64,000 nt of DNA from Acidimicrobiia bacterium. GTDB lineage: Bacteria; Actinomycetota; Acidimicrobiia; Spongiisociales; UBA5794. The translations under genes were made by a program, and so were the position numbers. Position 1 is the first letter of the stretch; every line of letters starts with the position of its first letter. Under the pieces are notes generated by a model. The model ran no database searches. It saw only the letters and a program-made list of their open reading frames with translations, and was not told the DNA's origin. The stretch lies in assembly GCA_041605955.1 (NCBI GenBank), contig JBFIXI010000006.1, forward strand, positions 26,853 through 90,852. Reading direction: 5' to 3'. Positions 1 to 64,000 of the stretch are shown here, piece by piece.

Positions 1-16
1 GCGAGGAGGCTTGGCA

Positions 17-1267
17 ATGACGACGGTGCGGCACATCGGCTTGTCGTTGGGGGCGGACCTGTGTTGGCCCGCCTTCTATGAAGACATCCTGGCAACACTC
101 GACCCGAAGTTGGGGCATCGGGGCGAGGAGGTCCGAGTGGCCGTGGAGCGTGTGACGATCGAGCCGTTCGCGCTGCGGGCGCCCGTCAAGTACGACGTGC
201 TGCTGGATCGCCTCACTCACTGGTACCACACAAGCCGGGAGTGGATCAAAAAAGCGATCATCATGAACGGGACCTACGTGCTCAACAACCCGTTCACCTT
301 GCAGTCGATGGAGAAGCACACCTCGTACGTGGCAATGATGCGCCTGGGCATGCCGATTCCCGAGACGTGGATGCTCCCACCCAAGAGCTACGAGCAGACC
401 GCCGACTTGGAGGTCACGCTCGCAACGTACGCTCAGATGTTCGATCTGAAGGCGGTGGGCGACTCGGTGGGTTATCCGGCCTTCCTCAAGCCCTACGACG
501 GCGGCGCTTGGGTCGGGGTGTCGCAGGTCGGCAACGCAGTTGAGCTGCAGCAGGCCTACGACGGTTCGGGGACCCGACTGATGCATCTGCAGAAGGCGGT
601 CGACCCGTTCGACCTGTTCGTGAGAGCGCTCGCCGTGGGGCCGCAGGTGAACGTGATTCGGTACGACCCGGGGGCGCCCCTTCACGATCGTTACAAAGTC
701 GACTTCGGTTTCGTCGATGCAGTCGAGCAGCGCACGCTCGAGGACATGGTGCTCACCATCAACACCTTCTTCGGGTGGGACTTCAACTCGTGCGAGTCGC
801 TGCGGCGCGAGGGGGTGTTTCATCCGATCGACTTCGCCAACCCGTGTCCCGACTCACAGGTCACTTCGCTGCACTATCACATCCCTTGGCTGGTGAAGGC
901 GAAGATCCGCTGGTCGCTGTTCTGTGCGGTCACCCAGCGACCGATGCGGCTGACCCCGGAGTGGGACGAGTTCTTTGCCATCGCAGCGGAGGACATGCCT
1001 TATCCCGACAAGCTGGCCGCCTACGGGGCGGTAGCGCGGCGCCGGCTCGATACGGACGAGTTCGCGGCGTTCTGCGATGAGTACTTGGGGGCGCTCGACG
1101 AGGTGACCTACGAGTACTTCGGGCGGGATCGGGCCCGCGCCATCGTGCGCAACAAGGTGGCGGCCCTGTTTCCCGAGCACGAGGTGGATCGGTTCACGGA
1201 TCACTTCTGGGGGCTAATCCAATTCTGGCGCCACACGGAGGCTAACCGGATCGGGATCGCTCGATGA
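17..1267 (+). CDS. ATP-grasp-like domain protein (putative ligase), function unknown
   Basis: GAGGAGG RBS at 4-10 then ATG at 17. Motif YPAFLKPYDGGAWVGV resembles the ATP-grasp phosphate-binding loop, with a later HPIDFANPCP Mg-site-like motif. Confidence 0.5.
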   Translation: MTTVRHIGLSLGADLCWPAFYEDILATLDPKLGHRGEEVRVAVERVTIEPFALRAPVKYDVLLDRLTHWYHTSREWIKKAIIMNGTYVLNNPFTLQSMEKHTSYVAMMRLGMPIPETWMLPPKSYEQTADLEVTLATYAQMFDLKAVGDSVGYPAFLKPYDGGAWVGVSQVGNAVELQQAYDGSGTRLMHLQKAVDPFDLFVRALAVGPQVNVIRYDPGAPLHDRYKVDFGFVDAVEQRTLEDMVLTINTFFGWDFNSCESLRREGVFHPIDFANPCPDSQVTSLHYHIPWLVKAKIRWSLFCAVTQRPMRLTPEWDEFFAIAAEDMPYPDKLAAYGAVARRRLDTDEFAAFCDEYLGALDEVTYEYFGRDRARAIVRNKVAALFPEHEVDRFTDHFWGLIQFWRHTEANRIGIAR

Positions 1268-1283
1268 GGACGGTCGAGGAGCG

Positions 1284-2009
1284 GTGAAGACAGTCGAAGA
1301 GTGGCACTCGGCGCGTACCCAGCGCACAGTGCGACTGGTGCGTTGGGGCGACTTCGGCACTCCCGTGCTGCTGTTTCCCACCGCCGGGGGAGATGCCGAG
1401 GAAGTGGAGCGCTTCGGGCTGGTCGGCGCGCTGGCCGGGCTCATGGCGGCGGGCCGCATCAAGGTCTACTCGATCGACTCGGTGGCGGGCCGCTCGTGGC
1501 TCGACAAGGACGACCCGCGTCACTCCATGTGGTTGCAGGGCCGGTTCGACTCTGCGATCCGCCAGGAGGTGGTTCCGGCGATTCGGGCCGACTGTCGACG
1601 CGATTCGATCGAGATCGTGACCTGCGGCGCATCCATCGGTGCCTTCAATGCCGTCGCCTCGATATGCCGGCATCCGGACGCCTTCCGGGTGGCCATCGGG
1701 ATGAGCGGAACCTACGACCTGTCCCCATGGTTGCAGGGGCACTGGAGCGAGGACTTCTACTTCGCTTCGCCGCTCCACTGGCTGCCGGATCATCCCGAGG
1801 ACGATCACCTGGCGCTGCTCCGAAACCGGTTCATCGTGCTGGCGACCGGGCAAGGCAGGTGGGAGGAGCCGGGGGAGACATGGAAGATGGCCCACGCGCT
1901 CGGTAGGCGCAACATCCCCAACCGCGTTGATCTGTGGTCACAGGGCCATGACCACGATTGGCCCACCTGGCGCCAAATGCTGCCGCTGTATCTCGACGAC
2001 CTGGCATAG
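1284..2009 (+). CDS. putative esterase / alpha-beta hydrolase (esterase-D-like)
   Basis: GTG start 17 nt after the upstream stop. GASIGAF nucleophile elbow (GxSxG), 241 aa. Confidence 0.55.
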   Translation: MKTVEEWHSARTQRTVRLVRWGDFGTPVLLFPTAGGDAEEVERFGLVGALAGLMAAGRIKVYSIDSVAGRSWLDKDDPRHSMWLQGRFDSAIRQEVVPAIRADCRRDSIEIVTCGASIGAFNAVASICRHPDAFRVAIGMSGTYDLSPWLQGHWSEDFYFASPLHWLPDHPEDDHLALLRNRFIVLATGQGRWEEPGETWKMAHALGRRNIPNRVDLWSQGHDHDWPTWRQMLPLYLDDLA

Positions 2010-2091
2010 CTGGGAGCCCAGGTGGTGGGCTCTTCCCCGGTGAGCCGTCGAGCTTGACGATCGACCCGGTGGGCCGCAGGCTGCGGGCAAG

Positions 2092-2760
2092 ATGGCGACC
2101 GCCCGGACCGATCCACCGCAAGACCCCGCCGGCAAGGCATCAGACCGCGCCGGTCTGCAGCGGCGTGCCCTCCGACTCGAGTACGCAACCATTGCGTGGA
2201 ACGTCGGCGAGGCGGTCTTGACGATCACTCTCGGGGTGTTGGCCGGATCGCTGGCGCTGATCGGCTTCGGGACGGATTCGATCATCGAGCTGTTCGCATC
2301 TTCCGTCGTGGTGTGGCACCTAGCCCCACGTCATGCCGTCGACCGGCCGGAGCGCACCCGGCGGGCGCTGCGGCTCGTGGCGGTCGCCTTCGCCGCCCTG
2401 GCCGTCGTGTTGATGCTCGTCAGCGTCCGTGACCTGGTGGTGGGACGCCGTCCCGGAGAGTCGCTGTTCGGCATCGTCTATTTGGCGGCCACGGCTGTCG
2501 TCATGTTCGGCCTGGCCGTCGCCAAGCGCCGTACCGCCGATCGACTCGACTCCGCACCGTTGCGCTCGGAGGCGGCGGTGACCCTCCTCGATGGGGCGTT
2601 GGCTGCTGCAACGATGATCGGTCTGACCATGAACTCCTGGCTGGAATGGTGGTGGGCCGATCCGGCCGCCGCCCTCGTGGTCGGCGTGGCCGCGGCCACC
2701 GAGGCCCGGGAGACCTGGCGGGAGGCCGCCGCAATCGGTGTGCCGACCCGCCGGCCGTGA
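2092..2760 (+). CDS. cation-efflux (CDF) family-like small membrane protein
   Basis: Multiple TM helices. N-terminal EYATIAWNVGEAVLTITLGVLAGSLALIGFGTDS resembles the CDF TM1-2 region. Confidence 0.4.
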   Translation: MATARTDPPQDPAGKASDRAGLQRRALRLEYATIAWNVGEAVLTITLGVLAGSLALIGFGTDSIIELFASSVVVWHLAPRHAVDRPERTRRALRLVAVAFAALAVVLMLVSVRDLVVGRRPGESLFGIVYLAATAVVMFGLAVAKRRTADRLDSAPLRSEAAVTLLDGALAAATMIGLTMNSWLEWWWADPAAALVVGVAAATEARETWREAAAIGVPTRRP

Positions 2761-2790
2761 GCGCGCGGGGCTACCACCTGCGCCCGCTCG

Positions 2791-3747
2791 CTATCCGCGG
2801 CGCCGCCGAATCTCCTCTGTGATCGCGGGGACCACCTCGTGGAGGTTGGCGATCACCGCGTAGTCTGCCTTGGTGACCATGGGAGCGTCGGGGTCGGTGT
2901 TGATGGCGATGACGTTCTTGCTTGCCATCATGCCCACCCAGTGTTGGATGGCGCCGGAGATGCCGCAGGCGATGTAGACCTCCGGGGCGATCACGGTGCC
3001 CGTCTGGCCGACCTGAAACTTGTGGTTCTTCCAGCCGTTGTTGGTGACCACCCGGGAGCAGCCGACGGCGCCGCCGAGCAGCTCGGCGAGCTCCTCGAGC
3101 GGGGCGAATGCCTCGGCGCTGCCCACGCCGCGGCCGCCACTCACGACGACCGGCGCAGTGGCGAGAGTGATGCCCTCCTCGGTCGTGACGCGATCGACGA
3201 TACGGGTCACGGCGGCGTCGTCCCCGAGCGATGGCACGAACTCGACGACCCTTCCGCCGCCGGCGGCGGGAGTCGCCTCCGTGGAGTGCGGAGCGATCGT
3301 CACCAGCTTCACCGCAGCTTCGAGGCGGGCCCGTTCGTGCAGGCTGCCGCCCCAGCGGACCCGAGTCATCTCCCAGGCGTCGCCCGACGCGTCGATCTCG
3401 AGGCAGTTGGCGACCAACGGCAAATCCATCACCGCGGCGACGTGTGCCATGACCTCGGCGCCCCGGTCGGTGCCGACGCCGATCACTGCAGTGGCGCCAA
3501 CCGACTTCGCCAGCTCGGCCACTGCGTCACCCCAGGCGGCCGGGGCATAGTCGGACAGCTGATCGTGGTGAATCTGATGTACTGCTGCGGCGCCGTGCTC
3601 AAAGAGCTTGTCGGCTAGCCCGTCTCCGCCGGCGCCGACCGTGACCGCGGCCACCCCGGAATCGATCGCTCGCGCCGCCGTCAAGCCCTCGAGTGCCGTC
3701 TCGGTGATCTCACCGCGATCGTGGTCGACGAGGTAGAGCGTGCTCAT
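2791..3747 (-). CDS. etfA: electron transfer flavoprotein alpha subunit
   Basis: Full-length EtfA/FixB-like sequence with an FAD-binding C-terminal region (VYIACGISGAIQHWVGM). Shares a 4-bp overlap with etfB. Confidence 0.9.
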   Translation of the reverse strand: MSTLYLVDHDRGEITETALEGLTAARAIDSGVAAVTVGAGGDGLADKLFEHGAAAVHQIHHDQLSDYAPAAWGDAVAELAKSVGATAVIGVGTDRGAEVMAHVAAVMDLPLVANCLEIDASGDAWEMTRVRWGGSLHERARLEAAVKLVTIAPHSTEATPAAGGGRVVEFVPSLGDDAAVTRIVDRVTTEEGITLATAPVVVSGGRGVGSAEAFAPLEELAELLGGAVGCSRVVTNNGWKNHKFQVGQTGTVIAPEVYIACGISGAIQHWVGMMASKNVIAINTDPDAPMVTKADYAVIANLHEVVPAITEEIRRRRG

Positions 3748-4508
3748 ACGACACCTATCCTCTCCAGCACGTCGACCACTGCGGGAGCGGCGTCGGCACC
3801 GTGGCCGAGGATCTCGGTCGGTGTCTCCTGCGACGGCGGGGCGACGAGCGTCACCATCGACTGCCCGCCCCGCTCCGCCGTGGCCTCCATGACCTTGATC
3901 TCGACCTTCTTGGCGCCGAGGCGGCCTTTGAGCGTCGGATAGCGGGGGAGGTTGATGCCCTCCTTGATGCCCAGCACCGCCGGCAGCGGAAGCTGGTATA
4001 CCTCTGAGCCGGTCGGAGTGTCGCGGCGAGCGGTCACCTCGTCATCGGCAACGTCGACGCCCTTGATACCGGACACCATCGGGCGGCCCAGCGCCCGGGC
4101 GACGCGGACGCCGACCTGGTAGCCGCCGCTGTCGGCCGACTCGTTGCCGAAGAAGATCAGGTCGAAGGTGCCGGCGTCGGCCTCGAGCTCCTGGATGGCA
4201 TTGGTCAACGCCCGGGCCGTGGCCATCGGGTCCCAGTCGGAGCCATCGGTCGTCAGCAGCACCGCCTCGTTCATCCCGACGGAGATGGCGGTGCGCAGCT
4301 GCTCCTCGGCCGCGGCGGGACCAAGCGTCATCACAGTCGACGAGCCGCCGTGTTTCTCGATCTGCTGGATGGCTTCCTCGGCGGCGCACTCCTCGTGGGG
4401 AGACACTGCGAAGCCGAGCATGTTGGTATCGATGTCTTGACCGTCGGAAGTCACGACGATCTTGGCGCCCGGCGCAGGTACCCGCTTGACGCAGGTGAGG
4501 ATCCTCAC
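3744..4508 (-). CDS. etfB: electron transfer flavoprotein beta subunit
   Basis: EtfB/FixA-like (MRILTCVKRVP, DLIFFGNESAD). Translationally coupled to the flanking genes. Confidence 0.9.
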   Translation of the reverse strand: MRILTCVKRVPAPGAKIVVTSDGQDIDTNMLGFAVSPHEECAAEEAIQQIEKHGGSSTVMTLGPAAAEEQLRTAISVGMNEAVLLTTDGSDWDPMATARALTNAIQELEADAGTFDLIFFGNESADSGGYQVGVRVARALGRPMVSGIKGVDVADDEVTARRDTPTGSEVYQLPLPAVLGIKEGINLPRYPTLKGRLGAKKVEIKVMEATAERGGQSMVTLVAPPSQETPTEILGHGADAAPAVVDVLERIGVV

Positions 4509-7018
4509 GCCTTCATCCTGGCATCATCGGGGTCGAACAGTGGCTGCGAGCCCACCCGGGCGACCTTCACCGGGAACAACTCGTTCTGGTACATGACCTG
4601 GAGGTCGGTGCCTTCGACGGCCTGCTCCGGCGGCAGGTAGGCCAGCAGCAGGTACTTGCCCACGGAGGGCCCCATTCCGGCGGAGGTGACCCGCGACACG
4701 CGGCCGTGAGAGTCGAGGATGCGCTCGCCGTCGAGCGTCAGGATCGGCTCGTTGCCTCCCATCATGTGACGAGCCACGCCCGAGGTGGACCTATGGCTCT
4801 CGACGGTCAGGGTGCACATGTGGGCCGCCGGGTCCTCGGCGCGGGCCTTCATATAGGCCTCCTTGCCGATGAAGTCGGCGTCCTTGACTCGGGGCCGGGC
4901 CAGGCCGGCCTCGACCGGGTTGTACTCGGACTCCAGCTCGGCGCCCATGAGCCGGTAGCCCTTCTCGAGGCGGCCGCTCGTGCCGTACACCCCGGCGCCC
5001 ACCGGGATGACACCGAACTCCTGTCCGGCCCCCCACAGCGCGTCCCACAAGGCCGGGCCGTTGGCCATGTCAGCGGTGATCTCCCACCCGAGCTCGCCGA
5101 CGTACGAGATGCGCAGCATCGTGACCGGGATCCCGCCGATGTTCATCCGGCGCACCCGCCCGTACGGAAAGCCCTCGTTGGAGACGTCGCCGTCCGCGAT
5201 CATCTCGACCAACCGCCGGGCGTTGGGGCCCCACACCCCGATCGTGCACAGGTCCATGGTCTTGTCCTCGAACGTCACCGAGCCGTCGGCGGGGAGCCAC
5301 TTGCGGAACCAGTACTTGTCGCGGGGCCCGTCGAAGCCGCCGGTGATGACTCGGTAGTGGTCGTCGCCGAGGCGGAGCACGGTGAGGTCGGAACGGAAGC
5401 CGCCCCGCTCGTTGAGCAGCGGCGTGTAGATGCCGCTGCCGACGGGCCGGTCGACCTGGTTGACCGTCATGTAGTTCATGTAGTCGACGACGCCGGCACC
5501 GGTGAAGTCGAAGATGGCGAATGCGGTCAGGTCGACCATTCCGGCGCTGTCGCGCAGCGCCAGGTGCTCGGCATTCTGGATCGGCGACCACCACCGGTAG
5601 TCCCACTCGTGCTCCCGGGGTGCCGGCAGCTCGTTGGCGTACTTGTCGAGGAGGCCCTTGTTCGACTCGTACCAGTGGGGCCGTTCCCAAATGCCGGCCT
5701 CGAAGTAGACCGCGCCGAGCGCTGCGGTGCGGTCGTGCAGCGATGACTTGAACAGATCGCGCCGGCTCTCCCACTGCTCGCGAGGGTGGACGATGCCGTA
5801 CGTCTTGTTGAAGTGCTCGGTGCATCTGGCGAGGATGTGCTCCTCGGTGCGCTGCGGGTCGTAGAAGCGGGCCACGTCGGAGGCGTGCGGGTCGATCTCG
5901 GGATAGCCGTGAGTCATCCACTCGGCCAACGCCCTGCCGGTTCCGGGGCCCTCCTTGATCCAGATGGCGGCGCACGACCACAGGTTCTTCACCTCGACAC
6001 TCTCGCCGACCAGCGGCATGGCGTCGGGCGTCAGCGACAGCAGGCCGTTGATGCCGTACTTCATCTCGGCGTCGCCTAGGAACGGCATCAACTCGATGGC
6101 CTGCTCCAGCTGCGGGTCGAAGTCGTCCTGAGTCAGCGGCAGCTCCGTAGGGGACAGGCGCGACTCCTCGATCGATGGGATCGTGTCGGGGTGGTGGAAG
6201 ATCGGGCGATGGGCGTACGAGCCGACCTCCATCGAGCCCCCTGTCTGGCGCTCGTAACAAAAGGTGTCCATGTCGCGGACGATCGGAAAGCCGATCTCGC
6301 TGTTGGTGGCCTGCAGCTCGTCGAGCGGCCCGACGTCGATCATCTGATGCACCGCCGGCGTCAACGGAATCGTGGCGCCGGCCATCTGGGCGAGGCGAGG
6401 GCTCCACACCCCACAGGCGACGACGACGTGCTCGGTCTCGACCCGTCCCTTGTCGGTCACCACTGCGGCGACCTTGCCGTCCTCCACCTCGATGTCGAGC
6501 ACCTCGGTGACGGGGGCAACCGTCAGCGCTCCTTTATCCATGGCGTACTGGCGCATCAACGTGCCGGCTTGGAGGGAGTCGACGACCGAGACGCTGGGCG
6601 TATACCACCCGCCGAGGATGACGGTATCGTCGATGAACGGCACGTGCTCCTTGACTTCGGCCGGCGTCAACAGCTGCGACTCGATTCCCCACGCCGTGGC
6701 CGAGGTCATGCGGCGCTTGAACTCCTCCATACGCTCCTCGGTGCGGGCGACTTCGATTCCACCGGAGACGGTGCTGACCCCCATCTCCTCGTACTGGTGC
6801 TGCGAGTCCAGCGTCAGCATGGCCATCTCTTTGTTGTGGTCGACCGGGAAGATGAAGTTGGAGGCGTGACCGGTGGAGCCCCCCGGGTTGGGGAGCGGGC
6901 CCTTGTCGATCTGAAGCATGTCCGACCAGCCGAGGGCGGCGAGATGCTTGACCACCGAATTGCCGACGATACCGGCGCCGATCACGACCACTTTCGCGCT
7001 GCTGGGGAGCTCGCTCAC
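4505..7018 (-). CDS. dimethylglycine/sarcosine dehydrogenase family flavoprotein (FAD DAO domain plus GcvT-like aminomethyltransferase/folate-binding domain)
   Basis: N-terminal KVVVIGAGIVG FAD fold and a C-terminal GCV_T-like domain. The track ORF runs to 7108, but a GTG at 7018 has an AAGGA RBS and sits just before the Rossmann motif, so it is the preferred start. Confidence 0.85.
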   Translation of the reverse strand: MSELPSSAKVVVIGAGIVGNSVVKHLAALGWSDMLQIDKGPLPNPGGSTGHASNFIFPVDHNKEMAMLTLDSQHQYEEMGVSTVSGGIEVARTEERMEEFKRRMTSATAWGIESQLLTPAEVKEHVPFIDDTVILGGWYTPSVSVVDSLQAGTLMRQYAMDKGALTVAPVTEVLDIEVEDGKVAAVVTDKGRVETEHVVVACGVWSPRLAQMAGATIPLTPAVHQMIDVGPLDELQATNSEIGFPIVRDMDTFCYERQTGGSMEVGSYAHRPIFHHPDTIPSIEESRLSPTELPLTQDDFDPQLEQAIELMPFLGDAEMKYGINGLLSLTPDAMPLVGESVEVKNLWSCAAIWIKEGPGTGRALAEWMTHGYPEIDPHASDVARFYDPQRTEEHILARCTEHFNKTYGIVHPREQWESRRDLFKSSLHDRTAALGAVYFEAGIWERPHWYESNKGLLDKYANELPAPREHEWDYRWWSPIQNAEHLALRDSAGMVDLTAFAIFDFTGAGVVDYMNYMTVNQVDRPVGSGIYTPLLNERGGFRSDLTVLRLGDDHYRVITGGFDGPRDKYWFRKWLPADGSVTFEDKTMDLCTIGVWGPNARRLVEMIADGDVSNEGFPYGRVRRMNIGGIPVTMLRISYVGELGWEITADMANGPALWDALWGAGQEFGVIPVGAGVYGTSGRLEKGYRLMGAELESEYNPVEAGLARPRVKDADFIGKEAYMKARAEDPAAHMCTLTVESHRSTSGVARHMMGGNEPILTLDGERILDSHGRVSRVTSAGMGPSVGKYLLLAYLPPEQAVEGTDLQVMYQNELFPVKVARVGSQPLFDPDDARMKA

Positions 7019-7268
7019 GGTTGTCCTTTCGAGTTGTGGTGCTCGCGCTCGGGGTACTTCAAGCACGTCCACGGGAGGGCCTCGTGCCGCCTGGCGGAAC
7101 AGGCTCACATAGTGGGACGAGATTAACCGTTGGGGCGCGATCGTGTCCAGCCGTAACCCGTTGCACTGCAGAGGCTACCCGGCGTTGACGACGTGCGCTC
7201 GGCACGACCGAGATCGCCCCATCTGAGCTGTGGACAGCGCCCCGGTGCGTGCTGTATTGTTCCGCTAT

Positions 7269-7301
7269 GCAGCACTGTTCCGCATTGTGGGAACGTGCTG
7301 C
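7269..7301. promoter_or_regulatory. nested inverted repeat GCAGCAC-TGTTCCGCATTGTGGGAAC-GTGCTGC in the divergent control region
   Basis: Perfect 7-bp outer arms enclose an inner GTTCC-N8-GGAAC. Further GCGGAAC/GTTCCGC copies lie at about 7094, 7258 and 7333. Confidence 0.45.
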
Positions 7302-7372
7302 GTAGCCGCGTCACATCGTCTGCGGGCGGTGGCGGAACGCTCCCATGCGCCATCGATAACGAGCAGGTGGAA

Positions 7373-8074
<702 letters not shown>

Positions 8075-8086
8075 AATGGTCGACCG

Positions 8087-8719
8087 GTGATATCCGGACA
8101 CGGATCGTCGCCGCCGCGGGTGTTGATTCTGGCGTGCGGGGCCTTGGCGAAGGAGATCCGCGACCTAGTGGCCGCCAACCGATGGGGCCACGTCGACCTC
8201 GAGTGCCTCCCGGCTCGGCTCCACAACACGCCCCGGGACATCCCCGCTGCCGTCGCCCACCGCTTGGAGCGAGCAGGCGATCGCTACGACCGCATCATGG
8301 TCGGCTACGCCGACTGCGGCACGGGCGGCTTGCTGGATCCCGTGATAGCCCGGTTCGGGGCGGAACGGCTTCCCGGAGCCCATTGTTACGAGTTCTACGC
8401 CGGCCGGGACGTCTTCGCCGAGCTCCACCAAGAGGAGCTAGGCACGTTCTATCTCACGGACTTTCTGGTCAAGCACTTCGACCGGATGGTGTGGAACACT
8501 TTGGGGCTCGATCAGCATCCGGAGCTGCGGGACACCTACTTCGCCAACTATCGACGGCTCGTCTATCTGGCCCAGACTGACGATCCCACCCTCGCCGCGC
8601 GAGCAGCCGCGCAAGCAGACCGCCTGGGGCTCCGCTTCGAGCATCGGCCGGTGGGATACGGCGAGATGGAGATCGAGCTTGCCCGGTTTGCCGCCGGTCG
8701 TCCCCAGGAGGCGGCGTGA
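8087..8719 (+). CDS. DUF1638 domain protein
   Basis: Recalled DUF1638 N-terminal signature (VLILACGALAKE). GTG start. The stop overlaps the next gene's start (ATGA). Confidence 0.6.
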   Translation: MISGHGSSPPRVLILACGALAKEIRDLVAANRWGHVDLECLPARLHNTPRDIPAAVAHRLERAGDRYDRIMVGYADCGTGGLLDPVIARFGAERLPGAHCYEFYAGRDVFAELHQEELGTFYLTDFLVKHFDRMVWNTLGLDQHPELRDTYFANYRRLVYLAQTDDPTLAARAAAQADRLGLRFEHRPVGYGEMEIELARFAAGRPQEAA

Positions 8720-9018
8720 ATGCCCACGTGACCATCATCATGTGGCGGGACATGCCGGCTCAGGTGGTTGCCAAGAAGGGCCGGGTGACCCACAAGATCG
8801 AATTGGCGCCGCGGTTCCAGCAGGCCATCGATCGGGCGGCGATGCGGGCCGGGTCGATCGGCAGCGACGAGTACCTCGAGGACTGGCGGCGCGAGTCCCG
8901 GCCATGCGGCGACGACCTCGAGACAGAAGCTGCTGCCGAAGCCGCCAGGATCGATGCGCAGTTCCCCCTCGACGTCTTGAACGAGTACGTGATCAACAAC
9001 GGATATCGGAGCACCTGA
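8716..9018 (+). CDS. small hypothetical protein (100 aa) co-transcribed within the methyltransferase operon
   Basis: ATGA start overlap with the upstream gene, so the two are translationally coupled. No recognisable catalytic motif. Confidence 0.45.
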   Translation: MNAHVTIIMWRDMPAQVVAKKGRVTHKIELAPRFQQAIDRAAMRAGSIGSDEYLEDWRRESRPCGDDLETEAAAEAARIDAQFPLDVLNEYVINNGYRST

Positions 9019-9041
9019 GCCGCCCCGATCAAGGAGACCAG

Positions 9042-9950
9042 ATGACCGACACAGTTGTCAGCTCGGCAACCCGCGAGGTGGTGATCGGGTTCGAGCGCCC
9101 GTTCGTCATCATCGGAGAGCGGATCAATCCGACCGGGCGCAAGATGCTTGCCGCCGAGATGAAGGCCGGCGACTACAGCCGGGTCGAGGCCGACGCCCTG
9201 GCGCAGGTGGCCGCCGGCGCCCACATGCTCGACGTCAACGCCGGCATCCCGCTGGCGGATGAGCCGGCGATCTTGGCGGAGACCGTTCAGCTCGTGCAGG
9301 CGCTCGTCGACGTGCCGCTGTCGATCGACTCGTCGATCGTCGAAGCGCTGCAAGCCGGCCTCGAGGTGTACGAGGGCAAAGCTCTCGTCAACTCGGTTAC
9401 CGGCGAGGACGAGCAAATGGAGCGAGTGCTCCCGCTGGTTGCCAAGTACGGGGCCGCAGTCGTTGCGATCACCAACGACGAGACGGGAATCTCCGAAGAT
9501 CCGGACGTCCGCTTCGAGGTGGCTCGCAAGATAGTGAACCGCGCCGCCGACCACGGCATCTCCAAGTCCGACATCGTGGTCGACCCGCTGGTCATGCCGA
9601 TCGGTGCCATGGCCTCGGCCGGCCGGCAGGTGATGAGCTTGGTGCGCCGCCTCCGCGAGGAGCTCGGCGTGAACACCACGTGTGGGGCCTCCAATGTCAG
9701 CTTTGGGCTTCCCAACCGGCACGGCATCAACGCCGCCTTCCTGACCATGGCGATCGCCTCGGGGCTCACATCGGCGATCACCAACCCGCTCGAGAAGGAG
9801 ATCGTGGAAGCGGTCATGGCGGCCGATGTGCTGGCCGGTCACGACGAGAACTGCGCCCGCTGGATCTCCAAGTTCCGTCAGTCGTCTCCTGCAGGCGCGA
9901 CCCGGCGCCGCGGTGCCGGGCGGAGACGGGGAGCGGTGGCGCCGACCTGA
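9042..9950 (+). CDS. methyltetrahydrofolate:corrinoid methyltransferase (pterin-binding, MtrH/MetH-like)
   Basis: AAGGAG RBS. Pterin-binding TIM-barrel signature (FVIIGERINPTG, NSVTGED, CGASNVSFGLPNR). Confidence 0.8.
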   Translation: MTDTVVSSATREVVIGFERPFVIIGERINPTGRKMLAAEMKAGDYSRVEADALAQVAAGAHMLDVNAGIPLADEPAILAETVQLVQALVDVPLSIDSSIVEALQAGLEVYEGKALVNSVTGEDEQMERVLPLVAKYGAAVVAITNDETGISEDPDVRFEVARKIVNRAADHGISKSDIVVDPLVMPIGAMASAGRQVMSLVRRLREELGVNTTCGASNVSFGLPNRHGINAAFLTMAIASGLTSAITNPLEKEIVEAVMAADVLAGHDENCARWISKFRQSSPAGATRRRGAGRRRGAVAPT

Positions 9951-11953
9951 TGGCCGCTGAGTACCGGATCACGTTCACGCCTTCGGGCCGTCGCGGCACA
10001 GCGATGGCCGGTACCACTGTGCTCGACGCCGCCCGGCGCCTTGGTGCCGACATCGACTCCGTCTGCGGCGGGCGCGGTATCTGTGGCCGGTGCCAGGTGA
10101 CCGTTGGCTCGGCTCCAGGCATCCCCCAGTTGCCAGATGCGCTGTCGCCGCCGGGGCCCACCGAGGTGAACTACCGGGGGCGGCGCCCTTTGGCGGCGGG
10201 TCATCGGCTGTCGTGCGCTGCGGAGATTCGCGGCGACGTCGTCATCGACGTGCCCCCCGTCAGCCAGGTGCACCGCCAAGTGGTGCGCAAGCGTGCCGAG
10301 GTTGTCGCCATCGAGATCGACCCCGTGGTGCGACTCCACTACGTCGAGGTGGCCGCGGCGACCTTGACCGACGCCGGCAGCGACCTGGGGCGCCTGATGA
10401 CGGCCCTCGAGCAGCAGTGGGAGCTGACCGACCTCGGTTACGACCCGGTGGTGCTCGCCGAGCTGCAGCCGGCGCTGGCCTCCGGCAACCACACCGTCAC
10501 GGTTGCGGTGCACGACGGGACAACGGTCACCGGAGTGTGGCCCGGCTTCCACGACAAGGCACTGGGGGTTGCCTTCGATGTTGGCTCGACCACCGTGGCC
10601 GCCCATCTGTGCGACCTGGCCAGCGGCTCGGTCGTGGCCTCGGCGGGCAGGATGAACCCACAAATCAGGTTCGGCGAGGATCTGATGAGCCGGGTGTCGT
10701 ACGTGATGATGAATCCGGGAGGCGAGGTGCAGCTCACGGCTGCGGTGCGCAGCGCCATGAACGACCTGATCGGCGAGCTCGTTGCCGAGGCCGGTGGAGT
10801 GCGCCGTGACATCCTCGAGCTAACCGTGGTCGGCAACCCGATCATGCACCACCTGGTGCTCGGCATCGACCCGACGCCGCTGGGAACGGCCCCGTTCGCC
10901 TTGGCGATCGACCGGGCGGTGCGCGCCCCAGCCGCAACGATCGGGCTCGATGTCCACCCCGGCGCCCGCCTCTACATGCTGCCGTGTATCGCCGGCCACG
11001 TCGGCGCCGATGCCGCCGCGGCGGTCCTCTCGGAAGGGCCACATCGCGACGCCGCCGTCCAGCTGCTCGTCGACGTGGGAACCAACGCCGAGATCGTGCT
11101 CGGCAGCTCGGGGCGAATCATCGCCGCCTCCAGCCCCACCGGCCCCGCCTTCGAGGGTGCCCAGATCTCCAGCGGCCAGCGGGCGGCTCCCGGCGCCATC
11201 GAGCGGGTGCGCGTCGATGCGGAGACGCTCGAGCCCCGGTTCCGAGTCATCGGCAGCGAGCTGTGGTCCGACGAGCCCGGCTTCGCCGAGGAGATCGCCA
11301 CAGGCGGCGTCACCGGAATCTGCGGCTCTGGGATCATCGAGGTCATCGCCGAGCTGTACTTGGCCGGTGTGATCAGCCACGACGGGGTCATCGGCGGCGA
11401 GCATCCCCGCATCGTCGGCGACGGGCGCACGTTCTCCTACGTGCTCGCCGATGGCGCCGTTACCTCCAGCGGCGAGCAGATCAGGATCACGCAGAACGAT
11501 GTGCGCGCCATCCAGCTCGCCAAGGCGGCGCTGTATGCCGGAGTCAAGCTGCTGATGGACCACCTCGGAGTCGCCGCCGTCGACGAGATCCGGCTGGCCG
11601 GGGCGTTCGGCAGCCATATCGACACCAAGTACGCGATGATCCTCGGCCTGATTCCGGATTGCGATCTAGACCGGGTGTTTGCCGCCGGCAACGCGGCCGG
11701 CACGGGCTCCATGATGGCGCTGTTGAGCTCGGCGGCCCGAGCCGAGATCGAGTCGGTAGCGACCGACATCGAGAAGATCGAGACCGCAACCGAGCCTCGC
11801 TTCCAGGAGCTGTTCGTCGCCGCAATGGGGATCCCACACTCCTCCGATGCTTTCCCGAATCTGGCGCGGTCGGTGCCGCTGCCGGAGCGCACCGCGGCGA
11901 AACCTCGGCCCGAGCGGCGGCGGCGGGCCCGTGACGGAGGGAGCACCCCTTGA
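9950..11953 (+). CDS. ramA: corrinoid reductive activation enzyme (RamA-like: 2Fe-2S ferredoxin domain plus ASKHA ATPase domain)
   Basis: N-terminal CGGRGICGRC ferredoxin cluster motif, followed by the large COG3894-type domain. The start overlaps the upstream stop by 1 nt. Confidence 0.75.
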   Translation: MAAEYRITFTPSGRRGTAMAGTTVLDAARRLGADIDSVCGGRGICGRCQVTVGSAPGIPQLPDALSPPGPTEVNYRGRRPLAAGHRLSCAAEIRGDVVIDVPPVSQVHRQVVRKRAEVVAIEIDPVVRLHYVEVAAATLTDAGSDLGRLMTALEQQWELTDLGYDPVVLAELQPALASGNHTVTVAVHDGTTVTGVWPGFHDKALGVAFDVGSTTVAAHLCDLASGSVVASAGRMNPQIRFGEDLMSRVSYVMMNPGGEVQLTAAVRSAMNDLIGELVAEAGGVRRDILELTVVGNPIMHHLVLGIDPTPLGTAPFALAIDRAVRAPAATIGLDVHPGARLYMLPCIAGHVGADAAAAVLSEGPHRDAAVQLLVDVGTNAEIVLGSSGRIIAASSPTGPAFEGAQISSGQRAAPGAIERVRVDAETLEPRFRVIGSELWSDEPGFAEEIATGGVTGICGSGIIEVIAELYLAGVISHDGVIGGEHPRIVGDGRTFSYVLADGAVTSSGEQIRITQNDVRAIQLAKAALYAGVKLLMDHLGVAAVDEIRLAGAFGSHIDTKYAMILGLIPDCDLDRVFAAGNAAGTGSMMALLSSAARAEIESVATDIEKIETATEPRFQELFVAAMGIPHSSDAFPNLARSVPLPERTAAKPRPERRRRARDGGSTP

Positions 11954-13488
11954 CGGAACGCAGGGGACGGCGCGGCGGCGGCCGGGCGGCCCGGCAAGCG
12001 GCCCGCACCGCCGCCACGCTCGAGTCGGTCCCATTCCTGACGCGGCAGCTGGCCCCGGTCGAGGTTATGTCGACCGAGGGCCTGGAGATCATCGAGCACA
12101 ACGCCGACACCCTCTTGGAGCAGGTTGGCGTCGAGATCGTCGGATACGACGAGGCTTTGAAGATCTTTGCCGATGCCGGCGCCGACGTCACCGACACCCG
12201 GGTTCGATTCCCCCGCGGGATGTGTCGCCAGATCATCCAGGCGGCGGCGCCGAAATCGTTCACCCAACACGCGCGTAACCCGCAGCGGTCTGTCGTGATC
12301 GGCGACCCGCACACGGTGCTCGTTCCCGCCTACGGGTCACCGTTCGTGCGCGATCTCGAAGGCGGCCGCCGCTATGCGACGATCGAAGACTTCAACAACT
12401 TCGCCAAGCTGAGCTATATGTCGCCGGCGCTACATCACAACGGGGGGACGCTGTGCGAGCCGGTCGATCTTCCCGTCAACAAGCGCCATCTCGACATGGT
12501 CTACGCCCACATCAAGCACTCCGACAAGCCGTTCATGGGGTCGGTCACCCATCCCGACCGGGCGGCCGACTCGGTGGAGATGGCGCGTATCGTATTTGGG
12601 GCCGACTACATGGAGGAACACACGGTCATCCTCGGCCTGGCCAACGCCAACTCACCGATGTCGTGGGATTTCAACATGCTGGGGTCGGCCAAGGTGTACG
12701 CCGAGGCCAACCAGGCAACGCTGATCACACCCTTCATCCTGGCAGGGGCGATGTCGCCGGTCACCGTCGCCGCCGCAGCGACTCAGACGTTGGCGGAGGC
12801 GCTTGCCGGTCTGGCGTTCACGCAGATCGTGCGACCCGGCGCTCCCGTCATATTCGGGTCGTTCGCCAGCTCGATGTCGATGCAGTCGGGGGCGCCCACG
12901 TTCGGCACTCCAGAGCCGCAGCTCGTCCTCTATACGATGGCGGCTCTGGCACGTCGAGTCGGTGTGCCGTTCCGGTCCGGCGGCAACTTCACCGCCTCCA
13001 AGATCCCCGATGCCCAGGCCGCGTACGAGTCTGCGATCAGCTTCCTGCCCGCCATCCAGGCCGGGGTCAACTTCCTGCTGCATACCGCCGGATGGCTCGA
13101 GGGGGGACTGGCGATGGGCTACGAGAAGTTCGTCATCGACGCCGATCAAGCCTCGATGATGGCGAAGTGGGTCCAGGGAGTCGCCGTCGACGAGAACGGC
13201 CTTGCCCTCCAGTCGATGCTCGACAACGGCCCGGGACAGCACTTCCTCGGCACCGCGCACACCCTGGCCAACTTCGAGACGGCTTTCTGGAGCTCGCGGC
13301 AGTCCGACAACAACAGCTTCGAGCAGTGGCTCGAGGACGGAGCGAAGGACTCGGTGACGAGAGCCCACGAGACTTGGAAGCGAATGCTCGCCGAGTACGA
13401 GCCGCCGGCGTTCGACGATGCCAAGGACGAGGAATTGTCTGAGTGGATTGCCGCCAAAAAGGCCTCCGTCCCCGACAGCGACGTTTAG
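11950..13488 (+). CDS. MttB-superfamily (trimethylamine methyltransferase family) non-pyrrolysine methyltransferase, candidate glycine betaine (or other quaternary amine):corrinoid methyltransferase
   Basis: Arg-rich N-terminus (RRGRRGGGRAARQAAR) then LESVPFLTRQLAPVEVMSTEGLEIIEH, typical of the family. The ORF is continuous with no in-frame TAG. TTG start overlaps the ramA stop, with an alternative ATG at 12067. Confidence 0.8.
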   Translation: MTERRGRRGGGRAARQAARTAATLESVPFLTRQLAPVEVMSTEGLEIIEHNADTLLEQVGVEIVGYDEALKIFADAGADVTDTRVRFPRGMCRQIIQAAAPKSFTQHARNPQRSVVIGDPHTVLVPAYGSPFVRDLEGGRRYATIEDFNNFAKLSYMSPALHHNGGTLCEPVDLPVNKRHLDMVYAHIKHSDKPFMGSVTHPDRAADSVEMARIVFGADYMEEHTVILGLANANSPMSWDFNMLGSAKVYAEANQATLITPFILAGAMSPVTVAAAATQTLAEALAGLAFTQIVRPGAPVIFGSFASSMSMQSGAPTFGTPEPQLVLYTMAALARRVGVPFRSGGNFTASKIPDAQAAYESAISFLPAIQAGVNFLLHTAGWLEGGLAMGYEKFVIDADQASMMAKWVQGVAVDENGLALQSMLDNGPGQHFLGTAHTLANFETAFWSSRQSDNNSFEQWLEDGAKDSVTRAHETWKRMLAEYEPPAFDDAKDEELSEWIAAKKASVPDSDV

Positions 13489-13497
13489 GAGACGACA

Positions 13498-14355
13498 GTG
13501 TTGTTCAAGCGCAAGGTGGAGGCATCCCCGGCGGGCAAGGCGGCGATCCGGGCGCTGTTGGAAGATCTGACCTACGAGCTGATCCCGCTGAGCAACGTGC
13601 TGCCGCAAGCAGAGTTCCTCCCCACCGGGGCTCGCGTGTCGGTCACCGCCTCGCCTGCCAAGGGCATGCAGGCGACGGTCGACCTGGCTCTGGAGCTGAG
13701 ACAGCGCGGCTTCGACGTCGTGCCCCACATTTCGGCCCGCTTGACAGAGGACCGCGCCCAGCTCGAGAGCATCATGAAGCAGATCGGCGACGTCGGCATC
13801 AAGAAGGCATTCGTCGTGGGCGGCGACGCCGACCCTCCGGGTGAGTACTTCGATGGCCTGTCCGTGCTCGAAGCCATGGACGAGATCGGTCACGATCTGG
13901 AGATCGGCATCCCCGCCTACCCGGAGGGACATCACTTCATTCCCGACGACTCCATCGAGCAGGCCTTGGTCGACAAGCAGCCCTACGCCTCGTACATGAC
14001 TACCCAGATGTGTTTCACCCCGGGCACGATCGCCGACTGGATCACCGGCCAGCGAGCCCGCGGCATCCACCTTCCCGTGTCGATCGGGATCCCCGGCGTT
14101 GCCGAGCTGCGCAAGCTGATCGGTATCTCGGCCCGTATCGGTGTCGGCGACTCGCTGAAGTTCGTCACCAAGAACACCGGTCTCGTCGGCAAGCTGGTCC
14201 GGCCCGGCGGCTACGCCCCCGACGACCTGATCATCGGCTTGTCCGAGACGCTGGTGGACATCGACGCCAACATCATCGACTTCCACTGCTACACGTTCAA
14301 TCAGGTCGAGAGCACGGAAGAGTGGCGGAAGTCCATGCTCGAGTCGCTCGAGTAA
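13498..14355 (+). CDS. metF: 5,10-methylenetetrahydrofolate reductase
   Basis: AGGAGA RBS before a GTG start. MetF-like TIM-barrel sequence, 285 aa. Confidence 0.8.
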   Translation: MLFKRKVEASPAGKAAIRALLEDLTYELIPLSNVLPQAEFLPTGARVSVTASPAKGMQATVDLALELRQRGFDVVPHISARLTEDRAQLESIMKQIGDVGIKKAFVVGGDADPPGEYFDGLSVLEAMDEIGHDLEIGIPAYPEGHHFIPDDSIEQALVDKQPYASYMTTQMCFTPGTIADWITGQRARGIHLPVSIGIPGVAELRKLIGISARIGVGDSLKFVTKNTGLVGKLVRPGGYAPDDLIIGLSETLVDIDANIIDFHCYTFNQVESTEEWRKSMLESLE

Positions 14356-14452
14356 CGCTCGCTCGAGTAGGGCTGGAGTCGCTCGAGTAGGCAAGAACGG
14401 GGGCACCCACGCGTGCCGACCCGCAGCGGGTTCCCTGCATTCTCGGCATCGG

Positions 14453-14902
14453 CTACACCCCGATGTCCTCGTTCCACAGCTCGGGGTGGGAGGCGACGAA
14501 CTCGTCCATCAGCGCCTTGCACTCGGCGTCGTCGACGATCGTCAGTTCGACACCACGGCTGCGGACGTAGTCCTCGGGGCCCCGGAACGTGCGGTTCTCG
14601 CCGACCACGATGCGCGGAATCCCGTACAGCAAGGCAGCGCCCGAGCACATGTCGCACGGCGACAGCGTGGAGTACAACGTCGCCCGCTGGTACTGGCCGG
14701 CGGGCAGGCGCCCGGCGCTCTCGAGACAATCCATCTCGGCGTGCAGTATCACGCTGTTGCGCTGCACCCGCCGATTGTGCCCCCGACCGACTATTTCGCC
14801 GTCGATGACCAACACCGATCCGATGGGTATCCCGCCGGCGGCGCGACCCCCCTTCGCCTCGTCGATGGCGGCCTGCAGGAATGGGTCGTCGCTGATGAAC
14901 AC
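14453..14902 (-). CDS. CDA-fold nucleoside deaminase (cytosine/guanine deaminase-like)
   Basis: Zn-binding HAEMDCLE and SPCDMC motifs. Confidence 0.75.
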   Translation of the reverse strand: MFISDDPFLQAAIDEAKGGRAAGGIPIGSVLVIDGEIVGRGHNRRVQRNSVILHAEMDCLESAGRLPAGQYQRATLYSTLSPCDMCSGAALLYGIPRIVVGENRTFRGPEDYVRSRGVELTIVDDAECKALMDEFVASHPELWNEDIGV

Positions 14903-14952
14903 CTCCCCAGCAGGAAGAACCTAGCTCCCCGTAGTGATGCACCGCCGCGGCG

Positions 14953-15267
14953 TTAGAAGAGCCAGTCGAGGATCCACAGGCTCACCAAGCCTACGCCGAT
15001 CGTCCATCCGATCGATTTCGTCTTCCACGCCACCGTGATGGCGATGAGCCCGGCGATCAAGCGCAGATTGCCGAAACTGATGTCGACGGTATCGAACGGA
15101 GCCACTACCTCGGGAATGGCGATCGCGGCGATGACCGCAGGCGCCACCAGGCGCAACGGACGCTCCACGTACGTGGGGATCTCTCGGCTGCCGAGTATCC
15201 CAACGAACGACAGCCGGGTCAGGTAGGTGCCGACGCCCACGATGATCACCACGAGCCAGGGGCTCAT
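14953..15267 (-). CDS. azlD: branched-chain amino acid transport protein AzlD family
   Basis: Hydrophobic protein of about 104 aa. ATG at 15267 overlaps the azlC stop (ATGA). The track ORF is longer, but its upstream part is not hydrophobic. Confidence 0.6.
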   Translation of the reverse strand: MSPWLVVIIVGVGTYLTRLSFVGILGSREIPTYVERPLRLVAPAVIAAIAIPEVVAPFDTVDISFGNLRLIAGLIAITVAWKTKSIGWTIGVGLVSLWILDWLF

Positions 15268-15971
15268 CGCAACGACCTCCACTCGAAGATCGACCCGGCC
15301 GCCACCCCGGCCAGCGAAGCAACGATGATGCCGGTCCCATTGGGCAGTTCCAGGCCGGCGACGGCGACCACGCCACCGACGACGGCGGCAACCGCCGCCG
15401 GTCTCGAGGAGATCGCCGGGGCTAGCAGACCGAGGAACACGAGGGCGATGGCGAAGTCCAGCGACCACTCCGGAGGAACCTGCGCCCCGACGACCAAGCC
15501 GACCAGGGTCGCCAGTTGCCATGCCACCCACAACGTGAGCGCCGTGCCGAGGTAGTACCACTTCACGGTGGTGGCGTCGCTGTCCCGCTCGTAGCGACTA
15601 GCCGAGAGCACGAAAGCCTGATCGGTGAGAATGTACGGCAGCCACCAGCGGTCGAGGGGCGTCAGCTTGCTGAAGTGGGGGGCGATGGCAGCGCTGTACA
15701 TGGCGTGACGCAAGTTGATCACCAAGGGGGTGGCAACCGCGACGGCAGCGAGCGCTCCCGAGTTCAGCAGCTCGATCGTTGCGATCTGCGCGGCGCCGGC
15801 GAAGATGAGCCACGACGTGGCCCAGCCCACCCAGTTGTCGATCGGGGTGCCGGCCACGGTCACCCCGATGATGAGGCCGAACGGCACTGCTCCCAGCAAG
15901 ATCGGAGACACTGCCTTGACGCCTTCGACAAACCGTTCCCGGGGAGTCGCTACCCGCACTCCTTGCTCCAC
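15264..15971 (-). CDS. azlC: AzlC family branched-chain amino acid permease
   Basis: Polytopic membrane protein with the AzlC-like N-terminal motif (AVSPILLGAVPFGLIIGV). A GTG at 15971 is the assumed start, and it is uncertain. Confidence 0.55.
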   Translation of the reverse strand: MEQGVRVATPRERFVEGVKAVSPILLGAVPFGLIIGVTVAGTPIDNWVGWATSWLIFAGAAQIATIELLNSGALAAVAVATPLVINLRHAMYSAAIAPHFSKLTPLDRWWLPYILTDQAFVLSASRYERDSDATTVKWYYLGTALTLWVAWQLATLVGLVVGAQVPPEWSLDFAIALVFLGLLAPAISSRPAAVAAVVGGVVAVAGLELPNGTGIIVASLAGVAAGSIFEWRSLR

Positions 15972-16214
15972 ATCTGAGAGAACACCGAATCGGTCGGGGT
16001 GGTTGCACGCGACCGGCCGCCGGAGGCTAGCCCCAGTGCGCGGACCTCCGGCCCTACGCTCACACCGGTGCACCGAGATTGCCGCGCGTGACGCCGCGGC
16101 CGGCGGGTTGTTGCCGGTGGTGGCGCCCGTCACCCCCCCTTTTTGCTCGACATGGGGCGATGCCTATTCACTAACTTGGCGCCAATCGAATCTCCCGACA
16201 CGAAAGGGGTGTGA

Positions 16215-16727
16215 ATGCAGGTAAGCATGACCGTGAACGGGAGGGACGTCAGCGGGGACGTTGAACCACGGACGCTGCTCGTTCACTTCATTCGAGAGAA
16301 CCTGCGACTTACGGGCACGCACGTCGGGTGTGAGACGAGCTACTGCGGCGCATGCACCATCCACGTGAATGGCACGCCCGTCAAATCGTGCACCATGCTG
16401 GCGGTGCAAGCCGACGGCGCCGACGTCACGACCATCGAGGGCCTGGCCGACGGCCAAACCCTTCATCCGGTCCAAGAGGGCTTCTGGGAGCGCCACGGCC
16501 TGCAATGTGGGTTCTGCACCCCGGGAATGATCATGTCGGCGGCCGCGCTGCTCGCCGAGAACGACAATCCCTCGGAGGACGAGATCCGCCACGGCATCGA
16601 AGGCAACTTGTGCCGCTGCACCGGCTACCACAACATCGTGCGAGCCGTCGAATACGCCGGCGCCAAGATGCGGGGTGAGGAGCCGGCGCCGCCCGACTGG
16701 ACGCTCGACTTCGAGGGGGTCTCATGA
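16215..16727 (+). CDS. coxS: molybdo-flavoprotein hydroxylase small subunit, 2Fe-2S (CoxS-like)
   Basis: Cys motifs of the plant-type and 4-helix 2Fe-2S clusters ([22 protein letters not shown]). Confidence 0.85.
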
Positions 16728-19105
16728 CGACCACCACCAGTGCAATGGGCGGCATCGTCCGTCGCAGGGAGGATCCGGCGCTAATTGCCGGCAAGGGGCG
16801 CTACGTGGACGACATCAAGCTGCCCGGCGAGACCGCCGCCGTCTTCGTACGTAGCCCGTTCGCCCACGCCCGCATCAACTCGATCGACACCTCGGCGGCC
16901 GAGGCCATGGAAGGAGTGCTGGCGGTCTACACCAGCGACGACGTGACGGAGCTCGGCCCGCTGCTGGCACAAGTGCCGGTGGGCGTGATGCGTCCGCTGC
17001 TGGCCGACGGTGCGGTCCATCACGCCGGGGAAGCTGTCGCCATGGTGGTGGCCGAGAACGCGTATATCGCTCGTGATGCCGCCGACGCAGTCGACGTGGA
17101 CTACGACCCGCTGCCGGTAGCCGTCGATCTCAAGGAGGCGGCCACGGACGAGGTCAAGGTTCACGAGGGTGCCGAGTCCAACGTGTTGGTCACCTGGTAC
17201 TCACATGACTGGTGGCCGGGTGTCATGGAACTCGAGGATCATCGGCCCGCTATCGAGGAAGCCAAGCAGCGCGACGACGTCGTCGTTGTCAGCCAGGAGA
17301 TGGTGAACCAGCGGCTCATCCCGGTAGCGATCGAGCCGCGCGCCGTGTTGGCGGACTACAACACGGGGTACGGACGAGTCAACCTGTGGACCTCCACGCA
17401 GATGCCGCACGCGATCGCGGCGGCCGTCGCCAAGACGTTCGGGCTGACGAACCACGATGTGCATCTGGTAGCCCCCGAAGTCGGCGGCGGTTTCGGCGTG
17501 AAGCTCAACCTCTACCCGGATGAGATCCTGACGGTCTTTGCGTCCCGGGAGCTCGGTCGGCCGGTGCGGTGGACTGAGACCAGGCGCGAAGCCGCGTATT
17601 CGAGCATCCAGGGTCGCGGTTGGGTGGGCACGGCGACCATCGTCGGCACTAAGGACGGTGAGATCCTCGGCTACGAGCTGGACGCCCTAGCCGACATGGG
17701 GGCCTACAGCCAGAACTTCACGGTGGCGATTCCGGTCCTCGGCCTCTACGTGGCTCAGGGCCAGTACAACATCCCGCTGGCCTGGCAGGTCTCGTGCGTG
17801 CAGACGAACACTCAGACCACCGACGCCTATCGCGGCGCCGGCCGGCCGGAGGCGATCTACTACCTCGAGCGGATCATCGACATGTATGCCGCCGAGATCG
17901 GAGTAGATCCCGCTGACGTGCGCAAGAAGAACTTCTTCAAGCACGACGAGTTCCCAGCGACGACGGCCATCGGATTGACGATGGACTCGGGCAACTACGA
18001 CCACAACCTGGACACGCTGCTCGACGACGTCCAGTACGCCGACCTTCGCAAGATGCAGCGGGAGGCCCTCGACGAGGGTCGTTACGTCGGCATCGGGTTG
18101 AGCACGTACGTGGAGGTGTGCGGCTTTGCGCCTTCGGTGCTCGCCGAGTTCGGCTTCGGCTGGGACGCCTACGGGCTGCCGACTTCGTTCAGCGGCTCGG
18201 GATTGGTGCGCATCAATCCGGACGGGTCGGCCAGTGTGATCATCGGCACCGGGCCCTCGGGGCAGGGCCACGAGACAACCTGGGCACAGGTCGTCTCCGA
18301 TCGGCTCGGCGTCGAGTTCGACAAGGTCCGTGTCAGCCACGGCGACACGTTCGAGTCCCCCGTCGGAGTGGGCACCTTCGGCAGCCGCTCGGCGGCCGTC
18401 GACGGGGCTGCCACATACGAGGCGGCCGAGAAGGTGCGCCAGAAGGCGGCCGAGATCGTTGCTCACATGCTGGAAGCGTCGGCCGAGGACATCCAGTTCT
18501 CCGATGGCGGTGCTCACGTCGCCGGCAGCCCCGGCCACCGCGTCACTTGGGGAGAGATCGCCGAGGTGGCTTACAAGCCGCACAAGGGTCCCGAGGGGTT
18601 CGAAGCGGGCCTGGAGGCGCACGCGGTGTTCTCGCCGGGCAACGCCACCTGGCCGTTTGGCTCGCACCTGGCAGTCGTCGAAGTGGATCCCGACACCGGG
18701 GACGTCCAGATCTTGCGCTACGTCGCAGTCGACGATTGCGGCAACCGGATCAACCCGATGATCGTCGACGGCCAGATCCACGGCGGCATCGCCCAAGGGG
18801 TCGGCCAGGCGATGTTCGAGGAGGCGATATACGACGCCGACGGCAATCTGCTGACCGGCTCGCTGGTCGACTACCCGTTGCCGACCGCCAGTGACCTGCC
18901 GGCTTTCGAGCTGGGGTGGACCAACACGCCGACCGACGTCAACCCAATGGGGGTGAAGGGCATCGGCGAGGCGGGCACCATCGGCTCGGCACAGACGATC
19001 GTCAACGCCGTTGTCGACGCCTTACGCCCGCTCGGAGTGAAACACATCGACATGCCGCTCAGGCCGCGCAAGGTCTGGGATGCGATTCAGAAGGCGAGGG
19101 GATAG
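16724..19105 (+). CDS. coxL: molybdopterin large subunit of a form-II CODH-like / xanthine-dehydrogenase-family enzyme
   Basis: Active-site loop AYRGAGR, the form II signature. Form I enzymes carry AYRCSFR instead. ATGA overlap with coxS. Confidence 0.8.
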
Positions 19106-19107
19106 GG

Positions 19108-19974
19108 ATGTATCCGAGAAGCTTTGAATACGTCGCTCCCGCCTCGCTCGACGAGGCGTTGGCAGCCCTGAAGGACAACCCGGGCGCCAAGGTGATGACG
19201 GGCGGAATGAGCCTGATCCCGCTGATGAAGCTGCGGTTGTTCTCACCGCCGCTCGTCGTGGATCTCGGCCGGATCGACGGGTTGGGAGATATCGAGGACG
19301 GTGGGGACGCCATCACGATCGGGGCCCTGGTCCGGCATGCCGAGACGGCGGCTAGCGATGTCGTGCAGTCAGGCGCGGCAGCTTTGGCCCAAGCGGCGTC
19401 GCTCACGGGCGATGTGCAGGTCCGCAACCGCGGGACCACCTGCGGTGCCCTGGCACACGCCGACGTGGCGGCGGACCAGACGGCAGCGGCGCTTGCTCTC
19501 GGGGCGACCATGGTCGCCAAGTCGGCCGGTGGCGAGCGGGAGATCTCTGCGGATGACTTCTTCGTAGATGCGCTCACCTCGGCGCTCCAGCCTGACGAGA
19601 TCCTCGTAGAGGTACGGGTGCCCAAGACAACCGGCCGCGCCGGCTCCGCCTACGACAAGCTGGGGCGACGGGGCGGTCGATCGGACTATGCAGTCGCCGG
19701 GGCCGCTGCCGTCGTTTCGATGGACAACGGCAGTGTGGCGTCCGCCCGAGTCGCGCTCACCGGTGTGGGCACCAAGCCCTCGCTGGCCAGCGCAGTCGGC
19801 GACGCACTGGTCGGCACCGACGGGTCGGCCGATGCGGTGGCTGCCGCCGCGGCGCACGCCGCCGACGGAGTCACGGTCCTCGAGGATCTCTACGGATCAG
19901 TCGACTACAAGACCCACCTCGCCAAGGTGTACGCGGCGCGGGCGCTCAACGCGGCCATCGCCGCCGCCGGCTAG
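19108..19974 (+). CDS. coxM: FAD-binding medium subunit (CoxM-like)
   Basis: ATG 3 nt after the coxL stop. FAD-binding fold (KVMTGGMSLIP). Gene order S-L-M. Confidence 0.8.
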   Translation: MYPRSFEYVAPASLDEALAALKDNPGAKVMTGGMSLIPLMKLRLFSPPLVVDLGRIDGLGDIEDGGDAITIGALVRHAETAASDVVQSGAAALAQAASLTGDVQVRNRGTTCGALAHADVAADQTAAALALGATMVAKSAGGEREISADDFFVDALTSALQPDEILVEVRVPKTTGRAGSAYDKLGRRGGRSDYAVAGAAAVVSMDNGSVASARVALTGVGTKPSLASAVGDALVGTDGSADAVAAAAAHAADGVTVLEDLYGSVDYKTHLAKVYAARALNAAIAAAG

Positions 19975-19999
19975 CTCTTTCCTCGGGAGAGGGAGAGCC

Positions 20000-20029
20000 G
20001 GGAGGCCGTCGGTCAGCCGGCGGCCTCCC
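20000..20029. terminator. GC-rich hairpin (GGGAGGCCG...CGGCCTCCC) between convergent coxM and the sensor kinase
   Basis: 9-bp perfect stem. The kinase stop codon lies within the loop. Confidence 0.4.
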
Positions 20030-21701
20030 GCCGCGCCGGCAGCTGTTGTGGTGCGGCGATGTAGCGCGGCAGCGAGAGCTCGAATATCGCTTCCTCGCCA
20101 TCGTGGGCGTAGATGAGGTCACCCCCCATATCCCGCGCCAGCTGCCGGGACACGGTGAGCCCGAGACCAACGGAAGCGGTCAGGCCGGGTACCTGGCGGG
20201 CCCGGTAGTACCGATCGAAGATGGCATCCCGTTCCCGGAACGGCAACGGCGCGCCGGAATCGCGCACCTCGAGGGCAGCCGAGTTGGGGGTGGCTGCGAT
20301 GCAGATGCGGACCTCCGATCCGCCGTAGCGGTCGGCATTCACCACCAGGTTGCGAACGATCTGACGCGTTCGCATCGGATCTGCCATGACCCACACCGGT
20401 TCTGCGGGCAGGTAGAGCGACACCGCATTCTGGTTGGGTAGCGCGCGATGCACATCCGTGGCGATCTGCCCCAAGTCCACTCGCTCCGGTGAGAGGCGGA
20501 GATTGCCGGTCTCGACTTGAGAAGCAACCAGCAGATCCTCGACGATGGTGGATACTTCGCGCCCTTCGCTGGCGATCAAAGAGACCAGCTCGCGGAGCTC
20601 GCTCTGATCGAAGTCGTCGATCGAGGCGCTGAGCTCCGCGGCGAGGCCGACGACCGTCGTCAACGGCGTTCGCAGCTCGTGGCTCACAGTGGCCACCAGC
20701 TCGTCCTTCGAGCGGAGCAGGCCCTCGAGCGCCCTTCGCGTCTCGCGGCTCTCGGTGACGTCGACGGCAGCCACCGAGACGTGCCGGTAGTTCGGCTTGC
20801 CTTCGATTCGGGGGGCAGCCCACCACAGGGCGAGATGTCTCTGATGGCCCTGACGCGTCTTAGCCCGTGGCATCTCGGTGACGATATGGTCGTCGCCGCG
20901 CCACACTGCAAGCAGTTGCTCGGTGAGGGCGTCCACGGAGTCGACATCCCGATTGTGGACTTGTCCCAGCACCGCCTCCACCGACTTGGCTTCGACCAGC
21001 CGCACGGCGGCATCGTTGGCAGCAGTGATCTCGATGAGCCCCGCGATCCGCAATGCTGCTTCCGGTTGAGCGCGTAGGTATTCGGCGAGGTCGGTGACGC
21101 CGGTGGCTCGCAGCCCGTCGAGGAAGCGCTCGACGCCGGTGAAGTCTTCTTCGAAGAGGGCGACCGGCGAGTGGTAGAAGAGGCTTCCGAAGCGCTCGGT
21201 TTCCCGTTCCGAGTGCGCCAGTATCTGATGGACCAGGTAGGTCGTATAGGCGAACACGATCGCGCTGGTGGTCGCGCTGATGGCGCCGCTCATCGGGTCC
21301 GGGTTGCCCCAGACGACGACGGCGACCATGCCGGCGGCGTACAGCGCGATGTAGGCAATGAGATGCTGTCGTATGTAGAGGCTGAGCGCGATGCCCACGG
21401 CCGCCAGCGAGATGACGATCGGGGCTGCCGACCTGGTATCGAACATGGTCAATCCGGCGGCCGCCAGGGTGGCCACGGTGACGATGAGGATGGCTCTCAC
21501 GTCGGGCCGACGAGTCAACAGCTGCGCCATGGAGAAGACGGCGATCACGACCGCCGGCCAGGCGGTGTAGGCCAGGACCATGTCGTCGGTGATGAGACCC
21601 AAGACGACGACCGCAATCCATGCCACGTTGGCCACCGTGGCAATCAATCGCGTCATGGGCTCGCCGAGCTGTTCGAGCAGTGCCTGCTGGCGGGGCTGCA
21701 T
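20013..21701 (-). CDS. membrane-anchored sensor histidine kinase (multi-TM N-term, PAS-like, HisKA, HATPase)
   Basis: H-box SHELRTPL and N/G boxes. Paralogous to the kinase at 44677-46308. Confidence 0.8.
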   Translation of the reverse strand: MQPRQQALLEQLGEPMTRLIATVANVAWIAVVVLGLITDDMVLAYTAWPAVVIAVFSMAQLLTRRPDVRAILIVTVATLAAAGLTMFDTRSAAPIVISLAAVGIALSLYIRQHLIAYIALYAAGMVAVVVWGNPDPMSGAISATTSAIVFAYTTYLVHQILAHSERETERFGSLFYHSPVALFEEDFTGVERFLDGLRATGVTDLAEYLRAQPEAALRIAGLIEITAANDAAVRLVEAKSVEAVLGQVHNRDVDSVDALTEQLLAVWRGDDHIVTEMPRAKTRQGHQRHLALWWAAPRIEGKPNYRHVSVAAVDVTESRETRRALEGLLRSKDELVATVSHELRTPLTTVVGLAAELSASIDDFDQSELRELVSLIASEGREVSTIVEDLLVASQVETGNLRLSPERVDLGQIATDVHRALPNQNAVSLYLPAEPVWVMADPMRTRQIVRNLVVNADRYGGSEVRICIAATPNSAALEVRDSGAPLPFRERDAIFDRYYRARQVPGLTASVGLGLTVSRQLARDMGGDLIYAHDGEEAIFELSLPRYIAAPQQLPARREAAG

Positions 21702-21790
21702 GGGGCACTTATCGGCATCGGCGCCGATTTCCCATAGCGCCTTTCGCCCTCAGGCCATCGTCGCAACGGGCTGACGCCCTGCCGGTTGGG

Positions 21791-24136
21791 TTACCGGGTG
21801 AGGGCTACGTCGAGGACGGCGCCGATGTCGTCGAGGACATGGAATGTCATCTCGTCCCGTACCTCCTCGGGCACATCGTCGAGGTCTTGCTCGTTGCGCT
21901 TGGGCACTATGACCTCGGTCAGCCCGGCGCGATGCGCGGCCAACACCTTCTGCTTGATCCCACCGATGGGCAGAACCCGCCCTTGCAAGGTGACTTCGCC
22001 CGTCATGCCGACTGTGTCGCGCACCTTGCGGCCCGTCAGCAGCGACACGAGCGCAGTTGTCATCGTGATGCCGGCCGATGGGCCGTCCTTGGGGATGGCT
22101 CCCGCCGGGACATGTACGTGGAACCGCCGCTTGGTGGCGTCTGCCGGCAAGCCCAGCCGAGCGGCATTGGACTCGACGTAGGACAGTGCGATTCTGGCGG
22201 ACTCCCGCATGACATCGCCGAGCTGGCCCGTCAGCACCAAATCGGCGTCGCCGTCCATTGCGGTGGCCTCGACGAACAACACATCCCCGCCCGTGCCGGT
22301 GACGGCCAGCCCGGTGGCAACGCCCGGCAGCGCGGTCCGATCCTTGGCCTCGTCGCGGTGAACCGTTGGCTTGCCGAGCAGGTCCCGCAGGTCTTCTTCA
22401 TTGACCGTGATCGGAGTCGCCACGGTGTCTAGCGCGATCCGAGTGGCGGCTTTGCGCACCAGCTTGCCCAGCGTGCGCTCCAGGGTGCGCACCCCGGCCT
22501 CCTGGGTGTAGCTGTCGACGATGGCGGCCAGCGCCTCGTCGCTCACGACGAGCTCGTCGGACTCCAGCGCACCCCTCTCCATCTGCCTGGGCAGCAGATG
22601 GTTGCGGGCGATGGTCACCTTCTCGTGATCGGTGTAACCGTCCAGGCGGATCACCTCGGTTCGGTCGAGGAGCGGGGCCGGAATCGTCTCGACGATGTTG
22701 GCGGTCGCCAGGAACAGCACATTCGACAGATCGAGATCCAACTCGAGGTAGTTGTCTCGGAAAGTGTGGTTCTGCGCCGGGTCGAGGACTTCGAGCAGCG
22801 CGGAGGAGGGATCGCCCCGCCAATCAGCGCCGACCTTGTCCATCTCGTCGAGCAAGAAGACCGGGTTCATCGTCTTGGCCTCGGTGAGGGCGCGTACGAT
22901 CCGGCCCGGTCGGGCCCCGACATACGTGCGCCGGTGGCCCCGGATCTCGGCTTCGTCGCGGATCCCGCCGAGTGCGACCCGGACGAACTCCCGTCCCAGC
23001 GCGCGCGCTACCGACTCGCCCAACGATGTCTTGCCGACTCCAGGGGGACCGACGAGCAGGATGATGGTGCCCGCGTCGCCCCGCACTGACTTGGAATCGT
23101 CGGTCGGCTCGCGGTCACGCGCGGCGCGCAACTTGCGGACCGCCAGATGCTCCACGATGCGCTCCTTGACGTCATCGAGACCGGTGTGGTCGGTGTCGAG
23201 CACCTGGCGGGCCTGTTCTAGATCGAGGTTGTCGTCCGAAGTGACCTCCCACGGCACGTCGAAGACCGTGTCCAGCCAGGTTCTGGTCCACGAGTGCTCC
23301 GGGCTCTGCTCGCTCATCCGCTCCAGGCGGTCGATCTCCTTGCCGATGGCGGTGGCCACCTTTTCGGGCAGGGCTCGCTCCTCGAGCTGGCGGCGATATT
23401 CGCTGATGGCGTCCGCGTCGTCCTCGCCCAGCTCCGAACGGATCGACTCCAGCTGCTGGCGGAGCAGGAACTCGCGCTGCGATTTGTCGATGCGCTCGCT
23501 GGCGTCTTCGCGCACCTTGCGGCGCAGCTGCATGTCGGCCAGGATCTCCCGCATCCAGCCAAGGACCAGATCGAGACGTTCGACCACGTCCGTGGTCTCG
23601 AGCACCTCGATCTTCTGGCGCACAGAGAGATCCGGGGAGTAGACGGCGAGGTCGGACAGCTGGCCAGGGTCGTCGATGTCGAGGATGCGTGACGCGGCCC
23701 CGCCGATGCCGCGCTGCTCCATTATCTCGGTGACAATCGCGCGGTACTCGGTGACCATGTCGTCGACGACCGGCGGGAAATCGGCGGGCTCCTCGACAGG
23801 GAATGCCTCTACCCAGAGAACCTCGCTGGGCACCTCGCTGGGCCACTCGCTGGGCCCGGGCCGGCCGGCGCCTACCCGGGCGCGCGCCACGCCGGCGATC
23901 AGTGCAGTAGTGGTGCGTTCCCCGCTCACCTCCTGGATGTCGGCGATCGTGCCCACGGAGGCGAAGCCCGCGTCGGTGCGCGGGATCAACAGGAGGCGCC
24001 CCCCGGTCGTTTCGGCAGCGGCTACGGCCCTTCTGGCCTCGTCGGACTCGATGCCGACGGTGACCACCATGTGGGGGAAGACCACGCCGTTGCGCAGGGG
24101 CAATACGGGCAGCGTCACGGTCGATGTGTCAGCCAT
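21791..24136 (-). CDS. lon: ATP-dependent Lon protease
   Basis: Lon N-terminal domain, Walker A GPPGVGKTS, and protease-domain PKDGPSAGITM with the catalytic Ser. Confidence 0.92.
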   Translation of the reverse strand: MADTSTVTLPVLPLRNGVVFPHMVVTVGIESDEARRAVAAAETTGGRLLLIPRTDAGFASVGTIADIQEVSGERTTTALIAGVARARVGAGRPGPSEWPSEVPSEVLWVEAFPVEEPADFPPVVDDMVTEYRAIVTEIMEQRGIGGAASRILDIDDPGQLSDLAVYSPDLSVRQKIEVLETTDVVERLDLVLGWMREILADMQLRRKVREDASERIDKSQREFLLRQQLESIRSELGEDDADAISEYRRQLEERALPEKVATAIGKEIDRLERMSEQSPEHSWTRTWLDTVFDVPWEVTSDDNLDLEQARQVLDTDHTGLDDVKERIVEHLAVRKLRAARDREPTDDSKSVRGDAGTIILLVGPPGVGKTSLGESVARALGREFVRVALGGIRDEAEIRGHRRTYVGARPGRIVRALTEAKTMNPVFLLDEMDKVGADWRGDPSSALLEVLDPAQNHTFRDNYLELDLDLSNVLFLATANIVETIPAPLLDRTEVIRLDGYTDHEKVTIARNHLLPRQMERGALESDELVVSDEALAAIVDSYTQEAGVRTLERTLGKLVRKAATRIALDTVATPITVNEEDLRDLLGKPTVHRDEAKDRTALPGVATGLAVTGTGGDVLFVEATAMDGDADLVLTGQLGDVMRESARIALSYVESNAARLGLPADATKRRFHVHVPAGAIPKDGPSAGITMTTALVSLLTGRKVRDTVGMTGEVTLQGRVLPIGGIKQKVLAAHRAGLTEVIVPKRNEQDLDDVPEEVRDEMTFHVLDDIGAVLDVALTR

Positions 24137-24285
24137 TCAATCCTCTCGAGCTCAGGAGGGGTATAGCAGCCGACGGTGGAGAAATATTCCCGAACTTCGC
24201 ATCAAAAGGCCCAGAGAATCTGAGTTTATAAGACTCAGGTTAGGTCCAGTTATCCGTGTATTTCGGGGTTGGTAGCCTGGCCCCG

Positions 24286-25071
24286 ATGCCAAGCGATCCG
24301 GCTCTCGCTCGCCAGGAGATGGACGGCCTGCTGCGCGGCGGCCGTCTGACGTCATACGATCCGAGCTGGTTCGATTACTGCGGCCAGACGCTGACGCCCC
24401 ACCACATCGAATCGGTCTTGGCGCCGTTCCTGTCGCCGGAGCGGGTGGCGAGGATCGACGCAGCGCTGGACAACCGAACCTACAACTTGAGTGTGGTCGT
24501 GGACGGGATGGTCGACACGGGCAACGTCGCCGCCGTGATGCGGTCCGCCGACGCCTTCGGCGTCCAGGCCTTTCACGCCATCGATCGGGCCGGGAGCTAC
24601 AAGCATTCCAGACGCACGTCCCAGGGCGTGCGTAAGTGGGTCGACCGCTGGGTGTGGCGTGACCCTGAGGACGCCATCGCCGCGTTGCGTGCCCGCAACT
24701 ACCGTATCGTCGTGGCCGATAGTGAGGGCGGCACCCCGTTGGAGGCCGTCGACTTCAGTCGTCGCACCGCCCTCGTGTTCGGGAACGAGCTGGAAGGAGT
24801 GAGCGCCAGCTTGCGGGCCGCAGCCGCCGAGATCACGGCCATCGAGATGTCCGGGTTTGCTCGGTCGTTGAACATCTCCGTGGCGGCCGCAGTATGTCTC
24901 CACCAGGCACGGCGCGATCGAGTTGCGCGGCTGGGGCGTCATGGCGACCTGAGCGACGGCGATCGGGAGCGGCTGCGTGCGGTGTTTGCGATCAAATCGG
25001 TGCGGCATGCCCGCCAGATCATCGAGCGGGCAGTGGCCGAGTCGAGCAGCGCTTCCGGGCTCACGGGTTGA
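24286..25071 (+). CDS. SpoU/TrmH family RNA 2'-O-methyltransferase
   Basis: SPOUT fold motifs (LVFGNELEGVS, SLNISVAAAV). Confidence 0.7.
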   Translation: MPSDPALARQEMDGLLRGGRLTSYDPSWFDYCGQTLTPHHIESVLAPFLSPERVARIDAALDNRTYNLSVVVDGMVDTGNVAAVMRSADAFGVQAFHAIDRAGSYKHSRRTSQGVRKWVDRWVWRDPEDAIAALRARNYRIVVADSEGGTPLEAVDFSRRTALVFGNELEGVSASLRAAAAEITAIEMSGFARSLNISVAAAVCLHQARRDRVARLGRHGDLSDGDRERLRAVFAIKSVRHARQIIERAVAESSSASGLTG

Positions 25072-26089
25072 GCGGGGTCACCTGATTCAGCGGTTTATCG
25101 GCGCCCTCGGACAGCGTGACGTATGTCAGCTCGCCGGGGACGAAGGTGAGCGCCTCACCTTGGATCTCGTCCGGGCTCGGCCCCAGACACGGCTCGGTAG
25201 CCAACGTCTGTTCGTAAGCGAGGTCGGTGCGCGCCCACATCCACACGTGGGAGTAGCCACGTAGCGCCAGCACCGTGCCGTCGCTCGTCACATCGGCGGC
25301 TGTCACTGCTCCGTCGCCCGCCAGGCGGAGCCGAGCGACCTCCGTCATCGGCGTCGGTCGTGAGCTTTGCAGCGCGTCCACTGGAGCCCGAAAGACCACT
25401 GCGGGCTCGCCGGCCGGCGGCTTGGTCACCACGAAGACGTCGCCGGTGATCGGATCCACCCAGAACGCTTCGGAGTCCACGGCGGAATCCGGATAGGTGA
25501 GGCGAATCGTGGCGATGTCTGAGATCATCGCCGGTGGGTCGACCAAGTCGGGCTCGGGGAAGCGAAGCAAGCTGATGGTGCGCCGCAGCCGGAGGTTGTC
25601 GCCGATGTCTCCGATGTAGACGTAGCTGACTCCCGGCTCGGGGCCGGGGCCAATCGCGATGTCCTCCCAGTCGAAGCCGACCGTCCCCGCCAACTCGAAC
25701 GAGCCCAGCTGGTCGCCGGCCGGGCCCACCGCGTGGAGGACCGCACGGTTGCCGGAGTCATTGACCACCCAGTACGCGGGCCGGCGGCGACTGGCGGCGA
25801 TGCCCGATGCTTCTCGGATCTCGTCGCTGGAGACGATCCCCAGCTCACGAGTAGCGGGGTCGTACAGATCGCAAACGGTTCCCTCGCCGACGGCCGGCCC
25901 GGGCGGGAGCTCCGCTGTCGTGGTCGAGCCGACCGTAGGAGCCGCCGTGGCCGACGCCGCGGGCAAGGGCTGCAATGGTGAGGGGACATCATCGAGGCGA
26001 GCGGCGCCGCCCGACTCGGGCGGCACGCATCCCGCGACGAGCAGGACAGCGGTTCCGGCCACTGCGGCGATCACGAGTCGTCGGCCCAT
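25061..26089 (-). CDS. secreted lipoprotein, unknown function. Paralogous to the N-terminal domain of the RTX-repeat protein at 47178-48800.
   Basis: Signal peptide with lipobox LVAGC. Shared motif blocks (FxxExIAIGPGPxPG..YxYxxDxGDN, VDPxTGxxFxV) with the 47178 ORF. Confidence 0.6.
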   Translation of the reverse strand: MGRRLVIAAVAGTAVLLVAGCVPPESGGAARLDDVPSPLQPLPAASATAAPTVGSTTTAELPPGPAVGEGTVCDLYDPATRELGIVSSDEIREASGIAASRRRPAYWVVNDSGNRAVLHAVGPAGDQLGSFELAGTVGFDWEDIAIGPGPEPGVSYVYIGDIGDNLRLRRTISLLRFPEPDLVDPPAMISDIATIRLTYPDSAVDSEAFWVDPITGDVFVVTKPPAGEPAVVFRAPVDALQSSRPTPMTEVARLRLAGDGAVTAADVTSDGTVLALRGYSHVWMWARTDLAYEQTLATEPCLGPSPDEIQGEALTFVPGELTYVTLSEGADKPLNQVTPLNP

Positions 26090-26127
26090 GGCGCCGATAT
26101 TGCCAGCACCGAGGGGCTAATCGGGGC

Positions 26128-27480
26128 CTACGGGTTCGCCGAGCTGAGAGTCCCCAGCAGCCGCAGGGCAATTGCTTCGGCGATCGTTCCCCGGCGGAGC
26201 TCGTCGAGATCCTGACTCTCATTGGGGCCGTGGGCTGCACTGGTGGGATCGCCAACGCCTGTGAGCAGCATGGCGGCCTCGGGAAACATGTCGGCGAAGG
26301 CGGCAACGAAGGGGATGGAGCCCCCTTGACCGATCTCGAGGGGCTCGCGGCCCCAGGCCACCGAGAACGCCTGTCGGAATGCGTCGTAAGCCGCTCCATT
26401 GGTCGCCAGGTCGACAGCGGCGCCTTCACTGCCTGGGGTGACGCTCACCTGGGCTCCCCACGGAGCATGGGTTTCGAGATGGGTGCGTAGCGCCTCCATG
26501 GCTCGAGTCGGGTCGTCTCCCGGCGCCAATCGCAAGCTCACCTTGGCGCGGGCGGCCGGTACTAGTGCATTGATCGCATGTGCCACCGGCGGTGCGTCGA
26601 TTGCCAGGACGGAGATTGCCGGCTGGCGCCACATTCGTTCGGTGATGGCTCCGGTCCCGATGAGGCGCAGGCCGTCTACGGCGCCCACTTGGCCCAGCAG
26701 CTCCTCGGCAGCCAGGTCGATGGGTGTCGTCCCGCCCGAGACGAGGCCGGTCACAGCAACCGCGCCGCGATCATCGTGCAGGGTTGCCAGCAATCGGCAC
26801 ATTGTCGTCAGCGCGTCGGGAACCGGGCCGCCGAAGCTCCCGCTGTGGACGGCCGCCGCCAGGGTCCGTACCTCGACCACACAGTCGACCAAGCCCCGCA
26901 GACTCACGGTGAGAGCCGGTTCGCCGACTCGCCAGTTGGCCGAATCGGCGATGACGATGGCATCAGCTGTGAGCTGTTCTTGGTAGGCGCTCAGGAAGTC
27001 GCCGAGATGGCGGGAGCCGATCTCCTCCTCGCCCTCGATGAAGACCTTGACCCCGACGGGTGGTCTGCCGCCGTGCGCCCGGATGGCGCCGAGGTGGAGC
27101 GCGATCCCGGCTTTGTCGTCGGATGTGCCCCGGCCGTAGAGCCGCCCGTGGCGCTCGGTGGGCTCGAACGGAGGTGACTCCCACAGCTCCTCGGGGCCTG
27201 GGGGCTGCACGTCGTGGTGGGCGTAGAGCAGGATGGTGGGCGCTCCCGGTGGGGCCGGGATCTCACCGAATACGGCAGGATGGGCACCGTCGAGCTCCAG
27301 CAACTGAACATCGGCGAGACCCTCGTCTTCGAGCAGCTCTCGAACCGCTTCGGCGGACCGGCGCACCTGGTGACTGTCGAAACCGGGGGCACTGATGGAC
27401 GGAATGCGCACCAATGACTCGAGGTCGGCCCGAATACGATCGAAGCCCTCATCGACGGCGGAGGTCAGGTCGTGATGCAT
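26128..27480 (-). CDS. M20 family metallopeptidase (dipeptidase/ArgE/DapE-like)
   Basis: Conserved [18 protein letters not shown] and EGEEE motifs. Confidence 0.8.
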
Positions 27481-27547
27481 ACGGCGAGGCTAGCTGTGGG
27501 GAGGCATGGTGGGGTGCCCGTGAGCACGGCCCAATTAAGGTGTTTTC

Positions 27548-28366
27548 ATGGTCGATCTCGACCTGGGACGTTGGATCATCATTGGGGTTGGTGTCAGCCT
27601 TCTGCTCCTCGGCCTGCGTACTTGGTTACCTAAGGCGGCCGGGCGGCGGGTCGCCGAACGCGGCTCGATAGTCGGGCCGGCGCTCAAGCCGACCTATGAG
27701 CAACAAGCCATGCGCCGCACGGGCGCCGATATGCAGCATGTGGCGAATCGTCAACTGCACGACGACATGGTGGCCGATGCGGTGAAGCTGAAGCTACGCG
27801 CTCGCACAGGTGACCGTGCCGAGCGTCTCGACACGCTGGACCGGGCGATCAGCAAAGTGGAAGATGCGCTCACCGCCCGTCCCCAGAGCTACGAGGGCAC
27901 CAAGCTGCTCGGTGAGCTCCACCTCGACCGGGCGTTTCTCAACGAGAGCCTCGAAGCCGTTGCCGAATTGGAACAGGCCGCCCAGCTGTTTCAACAGGCC
28001 TCGTCCTACCGGCTCGGCGTGATCGACAACTACATCGGCCGGGCGTGGTGCTACCTGCAGATGACCCGGGTCGATCCGGACTACGCCGCCACCTACGCAG
28101 AGAAGGCGGCCGCGGCCTTCTCTGCCGGTTTCGAACGAGCCAAACAGAATGTATGGGTGCTGCGGGGCTGGGGCCTGGCAATCGATCGGTATGCACGGTC
28201 TGGCCAGGCCGAAGCCGCCCGACTCGCCGACCTCGAGTCCCAATATCGGCGCGCGCTGGCGGAGCACCGCGGCGGCCAGCACGATTTGTTCGACTGGTAC
28301 AGCCAGGCGCGGCGCGCCGCAGATCCTCTGTGGATCGAGGTACCGCCGTTGCGCGACGTCTACTGA
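27548..28366 (+). CDS. hypothetical membrane-anchored protein
   Basis: Single N-terminal TM helix followed by an alpha-helical, TPR-like soluble part. Confidence 0.45.
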   Translation: MVDLDLGRWIIIGVGVSLLLLGLRTWLPKAAGRRVAERGSIVGPALKPTYEQQAMRRTGADMQHVANRQLHDDMVADAVKLKLRARTGDRAERLDTLDRAISKVEDALTARPQSYEGTKLLGELHLDRAFLNESLEAVAELEQAAQLFQQASSYRLGVIDNYIGRAWCYLQMTRVDPDYAATYAEKAAAAFSAGFERAKQNVWVLRGWGLAIDRYARSGQAEAARLADLESQYRRALAEHRGGQHDLFDWYSQARRAADPLWIEVPPLRDVY

Positions 28367-28529
28367 GATCCGGTGTCGCTTGGTCCGCTGAGAGCCGATG
28401 CCTCGTTCGATCCGCCGGCGAAGCCGAAGCCCGAATTGAGTTAGTCAGGTCAGAGCTGCCCGGCGAAATCCGCCTGTCTTCGGGTATTCTGTTTTAGCTT
28501 GCTGCCGGGCGGTGAGAGGAGTGCAGCAA

Positions 28530-28805
28530 ATGGGGGTAAATAACCGCTCTTTCCGTCGCCGGCGGGCGCGCCGCGCGGGGCCCGATCTCTCGGAACGCAT
28601 CGAGACCATCACTACGCCCCTCGACCGTCCTCCGTCTGCGCCCGAGTTCGGCTCGGGAGTGCTACCACCCGGCAAGTCGCGCTACCAGCGAATGTCGGCC
28701 CACCTCCCATCTGGGGTGGCACCCTTCCATGGCATAGGGGTTCTGCCGGCGGACGTCGCCGTCGACCTCCGCAGCGACGACCCTTCGATCGATCTCACCG
28801 GCTGA
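28530..28805 (+). CDS. small hypothetical protein
   Basis: Strong GAGAGGAG RBS 8 nt upstream of the ATG. Arg-rich N-terminus. Confidence 0.3.
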   Translation: MGVNNRSFRRRRARRAGPDLSERIETITTPLDRPPSAPEFGSGVLPPGKSRYQRMSAHLPSGVAPFHGIGVLPADVAVDLRSDDPSIDLTG

Positions 28806-29133
28806 AGGGGCTGAAGCCGGCGGCCGCGTTGTCGCGTATGCCGATCGGGAGAGCCCGCCCCGTTTGTCGCCCATGAACCACTTCAGGCGGTCGCGACAAG
28901 CGGCATGGCAATCGGCAGACCGGCTCCCCCAACCTGTCGGGTAGTGACTCGACTGGGGGCGAGTTTCCTATTCCGGCGCCGGGAAACGAGCGGGGGGCCG
29001 CACTGTTCCTCACTGCGCTGGCCATGTTCATCCTCATTGGGTTCTTGGCACTGGCGCTCGACATTTCCGTGGCCATGATGGACAGGCGCGATGCCCAGAA
29101 TGCCCCCGACCATGCGGGGGGAGAATCCGCGCT

Positions 29134-30846
29134 TCAATCCTCGCGGTCGCTGAGCTCGACGTACTCGCCCTTGGGCACGGCGACGCGTGCGATCCGACGT
29201 GTGTAGTAGTAGATGCGGCGGAGGTTGGCGATGACGTCGGTCTCGAGCCGATACGTGGCTACTCGCTCCGGCGCCTCCGTCGAGAGTCGTCCCGCTTGCC
29301 TGGCCGCTGCGCTCCGTTCCAAGCTGTTGATCTGCTTCTTCATCTTGATGGCACGACGCGCCGAATCCGGATCCTTGTCCGTCAGGGCTGCGATGGACAG
29401 TTGGAGCGCCTCCAGCACGGCGCTGTGCACCTCGGAGAGGACCTCGATCGCTTCGTCGGTGACTGCGAGGTTCTGCTCGACCCGCCCGAGGCCCAGCCCA
29501 ACCAGGTTGGTTTCGATGACGTCGCCGATCGCTTCGAGGTTGTTGGTTGTGGCGATCATGCTGAAGAGCTCATCGGCGGCGGCGTCGTTGAGGCGATTCA
29601 TGCCGATCTTCCCCAAGAAGTCGATGATCTGGGCATGCAGGCTGTCGACCTCGGCGTCTCCCTGCTCGATCTCGAGCAATGTCCACCGTGTGCCCCTGAC
29701 CAGGGCGGGGAGCACCTCGATCAGCATCGTCTCTACCCGGCTCGCCATGCGCAGTATCTCCAACCGGGCCCGATCCAGAGCCAAGATTGGGGTGCGCAAG
29801 AGGGTCTCGTCGAGATACTTGAGACGGATCAGCTCGTCCTCATCGCCGGGACGGTTCGGGACGATCCGATATACCAGCTTGGCGATCCGCGTGGTAAACG
29901 GCAGGAAGATCACCGCGTTGGCGATGTTGAATATGGCGTGGGCGTTGGCGATCTCACGGGCGGTGCCTCCTCCGATGGACGACACGACGTTGACGAGCAC
30001 GGCCAGCAAGGGCAGCCACAGCACGACACCGCCCACGTTGAACAGCACGTGGGCGGCCGCCGCCCGCATGGCGTCGCGCGGCTTGCCGAGCGCCGCCAGA
30101 ATCGCGGTGATCGCCGTGCCCACGTTCGCGCCCAACACCAGGGCCAGGCCCGTCTCGATGTTGATCAGCCCTTGCTGTGCCAGGACGATCACGATGCCCG
30201 TCGTAGCCGACGACGACTGCACGACAGCGGTGAACGCCGCTCCGACGAGTATGCCGAAGAACGGATTCTCGAGCCGAGCCATTATGTCGAGAAACGCATC
30301 CGAGCCACGGAGTGGCGACATTGCATCGCCCATCACGGTCATCCCGTAAAAGACCAGGCCGAGCCCGAGCACCACGAGGCCCTGGGTGCGACGCTTCTCG
30401 GATCTGGCGAAGAAGCTGATGCCGAAACCCACCGCGACCGCAACGAGAGCCACTGTGGAGACGTTGAAGGCGATGATCTGAGCCGTGACCGTCGTGCCGA
30501 TGTTCGCTCCGATGATGACCCCGATGGACTGCTGGAACGTCATCAGCCCGGAGGTGATGAACCCGACGACCAGCACGGTTGTGACCGACGATGACTGGAT
30601 GAGCGCGGTCAGGCCCGCCCCGGTGAGCAACCCCACCAGCGGCCGGCCGGTGAGTTGTAGCAGCACGGTGCGCATCCGATCGCCGGCGATGAGGCGCAGC
30701 GACTCGGTCATGCGCTCCATGCCGAGCAGGAAGATGGCCAGCCCGCCGAGGAGACCGACGATCAGGAGGAAGGTGTCGATGTCTTCGGCAGCACCAGAGG
30801 TGGTTTCTGCGGCTGCGATGAGTCCTGGGATGTTGAGGATCGGCAC
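29134..30846 (-). CDS. Na/Pi cotransporter family protein with C-terminal PhoU-like domain
   Basis: Duplicated Na/Pi-cotransporter repeats (LLGMERMTESL) and PhoU-like helical repeats. GTG start chosen near the first TM, and it is uncertain. Confidence 0.7.
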   Translation of the reverse strand: MPILNIPGLIAAAETTSGAAEDIDTFLLIVGLLGGLAIFLLGMERMTESLRLIAGDRMRTVLLQLTGRPLVGLLTGAGLTALIQSSSVTTVLVVGFITSGLMTFQQSIGVIIGANIGTTVTAQIIAFNVSTVALVAVAVGFGISFFARSEKRRTQGLVVLGLGLVFYGMTVMGDAMSPLRGSDAFLDIMARLENPFFGILVGAAFTAVVQSSSATTGIVIVLAQQGLINIETGLALVLGANVGTAITAILAALGKPRDAMRAAAAHVLFNVGGVVLWLPLLAVLVNVVSSIGGGTAREIANAHAIFNIANAVIFLPFTTRIAKLVYRIVPNRPGDEDELIRLKYLDETLLRTPILALDRARLEILRMASRVETMLIEVLPALVRGTRWTLLEIEQGDAEVDSLHAQIIDFLGKIGMNRLNDAAADELFSMIATTNNLEAIGDVIETNLVGLGLGRVEQNLAVTDEAIEVLSEVHSAVLEALQLSIAALTDKDPDSARRAIKMKKQINSLERSAAARQAGRLSTEAPERVATYRLETDVIANLRRIYYYTRRIARVAVPKGEYVELSDRED

Positions 30847-30986
30847 GACTGGGCGCTCATTCGTCGGTTGCGGGGACGCATTGTGCCGCGGTGCTGCGCA
30901 GAACGCAGATTCTTCTCGATACCTCAGCCGGATGAGTTCGATCCGAGCTCTGCGCTTGCCGGGCTCCCCCAGCCAAGGGGGGCGGT

Positions 30987-31595
30987 CTATGCCTCGGTGT
31001 CGAGCAGGTTGAGGCCAGGGCTGGGATCGGCGTCGAGAGGTTCGAGTGTGATCCACAGCCGGGGATAGTCGGCTCGCCGCACTCCGACCCACAGTGTCAC
31101 ATCGGTCGGGTCGGTGAAGGTGCCGGCCGACACATGCACCGGGCCTTCGGTGAACCAGAGCTCGTAGACGTGTCCGGCAGGAGCGGGGTCGAGGCCGGAG
31201 ACGTCGAGCCGGAGCCGCGTTCCTGAGGCCTCATTCCATCCCCGCACCGCAGCTTCAACTCCGGGAGCGTTCTCCGTGGCTGCCAGAGCGACCTCCCAAT
31301 CGGGTCCATCGACTCGCCAGGTGGCGATCGCGAGCAGCGCCACGATGGCGGCCGCAACTGCTGCCGGCACCAGCCAGGGGCGGCGTTTGCCCGCCGCCGC
31401 ATCGAGCACGGATATCGAAGCTCCCGCCGGGCCGGCGCTGATTGCCTCCATCACGGATGCCTCGACCCCGGCGCGGGGCTCAACCCAGAAGGCGTCGTCG
31501 CTCAGATCGAATGTCAGCAACTCGTCGACCCGATCACGGGCGTCGGCAAGCTCGTCGTCGCTTGGGATATGGGGCGTGTGCTCTTGATCGCTCAT
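30987..31595 (-). CDS. anti-sigma factor (RskA-like, single TM)
   Basis: Start overlaps the sigma-gene stop (ATGA). TM helix plus a C-terminal domain with a VYELWF motif that resembles RskA. Confidence 0.6.
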   Translation of the reverse strand: MSDQEHTPHIPSDDELADARDRVDELLTFDLSDDAFWVEPRAGVEASVMEAISAGPAGASISVLDAAAGKRRPWLVPAAVAAAIVALLAIATWRVDGPDWEVALAATENAPGVEAAVRGWNEASGTRLRLDVSGLDPAPAGHVYELWFTEGPVHVSAGTFTDPTDVTLWVGVRRADYPRLWITLEPLDADPSPGLNLLDTEA

Positions 31596-32119
31596 AGCGC
31601 CCCCTCCAGGTCGGAGAGGAGCTCCGACAGCTTGCGGTAGGCGCGGTAGGACCGCGACTTCACCGTACCTACGGGGATCTGAAGGTGCTCGGCAGCCGCT
31701 TCGTGGGTCATTCCGGAGAAATGTGTGAGCATCAGGACCTGGCGCTCTGCAGGCGTCAACTGCTCGACAGCCATGCGTACCCGGTACACCTCCCACACGT
31801 CCTCGATCGACTCGGCCGGCGTCGGGGCGTCGTAGTCGCCAAGCTCCTCAGCACGATGGCGCCGTTCGCGCCGGTACAGGTCGATGGCAGCTCGCTTGGT
31901 GATCGTCACCAACCACGGCGCGATATTGCGGGTTGCGTCGAAGGTGGCTGCCGCCTTCCAAGCCTGAAGCAAACCCTGCTGCACGGCCTCTTCGGCGAGT
32001 GCACTGTCGCCCAGCACGCGATACGCCACCCCGTAGAGGGCCCGGCCATGGGTCGCACAGATGTGGCGCATGGCTTGCGGGTCGCCAGCGACAAACCGGA
32101 GGTTCACAGCCTCGTCCAT
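31592..32119 (-). CDS. ECF RNA polymerase sigma factor (SigK-like)
   Basis: Sigma-70 regions 2 and 4, 175 aa. Co-transcribed with the anti-sigma gene. Confidence 0.75.
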   Translation of the reverse strand: MDEAVNLRFVAGDPQAMRHICATHGRALYGVAYRVLGDSALAEEAVQQGLLQAWKAAATFDATRNIAPWLVTITKRAAIDLYRRERRHRAEELGDYDAPTPAESIEDVWEVYRVRMAVEQLTPAERQVLMLTHFSGMTHEAAAEHLQIPVGTVKSRSYRAYRKLSELLSDLEGAL

Positions 32120-32310
32120 AGTCGACCGACCCCGGCGTTGAGATCGGTCAGCAACCCCCTTGTCATCGTGGCGGGCCAGCTCGGCGCGAGCCTGCAGCTT
32201 ATTCGGGTAGCTCGGGGCATGCCCGGCGAACGAGAGCCGGTGATGGTTCAGCATGGACAGGCGCATCCCTGGTCGGACGTGGGGTAATACGTAGCGGACC
32301 GGCGGCCGGT

Positions 32311-33765
32311 TCACTCGTCGGTGGGGCGCATGATCCATTCGCCGCCGAGGCCGAGCTGCTCGTCCACTTGCGGAGGACCCCACGAGCCCGCCGGGTATGG
32401 GTGAACTGGGATATCGGCCTCGAGAAGAGGTGAGTACACCGCCCAAGATGCCTCCACCTCGTCAGAGCGGACGAACAGGGTCTGATCGCCCTCCATGACG
32501 TCGAGGATGAGCGTCTGGTACGCGTCCGGCAGCTTCTCGAATGCCTCGTCGTAGTCGAAGTGCAGCGGCTGTGACACGAGCAGGGGGCTGCCCGGCGCCT
32601 TGACGTCGAAGCGCACTTCGAACCCTTCGTTGGGCTGCAGGGTGAGGATCACCACGTTCTGATGCGCGGCGCAGTCGTCCTTGACGCCGTGGAATATGCA
32701 GACCGGAGGCTTGTGGAAGATCAGAGCTATCTGGGTGGTCTTGTGGGGCAGCCGCTTTCCGGTGCGCACGAATATCGGCACGCCCTCCCAGCGCCAGCTG
32801 GCCACGCCGAGGCGCATCGCCACGAAAGTCGGCGTCGCCGAGTCGTTGGCGACTTCGGGGTCCTCGCAGTAGCCGGGGACGCGACGTCCCGCGATCATGC
32901 CGCCCTCGTACTGCCCGTAAACCACCCGGTTGGTGTCGATCGGCTCGATGGCTCGGACCACGTCGACCTTCTCGGTGCGAATCGCGTCCGCCTCGAACTT
33001 GTTGGGCGCGTCCATGGCGATGAGGCTTATCAGCTGGGTGATGTGGTTCTGCACCATGTCGCGCACAACGCCCGACCGGTCGTAGTAGTCGGCGCGTCCT
33101 TCGGTCCCCAAGCTCTCGGCGACGGTTATCTCTATGGCCTCCACCCGGTCGCGGTTCCACGACGACTCGAACAGCAAGTTGGCGAAACGGAACGCCAGCA
33201 GGTTCTGCACCGTCTCTTTTCCCAGGTAGTGATCGATGCGGTACACCTGGTGCTCGTCGAAATATTGATGGATCAGCTCGTTGAGTTGGTGCGCCGAAGC
33301 CAGGTCGTGGCCGAAGGGCTTCTCCACTACCAAGCGGGTCCAACCGGGTGCGGTCGCCAGGCCCGCCCTACCCAGCTGATCGATGATGGTGGGAAACGCT
33401 CCGGGCGGCAACGCCAAATAGAAGATGCGGTTCCCGGGGAGATCCAGGTCGCGCTCGAGCTCCTCGATCCTCTGCCGTAGCGCCTCGAGGTCCGCCGTGC
33501 CCCGCGGGGTGGCGTGGTAGAAGACTCGCTCTCTGCACCACTCCTCGACGCGGGCGCCGTCGTATCCGGCGTTGTGCAGGGACTTGTTGGTGAAATCGCG
33601 AAACTCGTCATCGGACCACGCCGTGCGAGACACGCCGAGCAGGTTGTGCGCCGCGGCCACCTTGTCTTCCGTCAACACCCGAAATGTCGAGGGGATCAGC
33701 TTGCGGCTGGTGAGGTCCCCGGTGGCGCCGAAGATAACGAAGAGGTGCGGGTCGATCGGATTCAT
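32311..33765 (-). CDS. zwf: glucose-6-phosphate 1-dehydrogenase
   Basis: GATGDL NADP-binding motif and active-site motif RIDHYLGKE. Confidence 0.9.
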   Translation of the reverse strand: MNPIDPHLFVIFGATGDLTSRKLIPSTFRVLTEDKVAAAHNLLGVSRTAWSDDEFRDFTNKSLHNAGYDGARVEEWCRERVFYHATPRGTADLEALRQRIEELERDLDLPGNRIFYLALPPGAFPTIIDQLGRAGLATAPGWTRLVVEKPFGHDLASAHQLNELIHQYFDEHQVYRIDHYLGKETVQNLLAFRFANLLFESSWNRDRVEAIEITVAESLGTEGRADYYDRSGVVRDMVQNHITQLISLIAMDAPNKFEADAIRTEKVDVVRAIEPIDTNRVVYGQYEGGMIAGRRVPGYCEDPEVANDSATPTFVAMRLGVASWRWEGVPIFVRTGKRLPHKTTQIALIFHKPPVCIFHGVKDDCAAHQNVVILTLQPNEGFEVRFDVKAPGSPLLVSQPLHFDYDEAFEKLPDAYQTLILDVMEGDQTLFVRSDEVEASWAVYSPLLEADIPVHPYPAGSWGPPQVDEQLGLGGEWIMRPTDE

Positions 33766-34694
33766 CGTGTCGGTGTCGCCGTCTGCGGAGGCGCCGCTTT
33801 GACGGCATGTCCGCCGAACTGGCGGCGCAAGGCAGCCACCAGGCGGTGGGCGAACCCCGTCTCGTCGCGTGATCCGATGCGCTCGAGGAGCGACTGCGTG
33901 ATGATCGGCGCGGCCACATTGAGTCGCATCGATTCGGCGACTGCCCAGCGGCCCTCTCCGGAGTCCTCTACGAAGGGCGCAACCCCCGCGAGCTCGGGTG
34001 ACGTCCCCAGTGCGTCGACTGCCAGGTCGAGCAGCCACGACCGAATCACCGATCCGTGCTGCCAGACCCGCCCCACCGCAGCCAGGTCGAAGTCGAACTC
34101 CTCTTTGGCTCCGAGAATGGCGAATCCCTCCGCGTAGGCCTGCATCAATCCGTACTCGACTCCATTGTGGATCATCTTGGCGAAGTGACCTGCCCCGGGA
34201 GGCCCCACGTGACCCCATCCTCTACCGGGGCCGGGAGCCAAAGTCTCGAAGAGCGGGGTCAGCCGCTGCACGGGCTCGTCGTCGCCGCCCACCATCATCG
34301 AGTAGCCCGCTTCGAGGCCCCACACCCCTCCGCTGGTTCCGACGTCGACGAGGTGGTGACCGGCGGCGGCGCAAACGGCGTGCCGCAGCTGTGTGTCGGT
34401 GTACAGGCTGTTGCCGCCGTCAACGATGATGTCGCCGCTTCCGAGGAGGGGACGTAACGCTTCGATTGTCGAGTCGACCGGCGCCCCATGGGGGACCATC
34501 AGCCAGACGGCGCGGGGCGGCGTCAATCGGTCAACGAGCTTGGCGAGCGATTCGGCGCCGTCGGCGCCCATCGTCTCCACTCTTGCCACCGACTCGGGGG
34601 CGAGGTCGTATCCGACGACGTGGTGGCTGCCGCGAACCAGGCGCTGCGCCATGTTGGCGCCCATCTTTCCCAGGCCGATCATTCCCAGCTGCAT
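33762..34694 (-). CDS. gnd: 6-phosphogluconate dehydrogenase (decarboxylating), short form
   Basis: GLGKMG Rossmann fold and short-form 6PGDH motifs. ATGA overlap with zwf. Confidence 0.75.
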   Translation of the reverse strand: MQLGMIGLGKMGANMAQRLVRGSHHVVGYDLAPESVARVETMGADGAESLAKLVDRLTPPRAVWLMVPHGAPVDSTIEALRPLLGSGDIIVDGGNSLYTDTQLRHAVCAAAGHHLVDVGTSGGVWGLEAGYSMMVGGDDEPVQRLTPLFETLAPGPGRGWGHVGPPGAGHFAKMIHNGVEYGLMQAYAEGFAILGAKEEFDFDLAAVGRVWQHGSVIRSWLLDLAVDALGTSPELAGVAPFVEDSGEGRWAVAESMRLNVAAPIITQSLLERIGSRDETGFAHRLVAALRRQFGGHAVKAAPPQTATPTR

Positions 34695-34901
34695 AGCTTC
34701 CCTTCGCTCGTCTTCGCATCCCAACCCAACTCGGGCGTCAGGCCTTCGCTGCGTCTTAGCTAAGCACAACCCATCCGACGGCCGAGCGTGCGGGCCGTCT
34801 GTTGTGGGGTCCCGTGCTCCGGCGTCCGCCCCCCGGCGTTTCTCATGACGCTCTTAGACGACGACCCGAACCTGGTGCTCCGGCTTAACCTCGGTTCAGG
34901 G

Positions 34902-35636
34902 ATGACAGATCGCAGCAATCGCCCAAACGACAAGGCGCCCCAGCCCGAGCATGGCGGCGGTTTGGTGTTGGTCGCCGAAGACGACCGAGCGGTGCGCGAC
35001 GCCGTGTCTCGAGCACTGAGCTTCGAGGGATACCGTGTGATCACCGCCCGTGACGGTGCCGAGGCCCTGCAGCGGGTCCTCAATGACAAACCGGAGCTGG
35101 TGGTCCTCGATGTCATGATGCCCATCGTCGACGGCCTCGAGACGTGTCGCCGGCTGCGTGCCAGCGGGAACTCTGTTCCGGTGCTGATGCTGACGGCACG
35201 CACTGAGGTTTCTGATCGGGTAGCCGGCCTCGACGCCGGCGCTGATGACTATCTGGCGAAGCCGTTCGCCCTCGAGGAGTTACTGGCCCGGATGCGGGCG
35301 TTGCTGCGTCGCTCCAGCACCAGCCGGGGCGAGGTGTTCCGGGTCGGCGATCTCGTGCTGGATCCCGACGCGCGCACCGTCACCCGGGGAGGCAGCGCGA
35401 TCGTCCTCACGAAGACGGAGTTCGATCTGCTCGAACTGCTGGTGGAGAATGCCGGAGTCGTGCTCAGCCGCCAGAAGATCTACGAGCAGATCTGGGGATA
35501 CGACTTCGAGACCACTTCCAACTCCCTCGACGTCTATATCGGCTACCTGCGTCGCAAGACCGAAGCAGGCGATCGGTCCCGGCTGGTCCATACCGTGAGG
35601 GGGGTCGGCTATGTGGCCCGCGAGGGGACGCAGTGA
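34902..35636 (+). CDS. OmpR-family response regulator (MprA-like)
   Basis: Receiver domain (LVAEDD, phospho-acceptor Asp in VLDVMMP) plus a winged-helix output domain. An alternative start is at 34845. Confidence 0.8.
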
Positions 35637-36994
35637 GCCTCCGCACCCGAATCGCGCTGATCGCCTCTTCGGCGGTTGCGGTGGCGGTGCTGGCGGTGGC
35701 GCTCATCGTCTATTTCGCGGCGCGCGACCGGTTGATCGACGAGATCGACGAGAGCCTCACCGATCGTCTCACGACGGCGCGCGCCTTCGGCGGCATCGTC
35801 GAGTCGTTCTCGACACCCCGCGGCCGGCGGGGCCCCTTCCAGGATCCCCGCGGATTCGACGTGCTCTATGTGCAGCTGATCGATCGGGAGGGCAACCGCT
35901 TCGTCCCGATCGGCCAGGAGGTCTGGCTGCCACCACCTTCCGACGGAACAACGAGATCGGAGGGGGAGGCCAGTTTCACGGAGGCCTCGGTGGACGATCT
36001 GCATCTGCGCATTGCCAACGTCGAGTTGGGTGACGCCGTTGGCACGCTGCAGATTGCCCGTTCCCTCGAGGAAGTGGACGCCACCCTGGCATCGCTGGCG
36101 CTGACCCTCACCCTGATCGGTTCCCTCGGCATCGCCGGCGCCGCCGCGCTCGGCCTGTTCGTGGCGCGCAGCTCCCTCCGTCCCATCGGCGAGCTCACGG
36201 AGGCGGCCGAGCAGGTGGCGGCCACCAAAGAGCTGGCTCATCGCATCAACGTCGATCGCGATGACGAGCTGGGCCGGCTCGCCGCTGCTTTCAACGAGAT
36301 GCTGGCGGAACTGCAGAGCTCGAAGGATCAGCAGCGTCGATTGGTGCGCGACGCCGGGCACGAGCTGCGCACCCCGCTGACGGCATTGCGGACCAACATC
36401 GAGCTGCTGGCGAAGGCAGAGCGGATGCCCGAGGGGGAGCGAACCGCCATGTACCGCGATCTGGTGACCGAGCTCGCCGAGCTGAGCGACTTGGTGAATG
36501 AGGTTGTGGCGGTGGCGGCAGACGACGACGCCTCGGAGAGTGCACAGCCGGTGGACCTGGGCGAGCTGGCCGAAGAGGTCGTCCTTCGTTTCCGGCGCCG
36601 GATAAGTCAAGAGTTGGCCCTCGACGTACTCTCCCCGGCCACGGTCGTTGCCCGCCGCAACGCGCTGGAGAGGGCGGTGGGCAACTTGGTCGACAACGCA
36701 GCCAAGTGGAGCCCACCGGATTCGACCGTGACCGTGGCGGTCCACGCGGGACGGGTGATGGTGGGCGACGCCGGCCCGGGAATCCCTGAGGATGAGAGGG
36801 AGCTGATCTTCGAGCGCTTCCATCGCGCCGCCGCGGGCAGGAGTCAGCCCGGTTCTGGCCTGGGGCTGTCGATCGTCAAACAAGTGGCCGAGAGCCACGG
36901 GGGCCAGGTATTCGTGGACACGGCCGCGGCTGGAGGAGCCCTGGTCGGCTTCGAGCTCCCGGTGGCCGCCGCCGACCCCTCCGCCGGCGTCTAG
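35633..36994 (+). CDS. HAMP-domain sensor histidine kinase (MprB-like)
   Basis: Two TM helices, HAMP, H-box HELRTPL and an HATPase domain. GTGA start overlap with the regulator gene. Confidence 0.8.
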
Positions 36995-37115
36995 CTGCTA
37001 GCTCTCAGCCAACTCTTAGATCGGTCTCAGATACTCCTTAGCGGCAGTGCCGATCCTGAGGCTGCAAACCGAGACCGGCGAGACAAGCCAGCCGGTGTGA
37101 AAGGAGATCACAGCA

Positions 37116-37688
37116 ATGAAGAAGGTTCTCGCAGCCTTGGTGGCGGCCGGCGTGCTCGTCGCCGGAGGGCTGGCGACTGCCGCCATCAGCGCCCCGACCA
37201 CGGCTACCGCCCAGACCACCACAGAGGACCAGACCACAGATGACTCGGGAGACGCAACAACCGGAGAGGTCACCCGGCCGGATCGAGGCAGCGTCATCGA
37301 CGAGGTGCTCGATAACCTCGTCGCCGAAGGCGTCATCACGTCGGACCAGGCCGAGCGGATCAAATCGGACCTGACCGCAAAGCATGCCGAGCTGCGGGCC
37401 CAGTTCGGCGACCGGCACCGGGGTCACCGTGGCTTCGGAGACGGACTGCGCGGGTTGCTCGATGACGGGGTCATCGATGCCGACGAGCTGGCGGAACTGC
37501 CGGAAGATCATCCGATCTTCGATGCGGACGGCCCGTTCGCCCCGTATCTCGACGATGGTCAGCTGACGAGCGAAGAGCTCGAAGAGCTCAGGGCGCAGCT
37601 CCGTGAGGACGGCAGCCACTTCCGGGGTCGGCTCGGCCCCGGCGCGCCGCGTGTCGACGTCGGCGGTGAAGAGGTGGCCAACGCCTGA
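37116..37688 (+). CDS. secreted acidic repeat protein, unknown function
   Basis: AAAGGAG RBS and a signal peptide. Three approximate repeats of GVIxxDxAEL / LTSEELEEL. Confidence 0.55.
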   Translation: MKKVLAALVAAGVLVAGGLATAAISAPTTATAQTTTEDQTTDDSGDATTGEVTRPDRGSVIDEVLDNLVAEGVITSDQAERIKSDLTAKHAELRAQFGDRHRGHRGFGDGLRGLLDDGVIDADELAELPEDHPIFDADGPFAPYLDDGQLTSEELEELRAQLREDGSHFRGRLGPGAPRVDVGGEEVANA

Positions 37689-37854
37689 CACGCCGCTCGA
37701 CTCGAGAGGCCTGCGGGCTCAGCGAGTCGAGGAACCGGCTCTTCCTTCCCGGATGCCGGTACATGGGATGGTTCGCCGGGCTGATTCCCTCTCCCTTCCC
37801 TCCCGGAGCCATCCCACCGACGCCCGCCACCTTCCGTGGCGGGCGTCGCTGCGT

Positions 37855-38208
37855 TCAGCTAACAGGATCCCAGCCGCCACGGATGATCACAGAATCGACA
37901 TCGAAGTTGGGCAGCTGATCCGTCGAGTCGAGCAGCCGGTTGATCTCGTCGACGGCAGCATGGATTGCTTCCAGCCGGTGGCGTGCCTCCGCCCGGGGCA
38001 GCTCGAGGGCGGCCGCCACATCCGCGGTCAGTCGGCGCCGCATTCCCACCATGTCGCGCTGGGCGGCGTCGCGGGCGACCCACCGGGCGGCCCACCACGA
38101 GGGTGAATACGCAGTGTCGAGGTCGGCAAGCGGCTGCCCGCTTCCGGGCAAGTCGTCGAAATAGCCCTCGGCGGCGAGGTCGGCCAGCCGCTTCTCTATC
38201 CAGCTCAC
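37855..38208 (-). CDS. DUF1992-like (DnaJ-C28-like) protein
   Basis: Recalled family signature near the N-terminus (DLPGSGQPL). Confidence 0.5.
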   Translation of the reverse strand: MSWIEKRLADLAAEGYFDDLPGSGQPLADLDTAYSPSWWAARWVARDAAQRDMVGMRRRLTADVAAALELPRAEARHRLEAIHAAVDEINRLLDSTDQLPNFDVDSVIIRGGWDPVS

Positions 38209-38245
38209 CTCGGGATGTTACGTTCCGCCATCTACCGTTCCTGCC

Positions 38246-39466
38246 ATGCGCACGGCTGAGTTGACCATTGTGTTCCGCGAAGCCATCGCAGCTCTCGACC
38301 CGGCGCGGCTGGTTGCCGAGGCGCTGCGCCGGCGCCGGCTGGACCCGGGACGCGACCCCGTCACGGTGCTCGCCTTGGGCAAGGCGGCGGCCCGCATGGC
38401 CGATGGGGTGGCCACATTGTTCGGTGACGGCATCTCCGGCGTGGCGGTGACCTCGGAGCCGGCCGATCTCCCCGCCGGGATCGTCGGCTTCGTGGGCAGC
38501 CACCCGATCCCGGATGCTCGCAGCGTCGCCGCCGGCGAGGCACTGCTCGCGGCGGCGGCGGCGGCGCCGGCCGGCGGGCTGGTGATCTGTCTGGTTTCCG
38601 GCGGCGGATCGGCGCTCGCCGAAGTCCCTCTCCCAGGGCTGGCCATCGACGACCTGGCAGCGCTCACCGAGGGGTTGCTGCGATCCGGCGCTTCGATCAC
38701 CGAGATCAACACCGTGCGTCGCGGACTGTCACAGCTCAAGGGAGGCGGACTGGCGAGAGTGGTGGCGTCGCCACGGCTGGTCACCTTGGCGATCTCCGAT
38801 GTGGGAGCTGCCGCGCCGGCCACCATTGCGTCCGGTCCCACCTTGCCGGTCGCCGAGGATCGTGCCGCCGTCGGTGAGGTGTTGGCTCGGTACCAGCTTC
38901 AGGCGACCCTTCCCCCCGGAGTGCTGGCATCGGCAGCCCGGCCCGCCCCCGCGGCGACTGCGCCTTCCGACTTCGAGATCATCGCCGACGGGTCCACCGC
39001 TGCCCGGGCAGCCGGCGCGGCCGCGGAGGCGAGAGGGCGTTCCGCCCACATCGTCGACCAACCGCTCAGCGGCGAGGCTCGTCAAGTGGCGCGTGAAGTC
39101 GTGGCGGCGGGCAGCTTCGAGCACGACCTGGCCATCTACTGGGGAGAAACCACGGTCACCGTGACCGGGGCAGGACGAGGGGGTCGGAATCACGAGGCGG
39201 CGCTGGCGGCTGCCATTGCCATCGCGGGGTCGCCGGCGGCGTTCCTCGCCGGCGGGACCGACGGCATCGACGGGCTCACCCCGGGCGCGGGCGCCGCAGT
39301 AGACGGCAACACGCTCGCGGAGGCGCGCGCTCTCGGCATCGACCCGGTCGCGGCCCTCGCCGCCAATGACAGTGGGGGCTTCTTCGACGTGGTTCCGGGG
39401 CGCATCGTCACCGGGCCCACCGGGACCAACGTCGCCGACCTGTGGCTCTTTGCCGCCGGCAGCTAG
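38246..39466 (+). CDS. glycerate 2-kinase (MOFRL family)
   Basis: MOFRL architecture (VLALGKAA, ICLVSGGGSAL, LAGGTDGIDG). Confidence 0.75.
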   Translation: MRTAELTIVFREAIAALDPARLVAEALRRRRLDPGRDPVTVLALGKAAARMADGVATLFGDGISGVAVTSEPADLPAGIVGFVGSHPIPDARSVAAGEALLAAAAAAPAGGLVICLVSGGGSALAEVPLPGLAIDDLAALTEGLLRSGASITEINTVRRGLSQLKGGGLARVVASPRLVTLAISDVGAAAPATIASGPTLPVAEDRAAVGEVLARYQLQATLPPGVLASAARPAPAATAPSDFEIIADGSTAARAAGAAAEARGRSAHIVDQPLSGEARQVAREVVAAGSFEHDLAIYWGETTVTVTGAGRGGRNHEAALAAAIAIAGSPAAFLAGGTDGIDGLTPGAGAAVDGNTLAEARALGIDPVAALAANDSGGFFDVVPGRIVTGPTGTNVADLWLFAAGS

Positions 39467-39528
39467 AACCGTAGGTCTCAGGCGAGCCCGGGTAGCGCCG
39501 ATAACCTGGCTCGAGCCTCGAGCAGAAG

Positions 39529-40680
39529 ATGATCGCGTTGACCGAAACCAAGCGTCTGGCGCTGTGGCCGCTGGGCCTCGTATCCCTCGGACTGCTCGGC
39601 TACCTAGCCGAGGGGGCGTTGCCGCGAGCAGTGTTGACCGACGACGCCCGGATCTACTTCGAGCGGGTGACGCCGATCCTCGACGGCAAGCTGCCATATG
39701 TCGACGTGTTGTTCGAGCACTTTCCGCTGGCGCTGCCGCCGATGTTGGTGCCCCGGTTGGTACCCGGCGGGGATACGACGCTGGTCTACACCGCGCTGTT
39801 CGGGTTGCTGATGCTGGCCTGCCTCGTTGCAATCGGCGCCGTTGTGGGTCGAGTAGCCGCCGCCGCCGGGGTCACCCGCGGGGCATCCCAATGGGCGCTG
39901 CTGACGGCGCCGCTGGTTCCGTTCGTCGCCTACCGCAACGATCCGGTGGCCACGCTGCTGGCGGTGGCCGCCTTCTACTACTCCTTCGTGGTCTCGAGCC
40001 GGGCCGGCCCGGTGACCGCGCTGGCAGCCATCGCGGCCAAGGGTTGGCCGCTGGTGCTGGCTCTCGCCGAGTGGCTGGCCGGCCGTCGGCGGCGCGCCAT
40101 GCTGGTGGGGGGCTTCGCCGCCGTGCTCGGCGGGGTGCTCTTACTGACGCCCGGATTCCAGGAGGGGCGCGACTTCAGCGGCGTCCATTTGGAGACCATT
40201 GCCGGGTCGGGGCTGGTCTGGCTGCGCTCTGCGACCGGGGCAGACGCCGGAATTGCCATGGCGGCTGGAGCCATCTACGTATCCGCCCCGGCGGCGACCC
40301 TGCTGGTGGGGGTGGCGCTCGGAACAGCCACTGCGTGGTCGGCCCGGCCGGCGTTGACGGCGCCTTTCACCATCGGCGCCGCCGCCCGCCTGGTTGGTGT
40401 CGCCACTGCGGCGTTGCTCCTCGTCAGCCCCTTGTTCTCCGCGCAGTTCCTGCTCTGGCTGACGCCGTGGCTGCTGTTCTTCGGCGGTCGGACCCGCCGG
40501 TCCTTCCTGGTGGCCGCGACGATCACGCTGCTGCTGATGTCGTTGTGGGCCCCGACCAACCTGTGGTGGCAGAGCGGGCTGGTCATCCGCAATGGCGCCT
40601 TCCTCGCCATGGTGGTCCAGATGGCGCTCGAGATCCGGCAGCCCAGCAGCCGTGCCGTGCCGGCCGGCATCGTCCGCTAG
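39529..40680 (+). CDS. DUF2029 / GT87-like polyprenol-phosphate-sugar dependent membrane glycosyltransferase
   Basis: Polytopic membrane protein with an early conserved acidic loop (LTDDARIY). Confidence 0.55.
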   Translation: MIALTETKRLALWPLGLVSLGLLGYLAEGALPRAVLTDDARIYFERVTPILDGKLPYVDVLFEHFPLALPPMLVPRLVPGGDTTLVYTALFGLLMLACLVAIGAVVGRVAAAAGVTRGASQWALLTAPLVPFVAYRNDPVATLLAVAAFYYSFVVSSRAGPVTALAAIAAKGWPLVLALAEWLAGRRRRAMLVGGFAAVLGGVLLLTPGFQEGRDFSGVHLETIAGSGLVWLRSATGADAGIAMAAGAIYVSAPAATLLVGVALGTATAWSARPALTAPFTIGAAARLVGVATAALLLVSPLFSAQFLLWLTPWLLFFGGRTRRSFLVAATITLLLMSLWAPTNLWWQSGLVIRNGAFLAMVVQMALEIRQPSSRAVPAGIVR

Positions 40681-42614
40681 CGGCGAGCCACCCACAGCTC
40701 GAGGGTGCGGATCTCGGTCTGGCGAGGCGCCCCTCGCAGGCTGGCGCGCCACGCCTCGCTGCTCAGCACGAACGCGACCGCCTCGGGACCGGCCAACGCG
40801 GCGGTCGAGGCCATCACTGCGTCGACCGGGACGGGCGGCTCCCGGCCGGGCTCGATCCCGGCGACGCTGAACTCGCACCATGCTCGCAACGGCGGGCCCA
40901 TCAGCCATGAGAGCGGCAGCTCAGGGTCGTCGTTGACGATCAATACCGATTCGACCCCTTCCAGCGATTCGCAGAGTGCCACCAGCTGACCTTCCACACC
41001 TTGCCGGTCCGGCTGCCCGATCAGGGGAGCTGCCACCAAGATCACTGGAAGCACCGCCGCCGCCACCACCAGCCCGGCCAGCGGCCGGGAGCGGCCCTGG
41101 GAAGGCAACCGGTCGATCAGGCCGGTGCCGAGCGCGACGGCGAGGATGATCATTCCGGGAATCACTACCGGAAGAAATCTGCGAATTGCCCAGATCTGGT
41201 CCGGGTTGATCGAAGGGCGGACGAAGTAGCCGACGGCCTGCACCAGGAATGCCAGGGTCACCAGCCGGAGTGCGGCGGTGCCGGCGACCAGCGATCGGCG
41301 GGCCGCCACGATCGCCGCGGCCAGGCTCGCTGCCACGATGGGGATTCCCAGGTACCACGCCTGCCACCAGACCGACAACTCCGTATAGGCCCGATCCGGC
41401 TCGATGGCGAGCCCTTCCGCCAGTTGGATCGCTCCCAGTCCGTAAACCCCCGTCGACCGGCTCGGCGGCAGCAGCGGGCGCACGAACCAGAGGTAGGCGA
41501 ACAACCCGGCCATCGTCACGGTCAGAGCACGCGAGATTGCGGCAATGCGCCGTTCCCAGGCGACTCGCAACCTCTGCAGCGGACGGGCGGCCGCGAGCGG
41601 AGTCAGCAGGCGCAGCCCGACCGTCGCCGCCACGAGCATGAGGAGCAGTCGCCCGATGTTGGCTACATACGGTTCGGCGAAGAACACGAGATCCAGTAGG
41701 CCGAGCGCAGCCGGGATAGCGAGCCCGGCATAGATGCGGCGGGCGACGCCTGCCGCGGCGCTCTCTTCGAGCCAGGTTGCGGTCACCAGTAGTAGCCCGA
41801 GGGCGATCCCGAGGAGCCAGGCGTCGACTCGGACCATCGTGGCTCCGCCGAGTAGCAAGCCGCTGCCGATTGCCACTTGGGGCTGTGACGACAGAGCAAC
41901 ATGGCCGGCCCATAGGCCCCCCAGGGAGAGCACCAGCGCCGCCATCTCGCTGAAGGTGCCTCGGGAGTAGTACACGAACGGCAAAGCTGTCGCCAGCAAG
42001 GCGGCCGCCAGCAGTGCCCACCACGGCCGCATGAACCTGGAGGCGAGGGCGAAGACGACGAGCACCGCTACTCCCGACATGAACGCGTTGACGCCGAAGA
42101 GAGCCGACTTGCCGAACAGCTCGCCGAAGAACGCATACGTGGCGGGTGTCGAGTGCAGGAACTGTTGCCAGAACGTGCCGTCCGGGCGCACCACGAAGCC
42201 GGGGGCTTTGAACTCGAGGTCGGTGCCGACGAAAGGCTCGGCGATTGCGGTAGGGAACAAGCCGCGGTCGGCGACGAGAAAGCTCGCTGTGTTGGCGTAG
42301 GTGGCGCCGTCTCTGCCCGCCACGACCAGCTCGGAGCGGAGCAAGAGGTTCGACAAGGACACAACGACGATCAATGCGAGCAAGACCGCGGCGACGGAAC
42401 GGGCGATGGGGCGCGCCGTATGTTGCGGAAGCTGTCGAAACGTGGCGTACCCCAGGGCGACGGCCAGCGGCGCTTGCAGCCAAGCGACGTGCAGCCCGAG
42501 CATTGCCAGGATGAGCCCCGATGCGAGCAGTCCCAGCGTCGCCGCCAACGCCATCGAGACGACAGAGCTGAGCCGGTCACGCCGGGCCGCGTGGGGATTC
42601 GTCGAGTGGGTCAT
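40677..42614 (-). CDS. large polytopic GT-C-like membrane protein (putative glycosyltransferase)
   Basis: At least 12 predicted TM helices. ATG at 42614 is preferred over the track start at 42674. Confidence 0.5.
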   Translation of the reverse strand: MTHSTNPHAARRDRLSSVVSMALAATLGLLASGLILAMLGLHVAWLQAPLAVALGYATFRQLPQHTARPIARSVAAVLLALIVVVSLSNLLLRSELVVAGRDGATYANTASFLVADRGLFPTAIAEPFVGTDLEFKAPGFVVRPDGTFWQQFLHSTPATYAFFGELFGKSALFGVNAFMSGVAVLVVFALASRFMRPWWALLAAALLATALPFVYYSRGTFSEMAALVLSLGGLWAGHVALSSQPQVAIGSGLLLGGATMVRVDAWLLGIALGLLLVTATWLEESAAAGVARRIYAGLAIPAALGLLDLVFFAEPYVANIGRLLLMLVAATVGLRLLTPLAAARPLQRLRVAWERRIAAISRALTVTMAGLFAYLWFVRPLLPPSRSTGVYGLGAIQLAEGLAIEPDRAYTELSVWWQAWYLGIPIVAASLAAAIVAARRSLVAGTAALRLVTLAFLVQAVGYFVRPSINPDQIWAIRRFLPVVIPGMIILAVALGTGLIDRLPSQGRSRPLAGLVVAAAVLPVILVAAPLIGQPDRQGVEGQLVALCESLEGVESVLIVNDDPELPLSWLMGPPLRAWCEFSVAGIEPGREPPVPVDAVMASTAALAGPEAVAFVLSSEAWRASLRGAPRQTEIRTLELWVARR

Positions 42615-42718
42615 AGGGTTGTGCTGGCCTCGGCTAACGATCGGCGGCCGTGGGGGCGGCCTGAACCGAATCACGGCTTGGCCAGACTACGCAGCTATCG
42701 GCTGCGGCCCGCGGTTCC

Positions 42719-43510
42719 TCACGACGGGAGCTGCAAGGTGACGCCGCCGGAGTTGACCCGCGCCACATTGGTCGTTTGCGTGAAGCCACCGCCACTGCTC
42801 GCCGAGTCGGTGTTGCTGCATCCCCCGGCGTTGTAGTCCTGGTAGTTGGTGTCGACGGCCGTGACCCGATGCCACTCGCCGGCCACCGTGGCGAACTCGA
42901 GCTCGCTCCAGCGGATCGTCACGGGTGGGGCGTCGCACGCGGCGAACACCTCGGTCCACACGATGGGCGTGCCCAGCCCGTCGCCGCCGCCCTCCAGCTC
43001 ACGAATCACTGCAAGGGCGCCCGAAGCGACGTCTTCGATGCTGCCCCGCCACCAACCGACGTCTGCGCCGGCATCGATCGTGAGCCGGTACCGCCGGCCT
43101 GCTTCCCAGGGATAGTCGCGCGTGTTGGGGTCGTTGGGCTGCGACGGCAACGTCGACTCGGTTCCGGGGAGCTCGTCTCCTCCCAGCCGTTGGGCGCGGT
43201 ATCCGCCCCAGTTGACTGCGGTGTTGCCCGGATGACGCCGGTTCCACTGGATCCCCACGTGACCGCCGCCCACCTCCTGACCCCGATCGAGGAACGAGGC
43301 CTGCAGCGCGAAGAAGTAGAGGTCGGTGGTCGCCGGGGGAGCAACGACCTCCACTGTGACGCGCACTGCGGCCACGACGCGCGGCGCCCCCTGCCAGTAC
43401 AGGTGGAAGGACGACGCTCCGTTGGGCGAAGGGGGCCGGCCGCGGTCACGTACCCGGTCGACCCGGGAACTTCCACCGAGACCGAAGAGCCAGCGCAGAA
43501 AAGCGAGCAC
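42719..43510 (-). CDS. hypothetical protein
   Basis: Continuous 263-aa ORF with good codon bias and no recognisable motif. Confidence 0.4.
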   Translation of the reverse strand: MLAFLRWLFGLGGSSRVDRVRDRGRPPSPNGASSFHLYWQGAPRVVAAVRVTVEVVAPPATTDLYFFALQASFLDRGQEVGGGHVGIQWNRRHPGNTAVNWGGYRAQRLGGDELPGTESTLPSQPNDPNTRDYPWEAGRRYRLTIDAGADVGWWRGSIEDVASGALAVIRELEGGGDGLGTPIVWTEVFAACDAPPVTIRWSELEFATVAGEWHRVTAVDTNYQDYNAGGCSNTDSASSGGGFTQTTNVARVNSGGVTLQLPS

Positions 43511-43528
43511 CCTTTGACATTACGTGCA

Positions 43529-43993
43529 TCAACGCCGCAGGGCGGTCAACAGGCCGTCAACATCGTCGGTGCCGATACGAAAGACCCGTCCGTTGTCCAG
43601 CTCGAGCTGCACTGCGGCGAGGCCCCACACATTCCACATCCAGCCCCGGGTGACCTTGCGGATTCCCCACCCGGCGATCCAGGTGTTCCGATGGGCCTCG
43701 ACGCTCACGACCCGCCCGCGATCGATCGTCTTCTGCGGCCAGCCCAACCTCCACTTGAGATTGATGGCGGCCGGGTCGACGGTGACGGTCAGCCTCGTGA
43801 AGTTGAGGATGGCGAGGTAGACCACAGCCGCCCACGCGGTCACGAAGAGGCTGCCCCAGATTCCGATTTCCTCGGAACGCAGCAGGGCAGCACTCAGCGA
43901 GAACATGGCGACGGCAAATAGCGACGCCACCACCACCACCCATTGCGGTGAGTTCTGCACGTGGTGGTAAGCCAGTCCCGGGGCGTGGTCCAT
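43529..43993 (-). CDS. bacterial PH-domain (bPH_2-like) membrane protein
   Basis: Two N-terminal TM helices followed by a PH-like domain. Confidence 0.5.
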   Translation of the reverse strand: MDHAPGLAYHHVQNSPQWVVVVASLFAVAMFSLSAALLRSEEIGIWGSLFVTAWAAVVYLAILNFTRLTVTVDPAAINLKWRLGWPQKTIDRGRVVSVEAHRNTWIAGWGIRKVTRGWMWNVWGLAAVQLELDNGRVFRIGTDDVDGLLTALRR

Positions 43994-44003
43994 GCCGCTC
44001 CTC

Positions 44004-44543
44004 TCACTTCTCCAGGGTGGCCAGATAGGCAGCGTCGGTCTGGAACGCTAACTCGGGGAGCTCATCGAGCGCGAACCATCCGACGGCGTCGGCATCATCT
44101 CCAGCCGTGAGCTCACCCCCGTTGGCCACCCCTGCGAACCAGATGCCGACCGTCACCTTGGCCGGGTCGTGGAAGTTGGTGGCGACCCATACCGGCTCGC
44201 CGACGATGGCTTCGAGGCCGGTTTCCTCCCGCAGCTCGCGGGCGGCTGCTGCTCGGACCTCCTCGCCGTAGTCCACATAGCCCGCCGGGATGGACCACTT
44301 GCCGGGTTGAGTGGCGCCCGGCGCTCTCCTGACGAGCAGCACGCGCCCCGCGTCGTCCCGCACCACAACGGCGGCACCGACCCCCGGGTTACGGAAGTGC
44401 ACGAAGCCGCAGGCCGGACAGGACTGGCGATCTCTCCCGGCGATCGCTCTCGCCTCGAGGCGGGCCGCGCACATCGGGCAGTATGCGAACTCGCCTGGGA
44501 GCGACTCGATGTGGTCATGGGGGTGGTCGGCTGGGTCGTGCAC
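44004..44543 (-). CDS. NUDIX hydrolase with N-terminal zinc ribbon
   Basis: CPxC...CPxC zinc ribbon and Nudix box (GKWSIPAGYVDYGEEVRAAAARELREETGL). Confidence 0.8.
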   Translation of the reverse strand: MHDPADHPHDHIESLPGEFAYCPMCAARLEARAIAGRDRQSCPACGFVHFRNPGVGAAVVVRDDAGRVLLVRRAPGATQPGKWSIPAGYVDYGEEVRAAAARELREETGLEAIVGEPVWVATNFHDPAKVTVGIWFAGVANGGELTAGDDADAVGWFALDELPELAFQTDAAYLATLEK

Positions 44544-44676
44544 AACGCCAGGTTAGGTCGGCGGTGCAGATTCCCGGGGTCGGCCCAGCGACGCCACGCG
44601 CAGTTTGTGCTCAATTGCCAAAGCCTGCCAACCGATTGATATACGGGGTCTGTTCGCGAGCACGCGGGGAGGACGT

Positions 44677-46308
44677 TTGCAGGTTTTCGGAGCGAAGGAC
44701 GCCACCTCAGGTTCCGCTCCAACCAGCGCCTTTGGTGCATTCTTCACGCACTCTGCCGAAGCCATGGTGGTGCTCGACGCCGACCTATTGGTGGCAGCAG
44801 CCAACGTCGCTGCCCAGAATGCGCTGGGGCTCTCGGAAGACAGCACCGGGGTGGATTTCGCCACCCTGTTGCCGGACGACGCCCGGGAGCCGGTACGTTC
44901 GTTGTTGCGGGCGGCGTTGAACGGTACGCCGCTCCAGCGACCCACTGCCGTTACCTGTCGACGCACCGACGGTGCCTCGTTTCCGGCCGAGATAACTGCC
45001 GCCCGCTTCGAAGTCGACGGCAAGACGTTGCTGGGAGCAGTGATTCACGACCGCTCCGAGTCGGATGCTGCCCTGGAAGATCTACGCAGTGAGCAGCAGC
45101 TATACGAGGCGCTTTTCGATCTCAGCCCGATCCCGCTGCGCGAGGAGGACTTCACGGGCATCGCCAACTGGTTCGGCCGGCTGCGCACCCGCGGCGTGAC
45201 CGACCTGGGTGCGTTTCTCGAGCAGCATCCTGGGGAGTTGCTCGACTCGATCGGCCGTATCCGGACCGTTCGCGTGAATCGGGCGATGCTGCAGCTGATG
45301 GGCGCCGCGACCCTCGATGAGTTGAACAGCCACCGCCGGACCGAGATGACCGACGAAGTCATCGACTCCTTCCGAAGAGAGTTCATCACGTTGTGGAACG
45401 GCGGAACTCACCACATCGCCGAGTTCGTGGGTCTCGACCTGGCGGGTGAGCCATTCGAGTGTCGGCTGACGCTATCGGCCCAGGCAAAGAACGGGCAGCT
45501 CGACCTGTCGCGCGTCATCGTGGCCATCCAAGACGTCACCGAAGTCCGTGCCTATCAACGCACGCTGGAGAATCTGATCGCCGGCAAGGATCGCTTCGTG
45601 GCCAGCATCTCCCACGAGTTGCGTACCCCCTTGGCAGCCGTGTTGGGTCTCTCTGAGGAGCTGTACGCGCTGTGGGACGAGTTCGACGGCGACGAAGCTC
45701 GCGACCTGATGGGCTTGATCGCCCGGGGGGCCAACGACCTGGCGTCACTGGTCGAGGATCTGTTGCTGGCGGCTCAAGTTGAGGTGGGCAATGGGATCTC
45801 CTCCACGCCAGGCGATTTCGAGCTGGGCGCCGAGGTGGAGCATGCCGTGCATGATTGCGTATCGACCGGGGACCTCGCCACCGTTCCCGCGATGACATGT
45901 TCACAACCCGTCTGGTGCCGAGCCGACCCCATGCGATTGCGCCAGATCGTGCGCAATCTTGTCGTCAACGCCGGCCGCTACGGAGGCGACACTGTGGAAG
46001 TGGTAGTGAGTAGGGAGCCGAGCCCGACCGTCCAGATCCGCGACAACGGTCCAGGCATCCCCGCCACGGAGTGGGAGCGCATCTTCAGCCCCTACCAGCA
46101 GGTTGCCGACACCGACTCGGCGCGCGGCGCGCTCGGCCTGGGGTTGGCGATTTCCCGCCAACTGGCCGAGGTCATGAGCGGTTCCCTGACGTACGAGTAC
46201 CGGAACGACCAGAGCGTATTCACCCTCACTTTGCCGGAGGCGAGCTCGATTCCGGTGAGTCCGGAGGTCATTCCGCCCGGCGAGACCGCGGCGGGAGAGG
46301 CGGACTGA
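44677..46308 (+). CDS. cytoplasmic PAS-domain sensor histidine kinase
   Basis: Two PAS-like regions, H-box SHELRTPL and HATPase. Paralog of 20013-21701. Start is uncertain: TTG at 44677, or the track start at 44605. Confidence 0.75.
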   Translation: MQVFGAKDATSGSAPTSAFGAFFTHSAEAMVVLDADLLVAAANVAAQNALGLSEDSTGVDFATLLPDDAREPVRSLLRAALNGTPLQRPTAVTCRRTDGASFPAEITAARFEVDGKTLLGAVIHDRSESDAALEDLRSEQQLYEALFDLSPIPLREEDFTGIANWFGRLRTRGVTDLGAFLEQHPGELLDSIGRIRTVRVNRAMLQLMGAATLDELNSHRRTEMTDEVIDSFRREFITLWNGGTHHIAEFVGLDLAGEPFECRLTLSAQAKNGQLDLSRVIVAIQDVTEVRAYQRTLENLIAGKDRFVASISHELRTPLAAVLGLSEELYALWDEFDGDEARDLMGLIARGANDLASLVEDLLLAAQVEVGNGISSTPGDFELGAEVEHAVHDCVSTGDLATVPAMTCSQPVWCRADPMRLRQIVRNLVVNAGRYGGDTVEVVVSREPSPTVQIRDNGPGIPATEWERIFSPYQQVADTDSARGALGLGLAISRQLAEVMSGSLTYEYRNDQSVFTLTLPEASSIPVSPEVIPPGETAAGEAD

Positions 46309-46516
46309 GCAGCTCGGCTGCGGCGAGGGACTGCAGCGCGTCGGCGGCCTGGCGACGCGCCACCTGTACGCGATGCGTGGCGGCCCCCCACGGCGGGCTC
46401 TCCGTCACTACCGCGCTGGGGATGCCGGCGGAGGTCAGCACTTCCCAGGCCGTCTCGGCCAGCGCGCGGGTCGCGAAGTCGGCGACCGCGACCGGCTCCT
46501 CATCTCGCCTAGACAC
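46268..46516 (-). CDS. possible small DUF2007-like protein
   Basis: GTG start, 82 aa, beta-alpha-beta-like pattern (VAVADFATRALAETAWEVLTSAGIPSAVV). Overlaps the convergent kinase 3' end by 41 nt, which lowers confidence. Confidence 0.25.
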   Translation of the reverse strand: MSRRDEEPVAVADFATRALAETAWEVLTSAGIPSAVVTESPPWGAATHRVQVARRQAADALQSLAAAELLSPPLPPRSRRAE

Positions 46517-46594
46517 TATCTCAGGCTACGCCGCGCCCGCATCGGGTGCGGCGAGCCACGGGCTCCCGCCGCCCGGCTGCGATTGTGACGGCGT

Positions 46595-46984
46595 TCAGGA
46601 CGCGTCTGACCCATCGTGCTGGTGTTCGTGCTCCTGCTCGATCTCCCGCCGCACCGAATCCATGTCGAGCGCCAACGCCTGGCCGATGAGATCCCGCAGC
46701 GCAGGCTCGGGAAGCGCCCCCGGCTGCGAGTAGATGCCGATCTGATCGCGGAAGATCATAAGTGTGGGGATCGAGCGAATGTTGAAGTAGCCCGCCAGTT
46801 CCTGTTGGTCCTCGGTGTCCACTTTGGCGAACACGATCTCGGGGTGGTCGGCCGCGACTTTCTCGAACGTCGGGGCGAACATCTTGCAGGGACCACACCA
46901 GTCGGCCCAGAAGTCGATGATCACCGTATCGTTGTTGACGATGGTGTCCTCGAAGGTGTCCTTGGTGAGCTCGACTGTTGCCAT
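46595..46984 (-). CDS. thioredoxin
   Basis: Canonical WCGPC active site. Acidic, His-rich C-terminal tail. Confidence 0.9.
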   Translation of the reverse strand: MATVELTKDTFEDTIVNNDTVIIDFWADWCGPCKMFAPTFEKVAADHPEIVFAKVDTEDQQELAGYFNIRSIPTLMIFRDQIGIYSQPGALPEPALRDLIGQALALDMDSVRREIEQEHEHQHDGSDAS

Positions 46985-47177
46985 ACGATTCCCTTTGCGA
47001 TTCGGCCCGATACGGGCAATGTTCCAACGACGTGGGGTTCGGTGACGCAACGCCGCGACCGGGTCCGGTATTCCATGACTAGTGACTTGATCGGCGGGGC
47101 GAATCCGCCTTCTGGTGGACCAGACACAGCTGGTACTATTCGTGGCAACTTCGACTACACCGGGTAGGGCCACGGAT

Positions 47178-48800
47178 ATGAAGCATTTGCTGCTCGGGCG
47201 CGCCATCACGGCCGGCGCGCTGGTCGCAGGCGCGTTGGCCACAATCGCCGCGCCGGCTCCGCCGGTCACCGCCGCTACCGGGTGCTTCACGGTCGAAGTC
47301 ACCAACGACCTGCGGATGGATGTCGCCGAGCTGGATGAGGCCTCCGGATTGGTGTTGTCGCGCCAGATGCCGGGGGTGATGTGGACCCACAACGACCACG
47401 ACCCCACCGCCACCAACGCGGAGAACAACCGGATCTACGCGGTCAACGAGGAGGGCGACCTGCTGGCGACGGTGCAATTCACCATGAGCCCGTCCGTACC
47501 GACCGTTCCCGATGCGACGTTCTTCGAGCTAGAGGACATCTCGTTTGGTCCGGGCCCCGACGGCGATCCCGACTACCTCTACCTGGCAGACACCGGCGAC
47601 AACCCTCCCGCTTCGAGGAGTTTCGCCAGCGTCTACCGCTTCGCGGAACCCGTCTTCGCTCCCGATCCCGCCAACCCGATCACGATCCAGATTCACGAGA
47701 CTCAGCTGGATGGAACTCGTTTCGAGTACCAGAGCTTCATCGACCCCGGCGAGACGAAACCGCGTAATGTCGAAGGCGTCTTCGTGGATCCGGCGACCGG
47801 CCACCTCTTTCTCGTTGAGAAAGGCCTGCACGCCATCGACGTCAACGGCGAGTTGGCGGACGGCACCGAGCTGCCCCGCGAGTACGCCTACATCTATCGA
47901 ATCGCAGCTAAACAGTTGTTTCCCCCTAATCCAGCGACGCTCCGGTTGGCGACCGTAGAGGGGTACGTCAAAGCCGAGTTCGGGGCCGGCGCGGTCGGCG
48001 TCACCGCTGCCGACATGGCGGCCGACGGCACGATCATCGCGATGAAGAACCGGGACGAGACGTTCTACTGGCACCGGGATCCCAACGAGACGGTGCTCGC
48101 CACGCTCAATCGAGATCCGATTGCCCCATGCCAGGCGCCAACCGGGATGAAGGGCGAAGGCCTCGCCGTCGGGCCGATCTCCGGGCGTCTGGTGATGATC
48201 CGCGAGGGCTTGCTGAGCCCCATCTGGCAGGCCGTCTTCACCGATCAGACCTATGAGTGCTTCGGTAGAGCGGCCACCATCGTGGGCACGGCGGGCGACG
48301 ATGTGATCACCGGCACCCCGGGCAACGACGTGATCGTGACCTTCGGAGGAGACGACACCGTGCTCGCCAAGAAGGGCTTTGACCGTATCTGTCTCGGTCC
48401 CGGCAACGACGCCGCCGACGGGGGGCTGCAGCGCGACAGGATCGACGGCGGCTGGGGCGACGACATCCTCGAGGGCAGTTACGGCCGCGACTTGCTGTGG
48501 GGGCGGGATGGCTGGGATGTGCTGGCCGGCAACGCCCACGATGACGTCATCTACGGAGGGGACGGCCAGGACACCATCACCGGTGGCGGTGGAATCGACA
48601 CGATCCTCGGGATGAACGGCGCCGACAGCATCTCCGGCCAAGCCGATGGAGATGTGCTCAAAGGGGGTCGGGGCGCCGACGATATCGGCGGCGGCAATGG
48701 CAACGACGCTCTCACCGGCGGAGCCGGCACCGACACCTGCGACGGCGGCGATGGTGTCGACACGGCCCAAACCTGTGAGCTGGTTAGGGGCGTTCCGTAG
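47178..48800 (+). CDS. secreted protein: N-terminal domain paralogous to the lipoprotein at 25061-26089, fused to C-terminal RTX-type calcium-binding nonapeptide repeats
   Basis: Signal peptide. The C-terminal ~180 aa are tandem GGxGxDxxx repeats (GGDGQDTITGGGGIDTILGMNGADSISG and further copies). Confidence 0.75.
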   Translation: MKHLLLGRAITAGALVAGALATIAAPAPPVTAATGCFTVEVTNDLRMDVAELDEASGLVLSRQMPGVMWTHNDHDPTATNAENNRIYAVNEEGDLLATVQFTMSPSVPTVPDATFFELEDISFGPGPDGDPDYLYLADTGDNPPASRSFASVYRFAEPVFAPDPANPITIQIHETQLDGTRFEYQSFIDPGETKPRNVEGVFVDPATGHLFLVEKGLHAIDVNGELADGTELPREYAYIYRIAAKQLFPPNPATLRLATVEGYVKAEFGAGAVGVTAADMAADGTIIAMKNRDETFYWHRDPNETVLATLNRDPIAPCQAPTGMKGEGLAVGPISGRLVMIREGLLSPIWQAVFTDQTYECFGRAATIVGTAGDDVITGTPGNDVIVTFGGDDTVLAKKGFDRICLGPGNDAADGGLQRDRIDGGWGDDILEGSYGRDLLWGRDGWDVLAGNAHDDVIYGGDGQDTITGGGGIDTILGMNGADSISGQADGDVLKGGRGADDIGGGNGNDALTGGAGTDTCDGGDGVDTAQTCELVRGVP

Positions 48801-48845
48801 CCCGCCGACTTCTGGCAATCCGCTACGGGCCAATACACTCCTGCT

Positions 48846-49487
48846 GTGTCCAACCCTCCGCTCATCAGTCTCGACGCCGTTGCGGCGCGCGTCGGGTCGA
48901 CGACCATCCTGCGCGACGTGAGCCTCGAGATAGGTGCCGGTGAAGCGGTGGCGGTGTACGGCGCCAACGGCGCCGGCAAGACGACCCTGTTGCGGATCAT
49001 GGCCACCCTGCTCATGCCGTCTGCCGGCCGGGTTGCGGTATTCGACACCGATGCCGCCTCGCTCGATCGTTTCGAACTGCGCCGCCGCATCGGGATGATC
49101 GGCCACGTCCCTTCGCTGTACCCCGAGCTGTCGATGCGGGCCAACCTGGAATACGTGGCTGAAGTCGTCGGGCTCGATCGCGAGGCTGCCGAGAAGGCGC
49201 TCGCCACGGTGGGGCTGGCCGCGGCTGCCGACCGACCCGTAGAAGCCGCCTCGCACGGCATGCAGCGGCGCTGCGAGATCGCCCGCGAGCTGATGCGGGC
49301 GCCGACGATCCTGCTCCTCGACGAGCCACACGCCGCACTCGACACATCTGCGGTGGCTCTCGTGGAGCACCTCATCGCGACGGTCACCACTCAAGGAGGC
49401 TGCGCCGTTGTTGCCTCCCACAACCGCCACGAGGTTGACAAGCTCACCGGTCGTCAGCTGCATCTCGAATCGGGGACGCTGGTGTGA
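48846..49487 (+). CDS. ccmA: heme exporter ATP-binding protein CcmA
   Basis: Walker A GANGAGKTT and ABC signature. Operon context. Confidence 0.85.
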   Translation: MSNPPLISLDAVAARVGSTTILRDVSLEIGAGEAVAVYGANGAGKTTLLRIMATLLMPSAGRVAVFDTDAASLDRFELRRRIGMIGHVPSLYPELSMRANLEYVAEVVGLDREAAEKALATVGLAAAADRPVEAASHGMQRRCEIARELMRAPTILLLDEPHAALDTSAVALVEHLIATVTTQGGCAVVASHNRHEVDKLTGRQLHLESGTLV

Positions 49488-50161
49488 CCCGCTCGCCCGG
49501 TCTCCTCGCTCAGGCCCTGGTGGCCGCCAAGCGCGACTTGGCGCGGGAGCGCCGCCGGGGCGAGGTGCTCTGGGTGACGATCCCGTTCGGTGTGGTTGCC
49601 ATGCTGCTTATCCCGATGGCGGTGGGTGCCGACGTCCCCCGCCTGCGCGAGCTGGGCCCCGGGCTCTACTGGGTGGTCGTGCTGCTTTTCGGCATCCTCG
49701 TCACCGTGCGCGCCACCGCCGCCGATTCGCCCCAGCAGCGCGACCTGAACCGGCTCATCGGGCTCGACCCCGCTGCCGCCTTCGCCGGCAGGGCTCTGGC
49801 GAGCTTCGTGCTGCTGCTGGCGTTCGAAATCGTGGTGGGGCTGGCCACCATTGCGCTGTACGACGTCAGTCTGACCGGGTGGGTGCTACTGCCGGTCATT
49901 CTCGTCGTCGCCGGCGCCGGACTGGCCCTCATCGGCAGCCTGGCGGCGGCGATCGCAGCCAATCTGGCAACGGGCCCCGCCCTCGTCCCGCTGTTGGTGG
50001 CGCCCCTGGCCGTGCCCCTCCTGCTGGGTGCGACGCAGGCTCTGGAGGGGTTGCGAGCCGGCAACGGTATCCTTCCCTGGCTGGTCCTGATGATCACAGT
50101 CGTGCTCGTACTTCTGATCATCGGCGTTGTGACGGCAAGACCACTTCAGGAGACAGCATGA
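49484..50161 (+). CDS. ccmB: heme exporter protein CcmB
   Basis: 6-TM CcmB-like protein. GTGA start overlap with ccmA. Confidence 0.8.
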   Translation: MTRSPGLLAQALVAAKRDLARERRRGEVLWVTIPFGVVAMLLIPMAVGADVPRLRELGPGLYWVVVLLFGILVTVRATAADSPQQRDLNRLIGLDPAAAFAGRALASFVLLLAFEIVVGLATIALYDVSLTGWVLLPVILVVAGAGLALIGSLAAAIAANLATGPALVPLLVAPLAVPLLLGATQALEGLRAGNGILPWLVLMITVVLVLLIIGVVTARPLQETA

Positions 50162-50895
50162 GCCAACTTAGGGAGCGATGGGCGGCCGGCAGCTGGCTGG
50201 GTCGGCTGACGGCGCTGGCGATCGGCATCGCCCTGGTCTTGGCGTTCACCTCCCCGCGGGAGGTCAACCTCGGGCAGACCGCCCGCCTCTTCTATCTCCA
50301 CGTTCCCAGCATCGCGGTCGCTTATCTGGCATTCACGTTGACCCTCGTGGCGAGCGGCGCCTATCTAGTCACCAAGCGCATCAGGTGGGACCACTTGGCG
50401 GTGGCCGCGGCCGAGGTGGGGGCCGTCTTTACGGGGTTGACGATATTGGTCGGCATGATCTGGGCGAAGCCGACTTGGGGCGTCTTCTGGACATGGAGCG
50501 CTCGGCTGACCCTCACTGCCATCATGTTCTTCGTCTACCTGGGCTACCTGGCGTTGCGGAGGGCAATCATCGACCCCGAGGTGCGGGCACGACGGGCCGC
50601 CATCCTGGGAATCCTGTCGATCGTGCAGATCCCAATCGTGCACTTCTCGGTGATCTGGTGGCGTGATATTCATCAGCTGGGAACGATTGCGTCAGCGACC
50701 GGTATCCAGATGGACACCCCGCTGCTCGTCGCGTTCTACGCCGCGCTGGTCGCCTTCGTGCTGCTCGGTACCCATTTGGTGCTGCGGCGCCGCCGCCTGG
50801 CAGAACTCGAGTATCGACTCGAGACCAGCGATCCCGCAGTTGGGGTCGTTGCCGGCGATGCCGTCACCGCTCCTTTGCTCACGGGAGAAGCGTGA
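50158..50895 (+). CDS. ccmC: heme exporter protein CcmC
   Basis: WWD-domain-like region (WAKPTWGVFWTWSARL). ATGA overlap with ccmB. Confidence 0.85.
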   Translation: MSQLRERWAAGSWLGRLTALAIGIALVLAFTSPREVNLGQTARLFYLHVPSIAVAYLAFTLTLVASGAYLVTKRIRWDHLAVAAAEVGAVFTGLTILVGMIWAKPTWGVFWTWSARLTLTAIMFFVYLGYLALRRAIIDPEVRARRAAILGILSIVQIPIVHFSVIWWRDIHQLGTIASATGIQMDTPLLVAFYAALVAFVLLGTHLVLRRRRLAELEYRLETSDPAVGVVAGDAVTAPLLTGEA

Positions 50896-51023
50896 TGGGT
50901 GAGTGGGGTTGGGTCTTCGTTGGCTACGCCGCAATGATCGGTGCTTTGGCCGGCTATACGTGGTGGTTGCGCATTCGCCTCCGGCGGACGTCGCGCCGCA
51001 TCGAATCCAGCCGCATGCCATGA
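50895..51023 (+). CDS. ccmD: heme exporter protein CcmD
   Basis: 42-aa single-TM peptide with a basic C-terminus, sitting between ccmC and ccmE. Confidence 0.6.
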   Translation: MGEWGWVFVGYAAMIGALAGYTWWLRIRLRRTSRRIESSRMP

Positions 51024-51421
51024 CGCGTTACTGGCGTTTTCTGCTTCCTGCGGGGGCGGTGGTGGCGGTCCTGGTGTTGCTCCTGGTGACGCTCTCCGAC
51101 AACCTCGTCTATTTCAAAACGCCGACGGAGATCACGACCGAGGGTGTGGACCCGCAAGCGCGGCTTCGCCTCGGCGGCCAGGTTGAGGCCGGCACGGTGA
51201 GCGACACGACCGACGGGATCGCCTTTGCGGTCACCGATGGCCGGATGGCAGTGAACGTGATTCACCAGGGGGCGCCCCAGGAGCTGTTCCGGGAAGGCAT
51301 CGGAGTGGTGCTCGAGGGCAGCTGGGACGGCTCCGTGTTCCACTCCGACACGATGCTGATCAGGCACGACGAGCAATACCGCACCGAGGAGGGCGAGTAC
51401 AACCCTCCAGCCGAGGACTGA
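51020..51421 (+). CDS. ccmE: cytochrome c-type biogenesis heme chaperone CcmE
   Basis: TM anchor plus OB-fold. Heme-binding His in the motif LIRHDEQY. Confidence 0.8.
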   Translation: MTRYWRFLLPAGAVVAVLVLLLVTLSDNLVYFKTPTEITTEGVDPQARLRLGGQVEAGTVSDTTDGIAFAVTDGRMAVNVIHQGAPQELFREGIGVVLEGSWDGSVFHSDTMLIRHDEQYRTEEGEYNPPAED

Positions 51422-51424
51422 TCG

Positions 51425-53479
51425 GTGATCGCCGTCGCCGGCCTGTTGGCGATCCTGACCGCGCTCGGGGCCGCGGCCGTGCTTGCCAGCAGGGGTCTCG
51501 GCGCGGCGCACCGCGGCCACGTTGAGCCAGCCAGGCTGCTGACTCCGGCTGCGGTCATGGCGATTGCCGCCGTCTCTGCCTTTGCGATCCTCGAGCTGGG
51601 GATCCTGGCGCATGACTATTCGATCAAGTACGTCGCCAACACGACGTCGGACGCCACTCCACTGATCTTCCTGCTCGCCAGCGGATGGGCAGCGCTCGAA
51701 GGATCGATCGTGCTGTGGGGAATGTTGTTGGCGGCGTTCACCTGGCTGGTGGTGCGCCGCGTCGCCCCGGGCGATCGGATGGCGGCGGGCGCCGCCGGCA
51801 TCATTGCCCTGGTGGGTGTCTTTTGGTTCGGGTTGATGGCCTCCTTCGCCAACCCGTTCGAGGTGTGCACCGTCGCCGCGGAGGTCGGTTGCCAGGCCGC
51901 TTCCTGGTTCCCGCTGTCGGCTGCAGTAGCGCCGCTCGACGGCCTCGGGCCGAATCCGCTACTGCAGAACCACATCTTGATGGCCGTGCACCCGCCCCTG
52001 CTCTACATTGGGTACGTCGGTTTCACCGTTCCGTTTGCCTACGCGATGGCAGCTCTGTGGCAGCGGGAGACGGGGACCCGGTGGTTGGACATCACCCACC
52101 GCTGGTCGCTGATCGCATGGACGTTCCTCACGGCCGGCATTCTCCTCGGGGCGTGGTGGTCCTACGAAGTCCTCGGGTGGGGCGGCTACTGGGCATGGGA
52201 TCCGGTGGAGAACGCGGCCTTCCTACCGTGGCTGGTGGCGACCGCCTTCGTTCACTCCGCCGTCGTGCAGCGCAAACGCGGGATGTTGCAGGCATGGAAC
52301 ATCGTGCTGGTCATTGCCACCTTCGCGCTGACGATCCTGGGGACCTTCCTGACCCGCTCAGGGGTCATATTCTCCGTGCACTCCTTCACCCAGTCGGCGG
52401 TGGGTCCCATCCTGCTGGTCTTCCTGGGCCTGGTGGTCGTCGCCGGCTTCGGGTTGTTCGCGGTGCGCGCCGACGTCGTCGGCTCGGCGCCCCGCCTCGA
52501 CTCGTTGTTCAGTCGGGAGGGGACGTTCCTCGCCAACAACCTGCTGCTGACCCTCTTTGCCTTCACCGTGCTGCTGGGCACCATGTTGCCTCTGCTCATC
52601 GAAGCCTTCACCGGGAACCAGGTCACGGTGGGCCGGCCCTTCTTCGACCGGGCCGCCATCCCACTGTCATTTGCGCTGCTGCTCATGATGGGAATCGGGC
52701 CGGTGACCCCGTACCGGGTGGCCCGCGGCGACGTCGTGTGGGAACGGATCCGCCCGGGGATCGTCGGAGGCTTGGCCTTGGCGGCGGCTGCGGTCTTCGG
52801 CGGCGTCAGATCGGTTCCGGTGGTTGTCGCAGTTGCCCTGGCCGGCTTCGTCGCGGTCACCATCGGGCGTCACTTCTTCGAGAGAGTGAGGACGGTCAGT
52901 AGCCGCGGCATCTCGTGGGCGGGCGCGGCCGCCAAGGTGCTGGGCAACGAGCCCGGGTATTGGGGTGGCCAGATGTCGCACATCGGCGTGGCCCTAGTCG
53001 CCGTGGCCATTGCGGCCTCCTCGGGACTGGCCGTGCGCCAAACGGTGGAGCTCTCGATTCGGGAAACCGCGGTGGTGGACGACTACTGCGTCGGTTACCT
53101 CGGCCCGTTTGCGCGCAGCGAGCCCAACCGCATAGTCGAGGGCGCCGAGGTGGCGCTGCTGCGCGCCGACTGCAGTACCCCTATCCGGCTCATGCAGCCG
53201 CGGGTGCATCGCTATCCCAACGCGACGCAGGCAGTAGCCACCCCCGACGTCAGGACGGGTCTGGTGGAGGATGTCTATCTGTCGCTGTCGGGTATCACCG
53301 CCGAGGGAACCCTGGTACTGGAAGTCTTCGTCTTTCCATTGATGTGGATGCTGTGGTTTGGTGGTCTGTTGACCGCATTTGGCGGCTGGTACGCGTTGCG
53401 GGCCCGGCGCCGCGATCGGCCCGAAGCAGGGCCGCCTGATGCGGAGCCGGCACTGACGGCGAAGGTGCCTGCGGCGTGA
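51425..53479 (+). CDS. ccmF: cytochrome c-type biogenesis protein CcmF
   Basis: Large polytopic protein of 684 aa with the WWD region WGGYWAWDPVENAAFLPW. Confidence 0.9.
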   Translation: MIAVAGLLAILTALGAAAVLASRGLGAAHRGHVEPARLLTPAAVMAIAAVSAFAILELGILAHDYSIKYVANTTSDATPLIFLLASGWAALEGSIVLWGMLLAAFTWLVVRRVAPGDRMAAGAAGIIALVGVFWFGLMASFANPFEVCTVAAEVGCQAASWFPLSAAVAPLDGLGPNPLLQNHILMAVHPPLLYIGYVGFTVPFAYAMAALWQRETGTRWLDITHRWSLIAWTFLTAGILLGAWWSYEVLGWGGYWAWDPVENAAFLPWLVATAFVHSAVVQRKRGMLQAWNIVLVIATFALTILGTFLTRSGVIFSVHSFTQSAVGPILLVFLGLVVVAGFGLFAVRADVVGSAPRLDSLFSREGTFLANNLLLTLFAFTVLLGTMLPLLIEAFTGNQVTVGRPFFDRAAIPLSFALLLMMGIGPVTPYRVARGDVVWERIRPGIVGGLALAAAAVFGGVRSVPVVVAVALAGFVAVTIGRHFFERVRTVSSRGISWAGAAAKVLGNEPGYWGGQMSHIGVALVAVAIAASSGLAVRQTVELSIRETAVVDDYCVGYLGPFARSEPNRIVEGAEVALLRADCSTPIRLMQPRVHRYPNATQAVATPDVRTGLVEDVYLSLSGITAEGTLVLEVFVFPLMWMLWFGGLLTAFGGWYALRARRRDRPEAGPPDAEPALTAKVPAA

Positions 53480-54633
53480 GCCATCGGCTGCGCAAGTCGC
53501 TGTACGGCGGGCTGATCATCGGCCTGCTGGCCTTCATCGTGATTGGGCTGGCGCCCGGAGAGTCGGCCCCGGAAACCGACGCGGAGCGAGCTCATCGCAT
53601 CGCCAGCCAGCTGCGCTGCCCGTTCTGCAACGGCGAGTCCATCGCAGATGCCCAGTCGTCGATCGGCGCCGACCTGCGCGACCTCATCGACGAGCAGATC
53701 GCATCAGGCATGTCCGACGAGGAAATCTTCGACTTCTACGTGAGCGTCTACACGGATCGGGTGCTGCTGTTGCCCCCGTTGTTCGGCTGGGGAGCGCTGC
53801 TGTGGGTCCTACCCCTGGTCGTGTTGGGCGGCGGTGCGGTGGCGGTAGCGCGCCGTCGCCGGCCGCAGGTGGCCCCGTCAGAGCTGCCTTCTGCGGCCGC
53901 CTTGGCCGAAGCTCGCCGCACCGTGGCCGAAGACCTGCACGCAGTCGAAGTCCAGGCCGCTGCCGGAGAGCTGGCGGCCGCAGAGGCCGAGCGGCTGCGC
54001 GGCGTCTATGAAGCCGAGGCCGCCGCGCTGGATGCCGCCACAGTGACTGACCCACCGCCTCGGGAGCGGAGCCGCCGGCGCGTCGCAGCGGGTGCCGCCA
54101 TCCTCGTGCTGGGTGGGGCGGCACTGACGGTGGCGGTCGTGTTGACGGTGCGCGACCGGGCACCTGGAGACCTGGTGACCGGGGGGATCGCAGCCGAAGG
54201 GGCCGGACGTGACCTGTCCACGGTGACCAATGAGGAGATGGAACAGGTGGTCGCCGCCAACCCCGAAGTGATCCCGATGCGCCTGGCCCTCGCCGGCCGC
54301 TATTTCGAGGCGGGGGACTTCTCTGCAGCTCTGGGCCACTACATGGAGGTGTTGCAGCGCGAGCAGCATCCCGAGGCGCTCGCCAACATCGGCTGGATGA
54401 CCTATCTATCCGGTGAGGTCGAAACCGGCCTCGCGTTCGTCGAGCGATCCCTCCAAGTGACCGACGAACTGCCGCAGTCCTACTGGTACCTGGCCAACAT
54501 TCGCTACTGGGGTCTCGAAGACCCCGGCGGGGCCGTGGCACCACTCGAGACCCTGCTCGGCTTCGAGGCCATCCCGGAGGAGATCCGTTCCGCCGCTACC
54601 GAGCTTCTAGCCGAAGTGCAGGCTGCGCCGTGA
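53476..54633 (+). CDS. ccmH: CcmH (LRCxxC thiol-redox motif) fused to a TPR-containing CcmI-like domain
   Basis: LRCPFC motif at the N-terminus. TM segment plus C-terminal TPR repeats. Confidence 0.75.
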   Translation: MSHRLRKSLYGGLIIGLLAFIVIGLAPGESAPETDAERAHRIASQLRCPFCNGESIADAQSSIGADLRDLIDEQIASGMSDEEIFDFYVSVYTDRVLLLPPLFGWGALLWVLPLVVLGGGAVAVARRRRPQVAPSELPSAAALAEARRTVAEDLHAVEVQAAAGELAAAEAERLRGVYEAEAAALDAATVTDPPPRERSRRRVAAGAAILVLGGAALTVAVVLTVRDRAPGDLVTGGIAAEGAGRDLSTVTNEEMEQVVAANPEVIPMRLALAGRYFEAGDFSAALGHYMEVLQREQHPEALANIGWMTYLSGEVETGLAFVERSLQVTDELPQSYWYLANIRYWGLEDPGGAVAPLETLLGFEAIPEEIRSAATELLAEVQAAP

Positions 54634-55235
54634 AGGCGACATTGGCTCCTCGGCCTCATATCGGCACCTGGATCGCCGTGGGGGTGGGCGTGTTCGTGAT
54701 CGTGTTTGGGGCTGTCTTCGCCAACCGATTCGGACGCGACCCGGATCTGGTGGCGTCGCCGCTGATCGGACAGGCCCCGCCGGATGTCCGTCTGCCCTAT
54801 CTGGAGACCGAGGGAGACTTCGGCTTCGCCGACCTCAACGGCGACATCGTCGTCGTCAACTTCTGGGCATCGTGGTGTACCGGGTGTCGTGTCGAGCACG
54901 ATGCCCTGCTGGTGGCGGCGGACGCCTACCGGGACGCCGGGGTGTCTTTCGTCGGGATCTTGCATCAGGACCGCCCGACCACCGGCGTCCGGTTTCTCGA
55001 TGAGCTCGGTCGCGGAGAGCCCTATCGATATGTGGTCGACGAAGGATCCCGCGCCGGAATCGGGTTTGGCGTGCTGGGGCTGCCCACGACCTTCTTTCTG
55101 GACCGCACCGGGACAATCGTCGGGCAGGTCAACGGCCCGGCGACCATCGATGTATTGACCCGCACGCTCGACGCCATCCTGCTCGGCGGCACGGTCGATC
55201 CGATCACCCAAACAGGCGAGCTCGAGAATCGCTAG
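54630..55235 (+). CDS. ccmG: thiol:disulfide interchange protein CcmG/DsbE (TlpA-like thioredoxin)
   Basis: Signal anchor and a WCTGC active site. Last gene of the ccm operon. Confidence 0.8.
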   Translation: MKATLAPRPHIGTWIAVGVGVFVIVFGAVFANRFGRDPDLVASPLIGQAPPDVRLPYLETEGDFGFADLNGDIVVVNFWASWCTGCRVEHDALLVAADAYRDAGVSFVGILHQDRPTTGVRFLDELGRGEPYRYVVDEGSRAGIGFGVLGLPTTFFLDRTGTIVGQVNGPATIDVLTRTLDAILLGGTVDPITQTGELENR

Positions 55236-55367
55236 CGGGGGCACCCGTTTCACCTAGGGCCGGTTGTCGCGGGGGCGGGCCCGAACAGATTCCGGGCGCG
55301 CCCAACCGGCCCGCCTCATCATCCTTGTAGTGTTGCCCGCTGAGCCAGCGGGAGTTCTCTGCACACC

Positions 55368-57878
55368 ATGTCAACCGAAGCCGATCATCGGCTGCCGCGC
55401 ACCGTTGTTCCCAGCCACTACGACATCCAGATCGAGCCGGACTTCGATACGTTCGCGTTCCAGGGGCGGGTGATCGTCTCCGCGGAGGCGATGGAGGCAG
55501 TCGGCGAGATCGTGCTCAACTCGATCGAGATCGACCTAGACCGAGTCGAGGTCGAAGCGGGTGACGGCGCCGTCCAGGAGGTGGCGCTGAGCTACGACCC
55601 GGGCCGGGAACGCGTCACGCTGGTGCTCGACACGCCGCTCGATCCGGGGCCGGTCGAGATCCGCATCGACTACACGGGGGCGATCAACGACAACCTGCAG
55701 GGCTTCTATCGCTCTCGTTACACCACCGCCTCCGGGGAGGAGAAGGTGATCGCCACCACTCAATTCGAGGCCACCGATGCGAGGCGGGCCTTTCCGTGTT
55801 GGGACGAGCCTGACCTGAAGGCGACCTTCGCGGTGACGCTGGTCGTGCCCGACCACATGATGGCCGTCTCCAATTCGATGGTCGTGAGCGACGAGCCGGC
55901 CGGTCCAGGCCGCCGCCGAGTGCGCTTCGCCCCAACGATGAAGATGTCGACGTACTTGGTGGCCTTCATAGTGGGCGAGCTCGAAGCCACCGAGCCGGTG
56001 GACGTGGACGGCACGCCGCTGCGGATCATTCATACCCCGGGCAAGGGCCACCTCGCTCGCTTCGCCCTGGACGCAGGCGCCTTCGCCCTGCGCTACTTCG
56101 CCGATTACTACGCCATCCCGTACCCCGGCGACAAGCTCGACATGATTGCCGTGCCCGACTTCGCGTGGGGGGCGATGGAGAATCTCGGGGCGGTGACCTA
56201 CCGGGAGTCGGCGCTGCTGGTCGATCCGGGAAAGGCCACGCAGGGAGAGCTTGCCCGGGTGGCCGACGTGATCGCTCATGAGCTGGCTCACATGTGGTTC
56301 GGAGACCTGGTGACGATGAAGTGGTGGAACGGCATCTGGCTGAACGAGGCGTTCGCCACCTTCATGGAGCTCAAATGCATCGATGCCTACCGGCCGGACT
56401 GGAAGCGCTGGCTGGCCTTCGCGGCAGCCCGGAACGCCGCGATGGGCACCGACAGCTTGGCCTCCACGCGGCCCATCGAATACCCGGTGGGCTCCCCGGA
56501 AGAGGCCAACGAGATGTTCGACATCCTCACCTACTCGAAAGGCTCTTCGGTCCTGCGCATGCTGGAGGTCTATCTCGGCGAGGAGACCTTCCGCGACGGA
56601 ATCCGTCAATACCTCGCAGCCCACTCCTACGCCAACACCGAGACGGCGGATCTGTGGGCCGCCCTCGAAGAGGTCTCCGGGGAACCGGTCGGGGATGTGA
56701 TGGAGCGCTGGATCTTCCAAGGGGGCTATCCCCGGCTGAAGGTGACCCCCGGAGCCGACGGTTATTCGGTGCGCCAGGAGCACTTCAGGTTCCTGGGTGA
56801 GGGCCACGACCAGTGGGAGGTGCCGGCGCTATATGCCGCCAGCTCGGGTGACGGCCGGATGCTCATCGGTGCCGAGGCCACGGTGAAGGCTCACGACGAC
56901 TTTCGTCTCAATCGCCGTGGTCAAGGCTTCTACCGGGTTCAGTACGAGGGCGAGTTGCGCAACCGGATCGCCGCCCAGGCTCCTTCCTTGCCGGCGGAAG
57001 AGCGCTACACGGTGGTGAGTGACCTATGGGCGAACGTGCTGGCCGGCGACGTGGAGGCCGGCGAGTTCATCGACCTCGCCAAGGCGTTCCGAGACGAGCC
57101 GGAACCCGAGGTGTGGGGAGCGATCGTCGGCGGCCTCGGCGAGTTGAACCGCATTGTTTCTTCCGACGACCGGCCGGCATTGCAAGCCTTCGTCCGTGAC
57201 CTGGTTGCACCGGCGGCCGACCGGATGGGGTGGACGCCGCAGGATGGAGAAACCGATCTCGACCGTCGGCTCCGCGGCCTGCTGCTACGCACCCGTGGCG
57301 TTTTGGGGCACGACAAGGACATAGTTCCCGAGGCGCGGGCGATTCTCGAGGCCGTGCTCGCCGGAGACGCCGTCGACGGGGAAGTGGCGGCGGCGGCAAC
57401 TGCCATTGTGGCCGCCCACGGTGGCCAGGATGAGTTCGAGTCGTTTGTTGCTGCGTACCGCCAGGCGGCATCGCCGCAGGACGAGGTCCGCTATCTGCAA
57501 GCGGCGATCGCCGTACCGGAGCAAGCCACCGCAGAACGGGTTCTCGACATGCTCCTCGGCGGCGACATTCGCCGGCAGGATGGGGCCTGGGTCACCGCGC
57601 GGCTCATCGGCCACCGAATCACCGGTGCCGAGAGCTGGCGGCGGATCAAGGCGCGCTGGCAGGAGGTGCTCGACGCCGTGCCGCCTCAAAGCCAACGCCG
57701 GATCCTCGATTGGTTGCCGGCTCGATCCGAGCCGGATGTGGCCGCCGACATCGAGAGCTGGCTGCGGGACCACCCTCTGTCCGGAGGCTCCAAGTACATC
57801 GAGCAGCAACTCGAGCTGCTGCGAGTGAGGGTCGGCCTGCGCCAACGCGAAGAGGGGCGTCTCGGGGAATCTCTGTGA
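55368..57878 (+). CDS. pepN: aminopeptidase N (M1 family)
   Basis: GAMEN exopeptidase motif and HELAHMWFGD...E zinc-binding motif. Confidence 0.9.
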   Translation: MSTEADHRLPRTVVPSHYDIQIEPDFDTFAFQGRVIVSAEAMEAVGEIVLNSIEIDLDRVEVEAGDGAVQEVALSYDPGRERVTLVLDTPLDPGPVEIRIDYTGAINDNLQGFYRSRYTTASGEEKVIATTQFEATDARRAFPCWDEPDLKATFAVTLVVPDHMMAVSNSMVVSDEPAGPGRRRVRFAPTMKMSTYLVAFIVGELEATEPVDVDGTPLRIIHTPGKGHLARFALDAGAFALRYFADYYAIPYPGDKLDMIAVPDFAWGAMENLGAVTYRESALLVDPGKATQGELARVADVIAHELAHMWFGDLVTMKWWNGIWLNEAFATFMELKCIDAYRPDWKRWLAFAAARNAAMGTDSLASTRPIEYPVGSPEEANEMFDILTYSKGSSVLRMLEVYLGEETFRDGIRQYLAAHSYANTETADLWAALEEVSGEPVGDVMERWIFQGGYPRLKVTPGADGYSVRQEHFRFLGEGHDQWEVPALYAASSGDGRMLIGAEATVKAHDDFRLNRRGQGFYRVQYEGELRNRIAAQAPSLPAEERYTVVSDLWANVLAGDVEAGEFIDLAKAFRDEPEPEVWGAIVGGLGELNRIVSSDDRPALQAFVRDLVAPAADRMGWTPQDGETDLDRRLRGLLLRTRGVLGHDKDIVPEARAILEAVLAGDAVDGEVAAAATAIVAAHGGQDEFESFVAAYRQAASPQDEVRYLQAAIAVPEQATAERVLDMLLGGDIRRQDGAWVTARLIGHRITGAESWRRIKARWQEVLDAVPPQSQRRILDWLPARSEPDVAADIESWLRDHPLSGGSKYIEQQLELLRVRVGLRQREEGRLGESL

Positions 57879-57941
57879 TTATCCCGACGCGGTGAGTTTT
57901 CGTTCCTTACAATCAACGCACATTCGATTCAAGGAGAGCAC

Positions 57942-58187
57942 ATGGGACTGATGGACACCATCAAAGGCTGGTTCAGCAAGGGCAAGGAAATGGCTGGCGA
58001 TGTGGCCGATAAAGCCGGTGACGTGGCCGAAGGCGCCTGGGACAAGGGCAAGGACATGGCCGGCGGTATGGCCGAAAAGGCCGGTGACGCTGCCGAAGGC
58101 GCTTGGGACAAGGCCAAGGACATGGCGGGCGACATCAAGGACAAGTTCGATGGGGATGACGAAGCGGAGACCCCGGCTGCTGAGTAG
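57942..58187 (+). CDS. small hydrophilic repeat protein (MT0933-antitoxin-like / CsbD-like)
   Basis: AAGGAGAG RBS. Three ~20-aa repeats (AGDVADKAGDVAEGAWDKGKDM). Confidence 0.6.
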   Translation: MGLMDTIKGWFSKGKEMAGDVADKAGDVAEGAWDKGKDMAGGMAEKAGDAAEGAWDKAKDMAGDIKDKFDGDDEAETPAAE

Positions 58188-58209
58188 CCGGCTCCTCGCC
58201 ATCAACACA

Positions 58210-58239
58210 GGGAAACGCCGCCGGTAGGCGGCGTTTCCC
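58210..58239. terminator. perfect 13-bp stem / 4-nt loop hairpin, bidirectional terminator between convergent genes
   Basis: GGGAAACGCCGCC-GGTA-GGCGGCGTTTCCC. Confidence 0.7.
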
Positions 58240-58259
58240 AATGCCCGGCTGGATGAAAC

Positions 58260-58976
58260 CTAGGGACAGGAGGCGCACTCCAGCGCAGGCTCCGCCCGGA
58301 CTGCCGAGATTAGGCCGGCGGGGCCGCCGATCATCGTTGTATTGAGGTCCCAGTCGGTGTAAACGAGCCACGAGCGGTCGGTCGGCCACCAGTTCTGCGG
58401 GGTGCCGGCCACGGCACCAGAGTGGCTGAGACCGATCACCTCGGCGAGCTCTCCCTTCATCACCAACGGCTCAAGAGCTTCGGTGGCCAGCATGCAGAAG
58501 TAGAAGTAGCAGGCGCCCGGGGCCGTCCATTTGGCCAGGATCGGGACCAGGGCCGTCAACGAGGATGCGTCCAGAGAGCCCTCAGGGGGCGGCTGGATCG
58601 CAGCAGGAAAGCTGGCCCCGACGCCGGTTCGCAGCGATCCGGACAGGTCAACCTGAGTCTCATCGAGGACGACCGCATAGCGGGCGAGCAGCTCGCGCCA
58701 CCGCAACCTCGCCGAGTTGGCCGGCTGCTGGACGATCCCGAGAGGGATTCCGGGGGCGACTGCCCCTCGCAGGATGGAGTCGACTGGGCCGTCGGATGGA
58801 GCGGCGGTCCGCTTGGCGAGGTCGTCCCACGTCATCTCCGGCATCCCGGGGGTTTCGTACATGGCGTGCAGTATTCGCACGCATTCGGCGAATTCTCGAG
58901 GGGGAACCCCGGCGAAGACTTCCTCGAGCGATAGGCCTGTCCACTGCAGCGCCGCGGCGGCGTCCACCCGCTCCAT
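58260..58976 (-). CDS. hypothetical protein
   Basis: 238-aa ORF with good coding statistics and no recognisable motif. Confidence 0.45.
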   Translation of the reverse strand: MERVDAAAALQWTGLSLEEVFAGVPPREFAECVRILHAMYETPGMPEMTWDDLAKRTAAPSDGPVDSILRGAVAPGIPLGIVQQPANSARLRWRELLARYAVVLDETQVDLSGSLRTGVGASFPAAIQPPPEGSLDASSLTALVPILAKWTAPGACYFYFCMLATEALEPLVMKGELAEVIGLSHSGAVAGTPQNWWPTDRSWLVYTDWDLNTTMIGGPAGLISAVRAEPALECASCP

Positions 58977-59032
58977 TCCCTCAGTTTGGCATTCTCTCCC
59001 TTCGAGCCGGCGGCAGGGATCCTCCCCCCTTC

Positions 59033-59099
59033 GAGCCGGAGGCTCGATTGTGTGGACCTGTAAACCATGTCACAGGTCCACACAAGCCGGAGGCTCGAT
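59033..59099. repeat. 34-bp palindromic element (GTGTGGACCTGT-N10-ACAGGTCCACAC) flanked by 16-bp direct repeats AGCCGGAGGCTCGATT
   Basis: Read directly from the sequence. An adjacent 12-bp direct repeat CCTTCGAGCCGG lies at 58998 and 59027, and a G-rich tract at 59100-59145. Confidence 0.6.
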
Positions 59100-59257
59100 T
59101 TGGGGGGAGTACCCGGCGGGGAGGGGGCGAGGGGGGGTTTGGGTGAGGCCCTGCGCCGGTAGGTGGTTGTGGTACTGCCGATGGCCAGACGTCCCGAGTA
59201 GAAGCTGAGTCGCGGGTCAGACCTGTATCCGCGGGGCGAGTTCCCCCGTGTCGGTGT

Positions 59258-59386
59258 TGTTCTCGCGTCTTGGCTGCGCCCTCCGCCTTGCTGGATTCGG
59301 CACCTCCCTCAACGCTCGCCCCCCCCTCGTTCGTAGCAGGGCTCGCTGCGGGAGGAGTGTTCTCGCGCCTTGGCTGTCCCCTCCGC
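59258..59386. repeat. two 29-bp imperfect direct repeats (TGTTCTCGCGYCTTGGCTG..CCCTCCGC) 100 bp apart, upstream of the DUF1801 gene
   Basis: 26 of 29 positions identical. The repeats lie in a non-coding leader. The track ORF that covers them has no protein-like composition there. Confidence 0.55.
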
Positions 59387-59418
59387 GTCGCCTGTGGCCC
59401 GGGGTACCCTCCGGCACG

Positions 59419-59772
59419 ATGAGTCCTGAAGAGCTGATCGCCGAGCACGTTGCGCCCGTTGCCGACCTCGCTCGGGAGCTGCGTACCTTGGTGCGAGCGG
59501 CGATGGCCGACGCCGAGGAGCGCGTCTATCCCGGCTGGCACGGCTTGGGCTACATCCATCCTGAGGCCGGCTACGTGTGTGGGATCTTCCCACGGGGCGA
59601 CCATGTGCGGCTGGGGTTCGAGCACGGCCATCTGCTGCCAGACCCGGACGGCCTGCTGACCGCCGCAGGAAGCCAGGTGCGCTACGTGGTCGTGCAGCCC
59701 GGGACCACCCTCCCGGCCACCGGAATCCGCGACCTGATCGCCGACGCCGTCGAGCTGCGAGCTGGGCGGTGA
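59419..59772 (+). CDS. DUF1801-like small protein
   Basis: ATG at 59419, 117 aa. Confidence 0.5.
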   Translation: MSPEELIAEHVAPVADLARELRTLVRAAMADAEERVYPGWHGLGYIHPEAGYVCGIFPRGDHVRLGFEHGHLLPDPDGLLTAAGSQVRYVVVQPGTTLPATGIRDLIADAVELRAGR

Positions 59773-60554
59773 TCGCCCCCTACTTGACCCGGGAGCATCC
59801 GATCCGAATGGCGCACCGCGGCAGCCGCCTGCTCTGGCCGGAGAACACCATGGAGGCATTCCGGGGGGCGGTGGCGTTGGGTTATCGCTACATCGAGACA
59901 GACGTGCGGATCTCCGCCGACGGGCACGTGATTGTCTTCCACGACGACACCTTGGAGCGAACCACGAACGGCACCGGCAAGGTCGTCGACCGCAGCCTCG
60001 ATGGGCTGCGCCGGCTCGACGCCGGCTATCACTTCGATGCCGCCGGCGGCTTCCCGATGCGGGGCAAGGGCGTAGGTATCTCCACGCTCGGCGAGGTGTT
60101 GGCCGAGTTTCCCGACGTCCACTTCAATATCGATCTGAAAGGCCCCGCGATGGAATGGGCGGTCGCCGACGTGGTACGGGCGGCCGGGCGCGAGGCATCA
60201 ACGTTGATCGCTTCATTCATCGGCCGCCGCACCGCCAGGTTTCGCCGGATCACCCGCAGCCGGGTGGCTACTGCAGCCGGTCCGTCCGATGCGCTGGCGA
60301 TGTGGTTGGCGTCGCGGCGGGGGCGCTCCATCCGCCGGCCGGTGGCGGCGTACCAGCTCCCGTTCGACAATCCCGTGCTGCCCATCGATCAGAAGCTCAT
60401 CGACGCAATCCACGCTGCCGGGGCTCATGCGCACTTCTGGACCGTCAACGCGCCAGCTCACATGCACCGCCTACTCGACATGGGCGCCGACGGCATCATC
60501 ACGGACCGGCCAGACATCCTCAACGACGTGTTGGCTGCCAGGCAACAGAGATGA
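59769..60554 (+). CDS. glycerophosphodiester phosphodiesterase
   Basis: GDPD catalytic motifs (MAHRGS, ETDV, FHDDTLERTTNGTG). GTGA start overlap. An alternative ATG is at 59808. Confidence 0.8.
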   Translation: MIAPYLTREHPIRMAHRGSRLLWPENTMEAFRGAVALGYRYIETDVRISADGHVIVFHDDTLERTTNGTGKVVDRSLDGLRRLDAGYHFDAAGGFPMRGKGVGISTLGEVLAEFPDVHFNIDLKGPAMEWAVADVVRAAGREASTLIASFIGRRTARFRRITRSRVATAAGPSDALAMWLASRRGRSIRRPVAAYQLPFDNPVLPIDQKLIDAIHAAGAHAHFWTVNAPAHMHRLLDMGADGIITDRPDILNDVLAARQQR

Positions 60555-60590
60555 TCCTCGACTCGCCGCAAACTTGCATAGGCTTGGCCC

Positions 60591-60971
60591 ATGGAACGGC
60601 CCACGATGCGCATCTCGGCCACGGTTCTCGGCGGCCCCGACCCGGGGGCGCTGGCTCGCTTCTATCAGCGGCTGCTCGGATGGAACATCACATACGAGGA
60701 GCCGGATTGGGTGATGCTGCGACCTCCGGACGGCGGCACCGGCCTCTCCTTCCAGACCGAGATCGACCACGTGCCGCCCGTGTGGCCGGCGGGGTCGGGC
60801 GATCAGCAGATGATGATGCACCTCGACATCGGCGTCGAGGATCTCGACGCCGGCGTCACCTGGGCCGTCGAGGCGGGTGCCACGCTGGCGAGCCACCAAC
60901 CGCAGGACGACGTCAGGGTGATGCTCGATCCGGCCGGACATCCGTTCTGCTTGTTCCCCAGCGGTGGCTGA
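60591..60971 (+). CDS. VOC (glyoxalase/bleomycin-resistance) family protein
   Basis: Beta-alpha-beta-beta-beta modules with metal-ligand-like His and Glu residues. Confidence 0.6.
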   Translation: MERPTMRISATVLGGPDPGALARFYQRLLGWNITYEEPDWVMLRPPDGGTGLSFQTEIDHVPPVWPAGSGDQQMMMHLDIGVEDLDAGVTWAVEAGATLASHQPQDDVRVMLDPAGHPFCLFPSGG

Positions 60972-60979
60972 GTCGGGAG

Positions 60980-62101
60980 TCAGAGGTCGGGGGTCGCCTC
61001 TCGGGTGATCACATACGCTTCGTCGTTGAACCAGAGGCGGTCGTAGCGGCTCATCACGTCTCGGGTCGCCGCGAGGTAGCGACCTGAATCGATCGCCTCT
61101 GTGAGCCGGTCCTCGTCGATCTGGGCCACGTATGCGGCGGCATTCCAGGCCGCCAACACCGAGGAGGTTCCGATGTGCTCGGTCATCTCGGAAGGCATGG
61201 TGTGGAGTATGTACGGGAAGATGGCTTCCTCGTCGGGCACGTCATCGAACGATATGTCGGGGGCGACGCCGACATCGGCGAGGGCTTTGAAGAGATCGTG
61301 GCGGTTAGTGCGAAACGGGTTCTCGTCGGGCCAGACGTTGCGGATTATCTCCAGGGCGGGGTCGTTGCCGGCGGCGTGTATTCCGATGAAACGTCCTCCA
61401 GGCGCCAGCGCCGCCACCAGCGGGGCCACCACCATGCGCACCTTGGTCTCGGCGCTCGTGGCCGCCCGGTAGGGCTGGCTGGCAACGATCAGCTCGTATT
61501 CGATATCGGTCCCCCCGGGATGGGGAATGACATCGCGCAACAGGAACTCGCGGTCGTGGCGATAGATCACGTGCACTGCGGGCTGCACCGGTATCGGGTT
61601 GCCCGTCTTGGGGCTCGTCGTGACTTCCCAGTCGGCGGCGAACTGCAGGTGAAGCTTCTGCAGTTGCACGGCATAGTCATGGGCGGTGGCCCCCTCCAAA
61701 GCGGTGGTGCGCCACACCACGTCCTCATCGAGGAAGTTGCCCAGGTGGACTGCCTGGCGGTAGGGCATGTTGGTCACCACGAACACCAACTCCGGATGCT
61801 CGAAGAAGCGGTCGGGCATCGAGTCGACCGCCCGGCGGACGTCCTCGATCGATACCTCCTTGCCGACGATGAGCCATGGGACGTGGGTGAACACCTGGTG
61901 GAGGCGGCGCATGAGATGGATGAGCACGGTGGCGTCCCCCATGCCGGCGTCGAAGATGCGCAGCGCCTTGTCCTTTGGTTCCAGGTGCTGAAGCTCGCGG
62001 CTGACACGCTCCGCTACGGCCGCCTTCTCGTTCGTCGTGGTGACGAACATGTTGTAGGCGGCCCGGCTGTCAAAGAAGCGGTTGGGGGACTGCTCGGTCA
62101 C
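60980..62101 (-). CDS. putative class I SAM-dependent methyltransferase-like protein
   Basis: Motif I-like IFDAGMGDATV. The rest of the 373-aa protein is unassigned. Confidence 0.4.
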   Translation of the reverse strand: MTEQSPNRFFDSRAAYNMFVTTTNEKAAVAERVSRELQHLEPKDKALRIFDAGMGDATVLIHLMRRLHQVFTHVPWLIVGKEVSIEDVRRAVDSMPDRFFEHPELVFVVTNMPYRQAVHLGNFLDEDVVWRTTALEGATAHDYAVQLQKLHLQFAADWEVTTSPKTGNPIPVQPAVHVIYRHDREFLLRDVIPHPGGTDIEYELIVASQPYRAATSAETKVRMVVAPLVAALAPGGRFIGIHAAGNDPALEIIRNVWPDENPFRTNRHDLFKALADVGVAPDISFDDVPDEEAIFPYILHTMPSEMTEHIGTSSVLAAWNAAAYVAQIDEDRLTEAIDSGRYLAATRDVMSRYDRLWFNDEAYVITREATPDL

Positions 62102-62134
62102 TCACCGCAGATTACGACCAGCGAGGCGGGGCGC

Positions 62135-62395
62135 CTAGGCGGTGACCTTCAAGAGCTCGTCGACGACGCCGTCCGCGTGCAGTGCCAGGAGCTCGTCAAA
62201 GCCGCCCACGTGGGCGTCGCCAATGACGATCTGCGGTACCGAGCGACGGCCGATGATCTCTTCGAGCTTGCCGCGAGGATCGTCCCACAACTCGACATCG
62301 ATCTCCGTGCACGCGACTCCCTTGGCGTCGAAAAACGCCTTGGCGCTCACGCAAGATGGGCACCACGAAGTCGAGTAGATGGTGACTTCGTTCAA
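62135..62395 (-). CDS. glutaredoxin-like protein
   Basis: CPSC active site in a thioredoxin fold, 86 aa. Confidence 0.75.
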   Translation of the reverse strand: MNEVTIYSTSWCPSCVSAKAFFDAKGVACTEIDVELWDDPRGKLEEIIGRRSVPQIVIGDAHVGGFDELLALHADGVVDELLKVTA

Positions 62396-62446
62396 TTCCT
62401 GGCCTTTCGCGGGCTTCCGGGAAAATATTGCGCCCGTTGCCGGAGG

Positions 62447-63190
62447 CTATTCCGCGATCTCGCCGAAGCTGGCGCCGGCTTGCCGGGCAACCACATCGAG
62501 GCACTCGCCCTCTTGATCTCGTGCCCGCTCTTCGGGCCCGAAGGTCGCCAGGTCGTAGGCAATGAGCCGAACCACTTCAACGGTATCGCCCTGGTCGACT
62601 TCTCTCAGTTCCCTTCCGTCGAGTAGGAACTGCGCATCGAACACGTACACGCCGTGGCGCGCCATGCAGTAATGGAAGTCGTAGCCGAGGCTTTCCCATA
62701 CTGTTTCGAAGACTCGGCCGGTTACGACCGGGACTGACATCTCATCTGGAGCCGGGGCCGCGACCCCGTCCGGGCGACTCAGGGTTTCGGCGTCCAGGAG
62801 GCGGTAGCCGGTGCCGGTTTGTCGCCCCAGCCCCAGGCGAGTTCCCGAGGGGTCGATGTCGGCGTGGATCCTGAACGTTTCCCAAGGCCCTTGTTCAGCC
62901 CGTAGGTTTGGATGGGCCGGGCCACAGCGGACGAATGGGTTCAGTTCGACGTCATCGAATGATGAGAAGTAGCAGCGGAATCCGTCGCGCTCACGGTTGC
63001 GGCTGGTTGCCTCGACCGTCCTGAGAAACGCGGCTCCGTCGGTGACCGGAGTGCCGGCCACCGTCAGCTTCGTGGCAGCACCCGCTCCGTTGGTGCTCTC
63101 GGAATTGGTCTCGGTGGTATCACCAGGGACTGCGGGGGAGCAGGCGGCTGCCATCAGGGCGATGAGAGCAAGCCCAATTCGCAACCTCAT
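62447..63190 (-). CDS. lipoprotein, unknown function
   Basis: Signal peptide with lipobox MAAACS. The start was moved from the track ORF to ATG at 63190. Confidence 0.55.
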   Translation of the reverse strand: MRLRIGLALIALMAAACSPAVPGDTTETNSESTNGAGAATKLTVAGTPVTDGAAFLRTVEATSRNRERDGFRCYFSSFDDVELNPFVRCGPAHPNLRAEQGPWETFRIHADIDPSGTRLGLGRQTGTGYRLLDAETLSRPDGVAAPAPDEMSVPVVTGRVFETVWESLGYDFHYCMARHGVYVFDAQFLLDGRELREVDQGDTVEVVRLIAYDLATFGPEERARDQEGECLDVVARQAGASFGEIAE

Positions 63191-63236
63191 GGCAGTAGGG
63201 CGATCGCGGCGCAAGAATGGATTCCGAGCTTCCTGC

Positions 63237-63602
63237 TCAGCCCGCGGGGACATAAGGGATGCCGCCCAACCGAACCAGCGCGTCGACCACCGCTTCCCGG
63301 GCCATCGCGAAGTCGCCCCGCACCTCATTGCGGCTCTCGCCGGCCTCCTGGGTGTAGACCCGATACGATGCGCCGTCGTCGAGGATGTAGAGGCCGTCAC
63401 GGGGGCCGACGATGTTGCGGCCGAGCTTGAGCATCTCCTCGGCGTTGGGGATGGCCGCTATGAGGTCTATGCGCTCCACGTTGAACGCCTCTTCGAAATC
63501 GGCGGCATTGGTGGCGCGCCTGCCGAGGATCTGCGAAGCCATGCGGTGGCCGCGCAGCTTGAGGATGGCGACTGCTTGGTCGTGCCGGGTGGGGCGGTCC
63601 AT
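63237..63602 (-). CDS. hypothetical protein
   Basis: 122-aa ORF immediately downstream of leuD. Confidence 0.35.
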   Translation of the reverse strand: MDRPTRHDQAVAILKLRGHRMASQILGRRATNAADFEEAFNVERIDLIAAIPNAEEMLKLGRNIVGPRDGLYILDDGASYRVYTQEAGESRNEVRGDFAMAREAVVDALVRLGGIPYVPAG

Positions 63603-63616
63603 GGCCGTGCCGCCCT

Positions 63617-64000
63617 TCAGGCCACCGACGGCTTGAACGTCCGCCGGGCCGCCTCGTATTCGTCGATCGCGGCGGCATGCTGCAGGGTTAGCCCGATGTT
63701 GTCGAGACCGTTGCTGAGGCGGTGCTTGGCGTGGGCGTCGATCTCGAACCTCGCTTCGAAGTCGCCGCAGGTCACGGTTTGCTTGTCGAGATCGATCACC
63801 ACATGGTTGCCGGGATCGTGGGCTCGTTCGGTCAGCTCGGTGATCTCCTCTTCGGTGAGCACGACCGGCAGCAAGCCGATATTGATGCAGTTGTTGTAGA
63901 AGATGTCGGCGAACGAGGGCGCCACGATCGCTTCGAAGCCCCAGTCTTCGAGCCCCCACGGGGCGTGCTCGCGCGACGAGCCGGAGCCGAAGTTGTGCCC
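63617..64000 (-). CDS. leuD: 3-isopropylmalate dehydratase small subunit, partial (N-terminus beyond the window edge)
   Basis: C-terminal region APSFADIFYNN...IGLTLQH matches LeuD. Confidence 0.8.
   Translation of the reverse strand, partial: GHNFGSGSSREHAPWGLEDWGFEAIVAPSFADIFYNNCINIGLLPVVLTEEEITELTERAHDPGNHVVIDLDKQTVTCGDFEARFEIDAHAKHRLSNGLDNIGLTLQHAAAIDEYEAARRTFKPSVA

Follow-up and report, generated by a model that had tools for sequence, protein, structure and literature searches.

A divergent gene cluster proposed to join corrinoid- and flavin-dependent demethylation of glycine betaine in an uncultured Acidimicrobiia bacterium

Few osmolytes or methyl sources of seas and soils are as abundant as glycine betaine. 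Not until 2025 was it established how its first methyl group is removed aerobically, and the answer covers marine Proteobacteria alone. A 64-kb stretch of DNA from an uncultured Acidimicrobiia-like actinobacterium (hereafter the window, meaning the whole stretch that was analysed) contains, at positions 2791–14355, two tightly packed divergent operons with ten genes in total. One encodes a corrinoid methyltransferase system and the other a flavoprotein together with an electron transfer flavoprotein (ETF). The question raised by this locus is whether the two operons serve a single pathway and are switched together. From the comparisons described below, we consider it probable that the region is a co-regulated divergon for the aerobic breakdown of glycine betaine, in which a B12-dependent step would be followed by a flavin-dependent step. 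The host probably lives aerobically, as its genes for cytochrome c maturation and the pathway through flavin and ETF suggest.

Gene content of the two operons

Searches with Pfam and NCBIfam profiles recovered every gene that the first-pass annotation of this DNA had named, each in the place where it had been located (Table 1). The shared spacer described there also exists, but its length came to 354 bp (7019–7372) and not 355 bp once ribosome-binding sites had been used to refine the gene starts. The minus-strand operon is ordered as a flavoprotein resembling dimethylglycine dehydrogenase or dimethylglycine oxidase (DMGDH/DMGO), etfB and etfA; the order on the plus strand is corrinoid protein, DUF1638, PF13769, methyl-tetrahydrofolate (methyl-THF):corrinoid methyltransferase, RACo activase, MttB-family methyltransferase and MetF-like reductase. 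Junctions inside each operon range from -4 to +23 nt, and the eight gene models that were looked up are exact matches to called proteins of a public collection.

Table 1. Coordinates of genes and putative regulatory features in the divergent cluster (window positions)
Feature	Position	Strand	Basis or detail
etfA, electron transfer flavoprotein alpha subunit, 318 aa	2791..3747	-	Pfam ETF and ETF_alpha; exact match to called protein
etfB, electron transfer flavoprotein beta subunit, 254 aa	3744..4508	-	Pfam ETF
Dimethylglycine oxidase/dehydrogenase-family flavoprotein, 837 aa, FAD and GcvT-like folate domains	4505..7018	-	Pfam, in order: DAO, FAO_M, GCV_T, GCV_T_C; exact match to called protein
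Operator-like boxes 1 and 2, tandem pair of the 17-bp palindrome GTNCCNC-N3-GNGGNAC	7084-7100, 7102-7118		Directly downstream of putative dehydrogenase promoter
Putative promoter of dehydrogenase-etfBA operon	7120..7149	-	-35 TGGACA (7149-7144), 18-nt spacer, -10 TAATCT (7125-7120)
Putative promoter of corrinoid operon	7231..7260	+	-35 TGGACA, 18-nt spacer, -10 TATTGT
Operator-like boxes 3 and 4, tandem pair	7259-7275, 7277-7293		Overlap the -10 and likely transcription start of corrinoid operon
MtgC-like corrinoid (B12-binding) protein, 233 aa	7373..8074	+	Pfam B12-binding_2 and B12-binding; exact match to called protein
DUF1638 protein, 210 aa	8087..8719	+	Pfam DUF1638
PF13769 ('Virulence_fact') protein, 100 aa, conserved module member	8716..9018	+	Pfam
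Methyl-corrinoid:tetrahydrofolate methyltransferase, MtgA/MtgD-like, 302 aa	9042..9950	+	Pfam Pterin_bind; exact match to called protein
RACo/RamA-like reductive activase of corrinoid proteins, N-terminal [2Fe-2S] domain, 667 aa	9950..11953	+	Pfam Fer2, RACo_linker, Raco_middle, RACo_C_ter
Non-pyrrolysine MttB-superfamily methyltransferase, candidate glycine betaine:corrinoid methyltransferase (MtgB-like), 512 aa	11950..13488	+	Pfam MTTB (PF06253), 722 bits; exact protein listed in protein collection
MetF2-like methylenetetrahydrofolate reductase paralog, 285 aa	13498..14355	+	Pfam MTHFR, 33.8 bits (cut-off 24)

The flavoprotein gene begins with a GTG codon at 7018, preceded by the ribosome-binding site GAAAGGA. 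Over its full length, the protein matched best among solved structures to the dimethylglycine oxidase of Arthrobacter (1PJ5, 527 bits). A full-length alignment with 1PJ5 revealed identical residues at the flavinylation site His48, at the catalytic positions His225 and Tyr259, and at the folate-site Asp552, the column of which was located via the D552A mutant chain 3GSI. The first-pass annotation had allowed for a dehydrogenase acting on an unrelated substrate; the identity of the closest solved relative and the retained catalytic and folate residues suggest that this is not the case. The start of etfB overlaps the stop of the dehydrogenase gene by 4 nt, as the start of etfA does the stop of etfB, and in 60 of 61 orthologous loci the dehydrogenase gene is followed directly by etfB. 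Both etfB and etfA are translationally coupled to and co-transcribed with the flavoprotein gene, yet the product of the latter is nearer to the oxidase than to the ETF-linked mammalian dehydrogenases (about 280 bits). EtfAB is the candidate electron acceptor, with O2 as the alternative.

In the plus-strand operon, the pterin-binding protein matched NCBIfam PRK07535 (methyltetrahydrofolate:corrinoid/iron-sulfur protein methyltransferase) at 373 bits, over the cut-off of 259, and its best solved relative is MeTr 2YCK. The corrinoid protein had the glycine betaine-specific MtgC as its top NCBIfam match, at 208 bits and hence under the curated cut-off of 370, and the top match of the activase, AcsV, also fell under the cut-off of that family. 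For the MetF-like protein, whose gene closes the module in most related loci, the best solved relative is the 5,10-methylene-THF reductase 7XG9 (112 bits). DUF1638 has been linked genetically to B12 reactivation in Phaeobacter from fitness data (PMC5764234) and is induced on betaine (PMC12478193). The PF06253 match of the MttB-family protein spans residues 8–508 of an uninterrupted ORF in which no in-frame amber (pyrrolysine) codon occurs. This protein scored 651 bits against 4YYC, 395 bits against MtgB of Desulfitobacterium hafniense (2QNE/9YCE) and 119 bits against pyrrolysine MttB, the last being the one enzyme of other specificity in the comparison.

The Pfam scans covered 49 predicted ORFs of the window, that is, all but a few small ones. 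Among these 49, there was no betaine transporter, no sarcosine oxidase or dehydrogenase, and no SHMT, FolD, PurU or ETF:quinone oxidoreductase. A PF02574 homocysteine methyltransferase was likewise not found among the ORFs scanned, and this bears on another use to which the corrinoid genes could be put, namely methionine synthesis. Here MetF would reduce methylene-THF, supplied in part by the flavoprotein, to methyl-THF, from which the methyl group would travel via the pterin-binding and corrinoid proteins to a homocysteine methyltransferase whose gene lies elsewhere. In Ruegeria and Phaeobacter, methionine synthesis does require these corrinoid and pterin-binding proteins as well as RamA and DUF1638 (PMC5764234; PMC12478193), and the split synthase for methionine in Phaeobacter inhibens (Price et al. 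2018, PMC5764234) draws on the same families for its corrinoid protein, pterin-binding protein, RamA-like activase and DUF1638. That synthase, however, requires a PF02574 homocysteine methyltransferase, in place of which the window has an MttB-family methyl donor enzyme, and the latter, whose gene is translationally coupled within the operon and forms an integral part of it, has no role in methionine synthesis. Moreover, on betaine the MetF2 paralog and MtgBCD of Ruegeria rise while the homocysteine module falls (PMC12478193). We regard a locus devoted to methionine synthesis as quite improbable; a dual role of the operon, in betaine demethylation as well as in methionine synthesis, may exist.

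Conservation of the arrangement and the candidate substrate

The same divergent layout was found at 8 genome loci and 18 metagenome loci (26), mostly from Acidimicrobiia, a recurrence well beyond what chance would produce. The close relative L081 shares the divergent arrangement but has other genes on its flanks. Co-conservation of the two operons, which the first-pass annotation had proposed as a check, was borne out from the dehydrogenase side: an MttB-family gene or the corrinoid module was also present in 51 of the 52 informative loci with a dehydrogenase ortholog. Other lineages unite the same two functions in different gene orders, and the seven-gene corrinoid module recurs in Acidimicrobiia, Chloroflexota, Actinomycetes, Gaiellales and some Proteobacteria. 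That the two operons became neighbours by chance or recent rearrangement, with neither a functional nor a regulatory link, would accord with the 15 of 38 long-flank module loci in which no later-step gene was found within 10 kb, and with the lack of an adjacent regulator gene in the window. Such an origin is already contradicted by the comparative data, that is, by the 26 divergent loci with varying flanks, by the dehydrogenase-side association and the other gene orders, and by the boxes shared between both promoters (see below); it appears extremely improbable.

Of 46 module loci, 30 have one or more of the following genes no farther than 10 kb away: OpuAC, a GMC oxidoreductase of BetA type, an aldehyde dehydrogenase of BetB type, SoxBDAG, a member of the DMGDH family, and ETF. 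Since modules stand beside OpuAC, BetA-like, BetB-like and SoxBDAG genes, glycine betaine is indicated as the probable substrate, an assignment drawn entirely from context. In related loci from actinobacteria, the module is accompanied by SoxBDAG, a separate sarcosine oxidase, and no sarcosine enzyme was found in the window, which leaves the earlier suggestion that one flavoprotein removes both remaining methyl groups unsupported.

In MtgB of D. hafniense, experiments have defined Tyr97, Arg312, His348 and Phe356 as the residues that bind betaine (PMC13080624). Three of these four are kept in the protein of the window, as equivalents of Tyr97 (AYGSPF), Arg312 (VPFRSGG) and His348 (LLHTAG), whereas the equivalent of Phe356 is Gly (HTAGWLEGG versus HTAGILQYF). 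Phe356 is needed for betaine binding in D. hafniense MtgB, where an F356L substitution raises the Km several hundred-fold (PMC13080624). A Trp four residues before this position might supply the aromatic contact instead; the GWLEGG motif is also present in the structure 4YYC and in the related loci compared. The substrate named in the first-pass annotation has genomic context in its favor and the non-conserved Phe356 position against it.

These observations also bear on whether the same architecture serves another substrate, with the MttB-family enzyme acting on proline betaine, carnitine, gamma-butyrobetaine, choline or phosphocholine and the flavoprotein on the matching tertiary amine. The MttB superfamily includes members specific for several betaines (PMC13080624; PMC12478193, discussion), the Phe356 equivalent is missing, and the NCBIfam equivalog cut-offs were reached by neither the MttB and corrinoid proteins nor the dehydrogenase. 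In addition, close but orphan MttB homologs in Chloroflexota (73–76% identity) lie in a different context, adjoining OYE-type DgcA/StcD-like flavoproteins and a Dpp-type ABC transporter. On the other hand, the neighbours of the module elsewhere belong specifically to the betaine pathway (OpuAC, BetA-like, BetB-like, SoxBDAG), the flavoprotein is matched best by a dimethylglycine oxidase whose catalytic residues it keeps, and the Tyr97 equivalent is retained in the ortholog group of the window while it is lost in more distant paralogs. We judge a different substrate to be unlikely.

The shared spacer and its operator-like boxes

A palindrome of 17 bp, GTTCCAC-N3-GTGGAAC, is conserved in tandem copies at both divergent promoters, and the architecture of one promoter mirrors that of the other. 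Box 1 is free of mismatches, and no other site in the 64-kb window matches perfectly; there are two mismatches in box 2 and one each in boxes 3 and 4. Boxes 1 and 2 recur as a pair, at an unchanged position, in the intergenic regions of orthologs. Of 68 loci, 47 have a box with no more than one mismatch in the 300 nt that precede the gene of the corrinoid protein, as compared with 2.9% of shuffled sequences, and the density of boxes was 7.6 per kb in orthologous spacers versus 0.85 per kb in the background. The loose pattern (up to two mismatches) was not enriched across the window as a whole (57 found, 72 expected); the signal is one of clustering, near-perfect matches and conservation.

The putative promoter of the corrinoid operon is the only sigma-70-like site that a consensus scan found in 2600–14600, and both of its hexamers are conserved in orthologs. 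The putative promoter of the dehydrogenase operon was read by eye and located by script, and is conserved in the orthologous loci L081 and L001; because it lies under the threshold of the consensus scanner, we treat it as predicted. The presence of tandem palindromes at both promoters argues for co-regulation of the two operons, the lack of which the first-pass annotation would have taken as a refutation.

Rfam gave no match at gathering thresholds over the whole window, and a permissive Rfam search of 6950–7450 for a riboswitch or known RNA gave chance-level matches only. The 5' leader of the window itself folds into a 17-bp hairpin (z = -2.6). As RNA hairpins, however, the boxes were rejected: the consensus fold of 11 orthologs reached only -2.4 kcal/mol with zero compensatory pairs, and since no RNA fold is conserved across these orthologs a DNA operator is preferred. 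An IclR protein is common in related loci, and a regulator of this type probably binds the 17-bp boxes; a tblastn search with that IclR protein returned no regulator gene in the window.

Proposed pathway and relation to known systems

In the pathway that we propose, the MtgB-like enzyme would demethylate glycine betaine once, loading the methyl group onto the Co(I) form of the MtgC-like protein and leaving dimethylglycine as the product. The MtgA/MtgD-like pterin-binding methyltransferase would pass this methyl group on to tetrahydrofolate, and the MetF2-like enzyme would oxidise the resulting methyl-THF to methylene-THF. The RACo activase with DUF1638, and perhaps PF13769, would return oxidised Co(II) corrinoid to active Co(I). 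The divergently encoded flavoprotein would convert dimethylglycine to sarcosine, its GcvT-like domain capturing the C1 unit as methylene-THF and its electrons passing to the co-transcribed EtfAB. The two operons would switch together through a repressor that binds the tandem palindromes at both promoters; this protein is probably a member of the IclR family whose gene lies elsewhere in the genome. Gene content, gene order, the conserved arrangement, the retained catalytic residues and the conserved boxes are observed directly, and the substrate, the direction of flux, ETF as acceptor, the regulator's identity and the fate of sarcosine are the parts that we infer. The core of this route (first methyl to THF via the corrinoid system with oxidation by MetF, a later N-methyl removed by the DMGDH-family enzyme with ETF and THF) had been outlined in the first-pass annotation; it fits all of the comparative evidence, and it matches experiments on the homologous proteobacterial system (PMC12478193; bioRxiv 10.64898/2025.12.19.695462). 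The accompanying remark on the lack of a described case no longer holds (Mausz et al., PNAS 2025; Hammer et al., bioRxiv 2025): the pathway is well supported but not new, having been published in 2025 for marine Proteobacteria.

The near-obligate association of dehydrogenase-EtfAB with the MttB-family gene or module, together with the shared operators of this locus, led us to a further idea, that under physiological conditions the ATP-dependent RACo activase receives its electrons from ETF that the oxidation of dimethylglycine has reduced, in a relay of which PF13769 and DUF1638 could be parts. We offer it as a long shot. If true, the second demethylation would pay for the reductive repair of the oxygen-sensitive corrinoid of the first, and this would explain how a Co(I) methyltransferase can stay active in aerobes.

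The locus appears to place a cobalamin-dependent route and a flavin/ETF step in a single co-regulated cluster of uncultured Acidimicrobiia. Two leads emerge from it, the cross-phylum 17-bp operator with its probably IclR-type regulator and the conserved PF13769 subunit; the terms 'virulence' and 'IclR' are absent from the main text of PMC12478193. Related modules in Chloroflexota, Gaiellales and other Actinomycetota suggest that B12-dependent betaine turnover extends to a wider range of taxa, and the cluster offers a compact gene set for heterologous reconstitution.

In the GbcAB, DgcAB and SoxBDAG route of Pseudomonas and Chromohalobacter, betaine is converted via dimethylglycine and sarcosine to glycine, with flavoproteins in the later steps. 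Its first step is catalysed by a Rieske monooxygenase that releases formaldehyde, and its dimethylglycine step by the OYE-type DgcA. The overall goal is the same, whereas the first step proposed here is a corrinoid methyl transfer to THF; a DgcA-like enzyme flanks the orphan MttB homologs of Chloroflexota, and none was found in the window. The anaerobic D. hafniense MtgB, a TIM-barrel enzyme of the MttB superfamily, aligns over its full length with the protein of the window, and its cognate corrinoid protein (MtgC) and methyl-THF methyltransferase (MtgA) are encoded alongside, as here. In anaerobes, dimethylglycine is not oxidised further by an adjacent flavoprotein, unlike the route proposed here. 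The dimethylglycine oxidase of Arthrobacter globiformis (1PJ5) and mammalian dimethylglycine dehydrogenase (5L46, 4PAB) have the same four-domain architecture as the flavoprotein; the mitochondrial dehydrogenase uses ETF, which is the likely acceptor here too.

MtgBCD, MetF2, RamA and DUF1638, followed by flavin/ETF-linked demethylation, have been described in Ruegeria and Phaeobacter (Mausz et al., PNAS 2025, PMC12478193; Hammer et al., bioRxiv 10.64898/2025.12.19.695462). [quoted passage not shown] The proposed flow is also the same, from betaine to dimethylglycine with the methyl group passing to THF and then being oxidised. Later demethylation genes have been reported near mtgBCD in several marine Proteobacteria, and ETF genes are among those most strongly induced by betaine in Phaeobacter (PMC12478193; bioRxiv 10.64898/2025.12.19.695462). 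Whereas the genes are scattered in these proteobacteria, those of the uncultured actinobacterium form one ten-gene divergon that includes the dehydrogenase and etfBA. The homocysteine-methyltransferase module MtgE of the Ruegeria/Phaeobacter system is not in view here; in turn, the cluster of the window adds a conserved PF13769 gene and a conserved 17-bp operator-like box.

Layout and conservation of the two operons

Ten genes in two divergent operons were resolved at positions 2791–14355 of the window (G+C content, ~66%) from an ORF list, the G+C of third codon positions and scans with Pfam and NCBIfam. With gene starts placed by ribosome-binding sites, the divergent pair described in the first-pass annotation was borne out almost to the base. 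Within each operon, neighbouring genes meet with gaps of −4 to +23 nt; a 354-bp spacer separates the two operons. Eight gene models were looked up in a public collection and all were identical to the called proteins; the gene call of a close relative gives the same 837-aa flavoprotein and 233-aa corrinoid protein products.

Features of the divergon, its spacer and its surroundings (window coordinates)
Feature	Position	Strand	Remark
Cation diffusion facilitator (Cation_efflux)	2092–2760	+	abuts etfA
EtfA	2791–3747	−	
EtfB	3744–4508	−	
DAO/FAO_M/GCV_T/GCV_T_C flavoprotein	4505–7018	−	837 aa
Box 1	7084–7100		tandem with box 2
Box 2	7102–7118		tandem with box 1
Putative promoter, TGGACA-18 nt-TAATCT	7149–7120	−	mirror image; directly before box 2
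Putative promoter of corrinoid operon, TGGACA-18 nt-TATTGT	7231–7260	+	only sigma-70-like site found in 2600–14600
Box 3	7259–7275		tandem with box 4
Predicted leader hairpin	7264–7306	+	boxes 3/4 and flanking bases
Box 4	7277–7293		tandem with box 3
B12-binding corrinoid protein	7373–8074	+	233 aa
DUF1638 protein	8087–8719	+	
PF13769 protein	8716–9018	+	100 aa
Pterin-binding methyl-THF:corrinoid methyltransferase	9042–9950	+	
RACo/RamA-like activase	9950–11953	+	
Non-pyrrolysine MttB-family methyltransferase	11950–13488	+	
Divergent MTHFR (MetF-like)	13498–14355	+	
Cytidine/deoxycytidylate-type deaminase and AzlC	14453–16133	−	downstream of MetF-like gene
CoxS/CoxL/CoxM-like molybdenum hydroxylase	16215–19974	+	three genes: [2Fe-2S], molybdopterin, FAD subunits
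RTX-repeat protein, then cytochrome c maturation cluster	47115–55235	+	ABC ATPase, CcmB, CcmE, CcmF, CcmH, thioredoxin-like

The nearest MttB homologs are 72–87% identical and come, where named, from metagenome-assembled Acidimicrobiia; one syntenic locus is from Candidatus Spongiisociaceae (Acidimicrobiia). Species-representative genomes were queried with the MttB protein and metagenomes with the flavoprotein, and 161 loci were mapped by tblastn. Starting from MttB, the seven genes of the corrinoid module formed a stable unit in Acidimicrobiia, Chloroflexota/Limnocylindrales, Actinomycetes, Gaiellales, Thermoleophilia and a few Proteobacteria. Among the 38 module loci with at least 9 kb of upstream flank, plus one with a shorter flank (L014), the same divergent dehydrogenase-etfB-etfA operon was found in eight (L014 counted), all Acidimicrobiia or unclassified; in 15 further loci, different DMGDH-family, ETF or SoxBDAG genes were no more than 10 kb away, in varied order, and in another 15 none of these genes was in view. 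From the dehydrogenase side, etfB is the next gene after the dehydrogenase in 60 of 61 loci, and an MttB-family gene or module is present in 51 of the 52 informative loci (18 with the divergent layout, seven with the module at another place in the locus, and 26 with a more distant MttB paralog right after etfA). The link from the dehydrogenase to an MttB-family gene or module is thus nearly obligate. In L081, the locus of a close relative, the ten genes are syntenic and both flanks differ. The comparison across genomes that the first-pass annotation had called for therefore found the pairing co-conserved, and the objection from lack of co-conservation fails.

The 26 loci with the distant paralog (within L099–L149 of the metagenome scan, e.g. 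L100, L103 and L108) form a second recurrent operon in the order dehydrogenase (67–69% identity), etfB, etfA, MttB paralog (39–40%) and a second DMGDH-like gene (~27%), often with FTHFS, OpuAC and BetA-like genes upstream. A different arrangement was seen in eight Chloroflexota loci (L006, L009, L011, L013, L015, L016, L020 and L078), the MttB homologs of which are 73–76% identical to the window's protein, closer than many module-linked ones. The corrinoid module is not nearby; OYE and Pyr_redox_2 flavoproteins (DgcA/StcD-like) and, in most of the eight, a Dpp-type ABC transporter flank the MttB homolog. By gene content, these loci too would join a corrinoid enzyme to a flavin demethylase.

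As for the surroundings, the Cation_efflux gene could have a role in cobalt or zinc handling; L081 has another gene in its place. L001 and L081 also have the deaminase and AzlC genes near the cluster, L081 with AzlD added, and this holds even with a 1652-aa surface protein inserted in between. The CoxS/CoxL/CoxM-like genes have no evident tie to the betaine cluster; L081 shows the beginning of them at its right edge. The cytochrome c maturation cluster is consistent with a respiratory lifestyle.

Predicted substrates and electron acceptor

To characterize the module's context, neighbouring ORFs were clustered and representatives scanned with Pfam. Neighbours in other lineages include OpuAC betaine-binding proteins, BetA-like GMC oxidoreductases, BetB-like aldehyde dehydrogenases, heterotetrameric sarcosine oxidase SoxBDAG, formate-THF ligase and an IclR-family regulator, and 30 of 46 module loci have one or more betaine-pathway genes no further than 10 kb away. 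This genomic context points to glycine betaine as the substrate of the MttB-family protein. Against solved structures, the protein scored 651 bits with 4YYC, 395 bits with Desulfitobacterium hafniense MtgB and 119 bits with pyrrolysine MttB. The entry 4YYC, a Sinorhizobium protein, bears the database title 'putative trimethylamine methyltransferase'. The betaine-binding set of MtgB consists of Tyr97, Arg312, His348 and Phe356 (2026 active-site study, PMC13080624). In a MAFFT alignment, the Tyr, Arg and His are kept in the window's protein and its orthologs, and Phe356 is replaced by a Gly within a GWLEGG motif common to 4YYC and the related loci compared. The main rival explanation is that the same machinery acts on another betaine, which we regard as improbable; that the divergon serves glycine betaine is, in our judgement, likely. 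In that alignment, the more distant MttB paralogs lack the Tyr97 equivalent too. In the second operon the paralog has Ala at this position, and its substrate may differ because the Tyr is lost.

The flavoprotein could be aligned throughout with Arthrobacter dimethylglycine oxidase 1PJ5 (527 bits; human and rat DMGDH, ~280 bits), and the flavinylation residue His48, the catalytic His225 and Tyr259 and the folate-site Asp552 are all kept. This match and these residues support two earlier proposals, dimethylglycine as the probable substrate and a C1 unit trapped in a THF-dependent way. The near-invariant and translationally coupled etfBA genes argue for ETF rather than O2 as the putative electron acceptor. 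Pfam scans of 49 predicted ORFs of the window found no sarcosine enzyme. Actinomycete loci hold both a DMGDH-family gene and SoxBDAG, which suggests that separate enzymes for dimethylglycine and sarcosine are usual.

The MetF-like protein, encoded by the final gene of the module in most loci, gave a weak Pfam score (33.8 bits); its top solved relative is 7XG9, a 288-aa 5,10-methylene-THF reductase (112 bits). It corresponds to MetF2, the paralog with the strongest induction of any protein in Ruegeria on betaine (PMC12478193). The PF13769 protein occurs in 46 of 52 loci and yielded a confident structure model (pLDDT 94), and neither sequence nor fold search returned a solved relative.

Palindromic boxes and candidate promoters in the spacer

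A 17-bp palindrome, GTNCCNC-N3-GNGGNAC, occurs four times in the spacer, in two tandem pairs with an 18-bp register; of the whole 64-kb window, box 1 alone matches it perfectly. Orthologous spacers have either the same two pairs or, immediately before the corrinoid-protein gene, one perfect box, and box density is 7.6 per kb in these spacers versus 0.85 per kb for those loci as a whole. Of 68 loci spread over several phyla, 47 have a box with no more than one mismatch in the 300 nt preceding the corrinoid-protein gene (2.9% in shuffled sequences), with L040, L050, L063 and L067 among the examples. By locus type, the counts are 23/27 with the dehydrogenase ortholog, 3/5 with ortholog and IclR, 21/30 with IclR only and 0/6 with neither. 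The consensus across loci is GTTCCAC-AWY-GTGGAAC. As judged from sequence, GTTCCAC-N3-GTGGAAC is a palindromic cis-element that accompanies the corrinoid module across phyla, usually in a locus that also has an IclR-family regulator gene.

The −10 element of the putative corrinoid-operon promoter overlaps box 3, and the mirror-image promoter of the minus strand is kept in the closest relatives. A dimeric repressor would bind the boxes at both divergent promoters; it is probably an IclR-family protein of the kind whose gene accompanies the module in 32 of 46 module loci, and tblastn with the IclR protein typical of these loci gave no match in the window. The boxes at both promoters lend sequence-level support, short of proof, to co-regulation of the two operons. 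The predicted 5′ leader of the corrinoid operon, with an MFE of −52.3 kcal/mol over its full 111 nt (z = −2.6), could also fold boxes 3 and 4 and the bases next to them into an RNA hairpin of 17 bp. RNAalifold found no conserved RNA structure over the boxes, the hairpin is not kept in 10 orthologs, and no riboswitch or other known RNA was found in the spacer.

Relation to known betaine demethylation systems

The corrinoid protein MtgC and the pterin-binding methyltransferase MtgD are needed for betaine demethylation in Ruegeria pomeroyi, where PF06253 proteins (MtgB), MetF2, RamA and DUF1638 are induced on betaine; later-step demethylation genes are often near mtgBCD in other marine Proteobacteria, and the actinobacterial share of ocean mtgC reads is ~5% (Mausz et al., PNAS 2025, PMC12478193). 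In Phaeobacter, mtgB1 was deleted, ETF genes were among the most strongly betaine-induced, and ETF was proposed to accept the electrons of dimethylglycine demethylation (Hammer et al., bioRxiv, December 2025, 10.64898/2025.12.19.695462). A RamA-like protein and DUF1638 have been tied to B12 reactivation (Price et al., 2018, PMC5764234). The first-pass annotation had the first methyl group removed by the corrinoid system and the following ones by the DMGDH-family/ETF branch; this interpretation is partly supported and, in outline, very probably correct, with glycine betaine and ETF as the putative substrate and electron acceptor and a conjectural sarcosine step. Its statement that no such case had been described is outdated, the scheme having been published (PMC12478193; bioRxiv 10.64898/2025.12.19.695462), and the window is no new kind of pathway. 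The main text of the PNAS paper (PMC12478193) mentions neither 'virulence' nor 'IclR'. Three features may be new: the putative operator box common to both operons, the conserved PF13769 protein, and the near-obligate link of this dehydrogenase-EtfAB clade to genes of the MttB family. The window holds a probable, unusually compact member of the MtgBCD system of marine Proteobacteria, in a different phylum.

Follow-up and report, generated by a model that had tools for sequence, protein, structure and literature searches.

Two genes in the analysed window, a stretch of 64,000 nucleotides from an uncultured Acidimicrobiia bacterium of marine type, encode proteins with a common domain. The gene of the first one, protein A, is located at 47178..48800 on the plus strand and codes for 540 aa counted from the ATG. 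An earlier opening of the reading frame at GTG 47115 is possible. The ATG start is favoured, because the orthologs have a length of about 539 aa and an identical database protein (P0001) was found. A signal peptide (aa 1-32, 47178..47273, plus strand) was read from the sequence. It consists of a basic N-region (MKHLLLGR), a hydrophobic core and PAPPVTA, and cleavage is predicted directly behind PAPPVTA, between VTA and A. In the AlphaFold model the leader forms a helix (residues 3-24) and contains a low-confidence segment (19-34). The layout of a Sec-type signal peptide is common to A and its full-length orthologs (26 orthologs), whose AxA-like cleavage sites lie 3-4 residues ahead of an invariant Cys. 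C36 of A was also considered as the Cys of a lipobox. This was rejected, since position -1 is occupied by E or P in several orthologs, with acidic residues shortly before it, and since C36 aligns with the structural C73 of the second protein, B, and not with its lipobox C21.

For the mature part of A two domains were delimited. A predicted five-bladed beta-propeller (aa 36-355, 47283..48242, plus strand) was assigned by the AlphaFold model, alignment A1 and the homology to B. The RTX beta-roll (aa 366-531, 48273..48770, plus strand) was assigned by PF00353, a match to CyaA, a table of the repeat register and AlphaFold. Both are near the sizes of about 330 and 180 aa given in an earlier note, which was made from the sequence of the window. 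The C-terminal cap with the stop codon (48771..48800, plus strand) was recognized by the C-termini of the orthologs and the Cys positions. It ends with C-E-D-V-T-G-V-P in the orthologue consensus and with T-C-E-L-V-R-G-V-P in A. Six Cys of A are conserved among the orthologs, including the pair C521/C533.

The Pfam model PF00353 (HemolysinCabind) matched the tail of A with 88.5 bits at a cutoff of 23 (E=2.5e-25, 7 stretches). Eighteen nonapeptides could be counted in one uninterrupted 9-residue register (residues 366-527), followed by an incomplete nineteenth repeat reaching residue 531. The RTX blocks of CyaA in the PDB match these repeats with E=1e-17, and AlphaFold places one 3-residue strand per 9 residues between positions 376 and 531 (pLDDT about 90). 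Thus, the tail is a true RTX beta-roll, as the earlier note had read it, and the alternative of a low-complexity sequence is contradicted. The RTX-toxin and serralysin models of NCBIfam matched A within the repeat region alone and far under their cutoffs.

A has its nonapeptide repeat and its predicted parallel beta-roll in common with RTX proteins of Gram-negative bacteria, such as CyaA, HlyA, the serralysins and the LipA lipases. For these proteins it is established that folding outside the cell depends on calcium. In contrast to them, A has an N-terminal Sec signal and lacks a C-terminal type I signal; its caps bear disulfides, its host is actinobacterial, and cognate ABC/MFP/OMF genes are missing in the window. 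Most likely the disulfide-capped beta-roll of A with its 18 repeats folds only on meeting extracellular calcium. We infer a function as folding and stability module, possibly also as surface-retention module.

Regarding the export route, A and B would both leave the cell via the Sec pathway, judging from their N-termini. Signal peptidase I would cut A, which would then be released or held at the wall. The earlier note considered a type I-secreted protein. One-step export by a type I secretion system, with A as a classical RTX toxin or adhesin, would agree with the repeats, which are a hallmark of type I substrates, and with an ABC ATPase gene 45 nt downstream of A. However, the A orthologs have retained the N-terminal Sec signal peptide. 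The signal of type I substrates is uncleaved and comprises about 50 or more residues beyond the repeats, but A and its orthologs end 12 residues after the last repeat (last GxxGxD), too early for a C-terminal secretion signal to fit in. The adjoining ABC ATPase was identified by Pfam as CcmA of cytochrome c maturation, followed by CcmB, C, E, F and H, and no genes for HlyD, TolC or a C39-ABC protein were detected among the approximately 40 window proteins scanned. The Acidimicrobiia, to which the host belongs, are part of a phylum of the Gram-positive type. Furthermore, RTX modules with the same cap as in A occur as stand-alone proteins with Sec signals in other Actinomycetota. Type I secretion of A is therefore regarded as extremely improbable. 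The architecture of A provides a clean example that an RTX beta-roll is not diagnostic of type I secretion; annotation pipelines or readers that take 'RTX' to mean 'T1SS toxin' would file it wrongly.

The gene of protein B (25061..26089, minus strand, 342 aa) begins with a predicted lipoprotein signal peptide (26027..26089, minus strand), which was recognized by sequence and conservation. The lipobox L-V-A-G-C at residues 17-21, with C21 as lipobox Cys, fits the pattern [LVI][ASTVI][GAS]C within the first 35 residues or so, and equivalent lipoboxes were found in the full-length B orthologs. Next comes a flexible tether with many Pro, Ser, Thr and Ala residues (aa 22-70, 25880..26026, minus strand). 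In the AlphaFold model residues 20-70 have no secondary structure (pLDDT 46-69). The remaining part of B is a predicted five-bladed beta-propeller (aa 71-342, with the stop codon 25061..25879, minus strand), assigned by AlphaFold and Foldseek. B would be lipid-anchored on the outer face of the cell membrane via the disordered tether of about 50 residues. One extracellular domain would thus occur in two topologies, with a lipid-anchored copy in B and a copy bearing the beta-roll in A, as had been suggested for this pair.

The homology of both propellers was demonstrated by BLASTP (E=8e-21, 30% identity, A51-351 with B90-336). All three motif blocks described before for this pair are aligned. 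AlphaFold modelled A with a pLDDT of 87.3 and about 20 strands, four in each of five groups, and B with a pLDDT of 89.4, a pTM of 0.82 and 20 strands. According to these models the common domain is a five-bladed beta-propeller, and the former guess of a propeller-like fold holds. A and B are ancient paralogs, vertically inherited within the Acidimicrobiia. The pair is neither a recent duplication nor a simple fusion; the propellers of the A type represent a branch that is both old and divergent.

With the model of B, Foldseek found 3qqz, the C-terminal domain of YjiK from E. coli, as top match and closest solved fold (E=2e-8). The target-normalised TM-score was 0.67 and the query-normalised one 0.49, the B query holding about 70 disordered residues. 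The other matches of the 50 listed for B were WD40-type or generic propellers with TM-scores of about 0.4 or lower. For the full-length model of A, chains of the G-beta/WD40 type alone were obtained (TM-scores about 0.27-0.4). Any specific neighbour was masked here by the beta-roll and by the many WD40 chains that the PDB contains, which was resolved with the stand-alone model of B. Thus, YjiK is the only specific structural neighbour of the modelled propeller among the 50 Foldseek matches listed. YjiK is likewise an envelope or exported protein and similar in size (about 245-270 aa per propeller), and its solved domain has the fold predicted for B. It differs by an identity of about 12% without significant sequence or profile match to the window proteins, and it has neither an RTX tail nor the format of lipobox plus linker.

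On profile level the comparison with YjiK did not reach significance. The family profile was compared by hhalign with a low-diversity alignment of 14 YjiK sequences, resulting in a probability of 1.2% and E=0.044 with 199 columns in register. In this alignment all five blades line up and the acidic residues at the blade starts are paired. With a single YjiK sequence the probability was about 1%. YjiK itself matches the Pfam models PF06977 ('SdiA-regulated') and PF13449 (phytase-like). A and B showed no match to either model at E<=1. Among 69 family members one matched PF06977 weakly (E=4.8e-4), and nine had weak matches to PF13449 (best E=1.2e-3), all below the gathering score; P0349, for example, reached 18.1 bits (E=0.0028) with a gathering score of 27.6 bits. 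Proteins of PF13449 resemble the propeller of A and B in being extracellular and in having Asp and Glu residues on the blades. In the literature no experimentally defined activity was found for YjiK, PF06977 or PF13449.

An exhaustive profile search for the shared domain yielded 15,072 protein clusters (50% identity) at E<=1e-3 and 6,172 at E<=1e-30. The domain, left unassigned by the earlier note, indeed has no sequence match in Pfam, NCBIfam or the PDB. When A, B and the alignments A1 and A2 were compared with the PDB by sequence and by profile, RTX blocks and a spurious match of the lipoprotein leader to LpqN came up, and no match for the propeller. The stand-alone domain of about 320-350 aa is the commonest architecture, with many thousands of clusters. 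A look-up of cluster names returned only 'hypothetical protein [Acidimicrobiia bacterium]'. We rate the propeller of A and B as a new family within a known superfamily.

The neighbourhoods of both genes are conserved. Divergent from A lies a thioredoxin gene (46595..47023, minus strand, PF00085 with E=3.5e-27). Downstream, on the same strand as A, the System I cytochrome c maturation operon was identified by Pfam (48846..55235, plus strand) with ccmA, B, C, E, F, H and a CcmG-like redoxin. The order of a HK-PAS gene, the thioredoxin gene on the minus strand, A and ccmABCEF is identical in four other loci (L001-L004), where the A proteins are 58-61% identical. Directly upstream of B, with a gap of 38 nt and on the same strand, a gene for an M20 family peptidase (26128..27480, minus strand) was found by Pfam, and this order is repeated in three further loci (L046, L048 and L049). 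The conserved neighbourhoods of A and B are restricted to one lineage with high backbone synteny. Genomic context was dropped as a clue to function, as the order is conserved only within this lineage. A distant family member of the Cloacimonadota adjoins a restriction-modification system, which is uninformative.

The position of A could point to a function in cytochrome c maturation or in extracytoplasmic thiol redox chemistry. Besides the gene order in the four other loci, the gap of 45 nt to ccmA, in which no terminator-like site was detected, and the six conserved Cys are in line with this. The scan for promoters and terminators around A was otherwise uninformative. However, the synteny may be merely inherited, because the loci belong to one lineage and their flanking genes are 65-83% identical. 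A contains no CXXCH or other heme motif, and the paralog B as well as thousands of family members are found in unrelated contexts. None of the described Ccm systems is known to include a comparable protein. A functional tie of A to the ccm genes is considered highly improbable. In general, the pair represents conserved exported proteins in a housekeeping context, and no feature of the locus indicates a novel type of system.

Alignment A1 revealed 14 invariant positions in the propeller of A: C36, S56, G57, N72, D73, E119, G124, D138, G140, N142, E199, D279, C318 and E327. The innermost strand of each blade opens with an invariant or near-invariant acidic residue (E54 with S56, E119, E199, D279 and E327). 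Furthermore, a G-D-x-G-D-N loop is present, and C36 and C318 probably form a conserved disulfide. The acidic residues, placed by the rules of propeller topology, would cluster at the mouth of the central tunnel and form, together with the loop and the disulfide, a putative metal site, probably for calcium. Because of this putative site, the propeller is proposed to be a calcium-dependent extracellular hydrolase. Several propeller hydrolases depend on calcium, with five blades in CANT1/apyrase and six blades in PON1, DFPase, SMP30, beta-propeller phytase and PhoX. These enzymes use acidic residues, contributed by the innermost strands of several blades, to coordinate calcium where the tunnel opens and to activate water or the phosphoester. 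The likeness to A and B would concern this working principle only and is a mechanistic analogy, not a membership. These hydrolases have no sequence match to A or B in Pfam or the PDB and are absent from the 50 Foldseek matches listed; beta-propeller phytase (PF02333) and PhoX (PF05787) were matched neither in Pfam by A, B and 69 relatives nor in the PDB searches.

Five blades with conserved Asp and Glu are also compatible with a glycoside hydrolase or another carbohydrate-active enzyme (GH43, GH32, GH68 or GH62-like), whose catalytic Asp and Glu would lie in the central pocket. CBM96 is fused to the propeller in two family members. The motifs W-x-x-N-D-S-G and V-D-P loosely recall the WMNDPNG and RDP boxes of GH32, which is a lead only. 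In GH32 the ND motif is located in the first strand, but in A it closes the second strand of blade 1. No glycoside hydrolase model of Pfam was matched by A, B and 69 relatives even at E<=1, and no propeller of this kind was among the 50 Foldseek matches listed, though many are in the PDB. A carbohydrate-active enzyme is considered very improbable.

A stronger alternative is a non-catalytic binding module similar to lectins or adhesins, in which the acidic residues bind structural calcium or a ligand. The role of such a module would be to attach the cell, or enzymes acting as partners, to a polymer or ligand outside the cell. The five-bladed tachylectin-2 demonstrates that the fold can serve as a lectin. 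The fusion partners in 66 long family members are mostly surface or adhesion modules, with PKD (11 of 66), Ig-like domains, He_PIG/RibLong, SdrD_B, BACON, CBM96, dockerin and FG-GAP, and fusions to enzyme domains are likewise typical of binding modules. One family member from JGI bears the name 'adhesin HecA-like', and the lack of an enzymatic activity for YjiK in the literature fits this reading as well. On the other hand, the stand-alone domain dominates the family, and about 14 invariant residues, mostly charged, at 25-30% identity are more active-site-like than lectin-like. A binding module is possible, though rather doubtful. Members with tandem propellers exist in the family; they do not settle the choice between binding module and enzyme.

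For the hydrolase proposed above, the most probable activity would be that of a phosphoesterase, supplying substrates to phosphatases and nucleotidases or working alongside them. This guess is drawn from the acidic residue on each blade, the fusions to Metallophos and SurE domains and the weak phytase-like matches. Catalytic partners in the 66 long members were Metallophos or purple-acid-phosphatase-like domains (three), a SurE nucleotidase (one) and a GDSL esterase (one). The phosphoester-acting domain, named as one option by the earlier note, stands as the best hypothesis, supported indirectly by the fusions and the PF13449 matches. Architecture, export route and fold rest on sequence and structure prediction; we infer the metal site and the chemistry. 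The whole explanation, with A and B as exported paralogs carrying the same propeller as a calcium-dependent extracellular hydrolase, most probably a phosphoesterase, has an even chance in our estimation. Against a hydrolase it can be noted that the fusion partners are mostly non-catalytic surface modules and that the phosphatase fusions would look alike if the propeller were a binding module. The neighbours (M20 peptidase, thioredoxin, ccm operon) do not indicate phosphorus metabolism.

If the proposed activity is true, a function would be gained for a domain in more than 15,000 clusters, many of them from uncultured marine and soil Actinomycetota. Family members that have a name at all are listed as 'hypothetical protein'. 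In that case an unrecognised enzyme class could enter the models of how nutrients, probably phosphorus, are scavenged outside the cell. The joint claim is only tentative. It comprises a very large undescribed family of extracellular calcium-dependent enzymes, possibly a new class of phosphodiesterases or organophosphate-scavenging hydrolases, together with the Sec-dependent, disulfide-capped RTX unit of the A type as a calcium-triggered module for extracellular folding or retention. In Nodularia, phosphate starvation leads to strong induction of a PF13449 protein that adjoins a metallophosphoesterase (PMC9846622), and this neighbourhood parallels the Metallophos fusions of the propeller family.

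The two open reading frames of the earlier note exist as described in coordinates, strand and length: protein A (47178-48800, + strand, 540 aa), with a C-terminal RTX region, and the lipoprotein B (25061-26089, - strand, 342 aa). The domain proposed to be common to both was confirmed by BLASTP, which aligned A51-351 with B90-336 (E=8e-21, 30% identity); all three motif blocks quoted for it line up. The C-terminus of A was matched by HemolysinCabind of Pfam in seven stretches (E=2.5e-25; 88.5 bits, cutoff 23). RTX and serralysin models of NCBIfam and CyaA RTX blocks among the PDB sequences matched this region of A only. In rows of 9 residues, the stretch 366-527 resolves into 18 successive nonapeptides without a break in register, and A ends 12-13 residues past the last repeat. 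These matches and the register confirm, at the level of sequence, the previous suggestion of a genuine beta-roll in the Gly/Asp region and rule out low-complexity sequence.

For the shared domain no Pfam or NCBIfam match was found in A or B even at E<=1, and no match to PDB sequences at E<=1 (A) or E<=10 (B). A family profile search of the PDB likewise gave nothing for this domain. AlphaFold2 models were built with family alignments for A (pLDDT 87.3, pTM 0.71) and B (pLDDT 89.4, pTM 0.82). Both contain about 20 strands in five groups of four. The domain is read from the models as a five-bladed beta-propeller, the last blade of which is probably completed by the N-terminal strand. With Foldseek, full-length A retrieved generic WD40 chains only. 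The best match of the stand-alone B model was the C-terminal domain of E. coli YjiK (3qqz; E=2e-8, target-normalised TM-score 0.67); all others among the matches listed were WD40-type or other generic propellers with TM-scores of about 0.4 or lower. The former guess of a propeller was thus borne out by the five predicted blades and the match to YjiK.

YjiK is a member of PF06977 ('SdiA-regulated'), and the model of PF13449 ('Phytase-like') matches it too. Among 69 relatives of A and B, nine matched PF13449 weakly (best E=1.2e-3) and one matched PF06977, also weakly. Profile-profile alignment of the family with YjiK placed all five blades in register, at a non-significant level (probability 1.2%, E=0.044). 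Tested for membership of PF06977 and PF13449, the shared domain was found to belong to neither, and no biochemistry was found for YjiK or either Pfam family in literature searches. Given the fold match and the weaker sequence lines, the best description of the domain is that of a separate, unnamed family inside the YjiK/phytase-like superfamily. Family and architecture are new within this known propeller superfamily.

A word-indexed search with B returned 1,350 relatives. Among the best 120, none had a Pfam domain over the shared region, and the named ones were almost all 'hypothetical protein'. When 1.84 billion cluster representatives were searched exhaustively with an HMM, 15,072 proteins passed E<=1e-3, and the stricter E<=1e-30 left 6,172; tandem two-propeller proteins are among those detected. 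Many members of 560-850 aa (database proteins P0241-P0258 and others) carry two propeller copies in tandem, some with additional C-terminal He_PIG/RibLong Ig-like domains. The interest is moderate: the family is very large yet unannotated, and A is an actinobacterial protein that combines an RTX beta-roll with the Sec pathway.

Conservation was scored over A-type and B-type sequences together (25-34% identity). C36, S56, G57, N72, D73, E119, G124, D138, G140, N142, E199, D279, C318 and E327 (A numbering) are invariant; E54, D120, D141, R147, R154, E157, D204, K215, R300 and E343 are among the near-invariant residues. Mapped on the predicted strands, E54/S56, E119, E199, D279 and E327 each lie at the start of one blade's innermost strand. 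By usual propeller topology they would ring one mouth of the central tunnel.

Calcium-dependent propeller hydrolases have metal sites, which the blade-by-blade acidic ring and the G-D-x-G-D-N loop of the family appear to resemble. Catalytic fusions among the 66 long members are phosphatase-type in four cases (Metallophos/purple-acid-phosphatase-like, three; SurE nucleotidase, one) and a GDSL esterase in one. Among the genes of Nodularia that phosphate starvation induces most strongly is one for a PF13449 protein, which shares its operon with a neighbouring metallophosphoesterase gene (PMC9846622). Because of the ring and loop, the phosphatase-type fusions and the Nodularia induction, the preferred reading is an extracellular hydrolase that depends on calcium, with phosphoesterase as the most probable activity. 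The chief alternative is a binding module that lacks catalytic activity. All other fusions of the 66 members are to surface modules (PKD in 11, Ig-like, CBM96, dockerin, SdrD_B, BACON), and these many adhesion-type fusions fit this alternative equally well. A glycosidase-like role is a minor possibility. A Na+/Pi cotransporter-PhoU fusion gene (29134-31092) is found on the strand of B at a distance of 3 kb; between the two lie the M20 peptidase gene and an ORF of 272 aa whose sole Pfam match, to TOM20_plant, is weak. The gene is too distant from B, and too weakly linked, to count as evidence for a phosphate role.

The putative hydrolase would occur in two formats, membrane-tethered in B and released or wall-associated in A, whose beta-roll would fold on calcium. 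The two topologies expected from the earlier note were supported. B has a lipobox (L-V-A-G-C, residues 17-21) and, behind it, a Pro-, Ser-, Thr- and Ala-rich linker of about 50 residues with low model confidence; full-length B orthologs keep the same arrangement. A Sec-type signal peptide whose AxA-like site precedes the invariant Cys by 3-4 residues is present in A and in every full-length ortholog of A, as are six conserved cysteines and a short, conserved tail at the C-terminus (consensus end ...C-E-D-V-T-G-V-P). C36 was rejected as a lipobox Cys: the residue before it (-1) is E or P in several orthologs, and C36 aligns with the structural C73 of B, not with B's lipobox Cys.

Type I secretion of A, considered possible before, was not supported. 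Features of a type I substrate were looked for in A and not found. That A is a type I secreted toxin is a minor possibility, against which stand its N-terminal signal peptide, the only 12 residues after the repeats and the identity of the ABC ATPase 45 nt downstream, which is CcmA and precedes CcmB, C, E, F, H and a redoxin. No HlyD, TolC or C39-ABC was detected by Pfam among about 40 window proteins. Full-length A orthologs came only from metagenome-assembled genomes of Acidimicrobiia and Acidimicrobiaceae; this lineage is actinobacterial, and a TolC-type outer-membrane channel is not expected in it. The RTX module of A (48273-48800) opens with 'C-F-G-R-A-A-T-I-V-G-T' and closes with 'D-T-C...C-E-x-V-x-G-V-P', conserved boundary motifs that contain cysteines. 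These boundaries ('C-x-G-x-x-A-T-I-V-G-T', 'D-T-C...C') recur in stand-alone RTX proteins with a Sec signal peptide from other Actinomycetota, P0070 (Virgisporangium) and P0093. Judged from signal peptide and shared boundaries, the A-type beta-roll is thus a Sec-compatible cassette, and the capped module suggests a distinct 'Sec-type' beta-roll cassette.

The gene order HK-PAS, thioredoxin (-), A and ccmABCEF was the same in all four loci examined (L001-L004). The A proteins of these loci are 58-61% identical, A orthologs overall 58-69%. A tie of A to the ccm operon is a minor possibility; no functional link is read into this adjacency. Flanking genes are 55-83% conserved, more than A or B, which fits faster-evolving exported proteins in an inherited backbone. 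Three loci encode relatives of B (42-48% identity) downstream of an M20 peptidase gene; the two genes are adjacent in L046 and L049 and separated by one small ORF in L048. This pairing could be co-transcription or plain synteny. In the window, an M20 family peptidase without signal peptide is encoded directly upstream of B on the same strand with a 38-nt gap (both genes together, 25061-27480). The closest non-RTX relatives of the A propeller are tandem-propeller proteins (about E=1e-40), not B orthologs; A and B are therefore regarded as paralogs that split long ago. Propeller plus RTX was seen only in this clade (26 clusters).

The System I cytochrome c maturation operon (48846-55235) of this Acidimicrobiia genome is complete by Pfam (ccmA, B, C, E, F, H and CcmG-like redoxin) and is also present in L001-L004. 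Most Actinomycetota use System II (ResB/CcsA type). At 2791-14355 lies an apparent gene cluster for quaternary-amine demethylation, with glycine betaine as one possible substrate. Pfam assigned ETF alpha and beta subunits (2791-4508, -), a DAO-GCV_T fusion resembling dimethylglycine or sarcosine oxidase (4505-7108, -), a corrinoid B12-binding protein (7193-8074), DUF1638 (8087-8719), a RACo-type corrinoid activase (9680-11953), an MttB-family methyltransferase (11950-13488; PF06253, E=2e-217) and an MTHFR-like protein (13498-14355). Four ORFs of 260-420 aa (11-1267, 39529-40680, 42719-43510 and 60980-62101), which had no Pfam match at E<=1e-4, show gene-typical codon bias (GC3 0.83-0.88).

Follow-up and report, generated by a model that had tools for sequence, protein, structure and literature searches.

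Repeats and a perfect hairpin that look like fast-changing spacer DNA beside an accessory gene in an Acidimicrobiia bacterium

INTRODUCTION

What is a long, repeat-rich and palindromic stretch of non-coding DNA doing in a gene-dense bacterial locus? The question is raised by a spacer in an Acidimicrobiia bacterium (GenBank assembly GCA_041605955.1, contig JBFIXI010000006.1), which we analysed within a 64-kb stretch of that contig, hereafter called the window. The original prediction, made from the sequence alone, had rightly called the spacer long: it measures 442 bp, versus 8–72 bp for the neighbouring gene-to-gene gaps (bar a short overlap of the DUF1801 and GDPD genes). It had also listed a hairpin bracketed by direct repeats, a G-rich tract and two further direct repeats, all of which are present at the positions given for them and exceed chance expectation, and had proposed a small RNA, tandem operator sites, a remnant of a miniature mobile element or a site-specific recombination site. 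The picture reached here is that the repeats and the hairpin look like unstable, fast-changing spacer DNA beside an accessory gene of recent arrival; they resemble neither a small RNA nor a mobile element nor any known regulatory RNA.

RESULTS

Gene context of the spacer

The features discussed below are located in Table 1. The genes around the spacer encode peptidase, YtxH-like, DUF1801, GDPD, glyoxalase and glutaredoxin proteins, and two are without assigned family. The 238-aa protein encoded next to the spacer gave no family match in Pfam, NCBIfam or PADLOC, and no fold neighbour was found in the PDB for its AlphaFold2 model (pLDDT 85.5, pTM 0.84). Its homologues, at most 40% identical, are scattered in Actinobacteria in unrelated contexts and also occur on Streptomyces plasmids; the one in Trebonia adjoins IS66. 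A scan of the genome collection with the DUF1801 protein returned distant proteobacterial and Deinococcota loci only.

No coding signal was found in the spacer, and its only internal ORFs are frameshifted by a 2-nt indel polymorphism. A 50-aa ORF whose stop codon overlaps the DUF1801 start was rejected as coding because of this common indel; so was a 174-aa N-terminal extension of DUF1801, the homologues of which are also 117 aa long and begin at the 117-aa position. The spacer must still hold the promoters of both divergent genes; a consensus scan of positions 58800–59600 found no sigma-70-type promoter and no terminator.

In the closest syntenic relative (L023/L024) the order is aminopeptidase N, a small YtxH-like gene, a terminator, a 143-bp spacer, DUF1801 and GDPD. 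Since both the 238-aa gene and the long spacer are missing from this relative, the region is a lineage-specific insertion. A comparison of orthologous loci, suggested by the original prediction, thus gave the outcome expected of inserted DNA, the region not being conserved in place.

Table 1. Position of the spacer, its sequence features and its flanking genes in the window
Feature	Position	Strand	Remarks
Non-coding spacer	58977..59418	.	442 bp, between two divergent genes
238-aa orphan accessory gene	58260..58976	-	ORF; transcription directed away from the spacer
DUF1801 gene, 117 aa	59419..59772	+	Pfam PF08818, E = 1.9e-8; leads a DUF1801-GDPD-glyoxalase run
17-nt direct repeat CCCTTCGAGCCGG[C/A]GGC	58998-59014 and 59027-59043	+	Family D2, 16/17 identical
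Imperfect palindrome, nested hairpins	59017..59114	.	98 nt, encloses the perfect core
Small palindrome TCGAGCC-GGA-GGCTCGA	59031..59047	.	Read from the sequence; inverted repeats I3, I4
16-bp direct repeat AGCCGGAGGCTCGATT, copy 1	59034..59049	+	Repeat search
16-bp direct repeat AGCCGGAGGCTCGATT, copy 2	59085..59100	+	Missing in the L-type haplotype
Perfect hairpin	59048..59085	.	14-bp arms TTGTGTGGACCTGT / ACAGGTCCACACAA, 10-nt spacer AAACCATGTC
CRP-family-like site TGTAA-N6-TCACA	59059..59074	.	Centred on the hairpin axis; TGTAAACCATGTCACA, 1 mismatch
G-rich tract	59100..59145	+	G-quadruplex motif 59118-59143, G7 run 59131-37; missing in L-type
'A element', ~150 nt	59151..59301	+	Diverged version A' in L-type; last 34 nt = repeat copy A
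34-nt direct repeat, copy A	59258..59291	+	Originally predicted 29-bp repeat, extended
34-nt direct repeat, copy B	59358..59391	+	28 nt upstream of the DUF1801 start codon; bears SNP 59377T>C
C8 homopolymer	59319..59326	+	C8/C6 length polymorphism in the population

Repeats and palindromes

The hairpin has the 10-nt loop ascribed to it (AAACCATGTC), but its perfect arms, at 59048–59061 and 59072–59085, are 14 bp long and not 12. It is the longest perfect hairpin (loop 3–20 nt) of the window, where just three others reach arms of at least 11 bp, and it appeared in none of 100 shuffles, even with 3 mismatches tolerated. Two palindromes had been overlooked, the small one at 59031–59047 and the 98-nt one around the perfect core. 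When compared with the opposite strand, 59017–59114 matches itself at 72% identity over 106 columns (E = 1e-8); the region folds into one long hairpin (−70 kcal/mol for 121 nt), and no significant signal extends the palindrome past 59114. Because 59031–59047 is palindromic, the flanks of the hairpin resemble both direct and inverted repeats.

The 16-bp flanking repeat is real (0.05 expected by chance). The repeat said to lie just upstream of it is present as well, but as 17 nt at 16/17 identity rather than as 12 bp; similarly, the 29-bp repeats at 59258 and 59358 (0.00 expected) reach 34 nt at 85% identity. Behind the latter stands a larger unit that had been missed, the A element. The suggested G-quadruplex potential is found at 59118–59143, where four G runs of at least three are joined by loops of 1–7 nt, the only motif of this type on the plus strand of the window. 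Homopolymers of at least 6 nt are frequent, 4 of the window's 31 lying inside the 442 bp, including the longest (C8, 59319–26).

Polymorphism in the natural population

Public assemblies from the same population (99.6–99.9% identical) break repeatedly within the spacer. The polymorphism of the region in nature had not been noticed originally. The window-type haplotype was found again in L006, L046 and L011, and a second one, the L-type, is carried by two assemblies, L001 (SRR29257472) and L045 (SRR29257503). Both match the window at 99.9% or more, with 1–2 common SNPs, up to 59061, the end of the left arm, and then diverge: the 10-nt loop is inverted, the arms measure just 6 bp, there is neither a second 16-bp repeat nor a G tract, and the DNA distal to A' is unrelated to the window. 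The loss of the right arm, second repeat and G tract from the L-type, together with the relative that lacks the whole region, bears out the idea of insertion-like, unstable DNA. The left flank shows two common SNPs between the haplotypes in 4.2 kb, and A and A' differ by more than 20%: they are identical in 118 of 158 columns (75–79% identity), with internal indels of 1, 2 and 1 nt, and the longest exact stretch in the alignments is 13 nt, so that no long identical core is common to both. A gene of the L-type block, gene X, has a best homologue that is 65% identical and without usable context, and a tblastx search gave high-GC noise only.

L006 and L046 start at 59032, which is the start predicted by a k=31 de Bruijn graph if both types coexist. 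In principle, a repeat of at least 31 nt elsewhere in the genome could also have produced the L-type contigs, reproducibly, as chimeras of the assembly graph. Contig ends recur at other points too, with three contigs breaking off at 59055, five beginning at 59158 and a single one (L011) beginning at 59085. A modelled 102-nt deletion (59056–59157) reproduces both the 59055 ends and the 59158 starts, and a modelled repeat-to-repeat deletion reproduces the 59085 start; contig ends elsewhere coincide with SNPs. The recurrent ends thus fit further indel haplotypes.

Seven variable sites were counted in 261 bp of spacer, whereas the flanking genes have about 9 over 3.5 kb and 4 over 4.1 kb, which makes the spacer approximately tenfold more polymorphic. 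One of the seven is a 2-nt change in the C8 tract: deletion of 59319–20 (C8 to C6) is found in 8 of the 13 population contigs that span it.

Relation between the two hairpin haplotypes

The loops of the window (AAACCATGTC) and of the L-type (GACATGGCTT) are reverse complements with one mismatch, the arms around them being 14 and 6 bp long. More generally, when the L-type left arm and spacer are reverse-complemented, window positions 59062–59085 agree with them in 23 of 24 positions, versus 9 of 24 in a collinear comparison. Such a reverse-complement relation is the classic signature of replication template switching, and its hallmarks at quasi-palindromes are found here (clustered differences, homogenised arms and an inverted spacer). 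Template switching with arm extension from 5 to 16 bp and spacer inversion has been described at yeast REG2 (PMC8604942), and the creation of RNA hairpins by the same process has also been reported (PMC8794818).

Template switching accounts cleanly for 59062–59085 only; the G tract, the additional 16-bp repeat and the A/A' element fall outside it. The near-identity of the left flank between the haplotypes, set against a divergence of over 20% between A and A' and an unrelated distal flank, calls for an extra recombination or replacement event ending at the hairpin. The sole syntenic relative lacks the whole region and does not polarise the change.

Alternative explanations

Protein binding was considered in the light of the CRP-like site. 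The core of the hairpin may be a putative operator of a dimeric regulator, likeliest from the CRP/FNR family, that would control the 238-aa gene, the extended arms being incidental or adding affinity. We regard this as unlikely. TGTAAACCATGTCACA at 59059–59074 is the sole match to TGTGA-N6-TCACA with at most one mismatch in 64 kb, its centre coincides exactly with the axis of the palindrome and lies ~90 bp from the 238-aa start codon, within a divergent promoter region, and the L-type counterpart, TGTGA-N6-TTACA, retains a 9/10 match to a consensus that is conserved across phyla (PMC10187061). However, 1.04 such sites are expected by chance in 64 kb (at least one was present in 66 of 100 shuffles), the match emerged after the core had been compared with about a dozen remembered motifs, and a palindrome automatically doubles any half-site match. 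Moreover, in the 400 nt preceding each of four genes homologous to the 238-aa ORF there is no CRP-like site with up to 2 mismatches and no shared hairpin, and the DUF1801 leader of the relative is also without the site. One 14-bp hairpin was seen upstream of these homologues, which is the terminator of a neighbouring gene.

The L-type may alternatively represent an exchangeable segment, that is, a larger inserted or replaced block (a pseudogene remnant, a terminator, gene X and more) with the hairpin and A' on its left and A on its right, the spacer being a recombination junction or an insertion hot spot. The collinearity up to 59061 followed by a 75–79% identical version of 59151–59301 and then by unrelated DNA, in two samples, is what such a block would give; five independent contigs start at 59158, at the left edge of A, as if another haplotype rejoined there; a partial third A-type copy (B) lies 66 nt downstream; and the 238-aa family behaves as a wandering accessory gene, as its IS66 and plasmid contexts indicate. 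The right junction was never observed, however, the 102-nt deletion haplotype is the more economical explanation of the contigs that start at 59158 or end at 59055, no integrase or transposase occurs among the Pfam-matched immediate neighbours, A and A' have no long identical core, and no other copy of A was detected by nhmmer in the window or in the fetched loci. We therefore hold an exchangeable segment to be doubtful. A more elaborate version is quite improbable: the junctions of a recombinase-independent cassette-swapping hot spot would be formed by the hairpin, CRP-like core included, and by the ~150-nt A repeats; the accessory block between one pair of conserved genes would vary from strain to strain, and exchange would start at the palindrome and resolve in the A repeats, much like an integron site without an integrase. 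In a milder form of this idea, the state of the hairpin (6- or 14-bp arms, spacer orientation) and the homopolymer length could together form a heritable switch controlling how the accessory gene is expressed.

Site-specific recombination, as originally envisaged, is not supported by the haplotypes. A tyrosine-recombinase core would have an identical overlap of 6–8 bp with a recombinase nearby; here the spacers are 10 nt long and reverse-complementary, not identical, and no recombinase is found among the Pfam-matched immediate neighbours. A tRNA-linked att site was ruled out, as ARAGORN found no tRNA or tmRNA in the whole window, and integron attC, IS200/IS605 TTAC targeting and Xer/dif-like sites were discarded because their defining motifs or enzymes are absent.

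The proposal of a small RNA fared no better. A structured regulatory RNA within 59100–59418, be it a small RNA or, for the DUF1801-GDPD operon, a leader or riboswitch, is very improbable. In its favour, folding of the plus strand is somewhat more stable than that of shuffles (z = −2.4), pairing is possible between the G-rich tract and C-rich tracts (inverted repeats I2, I7 and I9), and the repeats hold CCCTCC motifs resembling anti-Shine-Dalgarno sequences. The covariance-model search recommended originally matched no Rfam family at the gathering threshold in the window, L001 or L023, and, at E values up to 10, the region gave just eukaryotic lncRNA, miRNA and snoRNA noise. The consensus scan mentioned above yielded neither promoter nor terminator, and SNPs and indels are about ten times as dense as in the flanking genes. 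A fold conserved between A and A' was rejected, since their predicted structures disagree. The relative's DUF1801 leader is only ~100 nt long and its similarity to copies A and B is within the range of shuffles, which also disposes of copy B as the ancestral DUF1801 leader. As an intrinsic terminator the hairpin was set aside because a GC-rich stem-loop should be followed by a T/U run, and what follows it reads AAGCCGG (plus strand) or AATCGAG (minus strand); the genes on either side are divergent.

There is likewise very little chance that a MITE-like non-autonomous element is involved, its palindromic insert being 35 bp long and its target-site duplication 16 bp: the geometry of direct repeat, palindrome and direct repeat suits it, L011 starts at 59085 as expected of a repeat-to-repeat 'empty site' and that predicted empty site is itself a clean hairpin, but no second copy of the hairpin turned up in the 64 kb even at a tolerance of 3 mismatches, the insert is far below typical MITE size, and the L-type is a complex rearrangement with no clean presence or absence of a unit. 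A duplication of 16 bp is outside the usual range of target-site duplications, and the 16-bp repeat, taken originally for a duplicated flank, belongs to the nested palindrome. The copy-number check proposed originally, run on the 64-kb window, placed the 16-bp and 29-bp repeats at this locus only. Elsewhere, the 29-nt repeat pattern had 0 matches in the genome collection, and a 20-mer of flank plus arm had 0 in JGI metagenome contigs; the arm pattern had 9 in metagenomes against ~5 by chance, heterogeneous and with no flanks in common, and these were not accepted as a family. Scans of the viral collection returned the same phage-like contig or nothing, with no relative of the region, and BLAST of the spacer against plasmids and phages gave no match. 

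DISCUSSION

The spacer is a mutational hot spot. The reading that we prefer, to which we assign a probability of roughly 55%, is that this non-coding DNA came with, or arose by, the insertion of the 238-aa gene, is nearly unconstrained, and owes its architecture to replication errors as a by-product. An accessory 238-aa ORF would have been inserted between two conserved genes, bringing or creating a spacer that has since evolved with almost no constraint. A short quasi-palindrome with 6-bp arms, as in the L-type, would have served as the switch point, where the polymerase may have copied the left arm and the spacer off the complementary template, leaving arms of 14 bp and an inverted spacer. 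We infer that the change ran in this direction, from L-like to window-like. Slippage between direct repeats and in homopolymers would have shaped the rest, and the layout of direct repeat, palindrome and direct repeat, with the homopolymers, is probably itself unstable, which would be why several length variants are present in the population. The spacer as such would have no dedicated function. As a counterpoint, selection for protein binding could underlie the perfect 14-bp arms and the CRP-like motif that both haplotypes carry on the axis.

If replication error is indeed the origin, the locus offers a clean natural example, in an uncultured high-GC bacterium, of a 6-bp quasi-palindrome turned into a long perfect hairpin by template switching, both hairpin states still segregating in a region without a dedicated function. 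For genome scanning it would be a caution that repeat geometry that looks designed, next to an accessory gene, can be mutational debris, and repeated contig breaks in metagenome assemblies can flag such sites. The locus would gain greater weight if the hairpin were a regulator-binding site or a junction for the exchange of accessory genes.

Four known systems invite comparison. Bacterial MITEs and the REP/BIME, ERIC and Correia families are also intergenic imperfect palindromes with flanking direct repeats and strain-variable presence; unlike them, the element described here has no second copy in 64 kb or in the searched collections, its 35-bp core and 16-bp flank do not follow the family pattern of size and target duplication, and no cognate transposase or RAYT was seen nearby. 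The candidate site resembles CRP/GlxR operators in 9 of 10 consensus positions, in the correct 6-nt spacing, in its symmetry axis and in its location in a divergent promoter region, but it is not conserved upstream of the homologues, chance would give about one per window, and the perfect symmetry runs 9 bp past either end of the motif, further than a CRP site needs. With contingency loci the spacer shares G7 and C8 tracts in promoter-bearing DNA and a tract-length polymorphism in the population (C8/C6), although the change observed is of 2 nt and high-GC genomes acquire such runs more easily by chance. Finally, the extension of the arms from 6 to 14 bp and the inversion of the 10-nt spacer parallel quasi-palindrome template switching at E. 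coli hot spots and at yeast REG2 (PMC8604942); the 10-nt spacer exceeds that of most described cases, and the event sits in a larger rearrangement (G tract missing, A diverged, distal flank different) that switching alone does not explain. A further difference from those cases lies in the setting: here the change segregates in an uncultured population and falls between genes.

Sequence features of the spacer

All features listed in the original prediction for the 442-bp spacer between the divergent 238-aa gene and the DUF1801 gene are present in the sequence, although some of their limits had to be redrawn. The hairpin is real, with arms of 14 bp instead of 12 bp. No other perfect hairpin in the 64-kb window is as long, and arms of at least 11 bp occur in only three of them (at least one an obvious terminator). 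With up to three mismatches allowed, it was recovered 0 times in window shuffles. As described, a 16-bp direct repeat (AGCCGGAGGCTCGATT) brackets it. Both other direct repeats are longer than stated: the upstream one measures 17 nt, and the 29-bp one 34 nt (85% identity). The G tract, which has an 11-nt period, contains the sole G-quadruplex motif on the plus strand of the window. Of 31 homopolymer runs of at least 6 nt in the window, the spacer has four, among them the longest of all (C8). Two features had been missed: TCGAGCC-GGA-GGCTCGA is palindromic in itself, so that the hairpin flanks can be read as direct and as inverted repeats, and a single 98-nt imperfect palindrome is predicted to fold as one long hairpin.

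Features of the spacer and neighbouring genes (window positions)
Feature	Position	Strand	Remark
Repeat protein gene, 81 aa	57942-58187		weak YtxH-like match
238-aa ORF	58260-58976	minus	divergent from DUF1801
Spacer	58977-59418		442 bp
Imperfect palindrome	59017-59114		98 nt
TCGAGCC-GGA-GGCTCGA	59031-47		palindrome
16-bp direct repeat	59034 and 59085		two copies
Perfect hairpin	59048-59061 and 59072-59085		arms 14 bp, loop AAACCATGTC
G-quadruplex motif	59118-59143	plus
A element	59151-59301		~150 nt
34-nt repeat, copies A and B	59258 and 59358
DUF1801 gene	59419-59772	plus	117 aa; then GDPD, then glyoxalase
Glyoxalase-like and 373-aa genes	60591-62101		between GDPD and glutaredoxin

Haplotypes in the natural population

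Population data were taken from public short-read assemblies (Logan contigs) of two sample series, 99.6–99.9% identical to the window; none of these contigs spans the whole spacer in the window configuration. L001 (SRR29257472) and L045 (SRR29257503), contigs of two different samples, agree with the window as far as 59061, where the left arm ends, bar one or two common SNPs, and diverge beyond it. In their configuration, termed L-type, the loop is inverted (GACATGGCTT versus AAACCATGTC in the window), the right arm consists of ACAGGT only, and neither the second 16-bp repeat nor any of the G tract is present. A', a diverged version of the A element, follows; it matches A in 118 of 158 alignment columns, with indels of 1, 2 and 1 nt. 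The DNA after it is unrelated and comprises the remnant of an ORF lacking a start, a terminator hairpin and the 3' end of a further gene. The open frame without a start codon (L001 230–420; …SWASAWLLEANTPRPPGYNGLYDWWTTLEIHNGHRVLCVYANL…), which lies between the strong terminator hairpin and A', gave no match in Pfam and is probably the remnant of a pseudogene.

The window configuration was found independently in three contigs (L006, L046 and L011). In a k=31 de Bruijn simulation with both types coexisting, window-type contigs start exactly at 59032, as L006 and L046 do. In principle, a repeat of at least 31 nt elsewhere in the genome could make the L-type contigs reproducible graph chimeras. 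Since contig ends elsewhere fall on SNPs, the recurrent limits within the spacer (ends at 59055 in three samples, starts at 59158 in five samples and a start at 59085) suggest further variants. The 59055 end and the 59158 start both follow from a single 102-nt deletion (59056–59157), and the 59085 start from a repeat-to-repeat deletion; a C6-to-C4 change would likewise give the 59055 end. From these contig ends we infer that haplotypes beyond the window type and the L-type exist.

Constraint on the spacer is low: 261 bp of it have 7 variable sites, one being a C8/C6 length change at 59319–20, against about 9 over 3.5 kb and 4 over 4.1 kb of flanking genes. This 2-nt indel also ruled out small spacer ORFs and an N-terminally extended DUF1801. 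At 59377, in repeat copy B, the T of the window is the minority allele; C, found in 10 of the 14 population contigs covering the site, brings copy B closer to copy A and to A'.

Flanking genes and the syntenic relative

The 238-aa protein has no family in Pfam, NCBIfam or PADLOC. Its homologues are distant (at most 40% identical) singletons scattered over Actinobacteria in unrelated neighbourhoods, one of them adjoining an IS66 transposase; further homologues are carried by Streptomyces plasmids. The AlphaFold2 model is confident (pLDDT 85.5, pTM 0.84) and has no fold neighbour in the PDB. The protein is a wandering singleton of an unannotated actinobacterial family of ~250 aa, whose conserved motifs include LHAMYE, PPPEGSLD and NxWPxDRSWxVxTDWDL. 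The closest syntenic relative available (L023/L024; DUF1801 66% identical to that of the window) has the order aminopeptidase N, small YtxH-like gene with its terminator, 143 bp, DUF1801–GDPD. Since it has no 238-aa gene and only 143 bp ahead of DUF1801, the gene and its structured spacer are, on this comparison, a lineage-specific insertion of ~1.1 kb. GC content is about 67%; this figure and the names of the homologues suggest a high-GC actinobacterium as the source.

Most public gene calls for DUF1801 (database entry P0063) take a downstream start giving 89 aa, likely a start-site mis-annotation since homologues and the Pfam match favour the 117-aa start at 59419. The glyoxalase-like gene (126 aa) and the 373-aa gene, the latter with no Pfam or NCBIfam family, are missing from L023, where GDPD abuts glutaredoxin; they make up another accessory insertion, which lies about 1 kb away from that of the 238-aa gene. 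The 81-aa protein is built of ~22-aa internal repeats (KGK[E/D]MAG...AGD.AEGAWDK), the number of which varies, as the relative's version has 69 aa.

Origin of the hairpin

Read as their reverse complement, the L-type left arm and spacer agree with window positions 59062–59085 (hairpin spacer and right arm) at 23 of 24 positions; the collinear L-type sequence agrees at only 9 of 24. The window type has arms of 14 bp, the L-type arms of 6 bp. When DNA polymerase switches template at short inverted repeats, the textbook result is extension or homogenisation of the arms together with inversion of the spacer. Because the relation between the two types fits this outcome, the hairpin is best explained as a product of mutation rather than of design. 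The 16-, 17- and 34-nt repeats, the G-tract period and the homopolymers are consistent with slippage-type duplication in unconstrained DNA. We give a probability of roughly 0.55 to the reading in which a spacer next to an inserted accessory gene evolves fast, takes its shape from template switching and slippage, and segregates in several structural haplotypes.

To the left of the hairpin the haplotypes are essentially identical, with two common SNPs over 4.2 kb. A and A', by contrast, are more than 20% different, and further out the flank is unrelated. Template switching cannot account for these differences; they require a recombination or replacement event with its end point at the hairpin. 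A block open to exchange might lie between A-type repeats.

At its centre the hairpin has TGTAA-N6-TCACA (TGTGA-N6-TTACA in the L-type), one mismatch from the CRP-family consensus, which is widely conserved (PMC10187061). It is the sole such site in the window, with about one per 64 kb expected by chance, and the match came after several other motifs had been tried. The 238-aa gene has its start codon ~90 bp downstream of the centre of the site; no CRP-like site was found upstream of four 238-aa homologues. The core is a possible candidate operator, a lead rather than a finding. The region would be of larger significance only if this core or the A-repeat junction were functional.

Other readings fared less well. 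Rfam gave no family in the spacer, and there was no tRNA, tmRNA or promoter/terminator consensus. No second copy of the hairpin, flank repeat, 29-bp repeat or A element was found in the window or any fetched locus, plasmids and phages had no match to the spacer, and exact-pattern scans of genome, metagenome and viral collections gave none; the arm pattern alone returned nine unrelated hairpins, versus roughly five by chance. The predicted folds of A and A' differ. Given these negatives, a MITE, a small RNA, a tyrosine-recombinase site and a riboswitch-like leader are all unsupported. The original interpretation is supported in part: it holds for unstable, insertion-associated DNA, and is unsupported for the first three of these forms.

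On a phage-like contig (L031 3440–3670; same sequence in L036 and L044; IMG/VR UViG_3300009181_002905, 27.5 kb), a palindrome, GTGTGGACCTGTCCC-TAGTA-GGGGACAGGTCCACAC, shares the outer 12 bp of each arm with the window hairpin, probably by coincidence since the search pattern fixed 10 of the 12 bases. Immediately upstream of this palindrome stand six or more GGGACAGGT iterons, which overlap a 742-aa primase-helicase-like ORF at its 3' end; the ensemble looks like a replication origin.

Template switching is known to generate perfect hairpins (PMC8794818), and in one case arms of 5 bp became arms of 16 bp with inversion of the spacer (PMC8604942). The window and L-type pair resembles such cases in its longer arms and inverted spacer, and the template-switched spacer would be a new example of a known phenomenon.
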